Origin: Heterodontus francisci
Lineage: Eukaryota
Length of the DNA stretch: 64,000 nucleotides
Assembly: GCF_036365525.1 (NCBI RefSeq)
Contig: NW_027142279.1
Coordinates: forward strand, 682,001-746,000
Direction of reading: 5' to 3'
A program made the position numbers and the translations under genes. Below are positions 1 to 64,000 of the stretch, one piece after another. Within the stretch, counting starts at the first letter, position 1. The number at the start of each line of letters is the position of its first letter. Below the pieces are notes generated by a model. The model was not told the DNA's origin. It was given only the letters and a program-made list of their open reading frames with translations, and did not search any database.

Positions 1-80
1 TCCTCTCCTCTCCCTGTCTCCCTTTCATTCCCAGATGCTCCCTGTTTACTGATCTCCTCCTCTCTCCATCTCTCTCCCAG

Positions 81-418
81 ATGTGAACTCACAGACTATC
101 CACCAGACTCCCGCCGCTGTCTCCAGATTTCCCGGGAAAGGAGTGGAACTGAGGTGCACTGTGGAGGGGAGCAGCAGTACCCTCTACATGTTTTGGTACA
201 GACAAGAGCCGGGGAAGGAGCCGCTGTTGATGTTTTACTCCAGTATTGCTAACTATGTGGATCCAGAGGGGACGGTGGATGGTTTCACCGCCGAGAGACC
301 GAATGAGTACGAGTTCAACCTGGAGTCCTCCAGCCTGTGGGAGAATCACTCGGCCGTGTATTTCTGTGCCTGGAGTCTTCACAGTGACTCAGAGCGATGG
401 AGCAGTTCAAGAAAAACC
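81..418 (+). CDS. TRBV: V1: TCR beta-like V exon (family A) 81-379 plus 23-RSS; leader lies upstream of the window; apparently intact
   Basis: Acceptor ...ctcccag|at. Open V domain SQTIHQTPA..C..WYRQ..YFCAWSL. Heptamer CACAGTG 380-386, 23-bp spacer, nonamer AGAAAAACC 410-418. Confidence 0.93.
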
Positions 419-2412
419 CCAAAGGCAGCAGGAAATACCTGTTTCAGATAAAACCAGGCGGTGCTGCGTCCTGTTGGGTGTTTTTATCATTGGGAACATG
501 TTTTTCACAAGAAGACAGGGCGGATTTAAATAGAAATTGAGAGGTTAAATATAGAAACAAAGGGGAATTGTGAAATAGACTTGACAGGAATGATATCAGA
601 GCACAGAGGTTAAAGTTATCAAGAAAGTTTGAACATCGGGGGATTATTACTCCAGAAAGGAGAAGACAAGAGTAAACTTTCAGCGGTCTTAGAGAGATTA
701 TTAAAGATTTTAATATCTGAAATGAAGATCAGATAAAAACAGACAGACAGGCAGTCAGATAGACAGATAGATAGATCCGGTGTGGTTTTATTTCACTGCG
801 TTTTCTTTCTCCAAAGGGACAGCAGAGTGCGCTGTAGGACCCTGATAAACATCAGAGTCTGGAACACAGTTTAACAGTGACCTGGGAACACAAGGAGAAC
901 ATTCATCACCTCGAAAACACTCCGCCCTTCAATGAGTTCGTGACTTATCAATAACTTTCTGTCGCTCCCTCTCTCCATCCCTCTCTCTCCATCCCTCTCT
1001 CTCCATCCCTCTCTCTCCATCTCTCTCGCTCCCTCTCTCTCTCTATTCCCCACTCTACCACTAGCTACAAAGCCGCCGTAAAATGGTCGAATGCGAATTA
1101 ACATTCCTGTCTTTTACTGGGGCAGTGACTGTCTCTCTATGTAGCTCGCTATTTCTCTACCTGTCTGACTTTCCCTCCAACTCTCTATTTCTCTACCTCT
1201 CTCGATATCAATCTATCTCTCTCCCTGGTGATCTATCTCTCTGTCTCTCTATCTATCCAACTCTATCTTTGGGTGATTACACTTTGTATGAACTAATTAA
1301 ACATGCTGCACTAATATAATGAATGACCATCTTTTCCGGGATTTTCTATACATTGACCAGTAGATGATGTGGTTTGTCATCAATTATCTATCAAAATCTT
1401 TTATCATCTTCAATATCTGTATCACATCTACCATTAACCTTCTCTGCTCTCAGGAGAGAAACCCCCAGCTTCTCCAGTCTCTCCACAGTAATTGAGCTCC
1501 CTCATCCCTGGTACCAGTCTTGTTAATCTCCCTCTAACCTTCACTACACAGAGTCGAACAACCCCCCAATGAACAGGAACTAACTCAGCTCGGAACCCTT
1601 AACCATCTGAGCGCTGTTTCACACTGTTCAAAGGCGAGATCCCTCTCCAGATAACTTCATCTCTGGGACACCTGCCTCCTGACAGCGAGTTCAGAAGAGC
1701 ACAAGTGTCCTTCTTGAATAATGGTACCACATTCGCTGTCCTCCAGTCCTCTGAGACCACTCCTGTGGCCAGAGAGAATTGAAATTTTGTGTCAGAGGCC
1801 CTGAAATCTCCTTCCTTGCCTCACATAACAGCCTGGGATATGTCTCATCCGGGCTGCGGTCTTTTCCACTTTTAAGACTGCTAAAACAGCTAATACTCCT
1901 CCCTTTAAAAGCTAATATGTTCAAGTATATCACAACCCCCCTCCCTGATATCTACACCTACATCATCCTTCTCCATAGTGAACATAGTGAAATATGCCGT
2001 TCTTACACGGTCTGGCCTATATGTGCCTCCAGACCAACAGCAATGTTGTTGACTATTAACTGCCCAGCAGGCATTCCCGAAGATGGTTCACCACCACCAA
2101 CTCAAGGGCAATAAGGGATGGGCACACTCTCCGGGTACAGAGGGTTGTTTCCCTGAATTCTACTCTATCAAATCCCTTTCTGAAATGTGAACACCTCTAT
2201 TCAATCTCCCCCTATCCTCCTGTGTTGCATCATTCTACAACATTGCTAACCAATGTAATGGGGTGGAGCAGAGTGTCGCAGTAAGTGACTGCCAATCACA
2301 ATGACAACCGGATGCTGGGTATTTAATTGGATACAATATAGAAACCGCCTGCAAGTGCGTTGTTGAAAACTCCACACGTTCGCACATCGAGTTAGTATCG
2401 AATGAAGAAATC

Positions 2413-3286
2413 ATGTTGCATGAAGTTCTCAGTCTAATCTTGATGGCTGCACTCTTCCCACGTAAGTCAAAGTCAGAAACTGTGTCGAATAATGTATTGT
2501 AATGTCAGCGGTGATTCTGTTCCATAACACTGCTGTGTCAGAGTCTCACTCCAGAACACTTGAGCTCAAAGTCAAAACTAACACCCCAGGTGTCAGGGCT
2601 GAGGGAGTGCTGGACTGTCGCAGAGGCAGTACTGCGGGTGTGCTGCACTGTCGCAGAGGCAGTACTGAGGGTGTGCTGCACTGTCGCAGAGGCAGTACTG
2701 AGGGAGTGCAGCACTGTCACAGAGGCAGTACTGAGGGAGTGCTGCACTGTTGCAGAGGCAGTACTGAGGGAGTGCCGCACTGTCGCAGAGGCAGTACTGA
2801 GGGAGTAACTACATTGGTTGCAAAGCCTTTTCTGATGCCCTGAGGTCCTGAACGGCGATATATTAATGTAAGCCGTCTCTTTCTTGCAATGCAGCCTCTG
2901 CTCCAATCCATTATTGACTGAAATAATAATCTAATCGATGTTCCGTCCCACAGGAATACTCTCCTCCTATGTGGAACAGTCACCCTCTATCCTATCGATT
3001 GCAGCAGGAGAGTGGACAACACTCAGATGCACGCTGAAGAATACTGGCTATCCTGCAATGTACTGGTACAGACAACAACCAGACAGGGCACTGGAAGCTC
3101 TGTTCTATTCTGCTGGAACAGGGTCTGTCACCAATTACACATCCGAGTCATTTAAGGCAGACAGAGCCAGCAATACACTGTTTACTTTGGCACTGAGAGA
3201 CGCCGCTCCGTCTCACACCGCTGTCTATTTCTGCGCTTGTAGTATCACACAGTGTTTGAGAAAGCAGATCAGCAGCTGCAAAAACC
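2413..3286 (+). CDS. TRBV: V2: TCR beta-like V gene (family B), leader 2413-2461, V exon 2954-3247, 23-RSS; intact
   Basis: Leader MLHEVLSLILMAALFP|gtaagt (phase 1). V exon YVEQSP..LRC..MYWYRQ..YFCACS. CACAGTG 3248-3254, 23 bp, GCAAAAACC 3278-3286. Confidence 0.92.
2597..2805 (+). repeat. 33-bp tandem repeat in the family-B leader intron (also ~4890-5030, ~19915-20125, ~25565-25740)
   Basis: Unit gtactgagggagtgctgcactgtcgcagaggca, about 4-6 copies depending on paralogue; resembles a Deu-domain SINE core (from recall). Confidence 0.8.
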
Positions 3287-4074
3287 TGCAGCGGATGAAC
3301 GGGAGTTCAGTGCTCATCTTCAACTGGCAGGGGGCAGCAGTAGATTGAAGCTTATTGTTCATATCTATCTGTCCACCTGATTGTTTATCTCTCTGTCTCT
3401 CTATCTATCTATCTCTTTACCTGGTTAGCTATCTCTCTGTCTCTCTATCTATCTATCTCTTTACCTGGTTATCTATCTCTCTGTCTCTCTATCTATCTAA
3501 ATCTATATTTAGGTAATTACAGTTTGTATGAACTAATTAAACATACTGCAGTAATGTAATGAATGACCATCTTTTCATAGATTTTCTATATATTGACCAG
3601 TAGAAGATGTGATTTGTCATCAATTATCTATTAAAATCCTCTATGATCTTCAATATCTGTATCACATCTACCATTAACCTTCTCTGCTCTAAGGGCTGAA
3701 ACCCCCAGCTTCTCCAGTCTCTCCACAGCAACTGAAGTCCCTCATCCCTGATACCAGTCTGGTTAATCTCCCTCTAACCTTCACTAAACTGAGGCGAACA
3801 ACCCCCCAATGCACAGGAACTAACTCAGCGCAGAACCATTAACCATCTGAGCGCTGTTTCACACTGTTCAAAGTGAGACCCCTCTCCAGATACCTTCATC
3901 TCTGGGACACCTGCCTCCTGACAGCGAGTTCAGAAGCTGCTGAAAACTCTTTACCCACTTTCATCTTAGACTCGAGTCACATTTGATGTGTTCTTCAAAG
4001 AAACTAGCAGTTCAGACCAGTGAACAATTTAACCCTTTAACTCCCATTCACCATGGAGGTTCGGGAGCAGAGCA

Positions 4075-4350
4075 GTTATGTTACTGGGCTAGTAATCCAG
4101 AGGCCTGGACTAATGATCTCCAGACTTGAGTTCAATTCCCACCGGGGCAGAAATGCAATTTAAATTCAATTAATTAAATAAATAAAAATCTAGAATGGAA
4201 AGTATGAATAATCCTGAACATGGAGTGTCGTAAAAACCCTACGTATTCATTGATTACCTTCAGGGAAGGAAATCCGCCATTCCTACCTGGTCTGGCCTAT
4301 ATGTGACTGCAGACCCACAGCAATGTGGTTGACTATTGACTGCCCTCTGA
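4075..4350 (+). mobile_element. tRNA-derived SINE remnant (paralogous copy ~24750-25030)
   Basis: gttatgttactgggctagtaatccagagg...gagttcaattccc (B-box-like) followed by a typical elasmobranch SINE body. Confidence 0.55.
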
Positions 4351-4705
4351 TATGGCCCAGCAGGTATTCCCGAAGATGATTCACCATCACCTTCTCAGGG
4401 GCAATAAGGGATGGGCACACTCTATGGGTATAGAGGGTTGTATCCCTGAATTCTACTCTATCAAAGCCCTTTCTGAAATGTGAACACCTCTATTCAATCT
4501 CCCCCTATCCTCCTGTGTTGTATCATTCTACAACATTGCTATACAATGTAATGGGGTGGAGCAGAGTGTCGCAGTAAGTGACTGCCAATAACAATGACAA
4601 CCGGATGCTGGGTATTTAATTGGATACAATATAGAAACCGCCTGCAAGTGTGTTGTTGAAAACTCCACACGTTCACACATCGAGTTAGTATCGAATGAAG
4701 AAATC

Positions 4706-5512
4706 ATGTTGCATGAGGTTCTCTGTCTAATCGTGATGGCTGCATTCTTCCCACGTAAGTCAAAGTCAGAAACTGTGTAGATTGATGTATTGTAATGTCA
4801 GCGGTGATTCTGTCTGGAACACTCCTGTGTCAGAGTCTCACTCCAGAACACTTGAGCTTAAAGTCAAGGCTGACAACCCAGGTGTCAGGACCGAGGGAGT
4901 GCTGGACCGTCGCAGAGACAGTACAGAGGGAGTGCTGCACTGTCGCAGATGCACTATTGAGGAAGTGCTGCTCTGTCGACGAAGCAGTACTGAGGGAGTG
5001 CTGCACTGTCGCAGAGGCAGTACTAAGGGGGTACCTACATTGGTTGCAAAGCCGTTTCTGATGTCCTGAGGTCCTGAACGGCTCTATATTAATGTAAGCC
5101 CTTTCTTTCTTGAAATGCAGCTCCTGCTCCAATCCATTATTGACTGAAATAATAATCTAATCGATGTTCCATTCCACAGGAATACTCTCCTCCTATGTGG
5201 AACAGTCGCCCTCTATCCTATCGATTTCCGCAGGAGAGTCGACAACACTCAGATGCACGCTGACCAATACTGGCTATACAAGAATGTACTGGTACAGACA
5301 ACAACCAGACAGGGCACTGGAAGCTCTGTTCTATTCTGCTACAGAAGGGTCTGTTACCAATTACACGTCCGAGTCATTTAAGGCAGACAGAGCCAGCAAT
5401 ACACTGTTTACTTTGGCACTGAGAGACGCCGCTCCATCTCACACCGCTGTCTATTTCTGCGCTTGCAGTATCGCACAGTGTTTGAGAAAGCGGATCAGCA
5501 GCTGCAAAAACC
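4706..5512 (+). CDS. TRBV: V3: TCR beta-like V gene (family B), leader 4706-4754, V exon 5180-5473, 23-RSS; intact
   Basis: GT/AG splice sites intact, open frame with both Cys and Trp. CACAGTG 5474-5480, GCAAAAACC 5504-5512. Confidence 0.92.
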
Positions 5513-5532
5513 TGCAGCGGATGAACGGGAGT

Positions 5533-5931
5533 TCAGTGCTCATCTTCCACCGACAGGGGGCAGCAGTAGATTGAATCTCTGTGCTCATCCTCCCCCGGCA
5601 GGGGGCAGCAGTAGATTGAATCTCAGTGCTCATCTCCCCCCAGCAGGGGGCAGCAGTAGATTAAATCTCAATGCTCATCTTCCCCCGGCAGGGGGCAGCA
5701 GTAGATTGAATCTCAGTGCTCATCTTCCCCCGGCAGGGGGCAGCAGTAAATTAAATCTTAATGCTCATCTTCCCCCGGCAGGGGGCAGCAGTAGATTGAA
5801 TCTCTGCGCTCATCTTCCCCCGGCAGGGGGCAGCAGTAGATTGAATCTCAGTGCTCATCTCCCCCCAGCAGGGGGCAGCAGTAGATTAAATCTCAGTGCT
5901 CATCTTCCCCCGGCAGTGGGCAGCAGTAGAT
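5533..5931 (+). repeat. 45-bp minisatellite, ~9 copies, each with a CTCF-like core CCGGCAGGGGGCAGC
   Basis: Unit tcagtgctcatcttcccccggcagggggcagcagtagattgaatc begins ~20 bp after the V3 nonamer. Confidence 0.9.
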
Positions 5932-6861
5932 TTGATCCTCCCTGATGGTGATGGGCACAGCAATGAGCACAGACCAAGCTGTAGAATAGATCAGCAGCCC
6001 AGTATGACCCAGATAGTGTTGCACCTACATCCCTCGGGCCAATGTTGCAGAAAACGTTTGCCAGGAGTCCCACCTGACCATTTGTGAATCAACATCTGGC
6101 TGTTTTTCTTAATTCGTTCATGGAATGTGGGCCTCGCTGGCTCGGCCATCATTTATTGCCCATCCCTAATTGCCCTTGAACTGAGTGACTTGCTTGGCCA
6201 TTCCAGAGGGCATTTAACAGTCAACCACATTGTGTGGATCTGGAGTCACATGTAGACCAGACCAGGTGAAGGCAGTAGATTTCCTTCCCTAACATCAGTG
6301 AACGAGATGGATTGTTGCAACAATGGTCACCATTAGACGAGATTCTTTTGAAAATATAGATTTATTAATGACATTGAAATGTCATTATTTGTGTTGGTGG
6401 GATTCACCCCCTCCTCCCCCGCCCCACGTCGCTATAACTCTAGCCGAGGCTGTGGATTAAGAATCTAGTCAAGTCAGCCACACACTAATACATCCCCTAC
6501 AGGAGCAGATCATTTGGAATGCAGATGTCTATAATTGGAAATCTACATGTGGCTAATGTGGGAATGCCGATGAGGTTCATTATGTACAATTGGAGATTTC
6601 TAATCAGCAAATTAGAAACTGAACAACAGACACCCTTGTTGGGGATGTTAACAACACTTACTCCAGTCACTCAACCATCATAAGCAACCACGTCCATTCT
6701 GATTGGTTGGGTGCTGGAAGGGGCGTGTCCAACACTGCATTACTTCCTCATGCCCTTCATGTTTTACTCAATGACTTGGAAAGAGCGGATTGGTTAGTCA
6801 CAGAACTGATTTCCTCTGTTCCACTTCCTTTGCTGTTTGAGATGGCAGTGTCAAGTGGGAG

Positions 6862-7245
6862 ATGTATCTGTTCCTGGCTCTGATAATCCTGGTTCAAGGA
6901 TACAAAGATTATCCTTCAGAACCTTCCTGTCTTCTCCCTGTCTCCCTTCCATTCCCAGAAGTTCCCTGTTTACTGATCTCCTCCTCTCTCCATCTCTCTC
7001 CCAGATGTGAACTCACAGACTATCCACCAGACTCCCGCCGCAGTCTCCAGGTTTCCCGAGAAATGAGTGGAAATGAGGTGCACCATGGAGGGGAGCAGCA
7101 GTCACCTCTCCATGTACTGGTACAGACAAGAGCCGGGGAAGGAGCCGCTGTTGATGTTTTACTCCAGTACTGTTAACTATGTGGATCCAGAGGGGACGGT
7201 AGGCGGTTTCACCGCCGAGAGACCGACTGACTCCCAGTTCAACCT
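6862..7245 (+). pseudogene. TRBV: V4: family A V pseudogene
   Basis: Leader donor deleted relative to the paralogue at 34361. In-frame TGA (FPEK*). 3' end of V and RSS deleted (ttcaacct|ttgctccag). Confidence 0.9.
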
Positions 7246-8543
7246 TTGCTCCAGAAAGGAGAAGACTGNNNNNNNNNNNNNNNNNNNNNNNNNNNNNNNN
7301 NNNNNNNNNNNNNNNNNNNNNNNNNNNNNNNNNNNNNNNNNNNNNNNNNNNNNNNNNNNNNNNNNNNNNNNNNNNNNNNNNNNNNNNNNNNNNNNNNNNN
7401 NNNNNNNNNNNNNNNNNNNNNNNNNNNNNNNNNTCACTGTGTTTCCTTTCTCCAAAGGGACAGCAGAGTGCACTGTAGGACCATGATAAACATCAGAGTC
7501 TGCAACACACTTTAACAGTGACCTGGGAACACAAGGAGACCATTCATCACCTCGGAAACACTCCGACCTTCAATGAGATCATGACTGATCAATAACTTCC
7601 TGTCGCTCCCTCTTTCCATCCCTCTTTCTCCATCCCTCTCTCCATCCCCCTCTCTCCCCCTCCCTCCCTCCCTCTCTCTCCCACTAGCTACAAAGCCGGT
7701 GTAAAACGAGAGAATGCCAATTAACATCCCTGTCTTTAACATGGGCAGTGACTGCCTCTCTATCTAGCTCGCTAAATCTCTACCTATCTGACTTTCCCTC
7801 TATCTCTGTATTTCTCTACCTCTCTATATATCTATCTGTGTACCTGACTGTCTATCTATCTATCTCTCTACCTGGTTATCTATCGCTCTTTCTCGCTATC
7901 TATCTAAATCTATCTTTAGCTGATTACAGTTTGTATGAACTGATTAAACATACTGTAATAATGTAATGAATGACCATCTTTTCATAGATTAACTATATAT
8001 TGACCATATATGATGTGGTTTGTCATCAATTATCTGTCAAAATCCTCTATGATCTTCAATGGCTGTATCACATCTACCATTAACCTTCTGTGCTGCAAGT
8101 AGAGAAACCCCCACATTCTCCAGTCTCTCCACAGTAACTGAAGTCCCTCATCCCTGGCACCAGTCTGGTTAATATCCCTCTCACCTTCACTGCACAGAGG
8201 GGAACAACCCCCAATGCACAGGGACTCAATACATCCGGTGATAAAACACAGAGACAGAGAGGGTGAATCAGGGAGACATAGAGAGGAAAAACTCAGCGTA
8301 AATGAACGGGACAGAGGGAGACAGAGAGAGAACGACACACACACACACACACACACACAGATACAGAGTGAGAAAGAGATTGAAAGAGTTGGAGACATAA
8401 AGCTCGATACATGCAGAGAGAGAGAGAGAGAGAGAGAGAAACAAAGTGTAAGAAAGAGAGAGGAAGGCGGATTGAGATAGATAGAGAGAGAGACGTTGTC
8501 AACCTACTCCACTATAACTTGTTGACCTGGGCGTCAACATCTC

Positions 8544-8556
8544 TGCATCACTTCCT
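8544..8556 (+). promoter_or_regulatory. Conserved family-A V promoter motif TGCATCACTTCCT (ETS + CRE/V-beta-decamer-like)
   Basis: Recurs ~115-125 bp upstream of the leader ATG at ~6737, 8544, 13137, 15422, 17059, 34234, 37093, 45468, although further upstream flanks differ. Confidence 0.6.
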
Positions 8557-8669
8557 AATGCTCTCCCTGTTCCTCCCAATGATTTGCAAAGAGTGGGTTG
8601 GTTATTGACAACACTCATCACTCCTGCTCTCTTCTCTTTGCTGATTCAGAGGGCAGCTTCAAGTAAAAG

Positions 8670-9181
8670 ATGTATCTGTTACTGACTCTGATCACCCTGT
8701 TTCACCGTAAGGGATTTTATTGAAACAATAATTCTACTTAACATTTCTTTCGTTTTATTTATTTTTGATTCTCTCTCTCTCTTCTCTCTCCCCAAGGCAC
8801 TGAATGTCCCTGTTTACTGATCTCTCTGTCTCTTTCCCAGATGTGAACTCACAGACTATCCACCAGACTCCCACCGCTGTCTCTAAATTGCCTGGTGAGA
8901 GAGTGGAACTGAAGTGCACCGTGCAGCGCAGCAGCACCAGTATCCGATACATGTACTGGTACAGACAATACCCGGGGAAGGAGCCGCAGATGATGTTTTA
9001 CTCTATCGCTGCACAAAACGTGAAATCAGAGGGGATGGTGGACGGTTTCACCGCCGAGAGACCGAGTAACTTCGACTTCAACCTGGAGTCCTCCAGCCTG
9101 CGGGAGGATCACTCGGCCGTGTATTTCTGTGCCTGGAGTCTTCACAGTGACTCAGAGAGATGGAGCAGTTCAACAAAAACC
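8670..9181 (+). CDS. TRBV: V5: family A V gene, leader 8670-8706, V exon 8841-9142, consensus 23-RSS; intact
   Basis: MYLLLTLITLFH|gtaag. Open V ending YFCAWSL. CACAGTG 9143-9149, ACAAAAACC 9173-9181. Confidence 0.93.
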
Positions 9182-9257
9182 CCAAAGGCAGCAGGAAACA
9201 CCTGTGGACTTTAAAACTGCTCGGAGCCGAGAACTTCTTTCGTTTAGCAGAGCGAAA

Positions 9258-10888
9258 CAATACTGAGATTCAGGCTACTCGGCTAGATGGGATTGAGGTT
9301 CACAAGGAGGAGGTGTTAGCAATTTTGGAAAGTGTGAAAATAGATAAGTCCCCTGGGCCAGATGGGATTTATCCTAGGATTCTCTGGGAAGCCAGGGAGG
9401 AGATTGCAGAGACTTTGTCCTTGATCTTTATGTCATCATTGTCGACAGGAATAGTGCTGGAAGACTGGAGGATAGCAAATGTTGTCCCCTTGTTCAAGAA
9501 GGGGAGTAGAGACAGCCCTGGTAATTATAGACCTGTGAGCCTTACTTCGGTTGTGGGTAAAATGTTGGAAAAGGTTATAAGAGACAGGATTTATAATCAT
9601 CTTGATAAGAATAAGTTCATTAGAGATAGTCAGCACGGTTTTGTGACGGGTAAGTCGTGCCTCACAAACCTTATTGAGTTTTTCGAGAAGGTGACCAAAC
9701 AGGTGGATGAGGGTAAAGCCGTGGATGTGGTCTATATGGATTTCAGTAAGGCGTTTGATAAGGTTCCCCACGGTAGGCTATTGCAGAAAATACGGAAGTA
9801 TGGGGTTGAAGGGGATTTCGAGCTTTGGATCAGAAATTGGCTAGCTGAAAGAAGACAGAGGGTGGTGGTTGATGGCAAATGTTCATCCTGGAGTTTAGTT
9901 ACTAGTGGTGTACCGCAAGGTTCTGTTTTGGGGCCACTGCTGTTTGTCATTTTTATAAATGACCTGGAAGAGGGTGTAGAAGGGTGGGTTAGTAAATTTG
10001 CAGATGACACTAAGGTCGGTGGAGTTGTGGATAGTGCCGAAGGATGTTGTAGGGTACAGCGGGACATAGATAGGCTGCAGAGCTGGGCTGAGAGATGGCA
10101 AATGGAGTTTAATGCGGAAAAGTGCGAGGTGATTCACTTTGGAAGGAGTAACAGGAATGCAGAGTACTGGGCTAATGGGAAGATTCTTGGTAGTGTAGAT
10201 GAACAGAGAGATCTTGGTGTCCAGGTGCATAAATCCCTGAAGGTTGCTACCCAGGTTAATAGGGCTGTTAAGAAGGCATATGGTGTGTTAGCTTTTATTA
10301 GTAGGGGGATCGAGTTTCGGAGCCACGAGGTCATGCTGCAGCTGTACAAAACTCTGGTGAGACTGCACCTGGAGTATTGCGTGCAGTTCTGGTCACCGCA
10401 TTAGAAGAAGGATGTGGAAGCTTTGGAAAGGGTGCAGAGGAGATTTACTAGGATGTTGCCTGGTATGGAGGGAAGGTCCTACGAGGAAATGTTGAGGGAC
10501 TTGAGGTTGTTTTCGTTGGAGAGAAGGAGGAGGAGAGGTGACTTAATAGAGACATATAAGATAATCAGAGGGTTAGATAGGGTGGATAGTGAGAGTATTT
10601 TTCCTCGGATGGTGATGGCAAACACGAGGGAACATAGCTTTAAGTTGAGGGGTGATAGATATAGGACAGATGTCAGAGGTAGTTTCTTTACTCAGAGAGT
10701 AGTAGGGGCGTGGAACGCCCTGCCTGCAACAGAAGTAGACTCGCCAACTTTAAGGGCATTTAAGTGGTCATTGGATAGACATATGGATGAAAATGGAATA
10801 GTGTAGGTCAGATGGTTTCACAGGTCGGTGCAACATCGAGGGCCGAAGGGCCTGTACTGCGCTGTAATGTTCTAATTCTAATTCTAAT
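9258..10888 (+). mobile_element. 5'-truncated CR1-type LINE (RT domain, one nonsense codon)
   Basis: RT motifs YMDFSKAFD, GVPQGSVLGP, FADD; TAG at 10402-10404; 3' tail (TTCTAA)n. Confidence 0.95.
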
Positions 10889-11005
10889 AACAAAAACACC
10901 AAAGGCAGCAGGAAAGATTTGTAAAGAGTGGATTTGGACCTTCACAAGACTCTAAGCTCCTACTGTCACTCCTGTGTCTATTAAGAGAACAAGTTACAGT
11001 GAAAG

Positions 11006-11494
11006 ATGTATCTGTTACTGGGTCTGATAATCCTGTTTCACTGTAAGTGAGTATGAATTGCAAAGATTATTGTTAATAACCTTCCTCTCCTCTCCCTGTC
11101 TCCCTTTCATTCCCAGAAATTCCCTGTTTACTGATCTCCTCCTCTGTCCATCTCTGTCCCAGATGTGAACTCACAGACTATCCACCAGACTCCCGCCGCT
11201 GTCTCCAGATTTCCCGGGAAAGGAGTAGAACTGATGTGCACTGTCAAGGGGAGCAGCAGTAGCATCTCCATGTACTGATACAGACAACACCCGGGGAAGG
11301 AGCCGCTGTTGATGTTTTACTCCAGTACTGCTAACTATGTGGATCCAGAGGGGACGGGGAAAGGTTTTACCGCCGAGAAAATTAATAAGTACGAGTTCAA
11401 ACTGGAGTCCTCCAGCCTGCGTGAGAATCACTCGGCCGTGTATTTCTGTGCCTGGAGTCTTCACAGTGAGAGATGGAGCAGTTCAACAAAAACC
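11006..11494 (+). pseudogene. TRBV: V6: family A V pseudogene
   Basis: Leader 11006-11042, V exon from 11163. Conserved Trp codon is TGA (11276). RSS spacer shortened to 17 bp. Confidence 0.92.
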
Positions 11495-12399
11495 CCAAAG
11501 GCAGCAGGAAACACCTGTTTCAGATAAAACCAGGCTGTGCTGCGTCCTGTTGGTTGTTTTTGGCATTGGAAAAGTGTTTTTCACAAGAAGACAGGGCGGA
11601 TTTAAACAGAAAGTGAGAGGTTAGATATAGAAGCACAGGGGAATTGTGAAATAGACTTGACAGGAATGATATCGGAACAAAGATAGTTTGAACATCTTTG
11701 CTCCAGAAAGGAGAAGTCTGAAGGCTGAACATTCATAGTTCTTAGAAAGATTATGAAAGGGTTTAATGTGTGAAGTGAAGATCAGATAGCTAGGGAGATA
11801 GGTCGATAGATAGCTGGCAGGCAGACAGACACTGTTGTGTTTTATTCACCGACTGTGTTGTCTTTATCCAAAGGGACAGCAGAGGGCGGTGTAGGACCGT
11901 GATAAGTATCAGATTATTGATGATGTTTCAATAGGGACTTTGAAACTTGTCTATGAACCTCTCCTGATAATTATAGAAATACATCCCGGTTACAGTCTGG
12001 TGAACTGAACACAAGATACCGCAGATGCTGGATGGTTTAGGTTCTTGGGGCTCTGTCACTATATTGGTGCTCATTGCGTTTCTGGGTTATAAATAAATAA
12101 GGATGGAAATACTAATCAGGTCAGACAGCCTCTGTGGAGGGGGAAAAATTAACATATCAGGTCCTAGATCATTCAGCAGAACTGGAAGGATTTAGAGGTC
12201 TATCAACTTTTAAGCAGCACAAAGCCAGGGAGAGGGAGAATCGGAGGAATGCAGGAGAGATTTAATAACAAAACTAAGGCTGGTGCAAGACAAAGGGGAT
12301 GTTAATGGGTCAAGTAAAGAACAAGAGATGGGTCTAGTGGAGATGGAAATGGCAGAAACACAATCATTACCAACAAACCTCTGCCCATATAAACTGGAG

Positions 12400-12600
12400 C
12401 AGTGGTTATGATCAGAAATTGTTTAACTCACTGTTGAGCCCAGAAAGCTGTAAAGAATCCAATTGAAAGATGAGGTGCTTTTCTTCGAGTTTCTGTTGAG
12501 CTTCACTGGAGCAGAGAAGGAGGTCGAGGACAGAGAGGTCAGGGTGGGAGTGGGAATGAGAATTAAAAGTATCCGCTAACCGGAATCTCAGGGTCACACT
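12400..12600 (-). mobile_element. Penelope-like element fragment (GIY-YIG C-terminus)
   Basis: Peptide FNSHSHSHPDLSV..KLEEKHLIFQLDSLQLSGLN matches the typical C-terminal pattern of Penelope ORFs (from recall). Confidence 0.6.
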
Positions 12601-13262
12601 TGCAGCCTGAATGCAGGATGTTCCACAATGCTGTTAGCCTGTTGCTGTATTTGGTCTCTGCAGCTGGTCCCACTCCCCCTGCCCTTTCTACATAACACTG
12701 CACATTTTCCTTACACATAATTATTCAAAATTCCTTTTGAAAGCCACGATTGAATCTGCCTCCCCCGCACTCTCAGGTAGTGCATTCCAGATCCTAACCA
12801 TTCACTGTGTCAAAACGTTTCCTCAGTTCACCTTTGGATCTTCTGCCAATTACCTTCAATAAATGACCTCTGGTTCTCAATCAATCCGGTGATGAAACAT
12901 AGAGACAGAGAGGGTGAATCAGGGAGACGTCGTGAGGAAAAGCTCAGTGGAAATGAACGGGACAGAGGGAGACAGAGACAGAAAGATGCACACACACACA
13001 AACACACACAGATACAGAGAGAGAAAGAGAGTGAAAGAGTTGTAGACATAAAGCTGGATATATGCAAATAGAGAGAGAGAGAGAGACATTGTCAACCTAC
13101 TCCACTCTGACTTGTTTACCTGGGCGTCACCATCTCTGCATCACTTCCTAATGCCCTTCCTGTTCCTCCCAATGATTTGTAAAGAGTGGGTTGGTTATTG
13201 ACAACACTCATCGCTCCTGCTCTCTCCCCTTTGCTGATTCAGAGGGCAGCTTAAAGTAAATG

Positions 13263-13775
13263 ATGTATCCGTTACTGACTCTGATCAACCTGTTTCACCG
13301 TAAGGCATTTTATTGAAACAATAATTCTACTTAACATTTCTTTAGGTGATGTTTTTATTTATTTATTTCTCTCTTTCTCTCTCCCACTGGACTGAAGTTC
13401 CCTGTTTACTGATCTCCTCCTCTCCATGTCTCTTTCCCAGATGTGAACACACAGACTATCCACCAGACTCCCGCCGCTGTCTCCAAATTTTCTGAGCAGC
13501 AGGTGAAGCTGAAATGCACCGTGCAGGGCAGCAGTAACCCTGACATGTTCTGGTACAGACAATACCCGGGGAAGGAGCCACAGTTTATGTTTTACTCCAC
13601 AGGTACTGATCACATAAATCCGGAGAAGGCGGTGGACGGTTTCACCGCCGAGAGACTGACTAGCTCCCAGTTCAATCTGGAGCCCTCCAGCCTGCGGAAG
13701 AATCACACGGCAGTGTATTTCTGTACCTGGAGAGATTACAGTGGCTCAGAGAGTTGGAGCAGTTCAACAAAAACC
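13263..13775 (+). pseudogene. TRBV: V7: family A V, open frame but defective heptamer (ORF-type gene)
   Basis: Leader 13263-13299, V exon 13441-13736 open (YFCTWRD). Heptamer TACAGTG lacks the critical first C; spacer 23 and nonamer are consensus. Confidence 0.85.
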
Positions 13776-14189
13776 CCAAAGGCAGCAGGAAACACCTGTG
13801 GAGGGTAAAACTGCCCGAAGCCTCGAATTTCTTTTGTTTTGCAGAGCGAAAGTGTTTATGATAACAAGAAGAGATGGGTCAGAGTGGTAGTGAGAGATTA
13901 GATATACAGGTAGTAGAGAATGTGCTAAGAACAATTGACAAGGATAACACGAGATCTGAGGTTCTAACTATCAGGAAAGATCAATTATAAAACGACTTGA
14001 GTTCTTCTGCATTGACACTGAGTTTTCCTCCTCTGTAGGGTTAACAGAGGGTGCTCTAGGACCATGAATACACAATGGCCTGGCAAACATTTAATAGGAA
14101 AACAGAAAGAGGCAGAGATCATACAGCCCTCGAGCTTCATACACATTGACAGGAGAAGCACATTCATCACCTTCGAGAGGGATACACAC

Positions 14190-14830
14190 ACACTCAACGA
14201 GAGAGACAAAGAGAAGGAGACCGAGTGTGTGAGAGAGGGATAGAACAAGATTGAGAGGAAAACTGACAGCGACAGAGAGACTGAGACAGAGAGACAGAGA
14301 CTGGGACAGATAGACTGAGACAAAGAGACAGAGAGACTGAGCCTGAGACAGAGAGAGACTGAGAGAGAGACTGAGAAAGAGAGATTGAGACAGAGAGGAG
14401 AAGAGAGAGGAGAGCGAGGAGGACAGAGAGGGGGAACAAGAAAGAGCGAGAGGGAAAACAAAAAACACAGAGGAAGAGACTGAGACAGAGACACTGAGAC
14501 AGAGAGACAGAGAGAGAGACTGAGAGACAGAGCGAGACAGAGAGTGAGAGAGGGACAGAGAGAGAGAGCGTTAGAGAGACTGAGAGAGAGAGACTGAGAG
14601 AGAGAGACTGAGAGAGAGACTGAGAGAAAGCGACTGAGGGAAAGCGACTGAGACATAGAGACAGACAGAGGAGAGAGAGGAGGACAGAGAGGGGGAAGAA
14701 GGAAGTGCGAGAGAAAAGCAAAAAAAACACAGAGGAAGAGAGTGAGACAGATTGGGTGACAGACACACACACACACAGAATGAGACAGGGAGAGAAAGAC
14801 AGTAAGCACTAAAACAGAGGGAGACAGTGA
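14190..14830. repeat. GA-rich low-complexity/microsatellite tract
   Basis: (GA)n/(GAGACA)n; source of spurious SL-rich ORFs. Confidence 0.9.
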
Positions 14831-15547
14831 ACTAAAGACAGAGCGAGTGAAAAACACACGCACACACATGCACAGCTTTGTATCCGTGCCCATTCATCTT
14901 CCAACTCATTGAATAAGAATATCCCGTGATCTCAGGATTGTAACTATCAGGAAAGAATAACAATAAAAGGACTGGGGCCGTTATAGACTGACACTGTTTA
15001 TGTTTTGACCACAGGGACAGCTGAGGAAGCTCTAGGACCATGTGATGTACAATGGTTTTTGAGAAGGAGTTCACAGGAAAACTGAAACAGTGAGAGAACA
15101 TACAGTCCTCCAGGTTGATATACATGACCAGGAGAAGGAAATCCACATCCTTAGAGAGACAAAGAGAGAGAGAGAGACACACACACACAGCGAGAGAGAC
15201 AAACAAAGACAGAGAGAGAGACCTAATGTGTGTGTATCTGTGAGAGAGAGTCTGAAATAAACAGACTGAGACATATAGGGAGGCATAGAAGAGAGACAGA
15301 GAGGAAGAAAGGAGCATCACAAGTAAAGGACAGGGAGAGACAGAGAGAGAGAGAGAAAGTGGGACATTGGCAACCAACTCGATTCTCATTTGTTGATGTG
15401 GGAAATGAACGTCACCATCTCTGCATCACTTCCTAATGCTCTCCCTGTTCCTCCCAATGATTTGTAAAGAGTGGGTTGGTTATTGACAACACTCATCACT
15501 CCTGCTGTCTCCCCTTTGCAGATTCAGAAGGCAGCTTAAAGTAAAAG

Positions 15548-16071
15548 ATGTATCTGTTACTGACTCTGATCACCCTGTTTCACCGTAAGGGATTTTATTG
15601 AAACAATAATTCTACTTAACATTTCTTTAGGATATGTTTTTATTTATTTCGTTCTCTCCTTCTCTCTCTTTCTCTCTCCCCACTGGACTGAATTTCCCTG
15701 TATACTGATCTCCTCCTCTCCCTGTCTCTTTCCCAGATGTGAACTCACAGACTATCCACCAGACTCCCGCCTCTGTCTCCAAATTTTCTGAGGAGCAGGT
15801 GAAGCTGAAATGCACCGTGGATGGCACCAGTAACCCTTACATGTACTGGTACAGACAATACCCGGGGAAGGAGCTGCAACTGATGTTTTACTCCCTAACT
15901 GCACAAAGAGTGGACTCAGAGGGGACGGTGGAGGGTTTCACCGCCGAGTGACCGACTGACTCCAAGTTCAACCTGGAGTCCTCCAGCCTGTGGGAGAATC
16001 ACTCGGCCGTGTATTTCTGTGCCTGGAAAGACCACAGTGACTCAGAGAGATGGAGCAGTTCAACAAAAATC
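15548..16071 (+). pseudogene. TRBV: V8: family A V pseudogene (single nonsense codon)
   Basis: Leader 15548-15584, V exon 15737-16032. TGA at 15949-15951 (FTAE*). RSS CACAGTG-23-ACAAAAATC. Confidence 0.92.
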
Positions 16072-16951
16072 CCAAAGGCAGCAGGAAACACCTGTGGGGG
16101 ATAAAACCGTTCGGTGCCTCAACCTGTTGTTTCCTTATGCAGAGTGAAAGTGTTTGTTACAAAAAAAAGAGTTGAGTTATGATTGTAGTGACACACTAGA
16201 TTAACAGGTACTGCTGAGGGTGCAATGAATGATTAATGAGGATGTCACGAGATCTCAGAATGTAACTATCAGGAATCAATGACAATAATCTGGGTTTTTA
16301 TGCACTGACCCTGTGTTTACCTTCTCCACAGGGACAGCAGAGGGGGATCCAGGACCATGGACCAGACAATGGCTTTGAGAAGGATTTAGTGAGACAACTA
16401 AGATAGCAGGAGATCATGTCGATCCAGCTTGATACACATTAGCAGGACAAGGACACCCACTCCTTTAGAGAGAGAACGAGAGTGCATGTGTGTGAAAGAG
16501 AGAGCGAGGTTCAGTGAGTGAGAGGAAAAACGACAGACAGAGTTAAAGTGACTGAGACAGAGAGGGAGACGGAGATAGAGGCAAAGACAGTGAGACAGCA
16601 AGAGACACATAATGAGAGAGAGACGGAGAGAAAGAGAGACTGTGATAAAGAGCCTGCGATGGATAGGGAGATAGATCTAGAGAGAGGCAGAGAAAGGGAA
16701 ATAACTAAAGAGATAACAAGAGTATGAGAGAGGGAGAGTCAGAGAGAAGGAGAGAATGGGAGACATAACCTTAGATATATGAGGAGAGAGGGAGAGTCAG
16801 AGAGAGAAAGTGAGTGAAGATAGACTGAGATAGAGAGGGAGAGAGAGTCTAAGAAAGGAAGAGAGTGGGAGACATATCCCGAGACACATGAGGTGAGAGA
16901 GAGAGAGAGACAGAGAGGGAGTGCAAGAGAGCGGAAGGTAAACTCTGATAG

Positions 16952-16998
<47 letters not shown>

Positions 16999-17185
16999 CA
17001 GATTGGCAGCCAATTCAATTCTGATTTGTTGACCTGGGGGAATGGGCGTCTCCAACATTGTATCACTTCCTAATGCTCTTCATGTTCCTCCCAATGATTT
17101 GTAAAGAGTGGATTTGGACCCTCACAAGAGTCTAAGCTCCTGATCTCACTCCTGTGTCTATTAAGAGAACAAGTTGAAGTGAAAG

Positions 17186-17680
17186 ATGTATCAGTTACTG
17201 TGTCTGATAATCCTATTTCATTGTAAGTGAGTATGAAATACAAAGATTATCGTTAATAACCTTCCTCTCCTCTCCCTGTCTCCCTTTCATTCCCAGATGT
17301 TCCCTGTTTACTGATCTCCTCCTCTCTCCATCTCTCTCCCAGATGTGAACTCACAGACTATCCGCCAGACTCCCGCCGCTGTCTCCAGATTTCCCGGGAA
17401 AGGAGTGGAACTGAGGTGCACTGTGGAGGGGAGCCGCAGTAACTTCAACATGTACTGGTACAGACAAGAGCCGGGGAAGGAGCCGCTGTTGATGTTTTAC
17501 TCCAATACTGCTAACTATGTGGATCCAGAGGGGACGGTGGATGGTTTCACCGCTGAGAGACCGAATGAGTACGAGTTCAACCTGGAGACCTCCAGCCTGT
17601 GGGAGAATCACTCGGCCGTGTATTTCTGTGCCTGGAGTCTTCACAGTGACTCAGAGCGATGGAGCAGTTCAAGAAAAACC
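17186..17680 (+). CDS. TRBV: V9: family A V gene, leader 17186-17222, V exon 17343-17641, 23-RSS; intact, duplicate of V1
   Basis: Open frame, splice sites intact. CACAGTG 17642-17648, AGAAAAACC 17672-17680. Confidence 0.93.
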
Positions 17681-19731
17681 CCAAAGGCAGCAGGAAATAC
17701 CTGTTTCAGATAAAACCAGGCGGTGCTGCGTCCTGTTGGGTGTTTTTATCATTGGGAACATGTTTTTCACAAGAAGACAGGGCGGATTTAAATAGAAATT
17801 GAGTGGTTAGATATTGAAACACAGGGGAATTGTGAAATAGACTTTACAGGAATGATATCAGAACACAGAGGTTAAAGTTATCAAGAAAGTTTGAACATCG
17901 GGGGATTATTTCTCCAGAAAGGAGAAGACAAGAGTAAACTTTAAGCGGTCTAAGGGAGATTATTAAAGATTTTAATATCTGAAATGAAGATCAGATAAAA
18001 ACAGAAAGACAGACAGACAGTCAGCTAGACAGATAGATAGATACGGTGTGGTTTTATTTCACTGCGTTTTCTTTCTCCAAAGGGACAGCAGAGTGCGCTG
18101 TTGGACCATGATAAACATCAGAGTCTGGAACAAAGTTTAAGTGACCTGGGAACACAAGGAGAACATTCATCACCTCGAAAACACTCCGCCCTTCAATGAG
18201 TTCGTGACTTATCAATAACTTTCTGTCGCTCCCTCTCTCCATCCCTCTCGCTCCATCCCTCTCTCTCCATCCCTCTCTCTCCATTCCTCTCTAACCATCC
18301 CTCTGTCTCCATCCCTCTCTCTCCATCCCACTCTCTCCATCTCTCTCGCTCCCTCTCTCTCTATTCCCCACTCTACCACTGGCTGCAAAGCTGGCGTAAA
18401 ATGGTAGAATGCGAATTAACATTCCTGTCTTTTACAGGGGCAGTGACTGTCTCTCCATGTAGCTCGCTATTTCTCTACCTGTCTGACTTTCCTTCCAACT
18501 CTCTATTTCTCTACCTCTCTCGATACCAATCTATCTCTCTACCTGGTGATCTATCTCTCTGTCTCTCTATCTATTCAACTCTATCTTTAGGTGATTACAC
18601 TTTGTATGAACTAATTAAACATGCTGCACTAATATAATGAATGACCATCATTTCCGGGATTTTCTATACATTGACCAGTAGATGATGTGGTTTGTCATCA
18701 ATTATCTATCAAAATCTTTTATCATCTTCAATATCTGTATCACATCGACCATTAAACTTCTCTGCTCTCAGGAGACAAACCCCCAGCTTCTCCAGTCTCT
18801 CCAAAGTAATTGAACTCCCTCATCCCTGGTACCAGTCTTGTTAATCTCCCTCTAACCTTCACTACACAGAGGCGAACAACCCATCAATGAACAGGAACTA
18901 ACTCAGCTCGATACCCTTAACCATCTGAGCGCTGTCTCACACTGTTCAAAGGCGAGATCCCTCTCCAGATAACTTCATCTCTGGGACACCTGCCTCCTGA
19001 CAGCGAGTTCAGAAGAGCACAAGTGTCCTTCTAGAATAATGGTACCACATTCGCTATCCTCCAGTCCTCTGAGACCACTCCTGTGGCCAGAGGGGAATTG
19101 AAAATTTGTGTCAGAGGCCCTGAAATCTCCTCCCTTGCCTCACATAACAGCCTGGGATATGTCTCATCCGGGCTGCGGTCTTATCCACTTTTAAGTCTTC
19201 TAAAACAGCTAATACTCCTCCCTTTAAAAGCAAATATGTTCAAGTATATCACAACCCCCCTCCCTGATATCTACACCTACATCATCCTTCTCCATAGTGA
19301 ACATAGTGAAATATGCTGTTCTTACCCAGTCTGGCCTATATATGCCTCCAGACCAACAGCAATGTTGTTGACTATTAACTGCCCAGCAGGCATTCCCGAA
19401 GATGGTTCACCACCACCAACTCAAGGGCAATAAGGGATGGGCACACTCTCCGGGTACAGAGGGTTGTTTCCCTGAATTCTACTCTATCAAATCCCTTTCT
19501 GAAATGTGAACACCTCTATTCAATCTCCCCCTATCCCCTTGTGTTGTATCATTCTACAGCATTGCTACATAAAGTAATGGGGTGGAGCAGAGTGTCGCAG
19601 TAAGTGACTGCCAATCACAATGACAACCGGATGCTGGGTATTTAATTGGATACAATATAGAAACTGCCTGCAAGTGTGTTGTTGAAAACTCCACACGTTC
19701 ACACATCGAGTTAGTATCGAATGAAGAAATC

Positions 19732-22700
19732 ATGTTGCATGAAGTTCTCAGTCTAATCTTGATGGCTGCACTCTTCCCACGTAAGTCAAAGTCAGAAACT
19801 GTGTCGAATAATGTATTGTAATGTCAGCGGTGATTCTGTTCCGTAACACTGCTGTGTCAGAGTCTCACTCCAGAACACTTGAGCTCAAAGGCAAAACTAA
19901 CACCCCAGGTGTCAGGACTGAGGGAGTGCTGGACTGTCGCAGAGGCAGTACTGAGGGTGTGCTGCACTGTCGCAGAGGCAGTACTGAGGGAATACTGCAC
20001 TGTCGCAGAGGCAGTACTGAGGGAGTGCTGCACTGTCGCAGAGGCAGTACTGAGGGAGTGCTGCACTGTTGCAGAGGCAGTACTGAGGGAGTGCCGCACT
20101 GTCGCAGAGGCAGTAATGAGGGAGTAACTACATTGGTTGCAAAGCCCTTTCTGTTGCCCTGAGGTCCTGAACGGCGATATATTAATGTAAGCCCTCTCTT
20201 TCTTGTAATGCAGCCTCTGCTCCAATCCATTATTGACTGAAATAATAATCTAATCGATGTTCCGTCCCACAGGAATACTCGCCTCCTATGTGGAACAGTC
20301 TCCCTCTATCCTATCGCTTTCCGCAGGAGAGTCGACAACACTCAGATGCACGCTGAAGAATACTGGCTATACATTAATGTACTGGTACAGACAACAACCA
20401 GACAGGGCACTGGAAGCTCTGTTCTATTCTGCTGGAACAGGGTCTGTCACCAATTACACGTCCGAGTCATTTAAGGCAGACAGAGCCAGCAATAGAATTA
20501 GAATTAGAATTAGAATATTACAGCGCAGTACAGGCCCTTCGGCCCTCGATGTTGCGCCGATCATCTGACCTACACTATTCCATTTACATCCATATGTCTA
20601 TCCAATGACCACTTAAATGCCCTTAAAGTTGGCGAGTCTACTACTGTTGCAGGCAGGGCGTTCCACGCCCCTACTACTCTCTGCGTAAAGAAACTACCTC
20701 TGACATCTGTCCTATATCTTTCACCCCTCAACTTAAAGCTATGTCCCCTCGTGTTTGCCATCCGCATCCGAGGAAAAAGACTCTCACTATCCACCCTATC
20801 TAACCCTCTGATTATCTTGTATGTCTCTATTAAGTCACCTCTCCTCCTCCTTCTCTCTAACGAAAACAACCCCAAGTCCCTCAGCCTTTCCTCGTAAGAC
20901 CTTCCTTCCATACCAGGCAACATCCTAGTAAATCTCCTCTGCACCCTTTCCAAAGCTTCGACATCCTTCCTATAATGCGGTGACCAGAACTGCACGCAAT
21001 ACTCCAGGTGCGGCCTCACCAGAGTTTTGTACAGCTGCATCATGACCCCGTGGCTCTGAAACTCGATCCCCCTACTAATAAAGGCTAACACACCATATGC
21101 CTTCTTAACAGCCCTATTAACCTGGGTAGCAACTTTCAGGGATTTATGTACCTGGATACCAAGATCTCTCTGCTCATCTACACTACCAAGAATCTTCCCA
21201 TTAGCCCAGTACTCTGCATTGCTGTTACTCCTTCCAAAGTGAATCGCCTCACACTTCTCCGCATTAAACTCCATTTGCCATCTCTCAGCCCAGCTCTGCA
21301 GCCTATCTATGTCCCTCTGTACCCTACAACACCCTTCGACACTATCCACAACTCCACCGACCTTCGTGTCATCCGCAAATTTACTAACCCACCCTTCTAC
21401 ACCCTCATCCAGGTCGTTTATAAAAATGACAAACAGCAGTGGCCCCAAAACAGAACCTTGCGGTACACCACTAGTAACTAAACTCCAGGATGAACATTTG
21501 CCATCAACCACCACCCTCTGTCTTCTTTCAGCTAGCCAATTTCTGATCCAAAGCTCTAAATCACCTTCAACCCCATACTTCCGTATTTTCTGCAATAGCC
21601 TACCGTGGGGAACCTTATCAAACGCCTTACTGAAATCCATATACACCACATCCACGGCTTTACCCTCATCCACCTGTTTGGTCACCTTCTCGAAAAACTC
21701 AATAAGGTTTGTGAGGCACGACCTACCTTTCACAAAACCGTGCTGACTATCGCAAATGAACTTATTCTTTTCAAGATGATTATAAATCCTGTCTCTTATA
21801 ACCTTTTCCAACATTTTACCCACAACCGAAGTAAGGCTCACAGGTCTATAATTACCAGGGCTGTCTCTACTCCCCTTCTTGAACAAGGGGACAACATTTG
21901 CTATCCTCCAGTCCTCTGGCACTACTCCTGTCGACAATGACGACTTAAAGATCAACAGCAACGGCTCTGCAATCTCCTCCCTGGCTTCCCAGAGAATCCT
22001 AGGATAAATCCCATCTGGCCCAGGGGACTTATCTATTTTCACTCTTTCCAAAATTGCTAACACCTCCTCCTTGTGAATCTCAATCCCATCTAGCCTAGTA
22101 GGCTGTATCTCAGTAATCTCCTCGGCAACATTTAATTTCTCTACTGTAAATACTGACGAAAAATATTCATTTAACGCTTCCCCTATCTCCTCTGATTCCG
22201 CACACAACTTCCCACTACTATCCTTGATTGGCCCTGTTCTAACTCTTATCATTCGTTTATTCCTGATATACCTATAGAAAGCCTTAGGGTTTTCTTTGAT
22301 CCTATCCGCCAATGACTTCTCGTGTCCTCTCCTTGCTCTTCTTAGCCCTCCCTTTAGATCCTTCCTGGCTAGCTTGTAACTCTCAAGCGCCCTAACTGAG
22401 CCTTCACGTCTCATCCTAACATAAGCCGCCCTCTTCCTCTTGACAAGCGCTTCAACTTCTTTAGTAAACCACGGCTCCCTCGCTCGACAACTTGCTCCCT
22501 GCCTGACAGGTACATACTTATCAAGGACACGCATTAGCTGCTCCTTGAATAAGCTCCACATTTCGTTTGTGCCCATCCCCTGCAGTTTCCTTCCCCATCC
22601 TGCACATCCTAAATCTTGCCTAATCGCGTCATAATTTCCTTTCCCCCAGCTATAATTCTTGCCCTGCGGTATATACCTGTCCCTGCCCATCGCTAAGGTA

Positions 22701-24011
22701 AACCTAACCGAATAGTGATCACTATCACCAAAGTGCTCACCTACATCTAAATCTAACACCTGGCCGGGTTCATTACCCAGTACCAAATCCAATGTGGCAT
22801 CGCCCCTGGTTGGCCTGTCCACATACTGTGTCAGAAAACCCTCCTGCACACACTGGACAAAAACAGACCCATCTAAAGTACTCGAACTATAGTATTTCCA
22901 GTCAATATTTGGAAAGTTAAAGTCCCCCATAACCACTACCCTGTTACTCTCGCTCCTGTCGAGAATCATCTTCGCTATCCTTTCCTCTACATCTCTGGAA
23001 CTATTCGGAGGTCTATAGAAAACTCCCAACAGGGTGACCTCTCCTCTCCTGTTTCTAACCTCGGCCCATACTACCTCAGTAGACGAGTCCTCAAACGTCC
23101 TTTCTGCCGCTGTAATACTTTCCTTGATTAACAATGCCACACCCCCCCCCCCTCTTTTACCCTCTTCTCTGTTCTTACTGAAACATCTAAATCCCGGAAC
23201 CTGCAACATCCATTCCTGCCCCTGCTCTACCCATGTCTCCGAAATGGCCACAACATCAGGATCCCAGGTACCAACCCATGCTGCAAGCTCACCCACCTTA
23301 TTCCGGATGCTCCTGGCGTTGAAGTAGACACACTTTAAACCAAGTTCTTGCTTGCCAGTGCCCTCTTGCGTCCCTGTAACCTTATCCCCTACCTCACTAC
23401 TCTCAACAGCCTGTACACTGGAACTACAATTTAGGTTCCCATTCCCCTGCTGATTTAGTTTAAACCCCCCCGAAGAGCACTAACAAATCTCCCCCCCAGG
23501 ATATTGGTACCCCTCTGGTTCAGGTGAAGACCATCCTGTTTGTAGAGGTCCCACCTACCCCAGAAAGAGCCCCAATTATCCAGGAAACCAAAACCCTCCC
23601 TCCTACACCATCCCTGCAGCCACGTGTTCAACTCCTCTCTCTCCCTATTCCTCTCTTCGCTAGCACGTGGCACAGGCAACAACCCAGAGATAACAACTCT
23701 GGTTGTTCTCGCTCTAAGCTTCCACCCTAGCTCCCTGAATTTCTGCCTTAAATCCCCATCTCTCTTCCGACCTATGTCGTTGGTGCCTATGTGGACCACG
23801 ACTTGGGGGTGCTCCCCCTCCCCCTTAAGGATCCCAAAAACACGATCGGAGACATCACGTACCCTGGCACCTGGGAGGCAACACACCAACCGTGAGTCTC
23901 TCTCGTTTACTTTGGCACTGAGAGACGCAGCTCCATCTCACACCGCTGTCTATTTCTGCGCTTGTAGTATCGCACAGTGTTTGAGAAAGCGGATCAGCAG
24001 CTGCAAAAACC
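19732..24011 (+). pseudogene. TRBV: V10: family B V gene interrupted by a CR1 LINE
   Basis: Leader 19732-19780. V exon 20273-20494 resumes at 23905 (FTLALRDAAP..YFCACS). RSS 23973-24011 intact. Confidence 0.93.
20495..23904 (-). mobile_element. CR1-type LINE with uninterrupted ORF2 (APE endonuclease + RT) and 3' part of ORF1 (SGNH esterase-like)
   Basis: ORF 20570-23296 (908 aa: ISETW, GDFN, SDH, YMDFSKAFD, FADD); the frame stays open upstream through LKCVYFNARSIRNK. ORF1 part 23455-23889 (HIGTND, DGLHLN). (TTCTAA)n tail at 20495. Confidence 0.96.
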
Positions 24012-25383
24012 TGCAGCGGATGAACGGGAGTTCAGTGCTCAACTTCAACTGGCAGGGGGCAGCAGTAGATTGAAGCTTTCTGTTCATATCTATCTGTCCA
24101 CCTGATTGTTTATCTCTCTGTCTCTCTATCTATCTATCTCTTTACCTGGTTATCTATCTCTCTGTCTCTCTATCTATCTAAATCTATCTTTAGGTAATTA
24201 CACTTTGTATGAACTAATTAAACATACTGCAGTAATGTAATGAATGACCATCTTTTCATAGATTTTCTATATATTGACCAGTAGAAGATGTGGTTTATCA
24301 TCAATTATCTATCAAAATCCTCTATGATCTTCAATATCTGTATCACATCTAATTAACCTTCTCTGCTCTAAGGGCAGAAACCCCCAGCTTCTCCAGTCTC
24401 TCCACAGTAACTGAAGTCCCTCATCCCTGATACCAGTCTGGTTAATCTCCCTCTAACCTTCACTACACAGACGCGAACAACCCCCCAATGCACAGGGACT
24501 AACTCAGCGCAGAACCATTAACCATCTGAGCGCTGTTTCACACTGTTCAAAGTGAGACCCCTCTCCAGATAACTTCATCTCTGGGACACCTGCCTCCTGA
24601 CAGCGAGTTCAGAAGCTGCTGAAAACTCTTTACCCACTTTCACCTCAGACTCGAGTCACATTTGATGTTTCTTCAAAGAAACTAGCAGTTCAGACAAGTG
24701 AACAATTTAACCCTTTAACTCCCATTCACCATGGAGGTTCGGCAGCAGAGCAGTTATGTTACTGGGCTAGTAATCCAGAGGCCTGGACTAATGATCCCCA
24801 GACTTGAGTTCAATTCCCACACTGGCAGAAATGCAATTTAAATTCAATTAATTAAATAAATAAAAATTTGTCATGGAAAGTATGAGTAATCCTGAACATG
24901 GAGTGTCTTAAAAACCCAACGTCTTCATTGATTACCTTCAGGGAAGGAAATCCGCCATTCCTACCCGGTCTGGCCTATATGTGACTGCAGACCCACAGCA
25001 ATGTGGTTGACTGTTAACTGCCCTCTGACATGGCCCAGCAGGTATTCCCGAAGATGGTTCACCACCACCTTCTCAGGGGCAATAAGGGATGGGCACACTC
25101 TCTGGGTATAGAGGGTTGCTTCCCTGAATTCTACTCTATCAAATCCCTTTCTGAAATGTGAACATCTCTATTCAATCTCCCCCTATCCTCCTGTGTTGTA
25201 TCATTCTACAACATTGCTATGCAAAGTAGTGGGGTGGAGCAGAGTGTCGCAGTAAGTGACTGCCAATCACAATGACAACCGGATGCTGGGTATTTAATTG
25301 GATACAATATAGAAACCGCCTGCAAGTGTGTTGTTGAAAACTCCACACGTTCACACATCGAGTTAGTATCGAATGAAGAAATC

Positions 25384-26221
25384 ATGTTGCTTGAAGTTCT
25401 GTGTCTAATCTTGATGGCTGCATTCTTCCCACGTCAGTCAAAGTCTGAAACTGTAGAATAATGTATTGCAATGTCAGCGGTGATTCTGTCCGGAACACTC
25501 CTGTGTCAGAGTCTCACTCCAGAGCACTTCAGCTCAAAGTCAAGGCTGACAAACCACATGTCAGGACTGAGGGAGTGCTGCACTGTCGCAGAGGCAGTAC
25601 TGAGGGAGTGCTGCACTGTCACAGAGGCAGTACTGAGGGAGTTCTGCACTGTCGCAGAGGCAGTACTGAGGGACTGCTGCACAGTCGCAGAGGCAGTACT
25701 GAGGGAGTGCTGCACTGTCGAATAGGCAGTACTGACGGAGTAACTGCATTTGTTGCAAAGCACTTTCTGATGCCCTGAGGTCCTGAACGGCGCTATATTA
25801 ATGTAAGCCCTTTCTTTCTTGCAATGCAGCTCCTGCTCCAATCCATTATTGACTGAAATAATAATCTAATCGATGTTCCATTCCACAGGAATACTCTCCT
25901 CCTATGTGGAACAGTCACCCTCTATCCTATCGATTGCGGCAGGAGAGTCGACAACACTCAGATGCACGCTGACCAATACTGCCAATTCCTATATGTACTT
26001 GTACAGACAACATCCAGACAGGGCACTGGAAGCTCTGTTCTATTCTGCTACAGAAGGGTCTGTTACCAATTACACGTCCGAGTCATTTAAGGCAGACAGA
26101 GCCAGCGATACACTGTTTACTTTGGCACTGAGAGACGCCACTCCATCTCACACCGCTGTCTATTTCTGCGCTTGCAGTATCGCACAGTGTTTGAGAAAGC
26201 GGATCCGCAGCTGCAAAAACC
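25384..26221 (+). pseudogene. TRBV: V11: family B V, open frame but conserved Trp replaced by Leu
   Basis: Leader 25384-25432, V exon 25889-26182 (MYLYRQ), RSS 26183-26221 intact. Confidence 0.85.
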
Positions 26222-26241
26222 TGCAGCGGATGAACGGGAGT

Positions 26242-27088
26242 TCAGTGCTCATCTTCCACCGGCAGGGGGCAGCAGTAGATTAAATCTCAGTGCTCATCAT
26301 CCACCGGCAGGGGGCAGCAGTAGATTAAATCTCAGTGCTCATCCTCCACCGGCAGGAGGCAGCAGTAGATTAAATCTCAATGCTCATCTTCCCCCGGCAG
26401 GGGGCAGCAGTAGATTGAATCTCAGTGCTCATCTTCCACCGGCAGGGGGCAGCAGTGGATTGAATCTCAGTGCTCATCTTCCACTGGCAGGGGGCAGCAG
26501 TGGATTGAATCTCAGTGCTCATCTTCCACCGGCAGGGGGCAGCAGTAGATTGAATTTCAGTGCTCATCTTCCCCCAGCAGGGGGCAGCAGTAGATTGAAT
26601 CTCTGCGCTCATCTTCCACCGGCAGGGGGCAGCAGTAGATTGAATCTCAGTGCTCATCTTCCACTGGCAGGGGGCAGCAGTGGATTGAATCTCAGTGCTC
26701 ATCTTCCACCGGCAGGGGGCAGCAGTAGATTGAATCTCAGTGCTCATCTTCCACCGGCAGGGGGCAGCAGTAGATTGAATCTCAGTGCTCATCTTCCACT
26801 GACAGGGGGCAGCAGTGGATTGAATCTCAGTGCTCATCTTCCACCGGCAGGGGGCAGCAGTAGATTGAATTCAGTGCTCACCATCCACCGGCAGGGGGCA
26901 GCAGTGGATTGAATCTCGGTGCTGATCTTCCACCGGCAGGGGGCAGCAGTAGATTGAATCTCAGTGCTCATCTTCCACCAGCAGGGGGCAGCAGTGGATT
27001 GAATCTCAGTGCTCATCATCCACCGGCAGGGGGCAGCAGTGGATTGAATCTCTGTGCTTATCTTCGACCGGCAGGGGGCAGCAGTAGA
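26242..27088 (+). repeat. 45-bp minisatellite, ~19 copies, CTCF-like core in each
   Basis: Same unit as 5533-5931, immediately 3' of the V11 RSS. Confidence 0.9.
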
Positions 27089-27479
27089 CTGACTGCTCAA
27101 TTTCTGCAACCAGGTCATGGAATCATCTTGGTTAACAGCAGAGAAGGAGACCATTCGGCCCATCTTCCCCGTACTGGCTTATTTGAAAGAACTGTCCAGT
27201 TATTGCTCTTCCCCCCACCCCCCCCCCCCGCTACTTCCCCATAGCCATGCACATTGTTTCCATTCACGTGTACAATCCATTCCCTTTTGAACGTTCTTGT
27301 TCAAACTGCTTCCAACACCCTTTCAGACAGTGCTCGCCACATCATAACAACTCGCTGCTTAAATAAATCATCACTTCTCCCCCCCTCTCCCCATTAATTC
27401 ATCTGCCAGTTATATTTATTCAATGTCTCTGGGTTGCCTTCTGCCTATAGAAACAGTTTCTGTCATTTACATATTTTAA

Positions 27480-28045
27480 AAAATTCTTTGATGGGATGTG
27501 TGCATCGCTGACCGGGCCAGCATCTGCTATCCATCCTAAATTGCCCTTGAGAAGGTGGTGGTGAGCTGCCTTCTTGAACCACTGCAGTCCATGTCGGGTA
27601 GTTACAACCACAGTCCCGTAAGGAAGAGAGTTCCAGGATTTTGACCCAGCGACAGTGAAGGAACGGCGATATAGTTCCAAGTCAGGATGGTGTGTGACTT
27701 GAAGGGGAACTTGCAGGTGGTGGTGTTCCCATGCATCTGCTGTCCTTGTCCTTCTCGGTGGTAGAGGTCGAGGGTTTGGAAGGTGTTGGCGAAGGAGCCT
27801 TTGGGAGTTGCTGCAGTGCATCTTGTAGATGGTACACACTGCTGCCACTGTGTGTCGGTGGTGGAGGGAGTGAATGTTTGTAGATGGGGGGCCAATCAAG
27901 CGGGCTGTTTTGTTCTGGATGGTGTCGAGCTTCTTGAGTGTTGTTGGAGCTGCACTCATCCCGGTAAGTGGAGAGCATTCCATCACACTTCTGACTTGTG
28001 CCTTGGAGATGGTGGAAAAGCTTTGTAGAATCAGGAGATGAGGTA
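27480..28045 (-). mobile_element. Non-LTR retrotransposon 3' fragment (same family at ~62840-63240)
   Basis: Peptide TTLKKLDTIQNK..HRHTVAAVCTIYKMHC..SWNSLP..FKKAAHHHLL, a LINE ORF2 C-terminus; near-identical second copy in the window. Confidence 0.75.
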
Positions 28046-29531
28046 CTCAATACTCAACGTGCTATCTGAGTGGGTAAAACTCTCCTCTCTGAGTTAGAAG
28101 ATGCCACTCCACAGACTGGAGCCAATAAAAAGGCTGACACTTCAGTGCCTGGAACGCGTTGCCAGCGGAGGTGGTAGATGCGAACACGATAGCGTCTTTT
28201 AAGATGTATCTAGACAGATACATGAATGGGCAGGAAGCAAAGAGATACAGACCCTTAGAAAATAGGCGACATGTTTAGGTAGAGGATCTGGATCGGCGCA
28301 GGCTTGGAGGGCCGAAGGGCCTGTTCCTGTGCTGTAATTTTCTTTTTTCTTTGTTCTTTCTTTGCCAACAAACTGCAGGTAAGTCAAAACAAATCCACCG
28401 ACCAAAAATTTCGGACTGAAATGCATGTTTCATACTATTTTTTCTGATTAAGCAGAATTAACGCACACAATTTTGAATGCAACACAAACGCAATAAATTG
28501 ATGCTAAACCCTTTAGTAAAAGCCTGGTTTGGCCTCAACTGGTGTAGCGTGTCCACTTCTTTACATGACATTGCCGGGAGGATGGAGATGGTGCAAAGGA
28601 GATTTAGAAGGAGGTGACCGGGCATGAGGGGTTTCAGCGATGTGGAGATGTGGGAGAAGCTGTTCATTGGAAAAGACAAGGTTACCAAAAGTCCCAGAGC
28701 CCAATCCAGAAGGTTAGGGGTGCGATGATGGACCACACCACTGCTCATTCAATCCAAAAAACATTGAAATGTTTCCCATTTCATCCATGATCTTCCCACT
28801 TCATGTAAAATGCATCTATGGAATAGTTAAGTTGTCACCCCCACTCTTGGTCTAACCTTTAACACTTCCATTGTTACCGAGTCCTGATGGATATTTAAGA
28901 AAGATAGTGAACATTTACTCTTGTAACATCTCAGCTTTTCTGAAATGACCCTCCCAGCAATGCACACATCCCATCACTGAATACATTCAGATACAATTGG
29001 AAGTGAACAAGCTTGATAATGATGGTGGAGTGAGCATCTTTTCATGGTTATGAGGCTGCTGAGGGTGAGGCTGACACAGATAATGGCTGTCGGGAGGAGG
29101 GTGGTAATGTGTCCTCAGATGGTAATGATGAGTGTGAGGATGGTGTCAGGATGAATGTGGTTATGATCAGGGGAGTACTGAAGGTATTGATGATACCAAC
29201 ACACCCGCCCATTTAATCACCTCTCCACCACAGAAGATAGTTTACATCACATTTACTCCCTTCCTTTCTGCAACTTTCAAAGACATGAAACAGAACTGCA
29301 GGCCCAGAAACCGATGAGCTGGGGCTCAAACATTGGTCCCTCCCCAGAAATGACGAGTCCTCGGGGAGCCCATGAACAAAGAAAGAAAGCTTGGCTCCGC
29401 CTAGGAAAATGTTGAAGATGATGGAGACGGAAGCTGTAAATTCCAGTCAGTTCCCAGAACTTTGAGATACTCTACAATAAAAGTGCTCAGTCATTTCATT
29501 TAAAACCACACGGATCCTTCACCCTCCAGAG

Positions 29532-30092
29532 ATGGCTGTGTCTCAGCTCTGGGTTGTGTTGTTGGTGTTAACGGGTAAGGAGGTGTCTGAACTGTGAGGT
29601 TACAATGATGTAGATGTGTCTCGGATTCTCAGTCTCTGTCTGTCTTTGTCTCTCTCCTTCTCCCTCTGTATTTCTTTCTCTGTTGATAACGATATAGACA
29701 TTGTCCCTGGGTTAATCTCTCTCTTTCTCTCTCTCTCTCCCTCTCTGTTTTGCAGATGTGGGGGCCGTGTTGATCCAACAGACTCCCGCTTCCATATCCC
29801 ATTCCCCAGGCTCTCCAGTCAGGATCGAGTGTATTTACACTGAAGCAACAGCTAGCTCTGTTTTCAACTGGTACCGATGGCATCTGGACCGTGAGCGCGA
29901 GAACCTTTTCTATTCCTACCCCGCCAGAACGGTCACCCCCTGCGGAGAGGTGGACGGTCTCACCGCCAGGAGACCCAACAACACCCATTTTTACCTTGAG
30001 TCTCCAGCCTGTGGGTGAATCAATCAGCCGTGTATTACTGTGCCTGGAGACTGCACAGTGACTCAGAAAGGCGCCGGAGTTCAGTAAAAACT
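29532..30092 (+). pseudogene. TRBV: V12: third-family (C) V pseudogene
   Basis: Leader MAVSQLWVVLLVLT 29532-29574. V exon 29756-30053 (IQQTPA..IEC..WYRW..YYCAWRL) with a 1-bp deletion near 30001. CACAGTG-23-GTAAAAACT. Confidence 0.9.
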
Positions 30093-33000
30093 CTAAACAT
30101 TGACAGAGCTCACTTGTGGGAGAGAGGCCTGTCTATCTGGGCTGTCATTCTATCACTCTGACTATCTGTCAGTTTCTATGTCTACTGTTGAATGAACTGG
30201 CTCTTTGACAGAGTTGTCTAACTAGTTCCCATTCACTGACCAGTTCTCCATTACACTAATAAATCTCCCCTTCATCTACTTCTCCAATTGACATCTGGAA
30301 GTTACTATTGGATGGTCTTCCACCGCCCTTTCAGTCAGTGCCCTCCACATGATAACAATTCACTGAGGAGAAAGATTCCACTCATCTCCCACACTGGTTC
30401 CTTTCCCAATTACCTTCAATTCTTGGTCCCTGGTTTATCGACCCTCCTGACAGACGATACCACCCTCTTGATACAGTTTCTCTATCAAGACACTTCTCAC
30501 CACGTCTTTCAAATCTCCCCTTACCCTCATTACTCTAATGGACACAAGTCCATACAAATAGGAAATGGTTGATCTTGGAACCTTTAATCATGTCTCTGAT
30601 GATTCATACAGTGCAAAGGCGAGAAACCTCTCCAGATCCGTCTCTGACTGGAACACCTGAATACAGACGGCAGCTTCAGCATCTGTTCAAAACTGTTAAC
30701 CCACTTGTCTCTCAGTCTTTCGGTATCTTTTGAAGAATTTTCACAATGACTGGAGTTCAGTGCGGTGAAGAACTTAACCCTATAACTCCCGTTTAGCAGA
30801 ACGCGGGGGTGGGGGGGTGGGGGGTGGGGGTGGGTGGGGGGGGGCGTTGTGGGGAATGAAACTGTCTTGGCTCTGAAACAAGACAGCAGGTTGACGGGTC
30901 TTATTGGATCATAGAATCATGCAGGATAAATCCAGGCCATTCAGCCCATCGATCCTGGCCTGGCTGTTCGAAAGAGCGACCTCCTCCCATCTCTCTTCAT
31001 CTTCCCCTGTCAACAGATTCTTCACTTACTTTCTCACTCATGTATTTATTCAGCTCCCCTTTAACTGCATCGTCTCTATTCGACCTCAACCCATTCCATT
31101 TGGTCTCTAATTCCACATTCTCACCGCTCCCTGGGTTAAAGAACCTCCTTCTGAATTCCCAATTGGATTTATTAAGGACTACCTTACATTTATGATCCCT
31201 GGTTTTCATCTTCCCTGTCCAATTACTCCCACTCCCTGTTCTTTCTGAATAACCCTGCACTTGATCTTGCAGCTTGTCTGCCTCCTTCCCGACATTACAA
31301 CAGTGACTGCACTTCAAAATGTATTTGACTGGTTGAGGCTTGAGTAAAGCAGAGAGCTGTCGGCCCGAATGGCACGGATCTGTGCATTTACTTCCATCTA
31401 TGTTCTTTGCCACAAGCGCCAACACGAGTCGAGTTGGGGAATGGAACCAATGACTGAAATAATTTCAGGGTCTGACACTGAAAGGCCTGCAGAATCAGTG
31501 CTTGCAGTTGCAGCTGGAGCCACTAGGTGCCAGTGTTACTCCACTGTCGCCGCTGCCGAGAACATGCCCAGACAGAGTGAGCTTTACCCACAGCAGCTCC
31601 ACAGGTCAACTTGGCTGCTTCTGAAATGTTTCGCTTCTCAACTATTTCACACAAAATATTCTGGCAATGGAAAAAAACTCAATGATTTGATATAAGGTAG
31701 ATGAGCTTTTAATCTGATCGTTTTAGGGGCATTAAGTGATATTAATATCATTCCAACCTTGGAATATTTGCACCCAAAAGCCAATTTGTAGATTTCCAGG
31801 TTCTATCTTACAATTGCATTGTCCCAGGTGTTTGTAGGAAACTAGGAGAGAGCCTGAATTTCCATCTATCGTGCCAAGTGTAAAGTAACATTTTCCCCCC
31901 ATGCTCCCTGTTTCCAGGTGGAGTAACGGGAGAACTGGTGCTCACTTCATGTGATCAAGTGAGAGACAGTTTTCAGAACAGAAGGCTTCACACTGACATG
32001 TTGTGATATCCTCACCCCGCCGGTGGAGGGGCTGTATTAATCAGGTCTGTTCATTGAGGAGGTGAAATTCAGTATGTTGAGGTTTTAAGAGCAGGTTTGC
32101 TTTTGCAGAACATTGCAAAATAATAAATTAACCTGTAAGCTGGAGAGAGTTCACCTTCTTAGGCAGTTCCCCAGGGTTGAGGATCACTTGCTTCCACTCC
32201 GCTTCAATGGGTTCTGAGATGACTGATGAGTCCAGTGCATGATTTGCAGATTCTGACACATGAGGGGCAGGTGGTGCTTGTAGGATCAGGTAGGTGAGTA
32301 CTTTGCAGGTTTGTGCGCTCCCTCTGATGCCTCCGATACAGAGACGGTTTACAGTGGTAACGTGAGATTCGATCTACAGGTAGTGGAGAAGGGGCAAAGA
32401 AAGATTCATAAGTATGGTACCAGATCTGAAATTGTAACGGTGAGGAAAGAAAAGGAATGGAACTAGTCGGGTTTTCATGAACAGACACAGTGTTTTCTTG
32501 CTCCACAGTAGCAAGCAGAGGGTATTCTAGGACCATGTAATCCAAAATGGACTGAAAAATGATTTACTGGGAAAACAGAAACAGGAGGATGTGATCGAGC
32601 CCTGGAGCTTCAGGGACATGAACATGAGAAGGACATTCAACTCCTTAGAGAGTGNNNNNNNNNNNNNNNNNNNNNNNNNNNNNNNNNNNNNNNNNNNNNN
32701 NNNNNNNNNNNNNNNNNNNNNNNNNNNNNNNNNNNNNNNNNNNNNNNNNNNNNNNNNNNNNNNNNNNNNNNNNNNNNNNNNNNNNNNNNNNNNNNNNNNN
32801 NNNNNNNNNNNNNNNNNNNNNNNNNNNNNNNNNNNNNNNNNNNNNNNNNNNNNNNNNNNNNNNNNNNNNNNNNNNNNNNNNNNNNNNNNNNNNNNNNNNN
32901 NNNNNNNNNNNNNNNNNNNNNNNNNNNNNNNNNNNNNNNNNNNNNNNNNNNNNNNNNNNNNNNNNNNNNNNNNNNNNNNNNNNNNNNNNNNNNNNNNNNN

Positions 33001-34360
33001 NNNNNNNNNNNNNNNNNNNNNNNNNNNNNNGGAGTGAACGAGATTGGGTGATTAAAACGACAGTGAGAAACAGAGGGAGGCAGAGGGAGAGAGAGATGAT
33101 GAAAGCAAGAAGGAGAAAGGGAGAGGGACACCAAGCGAGCGAGAGCGACGACATAGAGAGAAAGAGACTGAGATAGATTAGGCGAGAGTGCGAGAGAGTG
33201 AAAGAGAGAGAGAGAGAGTACGAGACAGGGAGAAAGAAAGCCAGAGAGAGAAAAGCAATGAGGGACAGAGAACTGAACACACACAGAGTTAGAGCGACCC
33301 ACTCTCACACACGTAGACAGCTCTATATCCGTGACCATTCACCTTCCAGCTCATTGAGTCTTCTCTCTGCTGTGGAATGGGTTAGCTGCAGTCTGAACAC
33401 AGTGGGTCAAGTTCCCCAGCCACATGCGAGTCTGTGATCCTCTCTGATGGTTATGGGCCCAGTAATGAGCACAGACCAGGCTGCAGAATAGATCAGCAGC
33501 CCAGTGTGACCCAGATATTGTTCCACCTACATCCCTCGGGCCAGTGTTGCAGAAAACGTTTGCCAGGAGTCCCACCTGACTATTTGAGAATCAACATCTG
33601 GCTGTTTTTCTGAATTCGTTCATGGGATGTGGGCCTCGCTGGCCAGGCCAGCATTTATTGCCCATCCCTAATTGCCCTTGAACTGAGTGGCTTGCTAGGC
33701 CATTGCAGAGGGAATTAAAAGCCAGCCACATTGTGTGGATCTGGAGTCACATGCAGGCCAGACCAGGTGATGGCGGCAGATTTCCTTCCATAACTGACAT
33801 CAGTGAACTGGATGGATTGTTGCAATAATGGTCACCATTAGACGAGATTCTTTTGCAAATGTAGATTTATAAATGACATTAAAATTTCATGATCTGTATC
33901 GGTGGTATTCACCCCCACGTCCCTAAAACACTAGTTGGGGCTGTGGTTTAGGAGTTAAATTACCAACACACTAATACATACCCTACAGGAGCAGATCATT
34001 TGGAATGCAGGTGTCTGTAATTGGAAATCTACATGTGGCTAATGTGGGAATGCCGATGAGGTTCATTGGGAATCTGGATATGTACAATTGGAGATTTCTA
34101 ATCAGCAAATTAGAAACTGAACATCAGACACCCTTGTTGGGGATTTTAACAACACTTACTCCAGTCACTCAACCAAAATAAGCAACCACGTCCAATCTGA
34201 TTGGTTGGGTGGTATAAGGGGGCGTGTCCAATACTGCATCACTTCCTCATGCCCTTCATGTTTTCCTCAATGATTTGTGAAGAGCGGATTGGTTAGTCAC
34301 AGAATTGATCCCCTCTGTTCCACTGCCTTTGCTGTTTGACAGGGCAGTGTCAAGTGGGAG

Positions 34361-34851
34361 ATGTATCTGTTCCTGGCTCTGATAATCCTGGTTCAAGGTG
34401 AGTGCCAAATACAAAGATTATCATTCAGAACCTTCCTCTCCTCTCCCTGTCTTCCTTTCATTCCCAGATATTCCCTGTTGACTGATCTCCTCCTCTCTCC
34501 ATCTCTCTCCCAGATGTGAACTCACAGACAATCCACCAGATTCCTGCCGCTGTCTCCAGATTTCCCGGGAAAGGAGTGGAACTGAGGTGCACTATGGAGG
34601 GGAGCAGCAGTAGCATCTACATGTACTTGAACAGACAATACCCGGGGAAGGAGCCGCTGTTGATGTTTTCCTCCAGCACTGCTAACTATGTGGATCCAGA
34701 GGGGACGGTGGACGGTTTCACCGCCGAGAGACCGACTAGCTCCCAGTTCAACCTGGAGTCCTCCAGCCTGTGGGTGAATCACTCGTCCGTGTATTTCTGT
34801 GCCTGGAGTCTTCACAGTGACTCAGAGAGACGGAGCTGTTCAACAAAAACC
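34361..34851 (+). pseudogene. TRBV: V13: family A V, open frame but WY changed to LN at the conserved Trp
   Basis: Leader 34361-34397, V exon 34514-34812 (MYLNRQ), consensus RSS 34813-34851. Confidence 0.85.
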
Positions 34852-35311
34852 CCAAAGGCAGCAGGAAACACCTGTTTCAGATAAAACCAGGCGGTTCTGC
34901 GTCTTGTTGGGTGTTTTTATCATTGGGAACATGTTTCTCACAAGAAGACAGGGCGGATTTAAATAGAAAGTGACAGGTTAGATATAGAAGCTCAGGAGAA
35001 TTGTGAAATAGACTTTACAGGAATGATATCAGAGGAGAGAGGTTAAAGTTATCAAGAGAATTTGAACTTCGGGAATCTTTGCTCCAGAAAGGAGAAGACT
35101 GAAGGGTGACCTTTCAGCGGTCTTAGAGAGATTATTAAAGATTTTAAAATGTGAAGTGNNNNNNNNNNNNNNNNNNNNNNNNNNNNNNNNNNNNNNNNNN
35201 NNNNNNNNNNNNNNNNNNNNNNNNNNNNNNNNNNNNNNNNNNNNNNNNNNNNNNNNNNNNNNNNNNNNNNNNNNNNNNNNNNNNNNNNNNNNNNNNNNNN
35301 NNNNNNNNNNN

Positions 35312-35860
35312 GAGAAAAAGATAGATAGATAGAGAGATGGAAAGGTAGATAGATAGTTGGATGGATGGATGGATGGATGGATGGATGGATGGATAGGTAG
35401 ATAGATAGATAGGGACGTAGATAGATAGGGAGGTAAATAGATAGAGATATAGACAGATAGGTAGAGAGATAGAAAGGTAGATAGATAGATGGATGGATGG
35501 ATGGATGGATGGATGGATGGATGGATGGATGGATGGATGGATGGATGGATAGGCAGATAGATAGATAGATAGGGACGTAGATAGATAGGGAGGTAAATAG
35601 ATAGAGATATAGACAGATAGGTAGAGAGATAGAAAGGTAGATAGATGGATGGATGGATGGATGGATGGATGGATGGATGGATGGATAGATGGATGGATAG
35701 GTAGATAGATAGATAGATAGGGACGTAGATAGATAGGGAGGTAAATAGATAGAGATATAGACAGATAGGTAGAGAGATAGAAAGGTAGATAGATAGATGG
35801 ATGGATGGATGGATGGATGGATGGATGGATGGATGGATGAATGGATGGATGGATGGATAT
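35312..35860. repeat. (GGAT)n/(AGAT)n compound microsatellite with higher-order repeats
   Basis: Directly visible. Confidence 0.92.
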
Positions 35861-36983
35861 GGTGTGGTTTGATTTCACTGCATTTTCTTTCTCCAAAGGG
35901 ACAGCAGAGTGCGCTGTAGGACCATGATAAACATTCGAGTCTGGAACACACTTTAACAGTGACCTGGGAACACAAAGAGTTCATTCATCACCTCGAAAAC
36001 AGACCGCCCTTCAATGAGATCATGACTGATCAATGGATTCCCATCGCTCCCTCTCTCTCTCTACCTCTCGCTCCATCTGTCTACATCCCTATCTCTCCCC
36101 CTCTCCCCATCTTACTCTCTCCCCCTGTCTTCATCCCTCTCTCTCCACCTCTCTCTATTCCTCCCTGTCCCTCTCTCTCCATCCCTCTCTCACCCACTAG
36201 CTGCCAAGCTGGTGTAAAACGAGAGAATGCCAATTAACATTCCTATCTTTTACAGGGGCATGGACTGTCTCTCTATCTAGCTCGCTATTTCTCTACCTCT
36301 CTGACTTTCCCTCTATCTCTCTATTTCTCTACCTCTGTATCTATCTGTCTACCTGACTGTCTCTCTATCTATCTATCTCTCTCCCTGGTTATCTATCTCT
36401 CTATCTATCTAACTCTATCTTTAGGCGATTACACTTTGTATGAACTAATTAAACATACTGTAATAATGTAATGAATGACCATCTTTTGAAGGATTTTCTA
36501 TATATTGACCAGTCGATGATGTGGTTTGTCATCAATTATCTATCAAAATCCTCTATGATCTTCAATATCTGTATCACATGTACCATTAACCTTCTGTGCT
36601 CTAAGGAGAGAAATCCTCAGCTTCTCCAGTCTCTCCACCGTAACTGAAGTCCCTCATCCCTGGTACCAGTCAGGTTAATCTCCCTCGAACCATCACTACA
36701 CAGAGGAAAACAACCCCCAATGCACAGGAACTCAATACATTCGGTGATGAAACACAGAGACCGAAAGGGTGAATCAGGGAGACATAGAGAGGAAAATTGA
36801 ATGGGACAGAGGGAGACAGAGACAGAGAGATGCACACAAACACACACACACACAGACACACACGCAGACACAGATACAGAGAGAGAAAGAGAGTGAAAGA
36901 ATGGGAGACATAAAGCTCAAAACATGCAAAGAGAGAGAGAAAGTGAGAAACAAAGAGTAAGAAAGAGAGAGGAAGGCGGATTG

Positions 36984-37042
<59 letters not shown>

Positions 37043-37218
37043 CATTGTCAACCTACTCCACTCTAACTTGTTGAGCTGGGCGTCACCATCTCTGCATCAC
37101 TTCCTAATGATTTCCCTGTTCCTCCCAATGATTTGTAAAGAGTGGGTTGGTTATTGACAACACTCATCACTCCTGCTCTCTCCCCTTTTCTGATTCAGAG
37201 GGCAGCTTAAAGTAAAAG

Positions 37219-37742
37219 GTGTATCTGTTACTGGCTCTGATAACCCTGTTTCACCGGAAGGGATTTCATTGAAAAAATAATTCTACTTAACATTTCTTTT
37301 GGATATGTTTTTATTTCTCCCATTCTCTCTTTCCTTCTCTCTTTCTCTCTCCCCACTGGACTGAAGTTCCCTGTTTACTGATCTCCTCCTCTCCCTGTCT
37401 CTTTCCCAGATGTGAACTCACAGACTATCCGCCAAACTCCCGCCGCTCTCTCCAAAGCTCCTGGGGAGCAGGTGAAGATGAAATGCACCGTGCATGGTAC
37501 CAGTAACCCTTACATATACTGGTACAGACTACACCCGGGGAAGGAGCTGCAGCTGATGTTTTATTCCCTAACTGCACAAAGGGTGAACTCAGAAGGGACG
37601 GCAGAGGGTTTCACCACTGAAAGACCAACTGACTCCGAGTTCAACCTGGAGTCCTCCAGCCTGCGGGAGAATCACTCGGCCGTGTATTTCTGTGCCTGGA
37701 GACATCACAGTGACTGAGAGATGGCGCTGTTCAACAAAAACC
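37219..37742 (+). pseudogene. TRBV: V14: family A V pseudogene
   Basis: Start codon is GTG and leader donor is GG. V exon 37410-37705 open. RSS spacer 21 bp. Confidence 0.9.
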
Positions 37743-38334
37743 CCAAAGGCAGCAGAAAACACCTGTGGAGGGAAAAACCGTTCGGTGCCTCGACCTACTG
37801 TTCGCTTATGCAGAGTGAAAGTGTTTGTTACAATAATAAGAGTTGAGTTATGATTGTAGTGACACACTAGATTTACAGGTACTGCCGAGGGTGCAATGAA
37901 CGATTAATAAAGATGTCACGAGATCTCAGAATGTAACTATCAGGAATCAATGACAATAATCTGGGTTTTTATGCACTGACCCTGTGTTTACCTTCTCCAC
38001 AGGGACAGCAGAGGGGGATCCTGGACCATGGACCGCGTAATGGCTTTGAGAAGGATTTAGTGAGAAAACTGAAAGAGCAGGAGATCATGTAGATCCAGCT
38101 TGATATACATCAACAGGACAAGGACACCCACTTCGTTGGAGAGAGAAAGAGAGTGCATGTGTGTGTGAAAGAGAGAGTGATCTAGTGAGAGAGAGAGGAG
38201 AGTGAGACGAAAAACGACAGGCAGAGTTAAAGAGACTGAGACAGAGAGGGAGACAGAGATAGAGACAATGAGGGAAAATTACTGGGATACATCTGGAGAA
38301 TGAAGGATTATTTTTGGGATTGATCTGGGAGATT

Positions 38335-40968
38335 GAATGGGGTCAGTGAGTGGAGTCAATGAGTGGAGTCAGTGAGTGGGATCAGTGTGTGGGGTCAGTG
38401 AGTGAGGTCACTAAGTGGGGTCAGTGAGCGGAAGCAGTAAGTGGAGTCAGTGAGTGGAGTCAGTGTGCATAGGCAGTGAGTGGAGTCTGTACGTGGAGGA
38501 GTGAGTGGGGTCAGTGAGCGGGGACAGTGAGTTGATGTAGTGGTGGAGTCAATGAGTGGAGTCACTGAGCGGAGGCAGTGAGTGGAGTCTGTAATTGGAG
38601 TCCATATGTGGTGTCATTGAGCTGGGACAGTGAGTGGAGGCAGTGAGTGGAGTCAGTGAGCGGATTCAGTGAGACGGGACATTGAGTGGAGGCAGCGAGT
38701 GGAGTCAGTGAGCGGAGTCAGTGAGCGGAGGCACTGAGTGGAGTCTGTGAGTGGAGTCCTTGAGTGGTGTCTGTGAGTGGGGATGGTGAGTGGAGTCAGT
38801 GAGCAGGGTTAGTGAGCGGGGTTGGTGAGCGGTGCCAGTGGGGAGTCAGTGAGTGGGATCAGTAACTGGGGTCAGTGAGCGGGGTTAGTGAGTTGGTTCA
38901 GTGCGTGGGGTCAGTGCGTGGAGTCAGTGAGTGGAGTCACTGAGTGATGTCACTCAGTGGAGTCAGTGAGTGAGGTCAGTGAGTGGAGTCAGTGTGTGGA
39001 GTCACTGAGTGGTGTCACTCAGTGAAGTCAGTGAGTGAGGTCAGTGAGTGGAGTCAGTGTGCGGGGTTAGTGAGCGGGGTCAGTGCGTGCGGACAGTGAC
39101 TGGAGTCAGTGAGTGGAGTCACTGAGTGGAGTCACTGAGTGGAGTCACTGAGTGGAGTCAGTGAGCGGGGTTAGTGAGCGGGGTCAGTGCGTGCGGTCGG
39201 TGACTGGAGTCAGTGAGTGGAGTCACTGAGTGGTGTCACTCAGTGGAGTCAGTGAGTGAGGTCCGTGAGTGGAGTCAGTGAGCGGGGTTAGTGAGTGGGT
39301 TCAGTGCGTGGGGTCAGTGCGTGGAGTCAGTGAGTGGAGTCACTGAGTGATGTCACTCAGTGGAGTCAGTGAGTGAGGTCAGTGATGGAGTCAGTGAGCG
39401 GGGACAGTAAGTGGAGTCAGTGAGCCGGGTTAGTGAGCGGGGTTAGTGAGTGGCATCAGCGAGTGGGGTCAGTGACCGGGTTACTGAGCGGGGTCAGTGC
39501 GTGCGGTCAGTGACTGGAGTCAGTGAGTGGAGTCAGTCAGTGGAGTCACTCAGTGGAGTCAGTGAGTGAGGTCAGTGAGTGGAGACAGTCAATGGTGTCA
39601 GTGAGTGGAGTCAGTGAGTGGGGTCAGTGAGTATGGATAGTGAGTGGAGTCAGTGGGTTGGGTCAGTGAGAGGAGTCAGTGAGTGGTATATGTGAGTGGG
39701 GTCAGTGAGTGATGACAGTGAGTGGAGTCAGTGAGTGGGGTCAGTGAGTGGGGTCAGTGGAGTCAGTGAGTGGGGTCAAAGAGAGGAGTCAGTGACTGGT
39801 GTCAGTGGGTGGGGTCAGTGAGAGGAGTCATTGAATGGGGCCAGTGAGTGGGGTCAGTGAGTGGAGTCAGTGAGTGGTGTCAGTGAGTGGGGTCAGTGTG
39901 TGGGGACAGATGAGTGGAGTCAGTGAGTGGGGTCAATGAGTGGGGTCAGTGAGCGGGGTCAGTGAGAGGGGTCAGTGAGTGGGGTCAGTGAGTGGGGACA
40001 GTGAGTGGGGACAGTCAGCGGAGTCAGTGAGTGGAGGCATTGAGTGGAGTCTGTGAGTGGAGTCCGTGAGTGGTGTCAGTGATCGGGGACAGTGAGTGGA
40101 GTCAGTGAGCAGGGTTAGTGAGCGGGGTCAGTGAGCGGGGTCAGTGGGGAGTCAGTGAGTGGGATCAGTAAGTGGGGTCAGTGAGTGGGGACAGTGAGTG
40201 GAGTCAGTGAACGGGATTAGTGAGCGGGGCTAGTGAGCGGGGTCAGTGAGTGTGGTCAGTGACCGGGGTTAGAGAGAGAGGACAGTGCGTGCGGTCAGTG
40301 ACTGGAGTCAGTGAGTGGAGTCACTCAGTGGAGTCACTCAGTGGAGTCAGTGAGTAGGGTCAGTGAGTGGGGTCAGTGAGTTTAGACAGTGAGTGGAGTC
40401 TGTGAGTGGTGTCAGTGAGTGGCGTCAGTGAGTGGGGTCAGTGAGTGTGGACAGTGAGTGGAGTCAGTGAGTTGAGTCAGTGAGAGGAGTCATTGAGTGG
40501 TGTCAGTGAGTGGGGTCAGTGAGTGGGGACAGTGAGTGGAGTCAATGAGTGGGGTCAGTGAGTGGTGTCAGTGAGTGGGGTCAAAGAGAGGAGTCAGTGA
40601 CTGGTGTCAGTGGTTGGGGTCAGTGAGAGGAGTCTGTGAGTGGGGTCAGTGAGTGGGGTCAGTGAGTGGAGTCTGTGAGTGGGGTCAGTGAGTGGGGTCA
40701 GTGAGTGTGGACAGTGAGTGGAGTCACTGAGTGGGGTCAGTGAGAGGAGTCAGTGAGTGGTGTTAGTAAGTGGGGTCAGTGAGTGGGGACAGTCAGTGGA
40801 GTCAGTGAGTGGGGTCAGTGAGTGGGGTCAGTGAGCGGGGTCAGTGAGAGGGGTCAGTGAGTGGGGTCAGTGCGAGAGGACAGTGAGTGGAGTCAGTGAG
40901 AGAGGACAGTGAGTGGAGTCACTGAGTGGTGTCAGTGAGCGGGGTCAGTGAGAGGAGTCAGTGAGTGG
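38335..40968 (+). repeat. 13-bp G-rich satellite (GGAGTCAGTGAGT / GGGGTCAGTGAGT), >2.6 kb, running into a gap
   Basis: Roughly 200 diverged units, directly visible. Confidence 0.95.
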
Positions 40969-43019
40969 NNNNNNNNNNNNNNNNNNNNNNNNNNNNNNNN
41001 NNNNNNNNNNNNNNNNNNNNNNNNNNNNNNNNNNNNNNNNNNNNNNNNNNNNNNNNNNNNNNNNNNNNNNNNNNNNNNNNNNNNNNNNNNNNNNNNNNNN
41101 NNNNNNNNNNNNNNNNNNNNNNNNNNNNNNNNNNNNNNNNNNNNNNNNNNNNNNNNNNNNNNNNNNNNNNNNNNNNNNNNNTCTATCTATTGTTCCATTT
41201 GTCTATCCATCCATCGCTCTATCGATCCCTCCAGCTATCGATATATATCTCTATTTATCTATTTATCTCTATTCACTCTGAAATCGATATATATTTGTCA
41301 TCGATCGACTTATCTGACTCTTATCTGTCTAAGTGTATATTCATCCCTCTGTTGTTTATCATATATCTAACGTCATTGTTTACATCTCGCAGTTACATCA
41401 GTGATATATCATGATTTGCTATTTTGTTGATATTGTTGCATCTTCTTGTTCTCCTTCGATTCAGATTATATCAATACAATATTAATGGTTAAAATGCTCC
41501 ATCCATGTGATAAGGCTCTTTTCGTGAAGGTAGCCTCTACATTTTAAGAACAGATTACAAGGCAGGGTAAATGGGTTCACGATACAATTGAAAGAATGGA
41601 CGGAGGATTCTGACAAGGAGTTGTTCATAGCTCCCTATTCTACATGCCCCTGATGATTCATACAATGCAAATACGAGACAACTCCCCAGATAGGTCTCTC
41701 ACTGGAACAGATTCCTAATTTGGCGGTTTTGAGCAACTGTTGACAATTGTTAACCAACTTGTCTTTCAGACATTCGGTGTCTTTTGAACAACTTTTAAAG
41801 CATCTGAGAGTTCGGCCCAGGCAAGAATTTAACCCTTCAATTCTCGTTTAGGAGACAGGGAAAATAAGTATTTCTCTGACTAAAACAAACAAGCCCCTTG
41901 ATGCATCTTCGATAGTTATTGAATCATTCAGCACTGACCAAAGTCATTCGATCAATCGAGCCTGGGCTGGCTGTTCGAAACAGTTACCCAAAATAAACAA
42001 CATCATCCCTTGGCCATGGGCTGCAAGAAGTACAGAATCTGTTACAAACTGCTGGATTGCACATGAACTAAAGTAACCTGAGCTCAGACACTGGCCTGTG
42101 CTGGTGAAAACCAGTTTGAACTAATTAATTTATGTGACAGACAAGGGAGAAATCACAGGAATAGAGCCTTATTTGGAAACGGTGTGATACCAGCGTCTTT
42201 GGGCCTGGGCCAATAAGGACAAGATACGAACGAGGTGAGCAGGCCTAAACCAACAGGAAAGAGACAGCACAGATTTGAAGAGATAAGAAAGAGAATAAGT
42301 ATGGAGAGTCTCAGGCATAGAGCCAGCGAGAAACTCCAGAGACCAACCATCGTGGAAGTGGAAGACCCTGCGTGAGCAACACGGTGACGACGTCAAAGAG
42401 AGAGAGATCAGAACGTCTGGCCAGCATCAGCTCTCCCCTTTCCGGGAATTATCGTTTGTTTTCTGTGACGAGGTCAGGGAAAGGTCAGAGGAACCTCGTG
42501 GGTGTGCTTGTCAATTCTAGCTAGCTTTGTTATTAACTGTATAACCCAATTTGAGTTGCATGCTTTTGTCTAACCAAGTGTATAAGCCTTATTCTTACAT
42601 TGTACAACAACGTGAACAAAGTAACTTGGCAGTTAAAGAAAGGACTGAGTTTTCTCCTCTTTCTACTAAGCCATTAACTGTCGCTGGTGGATTAGGTGGA
42701 GGGTGGCTCTCCTGTAACCCCAATATCCCAAACACCCAGCCTGAGTCTGAATTAAGAGGACGAAGTCCCACGTAACGGCCAGGATTAAGTGGGTGAAGGA
42801 AATAAAGGGGCCAAGGGGGAGTTGACTCCGCGCCATGGTTTACAATCCTGTTCCCATCTCTCTGCATCTCAGCCCATCAGCACCTCCTTCTATTCCTTAC
42901 TCCCTCATGTCCTGATCTAATCTCCCCCTTAAATGCATCTCCACTATTGGCCTTAACTTACTCGCTGTGGTCGTGAAATTGAGCCCCCTGGTTCTAGACT
43001 TCTCAACCACAGAATCACA

Positions 43020-44730
43020 GAATTGTTACAGTGCAGAAGGAGGTCATTCGGCCCACCGTGCCCGCACTGTCTCTCTGGAAGAGAAATTCCCTCAGTCCCA
43101 CTCCCCTGCCTTCTCCCCATAACCCTGCACATCCTTCCTTTCCATATAACTGTCTAATTCGCTCTTGAATGCTTCAATTGAACCTGCCTCCACCACGTTC
43201 TCAGGCAGTGCATTCTGGACCTTCACCACTCGCTGTGTGAAAAAGTTCTCCCTCATGTCACTTTTGCTTCCCTTACCAAATACTTTAAATCTGTGCCCTC
43301 TCGATCCTTTCACGAGTGGGAAAAGTTTCTCTCCATCTACTCTGTCCAGATCCCTCATGATTTGGAAAACCACCATCAAATCACCTCTCAGCCTTCTCTT
43401 CTCCAAGTAAAACTGTCCCAACCCGTCCTTCCACTCTTAATGACTGAAATAAATATACACCTTGGCCCCTGTGCTCCTGCACCCCCTTTCGAGTTGTGCC
43501 CTTTATTCTCTGTTGTTCATCCGACCAAAATGAATCACTTCACATTTCTCTGCATTGAACCTCATCTCCACCTGTCTGCCCATTCCACCAACTTGTTTCT
43601 GTCCTTTTCAAGTTTGACATTATCCTCCTCATAGTTCACAATACTTCCAAGTTTCGTATCATCGGCAAACTTTGAAACTGTGCCCTGTACACCGAGGTCT
43701 AGGTCATTAATATATATCAGGAAAAGCAAAGGTCCTAATAATGATCCCTGGGGAACTCCACTACAAAACTTCCTCCAGCCCGAAAAACCATCCATTAACC
43801 ATTGCTCTTTGTTTTCTGTCACTAAACCAATTTCGTATCCATGTTGATATCGTCCCTTTTATTCCACGAGTTACAAGTTTTCTCACAGGTTTGTTGTGTG
43901 GCATTGTATCAAACGCCTTTTGAAAGTCCATGTATACCACATCCACAGCATTGCCCTCATCAACCCTCTCTGTTGCCTTCTCAAAAAAATTCCAGCAGGT
44001 TAGTTAAACATGATTTTCCCTTATGGAATCCATGCTGTCTTTCATTAATTAACTCGTCCATGTGACTATTGATTTTGTCCCGAATTATTTTTTCTAGAAG
44101 TTTCCCTACCACCAAAGTTAAACTGGCCTGTAGTTGCTGGGCTTATCTTTCCCCCTTTTTTGAATAAGGGTGTAACGTTTGAAATTCTCCAGTCCTCTGG
44201 CACCAGCCCTGAGTCTAAGGAAGACTGAAAAATTATGGCCAACGCCTCTGCGATTTCCATCCTCACTTCCCTCATCTCATCTGGTGCTGGTGCTTTATCC
44301 ACTTTCTGGTCAGACAGCCAATCTAATACTTTCTCTGCACCCATTTTAAACACTCTAGTGTCTGAATTACCTTCTCTTTCAACCAGAGGAAGCTTCTTAC
44401 CTGCATCTCCCCTGTCTATCCCTTTAAGGACTTTGTAGGTTTCAATGAGATCACCTCTCATTCTTCGAAACTCTAGAGAATACAGGCCCATTTTCCCAAA
44501 TCTCTCTTCATAGGACAGACCCGCCATCCCGGGAACATGTCGGATGATCCTTCTTAGCACTCCCTCTATGGGAATAATATCCTTCCGAAGGTCAGGGGAC
44601 CAAAACTGCACACAGCACTCCAGGTGCGGTCTAACCATGGTTCTGTGCAATTGAAGCAAGACTTCACTACTCCTGTACTCAAATCCTCTTGGGATAAAGG
44701 CTAACATAACATTAACCTTCCTAATTGCCT
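43020..44730 (-). mobile_element. Degenerate, nested CR1 LINE fragments
   Basis: Broken RT peptides ([34 protein letters not shown]) across several frames. Confidence 0.85.
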
Positions 44731-45593
44731 GTTGATGCTATATGTGAAGTTTCTACCTTCTGAAGCTCCTGCCAGGGGATATCATTTCTCCCTAACTACT
44801 CTATCGAACGGCTGTACCTCCAGGGTTAAAACATCCCATTAGCTTGCTCTGATCCAGGAAAACTGTCCCAGCGTCTCCAGTCTCTCCACATAACAACCGT
44901 CTCTCAACCATGGCACCATTCTGGTAAATGTCTCTTGAACCGTCCCTGGTCCAAGGGTAACAATGGCTTAGTTGCAATGTCACTGCGATAATAAGCCAGA
45001 GGCCTAGGCTGATGCCCAGTTTACACGGGTTCAGGCACCGGCACACCCAGTGCAACTTAAACCTGCCAATGGCCCAGTAATGTGCATAGCCCTGCTGCAG
45101 AATAGGTAAGGAGCCCAGTGCCACACAGATGGTGTTGCACCTACTTGCCTCAGGCCAGTGCTGCTTACAACGTTTGCCAGGAGACACACGGCATCGACCT
45201 CTGGCTATTCGGGGATGAAGGTGTGGATAATCTGGAATCCAGATGTCTATAAATTGGAAATCTACATGTGGCTAATGTGGGAATGCCGATAAGGCTCGTT
45301 GGGAATCTGGATATGTTCAATTGGAGAATTCTAATCAGTAAATTAAAAATTGAGTAACAGGCACCCTTGTTGGGGATGTTAACAACACTTACTCCAGTCA
45401 CTCAACCATCAGAAGCAACCACGTCCATTCTGATTGGTTGGGTGGTGGAAGGGGGCGTGTCCAACACTGCATCACTTCCTCATGCTCTTCATATTTTCCT
45501 CAATGATTTGTCAAGAGCAGGTTTGGACCCTCACAAGGCTTACACTCTGGTTCTCGCTGCTTTGCTTACTTCGAGAACAGCTTCAAGGGGAAG

Positions 45594-46087
45594 ATGTATC
45601 AGTCATTGGCTCTGATAATCCTTTTTCACTGTGAGTGAGTCTGAAATACCAACATTTTCTCTCATAACCTTCCTTTACTCATTCCCCCTTCCTTTTAATT
45701 TCCTAGAAATCCCCTGTTTACTGAACTCTTCCTCTTCCCCACACTCTCCCAGGTGTGAACTCGCAGACTATCCTCCAGACTCCTGCCGCTGTCTCCAGAG
45801 TTGTGGGGGAGGAAGTGGAACTGAAGTGCACTGTGGAGGGGAGCAGTACTCTTCCCTTGATCTGGTACAGACTATACCCGGGGAAGGAGCCTCAGGTTAT
45901 GTTTTACTCCACGGGTACTAATCACAAAAGTCCAGAGAAGGCGGTGGACGGTTTCACTGCCGAGAGACCAACTAGCACCCAGTTCAACCTGGAGTCCACC
46001 AGCCTGCGGGAGAATCACTCGGCCGTGTATTTCTGTGCCTGGAGTCTTCACAGTGACTCAGAGAGCTGGAGCAGGTCAACAAAAACC
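45594..46087 (+). CDS. TRBV: V15: family A V gene, leader 45594-45630, V exon 45753-46048, consensus 23-RSS; last intact V before D
   Basis: Open frame with Cys/Trp/Cys. CACAGTG 46049-46055, ACAAAAACC 46079-46087. Confidence 0.92.
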
Positions 46088-47442
46088 CCAAAGGCAGCAG
46101 GAAACACCTGTTGGACATACAATAGCGCGGTATTTCCACTTGAATTGATGCAGGGCCATCATATTTTTGACAGTAAGAATAGACGGGTGAGAATAAAATT
46201 GAGAGCACAGGTGCAGAGGCGAAGAGTCTGGCCTCTTTCTGTGCTGATAAGTTTTCTATCTTTCTATGAAAGATTAAGAAGGGTGGCACCACACTGAGGT
46301 TTTAACTATCAGGAGAGAATATCAGGAAAGCGATTGGGGTTTTATCCACTAACACGGTGTCTTCTTTCACTCAGATGATCAAACACACAACTCTCTTTGT
46401 TAGGAACAAAGGAAGAGGAGTGGGCCATTCAGCCCCTTTGTCCCCTTACATAGAAACAGGAGGAGATCATTCTGCAAATCTCGTAAATCTGCTCTGCACC
46501 CTAATAAGGAGCCTTACATTCTCCCTTAAATGTGGTGGCCAGAACTGGACGCAATACTCCAGCTGGAGCCGAACCAGAGCTTTATAAAGGTTCACTGCTT
46601 TTGTACTTAATACCTCCATTTATGAAGATCAGGATCCCATCTGCTTTACTAACCACTCTCTCAACATGCCCTGCCACCTTCAAAGATCGATGCATATGCA
46701 GCCTCAGGTCCACTGTTCCTTGCAAACTCTTTCAAAATCTGCCTTTTAGTCTATATTGCCTTTGCCTATCCCTTCAGCCAAAATGCATCACAGCGAATTT
46801 CTCCAAGAAGAGGGCCCTATAGGACCAGTAACACACAACTGCCTGGAAAACTGTTTATGAAGAATTCAGGAGGAGGTCTCTCAGTCTTTTAGAGCCTCTT
46901 ACAAAGGAACATGAGGAGGCCAATTACTCCCCTGCCTCATTGCGCACAAACAGGAGGAGGCTATTGATCAATGTAGAGCTTGTTAGTAGGAATTGGAGAA
47001 GGGTACTTAGTCCCCCTTGAGCCTATTAGTATGAACAGGAGTAAGCCATTCAGCCCCATTGAGCCTGTTGCACAGGAGCAAGAGGAGGCCGATTCAGTTC
47101 CCCTCTCAGTCTGCACAGGTACAGGAGGAGGCCCATTCAGCCCCTCGAATCTGTTAAATAGGAAATGGGTGAGGCTATTCAGCCCCATCGAGCCTGTTAC
47201 ATCTGAAGAGCCATCCACATGTGACAGTTTCGCTCAGGCTCTTGTATCCAATTGGGAAATCCAGATGTGGAGATCCGCGTTTCTGATTGGCAAATACAAA
47301 AAGAGCAATTGCGAATTGACAACCATGCTAATTCCGATTGGTTGAATGAGAGAAGGGGGCGTGACCAAACGTCCCTCACTACCTTGCTTTCCTCAATGGT
47401 TTGTAAAGATGACTTGATGAATAGGGAAAGGTCCAGTTAAAG

Positions 47443-47668
47443 ATGTATCTGTTACTGGGTCTGATGACCATCTCCCACCATAAGGAGCTTTATGAAAAAT
47501 AATGCTGCTTAATAATTTTCTTTACTTTATAATTTCCTTCTCTCCTTGACGCTTTCATTCCTCCCTTCCATCCTTCTTCCTCGATAATCCAGAGTGTCCT
47601 GGCGTCATTTTCGACCCATCTCTTTCCCAGATGTGAACTCACAGACTGTCCTCCAGAGTCCCACCACT
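47443..47668 (+). pseudogene. TRBV: V16: family A relic (leader plus first ~38 bp of V)
   Basis: Leader with AT donor. cccag|atgtgaactcacagactgtcctccag joins directly to post-RSS flank acctgtggg. Confidence 0.8.
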
Positions 47669-48099
47669 ACCTGTGGGAGATAAAGTTGCGCTGTACAGAG
47701 ACTTGATTTTTGTGCAGGGCGATGGTGTTTGTGACAATAAGAAGGGACCCATGAGAATAAAAGTGAGAGAATAAATATAGAGGCACTGGTAAAGATGTCA
47801 CTAATAGCCTGCTTCTGTTCCCTAAAACCTTCTGTCTTTCTATGAATGACTAACGGTGATGAACCCCAAATTGAGAAGATGTAAATATCAGGAAGGAATG
47901 ATCACTAAAAGCATTTAGGTTTCATCTCCTGACACTATCTTCATTCTCCACAGGGACAGCAGAGAGCGCTCTTGGACCGTCAAACACACAACAGCCTGCT
48001 CCCTGCTTATTCAGGACACAACATGGGAACATAGGGGATAGGAGAAGGAGTAGGCCATTTGGCTCATCGAACCGACTCATGGCTGATCACCTACCTCTG

Positions 48100-48680
48100 A
48101 GTCATTTCCCCCCACTATCCCCATCTCCCTTGATGTCATTAGTATCTAGAAATCAATCGCTTTCTGTCTCGAACATGCTCAATGTAGTCAGCCGAAGCTC
48201 TCTTGGGTAGAGAATTCCAAAGATTCACAACTATCTCAGTTAAAGAAATTCCTCCTCATCTCAGTCTTCAATGGCCTGCACCTTATTCGGAGACAGTGTA
48301 TCCTGATTCCAGACTGAATACGCTATCCACATCCGTCGTGTCACGTCTTGTCAGAATTTTGTAAGTTTCAATGCGATCACCTCTTATTCTTTGGAACTCC
48401 AGAGAATACAGACCCAGTTTCTGTAATCGCTCTTCCTAAAACAAATCCACCCTGCCAGGGATTATTTTGGTGAATCTCTGCTGCATTCTCTCTTTGGCAA
48501 GTATATCCTTCCTTCGATAAGGAGAGCAAAACTGTACACAATACGAGAGGTGCAGTCGCATCAAGGTTCTATACAATTGCAACAAGACATTTTTACACCT
48601 GTACTTAAATCCCATTGCAATGAAGGCCAGCATACCATTCGCCTTCGGAATTGCTTGCTGCACCTGCATATTAGCTGTTA
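48100..48680 (-). mobile_element. Old CR1 3' fragment
   Basis: Peptide KANGMLAFI..LLQLYRTLMRLHLSYCVQF. Confidence 0.75.
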
Positions 48681-49300
48681 GTGTTGTGAGTTCATAATGT
48701 TGTGTGTGATGCAACATAAATGAGAAGCGTGGAGTCCAGTTGGTTGAAGATCACAAACAAGTCTATTTACAGCTGAACTATAATACACAGTGCTGAGCTA
48801 ACTATTTACAGGACCTGCCTGTAGGTGTTCCAGTTACAGAGTGACACTGGCTACGAGTCACGTGACTACGTGCTGGAATTTATCTTATTAGCATCCTAAG
48901 ATCTTAAAGGGACATGAGAGAGAGATGGAGAGACGGACAGAGCAAGACAGAGGGAGAGAGAAAGATTAACACCAACGAATACAATAACAACTTCAGGAAA
49001 AAACACCAACAAATGCAGCAGCAACTTCAGCAGGCGACTAGCACCAAAAAATGCAACAACTTCAGCTGGAGACTACCAGCAACAAATGCAGCAACAACTT
49101 CAGCAGGAGACTAAGAGCAACAAACGCACCAACAACTTATACTTGCAGCCAAACAGATAGACAGGGGTGTGGCTTCCAATCAGGGAGGAAGGAGTTGTGA
49201 AAACCAAATCACTTACTTCAGTCTTCATGTAGCTCCTCACAGGACTCAAAGCTCTTGTTTCCACTGATTTACAGATTACAAACACAGCTTCCAGTAGAAG

Positions 49301-49337
49301 ATGTATCTGTTACTGAATCTGATAGCGTTATTTCAAT
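49301..49337 (+). pseudogene. V17: orphan family A leader exon, no V exon visible
   Basis: aagATGTATCTGTTACTGAATCTGATAGCGTTATTTCAAT|gtaagg matches the other 37-bp leaders. Confidence 0.75.
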
Positions 49338-49416
49338 GTAAGGGATCTTTTTCCCAAGTAACTTTTTGTGTTGACATTCAACATTTATCTTTTCGCAGTA
49401 CCCATTTCCCGCAATT

Positions 49417-49748
49417 AGGGGGAGCAGTAGATGGAGGTGCAGCTCTCATTGCCCACCAACAGGGGGCAGCAGTAGATGGAGGTTCAGCTCGCATTGCCCA
49501 CCAAAAGGGGGTCAGCAGGAGCTGGAGGTGCAGCTCTCTTTGTCTACCAACAGAGGGCAGCAGTAGACGGAGGTGCAGCTCTCTGCCCACCAAAAAGGGG
49601 GCAGCAGTCGATGGAGGTGCAGCTCTCAGTGCCCACCAACAGGGAGCAGCAGTAGATGGAGGTGCAGCTGTCATTGCCCACCAACAGGGAGCAGCAGTAG
49701 ATGGAGGTGCAGCTGTCATTGCCCACCAACAGGCGGCAGCAGTAGATG
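49417..49748 (+). repeat. Second type of 45-bp minisatellite (~8 copies) with CTCF-like core CCAACAGGGGGCAGC
   Basis: Unit gcagcagtagatggaggtgcagctctcattgcccaccaacagggg; shares cagggggcagcagtagat with the V-associated arrays. Confidence 0.85.
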
Positions 49749-49899
49749 GGTTTTCAGCAACAAGAACATGAAATGTTAGAAATCCTCAGTGCATCAGGCA
49801 GGATCTGCAGAGAGTAAAACAGAGCTACCGCTTCACATCAGAACCGGCAAACATGAGAAGCGTTTTGAGCAACTTAAATGGATGTTTGAGCGTGAAGAA

Positions 49900-52730
49900 A
49901 TGCAAAAGAGACAGTCTGTGATAGGGTGGGGAGGGGAGGGACAGATAGAGAGATAGAGGGAGACAGGGAGAGATAGAGAGGCAGAGAGAGAGAGAAAGGC
50001 AGCGAAAGAGATACATAGAGAGAGGAACATAAAGACAAAGACCCACAGAGACAGAGAGAGAGACAGATAGATGGAGATCGAGTAATATAGCGTTTGAAAA
50101 ACAGAGACAGAGTGAGGCAGAGAGACATAGATGGAGTGACTGCGAGAGACTGAGAGAGGGAGAGAGAGACAGAGAGAGAGAGACTGAGAGAGAGAAAGGC
50201 AGAGAAAGTGACATATATAGAGAGAAACACAGAGACAGAGACCCACAGAGACAGAGAGAGAGACAGATAGACGGAGTTCGAGTAATATAGCGTTTGAAAA
50301 AGAGAGACAGAGTGAGGCAGAGAGACAGAGATGGAGTCAATGCGAGAGAATGAGAGAGAGAGAGAGAGAGAGAGACAGAGACAGAGAGAGAGAGACAGAG
50401 GGAGATGTAGAGAGACAGAGGGAGAGACACAGAGAGAGAGGCAGAGAGAGAGACAGACAGACAGAGAGGGAGCGATGGAGAGAGAAAGTAGACAGAGATG
50501 GAAAGTAGACAGAGATAGAGTGAGATAGTATTAGGCACAGAAAGAGAGACAGAGTGAGGTAATGAGACAGATGGAGAGACAGAGAGAAAGAGAGAGACAG
50601 AGAGAAAGAGAGGCAGACAGAGACAGTGAGAGGCTGATAGCCAGAGTGAGAAAAAAGAAGAACGTCAGAGACAGGCAAAGAAAGAGGAGGAAAAGGAGGG
50701 AAAGAGTAAAGGGCGGAAGGAAAACAGAGAACAAGACAAAGAGGCAGAGAGCAAGAGGGACAGAGCGAGAGTGAACGGAAGAGAGAGAGAGAGACAAACA
50801 GAGAGACAGAGGGAGCGAGAGACAGAGAAGAGACAGTAGACAGAGACCGAGTGAAATAGTGTTAGGCACAGAAAGAGAGACAGATGAGGTAGTGAGACAA
50901 ATGGAGAGATAGAGACAAAGAGAGAAACAGAGAGAGAGGCAGACAGAGACAGTGAGAGAGTGAGAGGCAGAGAGAAGTTAGAATGTCAGAGAAAGGCAAA
51001 GATAGAGAGAGAGAAAGGAGAGAAAGAGTAAAGGAAGGAAGGGAAAGCGAGAACAAGACAAAGAGACAGAGAGAGACAGGGGCGAAGAGAGAGAAAAGAA
51101 AGAGAGAGGGGGCAGACAGAGAGACAGAGGGAGGGAGAGACAGAGAGAGAGGTAGAGAGAGAGAGAGAGAGAGAGAGATACAGATAGACAGAGAGAGACA
51201 GTAGACAGAGATAGAGTGAGATTGTGTCAGGCACAGAAAGGGAAACAGTTGAGGTAGTGCGACAGATGGAGAGACAGAGAGAAAGAAAGAAACAGAGAGC
51301 GAGGCAGACAGAGACAGTGAAAGAGTGAGAGGCAGAGAGGAGAAGGAAGAACGTCAGAGACAGGCAGAGATAGAGAGAGAGAAAGGGAGAGAAAGAGTAA
51401 AGGGAAGGAGGAAAACAACAAGACAGAGAGTCAGAAAGAGAGATGGGGCAGAGAGAGAGAGAGTGGCNNNNNNNNNNNNNNNNNNNNNNNNNNNNNNNNN
51501 NNNNNNNNNNNNNNNNNNNNNNNNNNNNNNNNNNNNNNNNNNNNNNNNNNNNNNNNNNNNNNNNNNNNNNNNNNNNNNNNNNNNNNNNNNNNNNNNNNNN
51601 NNNNNNNNNNNNNNNNNNNNNNNNNNNNNNNNNNNNNNNNNNNNNNNNNNNNNNNNNNNNNNNNNNNNNNNNNNNNNNNNNNNNNNNNNNNNNNNNNNNN
51701 NNNNCGGAGAGAGAGAGAGGCAGGGAGAGGGGCAGACAGAGACAGTGAGAGTCAAAGAGGAAGAGAGGGGGAAAAAGAACGTCAGAGACAGGCAAAGATA
51801 GACAGAGAGAAAGGGAGAGAAAGAGTAAAGGGAGGAAGGATACAGAAAACAAGACAAAGAGGCAGAGAGAGTCAGCGAGAGAGACCGAGAGAGACAGCAG
51901 ACAGAGATAGAGTGAAATAGCGTGAGGCCGAGAAAGAGAGACGGAGTGAGGTAGTGAGACAGATGGAGAGATAGAGCGAAAGAGAGAGACAGAGAGAGAG
52001 GCAGACAGAGACAGTGAGAGAGTGAGAGGCAGAGAGAAGAAAGAAGAACGTCAGAGACAGGCAAAGATAGAGAGAGAGAGAAAGGGAGAGAAAGAGTAAA
52101 GGTAAACAGAGAACNNNNNNNNNNNNNNNNNNNNNNNNNNNNNNNNNNNNNNNNNNNNNNNNNNNNNNNNNNNNNNNNNNNNNNNNNNNNNNNNNNNNNN
52201 NNNNNNNNNNNNNNNNNNNNNNNNNNNNNNNNNNNNNNNNNNNNNNCAGAGATATAGTGTGATAGTTTTAGACACAGAAAGAGAGATAGAGTGAAATAGC
52301 GAGACAGAGATGGAGAGACTGGGAGAGACAGAAAGAGACAAAGAGAGGCAGAGAACGAGAGACAGTGAGAGATGTGATGCTGAGAGAGAGAAGGAAGAAC
52401 ATCAGAGACAGGCAAAGATAGAGAGAGAGAAGCAAAANNNNNNNNNNNNNNNNNNNNNNNNNNNNNNNNNNNNNNNNNNNNNNNNNNNNNNNNNNNNNNN
52501 NNNNNNNNNNNNNNNNNNNNNNNNNNNNNNNNNNNNNNNNNNNNNNNNNNNNNNNNNNNNNNNNNNNNNNNNNNNNNNNNNNNNNNNNNNNNNNNNNNNN
52601 NNNNNNNNNNNNNNNNNNNNNNNNNNNNNNNNNNNNNAGGGTTTCAGAGGGACGGGGAGAGATAGAGAGTGAGAGAAAGACAGACAGAGACAGGAATGGA
52701 GTCACAGAGAGAGAAAGACTTGTCAAGAGA
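49900..52730. repeat. GA-rich low-complexity tract with assembly gaps (also 53430-54340 and 57370-59150)
   Basis: (GA)n-derived sequence and N runs. Confidence 0.9.
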
Positions 52731-52931
52731 CTTATACAGGGAGAAGAAGATTACAATATGGAGGAGAGAAAGTGTTTATGGAAACAGGAGACCTCCAATG
52801 GGATAATAACTCGGAAAAGGGAAGGACACGTGATTAAAAGGGAAATTTGAAGTGAGAGATAAAGGGACAGAAAATGAGAGAGAGAGAGAGAGGGGGGGAG
52901 AGGTTTTATTGAACTGCTTTGTAACATCGTG

Positions 52932-52945
52932 GGAGGTCAGTACAG
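52932..52945 (+). other. TRBD: Candidate D segment GGAGGTCAGTACAG with 5' 12-RSS and 3' 23-RSS
   Basis: 5': TTTTATTGA-12bp(actgctttgtaa)-CATCGTG (heptamer 52925-52931). 3': CACCGTG 52946-52952, 23 bp, GCAGGAACT 52976-52984. Both nonamers are degenerate. Open in all three frames; ~270 bp upstream of J. Confidence 0.7.
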
Positions 52946-53213
52946 CACCGTGTTACATTCCTGTGCTCACCCCGTGCAGGAACTCCACCGTCTGCTTGCC
53001 CTTCTCACAGTCTACCCGACTGCCTGCCCCAGTGCCCAGGATCTCCCCACCCCTGCAGCATGCGCCTGCACTGTCAGGACAGGCAGGAGCAGACTGAATC
53101 CTGAGTTGACCATCTCATGGGGCACATGCCCCCTGAAGAGATAGCAAACTGCCCAGGCAAGGCGAGAGGCTTGCTGGGGGAGGGGGGTTTCAATGGTGGG
53201 TTCACTCTCTGTG

Positions 53214-53262
53214 GTGAACGATCCATCTACCTTCGGAGGGAGGACCCGACTCGCCGTTCTGG
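53214..53262 (+). other. TRBJ: J segment VNDPSTFGGRTRLAVL with 12-RSS (FGXG motif altered to FGGR)
   Basis: GGTTTCAAT 53186-53194, 12-bp spacer, CTCTGTG 53207-53213; phase-1 donor ctgg|gtatgt. Confidence 0.85.
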
Positions 53263-53668
53263 GTATGTAATGCTCGAGTCCCGGTGCTGGAGGTTGAGTT
53301 GGGGAGCAAAAGGAGCCGGTACACACCATAATATCTCTGAGTTTACCGTGTCTGAGCAGATGGAATCTTATTATTGTGTTGGAAGAGGCCATTTGATCAT
53401 TGTGCCTCTTTGGTGCAGAGAGGGGGAAATAAACAGAAAGGGAAAGCAACAGAAACAGGGAAATAAGCAGAGAAAAATGTGAGATAGAAAAAATGGCGAG
53501 AAAAAATGGAAGAAGAGAGAGAAAGATGCAGAAAGAGAGGGAAAGAAACAGAGAGAGCGGGAAAGAAACACCGAGAGAGTGATGATAGAGATAGATGGAA
53601 AGAAACAGAGAGAAAGAGAGAGGGAAGAGAGAGAGAGAAAGAAACGGAGAGAAAAAATAAACAGAAAC

Positions 53669-53699
<31 letters not shown>

Positions 53700-54984
53700 C
53701 TGCAGGCAGTAGAGAGGCAGACAGAAAGCCAGTGAGAGAAACACAGGGAGAGAATCACAAATTGAGAGAGAAACACTCCGAGGGGGAATGAGAGACAGAG
53801 AGAGAGATAGTTTCAGAGAGAGAGAGAGAGTGATTTAGAGAGAGAGGGAGAGATTCAGAGAGAGAGGCAGAGAGAGAGAGAGAGAGTGGGAGCGATTCAG
53901 AGGGAGGGGGTGTGTTTCAGAGAGAGAGAGAGATTTAGAGACAGAGAGAGAGCAATTCAGAGAGAGAGAGGCAGAGGGAGAGAGAGTGGGGGCGATTCAG
54001 AGCGGGGTGTGTGTTTCAGAGAGAGAGAGAGAGAGATTTAGAGAGAGAGAGAGCAATTCAGAGAGAGAGGGAGAGATTCAGGGAGAGAGGGAGAGAACCC
54101 AAGAGAGAGAGGGGGAGAGATTCAGAGAGAGAGGGAGAGATTCAGGGAGAGAGGGAGAGAACCCAAGAGAGAGAGGGGTAGAGATTCAGAGAGAGAGAGT
54201 GGGAGCGATTCAGAGAGAGAGGGAGAGATTCAGGGAGAGAGGGAGAGAATCAGAGAGGGAGAGATTTACTGAGATTGAGAGAGGAAAGGAGAGAGAGATT
54301 CAGGTAGAGGGAGAGAGAGAGAGAGATTCGGGCAGAGAGAGCAGTACAATTCTGGACCATTGACCATGGTGCCAGAGTTGGCTTCTTTCTACAGCTGTCT
54401 GATTGATCCCAGTTCCTTCCCACCCTATCGCTATCGACCTGTAATTCCTTCCCTTCAGCAGTTGACCCAATTCTCTTTGTAATACTATGAGTGAATCCCT
54501 CCGCCCTTTCAGGCAATGCATTCCACATCACAACAGCTCACTGCTTTGTGTCACGGGAAACAGTTTCGCCTCATTTACTCTGTCAAAACCATGACCGATT
54601 GCAAACGTCTCTGCTAAATCTCCCCTGAACTTTCTCTTCAGGAGAACAATCCCAGCTCCTCCAGTCTCTCCACATTAACTGAAGTCTCTCATCCTTTGTG
54701 TCATCTTGTGTGAACTCACTTTATTTCTCTTTCGTTAAAGCTTTCCGCCACTAAGTTCCTCATCCTCTTTATTTCTTATCCTTTACTCTCTCTCTACATA
54801 CCCTCTTCATTTTCCCTGTTGTTTGTCTCTGCTTGCCCCCTCTCTACTTGTTACCTTGTTTCTGTTCGATCATCGACCTCTCCCTCGCTTTCCTACAAGC
54901 TCCGGTTCTAAGTCTGCTTTTCTCTCAGTCCTGGAGGTAGTGTTGCCCTGGATGATAGACTTGCAGCTCTGGACTGGGACTCGG

Positions 54985-56430
54985 GCAACCTCCTCCAGCC
55001 CCTACCACCCTCCCTATCTCTGTAACATCCTCCAGCCCCTACAGCCCTGCCTAACACTGTGACCTCCGACAGCTCATATACCCCTCCCTATTTCTGTAAC
55101 ATCCTCCAGCCACTGCACCCTCCCTATCTCTGTAACATCCATCAGCACCCCACATCCATCCCTGTCTCTGCAACATCCTCCAGCCCCTGCACCCTCCCTA
55201 TCTCTGTAACATCCTTCAACCCCTACACCACTCCCTATCTCTGTAACCTCCTTCAGCTCCTATACCCCTCCCCATCTCTGTAACATCATCCAGTCCCTAC
55301 AGCCCTCCCTATCTCTGTAACATCCTCCAGACCCGATAGCCCTCCCTATCTCAGTTACCTCCTCCAGCATCTACACCCCTCTCTATCTCTGTCACATCCT
55401 CCAGCCACTACTGCCCTCCCTATCTCTGTAACATACTCGAGACCCTATAGCCCTCCATATCTCTGTTACCTCCTTCAGCACACACAACCATCCCTATCTT
55501 TGTAAACCCTTCCAGCCCCCTACACCCCTCCCTATCTCTGTAACATCCTCCAGCCCCCCACACCGCTACCTATGTCTGTAACTTCCTCCAGCACCCGACA
55601 CCCCTTCCTATCTCTGTAACATTCTCCAGGCCCTACACCCCTCCCTAGCTCTGTAACCTCCTTCAGCCCCTACACCCCTCCTGATGTCTGTAACATTGTT
55701 CGGCACCCACAGCCCTGCCTATCTCTGTAACATCCTCCAGCACCTACAGCCCTCCCTATCTCTGTTACCTCCTCCAGACCCTACACCCCTCCCTATCTCT
55801 GTAACATCCTCCAGCACCTACAGGCCTCCCTATCTCTGTAACCTCCTTCAGCTCCTACACCGCTCCTGATGTCTGTAACATTGTTCGGCACCCACAGCCC
55901 TGCCTATCTCTGTAACATCCTCCAGCACCTACAGCCCTCCCTATCTCTGTTACCTCCTCCAGCCCCTACACCCCTCCCTATCTCTGTAACCTGCTTCAGC
56001 CCCTACATCCCTCCCTATCTCTGTTACCTCCTCCAGACCCTACACCCCTCCCTATCTCTGTAACCTCCTCCAGCCCCCTACAACCCTGCCGAACTCTATA
56101 ACCTCCTCCAGCCACTACCATCCTTTCTATCTCTGTCACCTCCTCCAGCCCCCTACACCCTCCCTATCTCTGTAACCTCCTTCAGCCTCTACAACCCTCC
56201 CTATCTCTGTAACCTCATGCAGCCCCCACACCCCTCCCTATCTCTGTAACCTCCTCCAGCACCCTACACCCCTCCCAACTCTGTGATCTCCTACAGCCGC
56301 CTACACGCCTCCCTATATCTGAAACCCCTCCAGCCCCTCCAACCCTCTTTATCTCTGTAACCTCCTCCAGCCCCAACAACCCTCCCTATCTCTGTAACGT
56401 CCTCCAGCGCCCTGCTCCCTATCTCTGTTC
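54985..56430 (+). repeat. ~37-bp C-rich minisatellite in the J-C intron
   Basis: Unit ccctccctatctctgtaacctcctccagcccctacac, about 38 diverged copies. Confidence 0.92.
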
Positions 56431-56670
56431 TGATATCACATCCTTTATAATAGTCTCTATCATTTTACCCACTACTGATGTAAGGCTAACTGGTCTGTAA
56501 TTCTCTGTTTTTTCCCTCCCTCCTTTCTTTTATAGAGTCTACAACAAACTGTTGATGTTGTGGTGAAGGAGAATGAACGCTGGGGTAAGCACACTCCCCC
56601 CCCCACCCCCACTCGCCACCCCCCCTTCCATCCCCATCGTTCCTAACACTCATGTTTCGCTCTCCCAGAG

Positions 56671-57007
56671 AGGCAGACCAAGAGGTTAAGCATCCCACCA
56701 TGACCGTTTTTGAGCCATCGGACGAAGAAATCAGGGCCCTAAGAAAGCCACCTTTGTCTGCCTGGCCAGTGGCTTCTTCCCGGACTACGTGAAGTTCTCC
56801 TGGACAGGGGGGCAACGAGGAGATCGAGACGAAGGATGTGCTGACTGACAGGCGGGTAAAGGATGATGCTGGCCGCTACAGCGTGGACCAGTAGGTTGTA
56901 GGTTCCCATGGCCGAATGGGCCCGCAAGCAGTATTCCTGCAAAGTGACCCATTACAGTAAAGACGGCGCAGAGATTTCTCAAGATGCCAAGATCAGCAGC
57001 AAGACAG
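56671..57007 (+). pseudogene. TRBC: TCR beta-like constant exon 1 (Ig C1 domain), disrupted
   Basis: Reconstructed EADQEVKHPTMTVFEPSDEEIRA/KKATFVCLASGFFPDYVKFSWTG/GNEEIETKDVLTDRRVKDDAGRYSV/TSRL*VPMAEWARKQYSCKVTHYSKDGAEISQDAKISSKT. Frameshifts at ~56740, ~56810, ~56886; TAG at 56899; extra AG at the acceptor; donor g|gtgagt. Confidence 0.92.
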
Positions 57008-57396
57008 GTGAGTGTCTGCAATGCCTGGAATCACCTCTGCTTCTCCCGAGCCCAAAGCAAGGAAGCTATACTGAACCTTTATCAATACAATGTTACAGCC
57101 GAGAGGGAGGATGTGAAGGTGTTAGAGAGGGTGCACAAAATATTCACGACAAAGGTTCCAGGGATGAAGGAATTCAGTTAGGTGGATAGCTTGGGAAAGT
57201 CTACATCATAGGTGAGACTTAAGAACACTGGAAGAGGCCGAGGCGATTCAGCCGTTGAAGCTTGTTCCACTATTCTGTTGCATAAAGATTCATCGCGACA
57301 ATTACTCTATTTGACGCCTCGGCTCAGTAACCATCAATAACCTGATGTTCACCCAAATGGTTCACCACTCAGAGACAGAGAGTGAGGGAAAAAGAT

Positions 57397-57427
<31 letters not shown>

Positions 57428-58300
57428 CCGAGACCGAGAAAGAGAGAGAGAGAGAGAGAGAAGGAGAGAGAGAGAGAAATAGAGAAAGAGACACACAGAA
57501 AGAGAAAGGGAGAGAGACAGACAGGGAGATAGAGACAGAGAGTGACACAGAGACAGACAGACAGTGNNNNNNNNNNNNNNNNNNNNNNNNNNNNNNNNNN
57601 NNNNNNNNNNNNNNNNNNNNNNNNNNNNNNNNNNNNNNNNNNNNNNNNNNNNNNNNNNNNNNNNNNNNNNNNNNNNNNNNNNNNNNNNNNNNNNNNNNNA
57701 AAGAGAACGNNNNNNNNNNNNNNNNNNNNNNNNNNNNNNNNNNNNNNNNNNNNNNNNNNNNNNNNNNNNNNNNNNNNNNNNNNNNNNNNNNNNNNNNNNN
57801 NNNNNNNNNNNNNNNNNNNNNNNNNNNNNNNNNNNNNNNNNNNNNNNNNNNNNNNNNNNNNNNNNNNNNNNNNNNNNNNNNNNNNNNNNNNNNNNNNNNN
57901 NNNNNNNNNNNNNNNNNNNNNNNNNNNNNNNNNNNNNNNNNNNNNNNNNNNNNNNNNNNNNNNNNNNNCAGAGAGAGCGACGGAGATAGAGCGTGACACA
58001 CAGAGAGACATGGAAACAAAAACAGAGAGAAAAGGAGAACGAGAGAGAAAGAGTCAGACAGACAGAGAAAGACAGACAGAGACAGTGAGAGATACACAGA
58101 CAGAGAGAAAGAGAGAAAGACAGAGACAGAGGGAGGCAGAGAGACACAAAGAGAGAGAGAGAGGGAAACTGGGAGAAGACAGAGATTGAGAAAGACAGAC
58201 AGAGAGTGACAGGGACTGAGAAACAGAAACAGAGAGAAAGAGAGGCAGAGACAGGGAGAGACAGAGACAGAAAGACAGAGAGACAAAGAGAAAGAGAAAC

Positions 58301-58339
<39 letters not shown>

Positions 58340-58726
58340 GAGAGGCACACACACACAGACAAGGACAGACAGAGAAAGAGAGACAGAGAGAGAGAGACAG
58401 AGAGACAAGGAGAGAAGGAGAGCCAGAGCCAGAGAGAGAGACAGAGACAGGAAGAGAAAGAGAGGCAGAGAGACAACGGGAAAGACAGAGACAGTGAGTG
58501 AGAGAGAGAGGCAGAGAAAGACAGAAACAGAGAGACAGAGACAAAGACAGAGAGAAATGGAGCGAAAGAGAGAGACAGAGACAGAGAGAGAGACACGTAC
58601 AGAGAGAGACACATGGTCAAAGAGAGAGAGACTGAGAGAGAGACACAGAAAGAGAGAGAGAGAGAGAGAGGAAAGGAAAGAGAGAGACATAGAGAGAGAA
58701 AGGCAGGGAGACAGTGGGAAAGACAG

Positions 58727-58767
<41 letters not shown>

Positions 58768-59414
58768 TACACAGAGAGACAGAGAAACAGAGACAGAGAG
58801 AAAAGGACNNNNNNNNNNNNNNNNNNNNNNNNNNNNNNNNNNNNNNNNNNNNNNNNNNNNNNNNNNNNNNNNNNNNNNNNNNNNNNNNNNNNNNNNNNNN
58901 NNNNNNNNNNNNNNNNNNNNNNNNNNNNNNNNNNNNNNNNNNNNNNNNNNNNNNNNNNNNNNNNNNNNNNNNNNNNNNNNNNNNNNNNNNNNNNNNNNNN
59001 NNNNNNNNNNNNNNNNNNNNNGAGAGTGACGGAGATAGAGTGTGACACGCAGAGAGACATGGAAACAAATACAGAGAGAAAAGGAGAACGAGAGAGAGAG
59101 AGACAGACAGACAGAGAAAGACAGACAGAGAAAGACAGACAGAGAAAGNNNNNNNNNNNNNNNNNNNNNNNNNNNNNNNNNNNNNNNNNNNNNNNNNNNN
59201 NNNNNNNNNNNNNNNNNNNNNNNNNNNNNNNNNNNNNNNNNNNNNNNNNNNNNNNNNNNNNNNNNNNNNNNNNNNNNNNNNNNNNNNNNNNNNNNNNNNN
59301 NNNNCCAATCTCTGTGCAGAGAATTTTCCCCCGATTTATGTTCTTGCTGTGATATGAAAACTGTGATTTATGCACAAATAATTGAAGTTTTTTCCTCTTT
59401 TTGATTTCTTGCAG

Positions 59415-59432
59415 GCCTCTGTGAAGGGAATG
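59415..59432 (+). pseudogene. TRBC: C exon 2 (18-bp connecting peptide, GLCEGN, interchain Cys)
   Basis: ttcttgcag|gcctctgtgaagggaatg|gtgaga; size and phase (1/1) as in TRBC exon 2. Confidence 0.8.
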
Positions 59433-59595
59433 GTGAGAACGTTCAATATTTTATCAGTTTGCTATGATCTGTCTTTGTCTCTCTCTCTCTCACACTCTCG
59501 CTCTCTCATGCACATACACACACTTACGGAATGTACATAATGATTAAGTTGGATTTTAGGGCCAGTGACTATGGTCTTTCTTGTTTGTCTTTCAG

Positions 59596-59705
59596 TGGAG
59601 CGGATACAGAGGCAACAGATTGTGGCAAGAGCTACTTACACTTTACTCATCTCCAAGAGCTTCCTGTATATGGCAAAGATCACCATCGTGCTGCTCAAGC
59701 GGAAG
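59596..59705 (+). pseudogene. TRBC: C exon 3 (transmembrane) VERIQRQQIVARATYTLLISKSFLYMAKITIVLLKRK
   Basis: tttcag|...aag|gtatga. YxxLxxKxxLY antigen-receptor TM motif with the CD3-pairing Lys; phase 1 to 0. Confidence 0.88.
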
Positions 59706-59799
59706 GTATGAGAATTACTAGGACATTTTGCTGACGTGTAAAACGGACCCCCTTCTCTATTCTGTAAACTTCAATCCTCTCCAGGTTTTCAGGCATCAG

Positions 59800-60078
59800 T
59801 GATGCACATTCCCCGCACTGCCTGTGCGGAGTTTGCAAGTTCTCCCTGTGTCTGCGTGGGTTTTCGCCGGGTGCTCCGGTTTCCTCCCACATCCAAAGAC
59901 TTGCAGGTGATAGGTAAAATGGCCGTTGTAAATTGCTCCTCATGTAGGGAGGTGATCGGGAATATGGGATTACTGGAGGGTTATTATAAGTGGGTGGTTG
60001 TTGGTCGGCACAGACTCGGTGGGCCGAAGGGACTGTTTTGGTGCTGTATCTCTAAATAAATAAAAAAATAAATAAATA
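59800..60078 (+). mobile_element. V-SINE (HE1-like) copy
   Basis: V-domain core ttctccctgtgtctgcgtgggtttt..ccggtttcctcccacatccaaagac, CR1-like 3' end and (AAAT)n tail. Confidence 0.8.
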
Positions 60079-60679
60079 GGGTGAATCACTGAACCCAGTC
60101 CATGTCATTGTGCATGTGATTCGACAGTGAAACCAGACTGTCTATTAGCACCACTGTGTCGACTGAAATCCATCTAGATCCTGCACCAAGGGGTCCTGAA
60201 TCTCCCCCACCCTCTCACATGAGGACAGAGTGAGCGATAGAGAAGGAGAAAGAGAGAGACGTAACTAGAGAGTAATAGAGAGAATGTGAAGGTGGGGGGG
60301 GGGAGGGACAGAGAGCGAGAAAGAAAAAAACAGAGAGAGAGAGACAGAAAGAGAGACAAAGAGATAGAGTGACAGAACCAGTGAGGGAAATGCTGAGAGA
60401 GTTGGAGAGAGTGAGAGAAAGGGATAGCTAGAGATAAATTGTGTTTGTGTGTGAGAGAGTGAGAGATAGAGAGAGAGAGAAATAGATAAATATAGAGAGT
60501 GACAGATATAGAGAGAGAGAGTCAGGGGAGATAAAATGAGAGAGAAGGGCATATCGACAGAAACAAAGTGAAATTGACATCCGAGGGATAAACAGAGAGT
60601 GAGAGAGTGTGTCTGTATTACATATATAAAGAGAGAAAGAGTTTGGGGTAATGAAAGAGAGACAGAGTGAGAAAGGAAG

Positions 60680-61350
60680 TGTCACTGAAAGTGGCAACGC
60701 AGGTGGAAAAGATAGTCAAGAAGGCACACGACATGCTTGCCTTCATCGGTCGGGGCATAGAGCATAAAAATTGGCAAGTCATGCTGCTGCTGTACAGAAC
60801 CTTAGTTAGGCCACACTTAGATTATTGCTTGCAATTCTGGTCGCCACACTACCAGAAGGACGGGCAGGCTTTGGAGAGGGTACAGAGGAGGTTTACCAGG
60901 ATGTTGCCTGATCTGGAGGGCATTAGCTATGAGGAGAGGTTGGATAAACTCGGATTGTTTTCACTGGAACGACGGAGGTGGAGGGGCGACATGATAGAGG
61001 TTTACAAAGTTATAAGTGGCATGGACAGAGTGGATCGTCAGAAGCTTTTTCCCAGGGTGGAAGAGTCAGTTACTGGGGGACATAGGTTTAAGGTGAGAAG
61101 GCCAAAGTTTAGAGGGGATGTGCGAGGCAAGCTCTTTACGCAGAGGGTGGTGAGTGCCTGGAACTTGATGCCAGGGGAGGTCGTGGAAGCAGGTACGATA
61201 GCGACGTTTAAGAGGCATCTTGACAAATATATGAATAGGAAGGGAATAGAGGGATACGGTCCCCGGAAGTGCAGAACGTTTTCATTTAGGCAGGCATCAA
61301 GATCGACGCAAGCTTAGAGGGCCGAATGGCCTGTTCCTGTGCTGTACTGT
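60680..61350 (+). mobile_element. CR1 LINE 3' fragment in C intron 3
   Basis: ORF 60667-61317: LYRTLVRPHLDYCLQFWSPH..LERVQRRFTRM. Confidence 0.9.
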
Positions 61351-61953
61351 TCTTTGTTCCTTGTTCTTTGAAGATTGAGGCAGATAGAGAGAGGAAGAGA
61401 GAGAGAGAGAGAGGAGTGTTTAAGGGAGAGATAGACAGACACAGAGACACAGAGAGAGGGAGACAGGAAGAGTCAGAGGGAGAACCTAAGAGAGAGAAAT
61501 AGACAGAGAGAACATACGGGAGAGACAGTGAGAGTGGGAGGGACAGAAGGCGAGAGAGAGAGAGGAGAGTGCAAGGGAGAGACAGAGTGAGACAGAGACA
61601 CAGACAGAGAGAGAAACACATAGACAAAAAGAGAGAAAAAGAGAGACAGAGAGAGAAAGAGAGAGAGAGAGAAGCATGTATGGGAGAGAGAGAGAGCCCT
61701 ACTCCCCTACCCTTTCCTCATCACCTTGCAAAATTTACCCTTTCAAGTCTTAATCCAATTGTCCGCTTTTTCAGGCACTGCTTTCCAGATGACAACAACG
61801 CTCTGAGTTTTAAAAAGAACTCACCCTTCCCTCTGGTTCTTGTTAAATGCCATGAAATGTGTTTCCACTGACTCGAGATCCTTCCCAGGGCATTGTAGAA
61901 GAAATATTCCATGACTGACTCAATCTTTTTCCTTCCTTTTTATCGCCTTCCAG

Positions 61954-62375
61954 ATTTCAGGAAAGTTGATGAAAAGTTTCGATTAACTAAGCCGGGGCCA
62001 AAAACTCTGCAACAGGGCACTCGTCACAACATATCCTTCAGAAATATGGGAAAGGAGGAGGAGGCTATTGGGTCATATCCCTATCATTGATATGTTGTCA
62101 TTTTCTATTGGTTAGTAACAGTTCGGCATCTGGCAAAACCCATTAGGTCTTTCAGAGGAATTGGATTACAACATAATTAAAATTTATGTCTCAATTGCTA
62201 TTCAATTCATTTAACCACTTGTCAGCTGGTTAGCTGAGCTCGTTAATCTACTTTAACTAGTTGAGATGTCTCCTGTCCATCTTTGAACCGTTTGCACACT
62301 GAGCTTCATTTCTTTCAGTTGAGCTTCTTCATGAAGCACCCTTCTCTCTCTTGTGACATCAAGCAGGCTAATAAA
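61954..62375 (+). pseudogene. TRBC: C exon 4 (cytoplasmic tail ISGKLMKSFD*, 61954-61986) and 3' UTR to AATAAA 62370-62375
   Basis: Strong polypyrimidine tract + cag acceptor; phase 0 matches the end of exon 3; short tail then TAA. Confidence 0.72.
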
Positions 62376-64000
62376 AAGATCTGTGGAAATGATACGCTGT
62401 GGTTTTAACTCTGCTTTTCGCACCTTTACACAACATTTCATCAGGCATTGCAGTTCGCCAGCTCGCAGGAGAAAATGCAGAACAGATACTGAGCTGAAAA
62501 CAACATGACAAACACACAGGAGGAACAGAGTCGAAAGGGGCTCCTGAGGATGGGAGGAAATAACACGGCGGGCACATCAGTATTTTGGAGGAGTTTAGGA
62601 TGGAGGGTCAATAGGGAATGTTAATAAGGGATGCTGGGTGGGTCCCCAGCACAGCTTTTTGTGTGACCGACTGGCTTGCCCAGTCATTTCAGAGTCAGCC
62701 ACATTGTTGCAGGAATGGAGTCACCTTTTAGGCCAGGTTAAAGATGACAGATTTCCTTCTCTCAGTGAGAGATGGGTTTTTCAGGCAATCCAGTAGTTTT
62801 ATGCTCACCATGACTGAGACCAGCTTTTTATCATTTTTTTAAATTCGTTCATAGGATGTGGGCGTCGCTGGCCAGGCCAGCATTTATTGCCCATCTCTAA
62901 TTGCCCTTGAGAAGGTGGTGGTGAGCTGCCTTCTTGAACCACTGCAGTCCATGTGTGGTAGTTACATCCACAGTGCTGTTAGGAAGGGAGTTCCAGGATT
63001 TTGACCCAGCGACAGTGAAGGAACGGAGATATAGTTCCAAGTCAGGATGGTGTGTGACTTGGAGGGGAGCTTGCAGGTGGTGGTGTTCCGATGCATCTGC
63101 TGCCCTTGTCATTCTAGTTGGTAGAGGTCGCGAGTTTGTAAGGTGCTGTCTAAGGAGTCTTTGTGCATTGCTGCAGTGCGTCTTGTAGATGGTACACACT
63201 GCTGTCACTGTGTGTCGGTGGTGGAGGGAGTGAATGTTTATCTAACTCAGTGAACTTACATTATCCACCTTGCTGGGATTCGAATTCACGTCACCAAGTT
63301 ATTAGCCCAGGCCTTTAGATTACTAACCCAGTAACGTAACACTTTGCGACCTTACACTTCAACCTTCTTTTGAGCCTCAGCCCTAGGAGTGGAAAATACA
63401 AATGTGGGCGGGTTTCTATGTGTGATTCACTCACTGTTAAACCCACTCACCAGCCTGTTTTTCTTTCTTAAGCTGTTTAAACGTTTGCAGCTGCACTCTG
63501 ATAACCGCACATCCTGACTGCGTGTTTCCTGTCTCTGTGTCTCTCTGTATAATTCGATTCTGCTGCTGTGTTGTTCTGACAAAGTCTTTCCACAAAAAAA
63601 CATGGAAAGAAAGCAGTACAGAGGAATTTGCAGGTAGTTAGGGCGACGAATTGAATTAACAGGGGAGATAGGAGGAGTTGCACTAGCTGGGTTGATCTTG
63701 CAGAGAGCTGGAATTGACTCGATGGGCCAAATGGCCTCCTTCTGTACTGTAACCAGTCTCTGATTCTATGATAGATTCCCTGTGGTCGGAGAATCTGAAA
63801 ATATATTTGATCAGTCAATCAAGTGTGAAGGAAATGCAACACCCAACATGTTTACATTGCTGACTCTTTATTCCCTCAGGTATAGAAGATTAAACGGTGA
63901 TCTGACTGAGGTGTTTAAAATGACTGAATGTGTTGATAGAGTAGATAGAGATAAACTATATCCTGTTGTTGGGGGCGGGGCACGGGGGCAGAACAAGTTG

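What the first reader, a model, noticed from the sequence alone, without database searches (positions are those of the whole stretch)
52904..62375. Hidden minimal D-J-C cassette completes a V(n)-D-J-C TCR-beta-like locus whose C gene is dead
Seen: one D candidate (12/23 RSS), one J (12-RSS, FGGR, phase-1 donor) and four C exons with matching splice phases, directly downstream of about 17 co-oriented V genes/relics, most with 23-RSS. Known: V23/12D23/12J geometry and the four-exon C (Ig, 18-bp hinge, TM, short tail) are the TRB pattern, and TRB clusters normally carry many J segments. Inference: this is an extra, one-D/one-J, decaying TRB-type cassette that annotation would probably miss, either a second TRB locus or an ancient cassette inside the main locus.
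Basis: partly seen in the sequence, partly recalled or inferred. Interest (0 to 1): 0.85.

Follow-up and report, generated by a model that had tools for sequence, protein, structure and literature searches.

The report
Dead copy of second shark C-beta cassette
Behind a row of 16 T-cell-receptor beta V genes in this shark lies a small D-J-C unit whose constant gene really is broken; it is one decayed copy of an old second beta constant gene type that catsharks and the whale shark keep intact and that this same shark still transcribes from near-identical copies.

Summary
On the + strand lie 16 TRBV-type V exons or relics, 14 of them followed by an RSS-like signal. Then come one D-like element (52904-52984), one J (53214-53262, FGGR in place of FGxG, 12-RSS, phase-1 donor) and a four-exon TRBC-type constant gene (56671-57007, 59415-59432, 59596-59705, 61954-61986).

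Exon 1 has three frameshifts and one TAG. Contigs built from the reads of two DNA runs match the window letter for letter across all four lesions, so these are not consensus errors. All four N runs lie inside C intron 1, and no gap lies between D/J and C exon 1. No second J is present.

The gene is collinear with open predicted genes in two catsharks (64-65% identity) and the whale shark (54%). RNA contigs from the same animal show the predicted exon 1-2-3 splicing, but every contig covering a diagnostic site differs from this copy. One has the missing base at the first frameshift.

So this copy is dead while the gene type is alive. The scan has reported the same gene type on other DNA of this genome. 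The find is real and fairly ordinary as a single copy; the gene type is more interesting.

The parts
92..46087 (+). Array of 16 TRBV-type V exons or relics, all co-oriented with the cassette. Positions: 92-379, 2956-3246, 5182-5472, 7007-7255 (cut by an N run), 8852-9142, 11174-11461, 13452-13734, 15748-16030, 17354-17641, 20275-20493 (partial), 23906-23971 (3' relic), 25891-26181, 29761-30051, 34525-34812, 37421-37703, 45764-46048.
   Evidence: tblastn; translations and RSS; Pfam V-set E 1e-16. For family B the best single-domain PDB matches are TCR beta chains at 60-64 bits. About half have an open V exon. In-frame stops at 11174-11461 and 15748-16030; frameshift at 29761-30051; conserved Trp lost at 25891-26181 and 34525-34812.
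52904..52984 (+). D-like element: weak 12-RSS (52904-52931), 14-nt core GGAGGTCAGTACAG (52932-52945), 23-RSS (52946-52984).
   Evidence: Only hit of this geometry in the window; 0.003 expected per shuffled window. Nonamers match only 5/9; heptamers 5/7 and 6/7. It lies 268 bp upstream of the J coding start.
53186..53262 (+). J segment: nonamer ggtttcaat, 12-nt spacer, heptamer ctctgtg (53186-53213). Coding 53214-53262 reads NDPSTFGGRTRLAVL plus G; donor gtatgt at 53263.
   Evidence: It aligns with the catshark J NAEQYFGEGTRLTVL (8 of 15 identical), in the place just before the C region. The second Gly of FGxG is Arg.
56536..56584 (+). 49-nt optional exon between J and C exon 1 (ttttatag|...|gtaagc).
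   Evidence: One RNA contig of a near-identical copy joins a J-like end (YFGNGSGLTV) to this exon and then to 56671 (GT..AG joint). In the J frame the exon brings a stop, so that form is non-productive.
56671..57007 (+). C exon 1 (C1-set Ig domain), broken: one base missing at 56739/40, one extra G in the run 56807-56812, one extra base at 56886, TAG at 56899-56901.
   Evidence: Frames; piecewise tblastn to orthologues. DNA contigs 56557-56836 and 56824-56947 are identical to the window in two runs. The piece 56729-56815 gives its best single-stretch PDB matches to TCR beta chains, 29-30 bits.
57008..59414 (+). C intron 1, GA-rich repeats, containing all four N runs of the finding.
   Evidence: Orthologue proteins and RNA contigs pass from exon 1 straight to exon 2, so no exon is expected in the gaps.
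59415..59432 (+). C exon 2, 18 bp hinge (G)LCEGN(G/V) with the interchain cysteine.
   Evidence: LCEGN is identical in both catsharks. The loose end of an RNA contig reads exon 2 then exon 3 letters after 57008.
59596..59705 (+). C exon 3, connecting peptide and transmembrane region (…ATYTLLISKSFLYMAKITIVLLKRK), ending in phase 0.
   Evidence: 23 of 36 residues identical to catsharks. Lys at +6 and Tyr at +10 after the first Tyr, as in the catshark and whale shark sequences. An extra Lys (MAKIT) stands where the orthologues have Thr.
61954..62375 (+). C exon 4: ISGKLMKSFD plus stop (61954-61986), then 3' UTR up to AATAAA at 62370-62375.
   Evidence: The catshark tail is CSGKLAKHFD (7 of 10 identical).

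Best explanation
This is a pseudogenised copy of a complete TRB-type V(n)-D-J-C unit built around a second, anciently diverged type of T-cell-receptor beta constant gene (here called C-beta-II).

Shown: the 23 / 12-23 / 12 RSS geometry; the four-exon TRBC layout; collinearity with open predicted C genes of catsharks and whale shark; four real lesions in C exon 1; a J without FGxG; and transcripts of near-identical copies, but none matching this copy at any diagnostic site.

Inferred: the unit arose by segmental duplication of a larger TRB block inside the main locus, and this copy died recently. It is as similar to the catshark genes as the whale shark gene is, and it differs from an expressed copy by 2 substitutions and 1 indel in 115 bases. 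It can no longer give a beta chain.

Inferred from unchecked notes: the open V genes upstream may still be used by other D-J-C units, for instance by inversion to an oppositely oriented ordinary cluster beyond the window's end. In that case the weak D and J signals here would at most serve as dead-end recombination targets.
For: V array and RSS. D geometry unique in the window. J with 12-RSS and phase-1 donor. Exon structure and phases.

Orthologues: P0002 and P0003 (Scyliorhinus torazame), P0008 (S. canicula XP_038657067.1, named 'M1-specific T cell receptor beta chain-like') and P0007 (Rhincodon typus). The window's J and all C pieces fall in the same order along them, at 64-65% identity (catsharks) and 54% (whale shark); whale shark versus catshark is 60%.

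Beta type: Pfam C1-set for the orthologues; the best single-stretch PDB matches of the KKATFVCLASGFFPDYVKFSW piece are TCR beta chains; Atlas neighbours include 'T cell receptor beta constant 2'.

Lesions are in the reads: DNA contigs of runs X1 and X3 are identical to the window over 56557-56947.

Expression of other copies: RNA contigs of X5 carry an extra G after 56739 and other letters at 56723, 56753, 56963, 56970 and 57000. They show exon1-exon2-exon3 and exon1-exon3 joins and a J-to-C join.
Against: The DNA runs come from the same sample as the RNA and possibly from the sample the assembly was made from, so they are not an independent animal. Contigs drop rare variants, so weak transcription of this copy is not excluded. 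No RNA contig covered lesions 2 and 3, so full intactness of any copy in this animal is not shown. Linkage of exon 1 to exons 2-4 across the N runs is assumed. The D signals are weak (nonamers 5/9). I could not retrieve an ordinary shark C-beta, so 'second, divergent type' rests on unchecked notes of this scan plus the annotation of the catshark genes. The oppositely oriented neighbouring cluster lies outside the window and was not seen by me.
Confidence: 0.8

Rival explanations
1. The cassette is functional, and the frameshifts and stop are assembly or consensus errors.
For: One lesion sits in a run of six G (56807-56812), a typical error site. The region is flanked by repeats and N runs.
Against: Read-derived contigs of two DNA runs (depth about 23) reproduce the window without any difference across all four lesions. 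The J also lacks FGxG, and the transmembrane exon has an extra Lys.
Confidence: 0.04
2. The RNA variant with the extra G is the other allele of this same locus, so the cassette is polymorphic: dead on the assembled haplotype and alive on the other.
For: RNA and DNA come from one sample. Upstream, at 56487-56586, two DNA variants of similar depth (25 and 29) exist, and the RNA matches the non-window one.
Against: No DNA contig with the RNA's letters at 56723, 56739 or 56753 was laid, although the tool warns that holes prove nothing. Two substitutions and one indel in 115 bases is, from my own knowledge, high for alleles. Summed DNA depth of 130-185 over 56932-57027, and at least three sequence variants there, point to several paralogous copies. 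Other windows of this genome hold the same gene type.
Confidence: 0.12
3. The D-like element is chance and the unit is a V-J-C cassette (gamma- or light-chain-like direct joining), or the chain is not a true beta chain.
For: The D nonamers match only 5/9 and one heptamer 5/7. V 23-RSS to J 12-RSS joining is formally allowed. The transmembrane exon's only PDB hits, which are not significant, are TCR gamma (E 0.4). The whale shark C domain scores 48.7 bits against an Ig lambda C domain.
Against: The paired 12/23 structure is unique in 128 kb of strand, with 0.003 expected by chance, and sits just upstream of the J. The four-exon layout with an 18-bp cysteine exon is the TRBC layout (own knowledge; four-exon TRBC with its splicing frames is also described in PMC10464911). 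The VFEPS...EI and KKATxVCLAxGFFPD motifs match TCR beta best per domain. NCBI names the catshark gene beta-chain-like.
Confidence: 0.15

Closest known systems
Mammalian TRB locus D-J-C clusters (TRBD-TRBJ-TRBC1/2)
   Same: V with 23-RSS, D with 12- and 23-RSS, J with 12-RSS and a phase-1 donor. Four C exons: Ig domain, 18-bp hinge with Cys, transmembrane exon ending in phase 0, and a short tail.
   Different: One J instead of 6-7 (PMC10464911). The D core differs from the G-rich mammalian D. The C type is very different from a second C type reported in this genome, whereas mammalian TRBC1 and TRBC2 are nearly identical (PMC10464911). This copy is a pseudogene.
Divergent TRBC isotypes of teleosts and axolotl (channel catfish: two TRBC at 36% identity; damselfish; salmonids about 70%), as summarised in PMC10464911
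   Same: Two old, divergent beta constant gene types kept within one species' TRB locus.
   Different: Those are described and expressed isotypes of bony fish and amphibians. I found no paper in the library describing two C-beta types in sharks. Here each type is said to have its own D-J unit.
Salmonid TRB loci: pairs of V(n)-D(1)-J(k)-C(1) loci in opposite orientation (PMC10464911)
   Same: Whole V-D-J-C units with a single D, lying in opposite orientation on one chromosome. This is the layout suggested for this region by unchecked notes.
   Different: The salmonid units carry 4-10 J and working C genes of similar type. Here there is one J and a dead C of a different type. The opposite orientation of the neighbour was not verified here.
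[quoted passage not shown]
   Same: If the ordinary cluster beyond the window is on the minus strand, the 16 V genes here lie behind that C in inverted orientation, like TRBV30.
   Different: There are sixteen V genes with their own D-J-C unit, not one lone V. Any relationship of these V genes to TRBV30 was not tested here.

Membership tests
TRB-type V-D-J-C unit (T-cell receptor beta locus) | V segments of V-set type followed by a 23-RSS | tested here: met
   12 canonical and 2 damaged RSS after YFCA(W/C)S. Pfam V-set. For family B the best single-domain PDB matches are TCR beta chains. For family A the PDB ranking was not decisive.
TRB-type V-D-J-C unit (T-cell receptor beta locus) | D segment flanked by a 12-RSS (5') and a 23-RSS (3') | tested here: inconclusive
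   The geometry is present and unique in the window, with 0.003 expected by chance. The nonamers match only 5/9, the thresholds were set post hoc, and use in junctions was not tested.
TRB-type V-D-J-C unit (T-cell receptor beta locus) | J segment with 12-RSS, FGxG motif and phase-1 donor | tested here: not met
   The 12-RSS and phase-1 donor are present, but the motif reads FGGR. This fits a decayed J, not a working one.
TRB-type V-D-J-C unit (T-cell receptor beta locus) | Four-exon TRBC layout: C1-set exon, 18-bp Cys hinge exon, transmembrane exon with conserved Lys and Tyr, short tail exon | tested here: met
   The exon 1-2-3 joins are seen in RNA contigs of near-identical copies.
TRB-type V-D-J-C unit (T-cell receptor beta locus) | C domain of beta type rather than alpha, gamma, delta or light chain | tested here: inconclusive
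   The best single-stretch PDB matches of one exon-1 piece are TCR beta. NCBI names the catshark gene beta-like, and an Atlas neighbour is 'TCR beta constant 2'. The whole-chain PDB ranking is swamped by multi-domain Ig, the transmembrane hits are not significant, and no tree was made.
Functional TRBC gene | Open reading frame through all exons | tested here: not met
   Three frameshifts and one TAG in exon 1, present in read-derived DNA contigs.
Functional TRBC gene | Transcripts carrying this copy's own letters | tested here: not met
   Every RNA contig that overlaps a diagnostic site differs from the window. Contigs drop rare variants, so weak expression is not excluded.
Second shark C-beta type (catshark XP_038657067.1 and GCB66422.1, whale shark model) | Collinear similarity of J and all four C exons to those genes | tested here: met
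   64-65% identity to the catsharks and 54% to the whale shark, with the pieces in the same order.
Second shark C-beta type (catshark XP_038657067.1 and GCB66422.1, whale shark model) | Strong divergence from the ordinary shark C-beta, and tail-to-tail position with it | not testable with these tools
The neighbouring cluster lies beyond the window's end; only unchecked notes describe it.

The most novel reading that the evidence does not exclude
C-beta-II is a living second TCR beta isotype of elasmobranchs with its own V(n)-D-J-C translocon, lying inverted behind the ordinary D-J-C cluster in each repeat of the locus. Its V genes can join either by deletion to C-beta-II or by inversion to the ordinary cluster. 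This arrangement would be the ancestral state from which tetrapods kept only the lone inverted V gene (TRBV30 type).
Probability: 0.3. Interest if true: 0.7.

Novelty: new member of a known kind. Interest (0 to 1): 0.42.

Why it matters
As a single locus this is a pseudogene and changes little. Its value lies in three points.

First, it gives a complete, co-oriented V(n)-D-J-C example of the second beta constant gene type.

Second, reads from the same animal show that the lesions are real. They also show that this gene type is still transcribed and correctly spliced from sister copies, including a copy that has the base missing here at the first frameshift. That argues against treating the type as extinct in this species.

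Third, if the type proves to be an undescribed second beta isotype shared by the window's shark, catsharks and the whale shark, then sharks join teleosts and axolotl in keeping divergent C-beta genes. The origin of the inverted V gene behind TRBC would then become testable.

Tried and rejected

2. Retrieving an ordinary shark C-beta failed. Searches with the whale shark C and a catshark V region returned only the queries or an unrelated light chain.

3. The whole-chain PDB search with the whale shark C is dominated by multi-domain Ig heavy chains. It is not usable for chain typing.

4. The transmembrane exon against PDB gave only non-significant hits, with TCR gamma at E 0.4.

5. V family A against PDB gave a ranking dominated by scFv chains, which is not decisive.

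6. I searched for more J segments with a strict FGxG scan, a relaxed motif scan and a 30-nt J end seen in RNA. None was found beyond 53214-53262.

8. Seven literature searches found no paper on two C-beta types in sharks. The catshark TCR paper I had in mind is not in the library.

Exons and frame pieces were searched apart, by reference. Only phases and one short RNA-observed junction were translated.

10. I did not check the species name myself. The runs are coded, and the name 'horn shark' comes from earlier notes.
Full report
**What is in the sequence**

The window carries 16 V exons or relics, all on the + strand, found by tblastn with three of the window's own V exons.
- Twelve are followed directly by CACAGTG, a 22-23 nt spacer and an ACAAAAACC-like nonamer after YFCAWSL or YFCACSI.
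- Two more have damaged signals: a 17-nt spacer at 11462 and a TACAGTG heptamer at 13735.
- They are V-set domains. For one family the best single-domain matches among solved structures are TCR beta chains. For the other family the ranking was not decisive.
- About half have an open V exon. The others carry stops, a frameshift or a lost conserved Trp.

**The D-J unit**

- It is the only structure of that geometry on either strand of the window. Block-shuffled windows give 0.003 per window.
- The thresholds were chosen after seeing it and the nonamers match only 5/9. I call it a likely but weak D.

The J has a 12-RSS at 53186-53213 (6/9 and 6/7 matches). Its coding part, 53214-53262, reads NDPSTFGGRTRLAVL and is followed by G|gtatgt, a phase-1 donor.
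- FGGR replaces FGxG.
- No other J exists in readable sequence, by strict or relaxed motif scans or by a 30-nt J end seen in RNA.
- The stretch 52638-57566, from D through C exon 1, contains no N. No J can be hidden in a gap between J and C.

**The C gene**

| Exon | Position | Content |
|---|---|---|
| 1 | 56671-57007 | Ig domain |
| 2 | 59415-59432 | 18 bp, (G)LCEGN |
| 3 | 59596-59705 | transmembrane, ATYTLLISKSFLYMAKITIVLLKRK |
| 4 | 61954-61986 | ISGKLMKSFD plus stop |

- AATAAA lies at 62370-62375.
- All splice sites are canonical.
- The J phase fits exon 1 if the second AG of the tandem acceptor at 56667-56670 is used. That is the acceptor seen in RNA.

Exon 1 is readable only in four frame pieces. 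Aligned piece by piece to the orthologues, the breaks are:
- one base missing at 56739/40;
- one extra G in the run 56807-56812;
- one extra base at 56886;
- TAG at 56899-56901, in the conserved SRLxV stretch.

**The gaps**

All four N runs named in the finding (57567-59304) lie in intron 1 (57008-59414), inside GA-rich repeats.
- No exon touches a gap, so no reading frame depends on them.
- Catshark proteins and RNA contigs pass from the end of exon 1 straight into exon 2. No exon is expected in the gaps.
- I could not show with reads that exon 1 and exons 2-4 are physically continuous.

**Are the lesions real?**

The stretch 56420-57360 was laid on contigs of two DNA runs and two probable RNA runs, all from one sample.
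- In both DNA runs a 280-base contig (56557-56836) and a 124-base contig (56824-56947), at depth about 23, match the window with no difference. Together they cover all four lesions.
- The lesions are therefore in the reads and are not consensus errors.
- The caveat is that the sample may be the one the assembly was made from.

**Relatives**

A 36-residue open piece of exon 1 (56902-57009) was searched against 1.84 billion representatives. It found two Scyliorhinus torazame proteins at 69% identity and a 163-residue model at 56%. A follow-up search added a S. canicula protein.

| Id | Species | Accession or source |
|---|---|---|
| P0003 | Scyliorhinus torazame | GCB66422.1 |
| P0002 | Scyliorhinus torazame | unnamed NCBI protein |
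| P0008 | Scyliorhinus canicula | XP_038657067.1, 'M1-specific T cell receptor beta chain-like' |
| P0007 | Rhincodon typus | EukProt model |

(Names.)

- All have open C regions.
- The window's J and every C piece align in the same order along them. Identity is 64-65% to the catsharks and 54% to the whale shark, while whale shark versus catshark is 60%.
- The broken copy has therefore not diverged faster than an intact gene. This points to a recent death.

**Chain type**

Evidence for a beta type:
- The piece KKATFVCLASGFFPDYVKFSW has its best single-stretch matches among solved structures in TCR beta chains, at 29-30 bits.
- The orthologues carry C1-set domains.
- Atlas neighbours include 'T cell receptor beta constant 2'.
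- The exon layout with an 18-bp cysteine exon is that of TRBC (own knowledge; four-exon TRBC is also described in PMC10464911).

Uninformative or contrary results:
- The whole-chain PDB ranking is uninformative.
- The transmembrane exon gives only non-significant TCR gamma hits.
- I made no tree, because I could not obtain an ordinary shark C-beta (closed).

**Expression**

Contigs of run X5 are spliced, so they are RNA.
- One reads exon 2 then exon 3 letters after 57008. Another reads exon 3 directly after 57007, skipping exon 2. The whale shark model lacks the hinge in the same way.
- One joins a J-like end (YFGNGSGLTV) to a 49-nt exon at 56536-56584 and then to 56671. In the J frame that exon brings a stop, so this form is non-productive.

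Every RNA contig that covers a diagnostic site differs from the window.
- The differences are at 56553, 56556, 56723, 56753, 56963, 56970 and 57000.
- One contig has an extra G after 56739, which turns the broken CT into CGT (Arg). That matches the catshark EEIRQRKKAT at the first frameshift.
- At least two different sister sequences are transcribed.
- No RNA contig covered lesions 2 and 3.

Summed DNA depth rises from about 23 to 130-185 over 56932-57027, with three sequence variants. This is compatible with several near-identical copies, though the tool warns that depth is not a copy number.

**Context from the scan (unchecked notes)**

Notes place ordinary J-C-beta and D-beta elements 8.6 kb, 24.8 kb and 34.2 kb beyond the window's end. 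That order implies a minus-strand cluster lying tail to tail with this C.

Other windows of this genome were reported to hold decayed copies of the same second C-beta type. Some notes mention transcripts of near-identical copies, 30-36% identity to the ordinary C-beta, and a possible link to TRBV30.

I confirmed the catshark and whale shark orthologues and the transcripts of sister copies. I did not test the rest. The scan has therefore found this gene type before on other DNA.

**Comparison with known systems**

- Divergent TRBC genes within one species are known in channel catfish (36% identity), damselfish, salmonids and axolotl (PMC10464911).
- V-D-J-C loci in opposite orientation are known in salmonids (PMC10464911).
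- An inverted V behind C in the beta and delta loci is discussed as an old feature (PMC12227049).
- Seven literature searches found no description of two C-beta types in sharks.

**Verdict**

Two corrections apply: the cassette is one of several copies, and the gene type is alive elsewhere in the same animal.

Pieces were handled apart, by reference.

Noticed in passing
window 54987-56413: A 37-bp tandem repeat, about 38.5 copies at 78% match, fills much of the J-C intron.
   Followed up: no
window 50100-52100, 53500-54330, 57371-59148, 60240-60660, 61380-61680: Long GA-rich microsatellite blocks. All N runs from 51468 onwards lie inside or beside such blocks, so the gaps are probably repeat-caused.
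   Followed up: partly
window 56536-56584: A 49-nt optional exon between J and C exon 1 is used in one RNA contig of a sister copy. It brings a stop in the J frame, so it behaves like a poison exon.
   Followed up: partly
window 57007 to 59596 junction: RNA contigs of sister copies show an exon-2-skipping form that lacks the hinge cysteine. The whale shark gene model also lacks the hinge.
   Followed up: partly
window 59790-60060 and 60690-61330: By eye, C intron 3 holds a SINE-like element and a LINE-like open stretch on the + strand. Similar LINE-like stretches appear near 10422, 20954 (minus strand) and 43280 (minus strand) in the motif scan. Not tested against any library.
   Followed up: no
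window 11174-11500 and 13452-13775: Two V genes have damaged recombination signals. One has a 17-nt spacer plus an in-frame stop. The other has TACAGTG in place of CACAGTG.
   Followed up: partly
window 56487-56586: Two DNA variants of similar depth (25 and 29) differ by 4 letters and 1 gap. The RNA matches the non-window variant at the two sites its contig covers (56553, 56556). Whether this is an allele or a paralogue is not resolved.
   Followed up: partly
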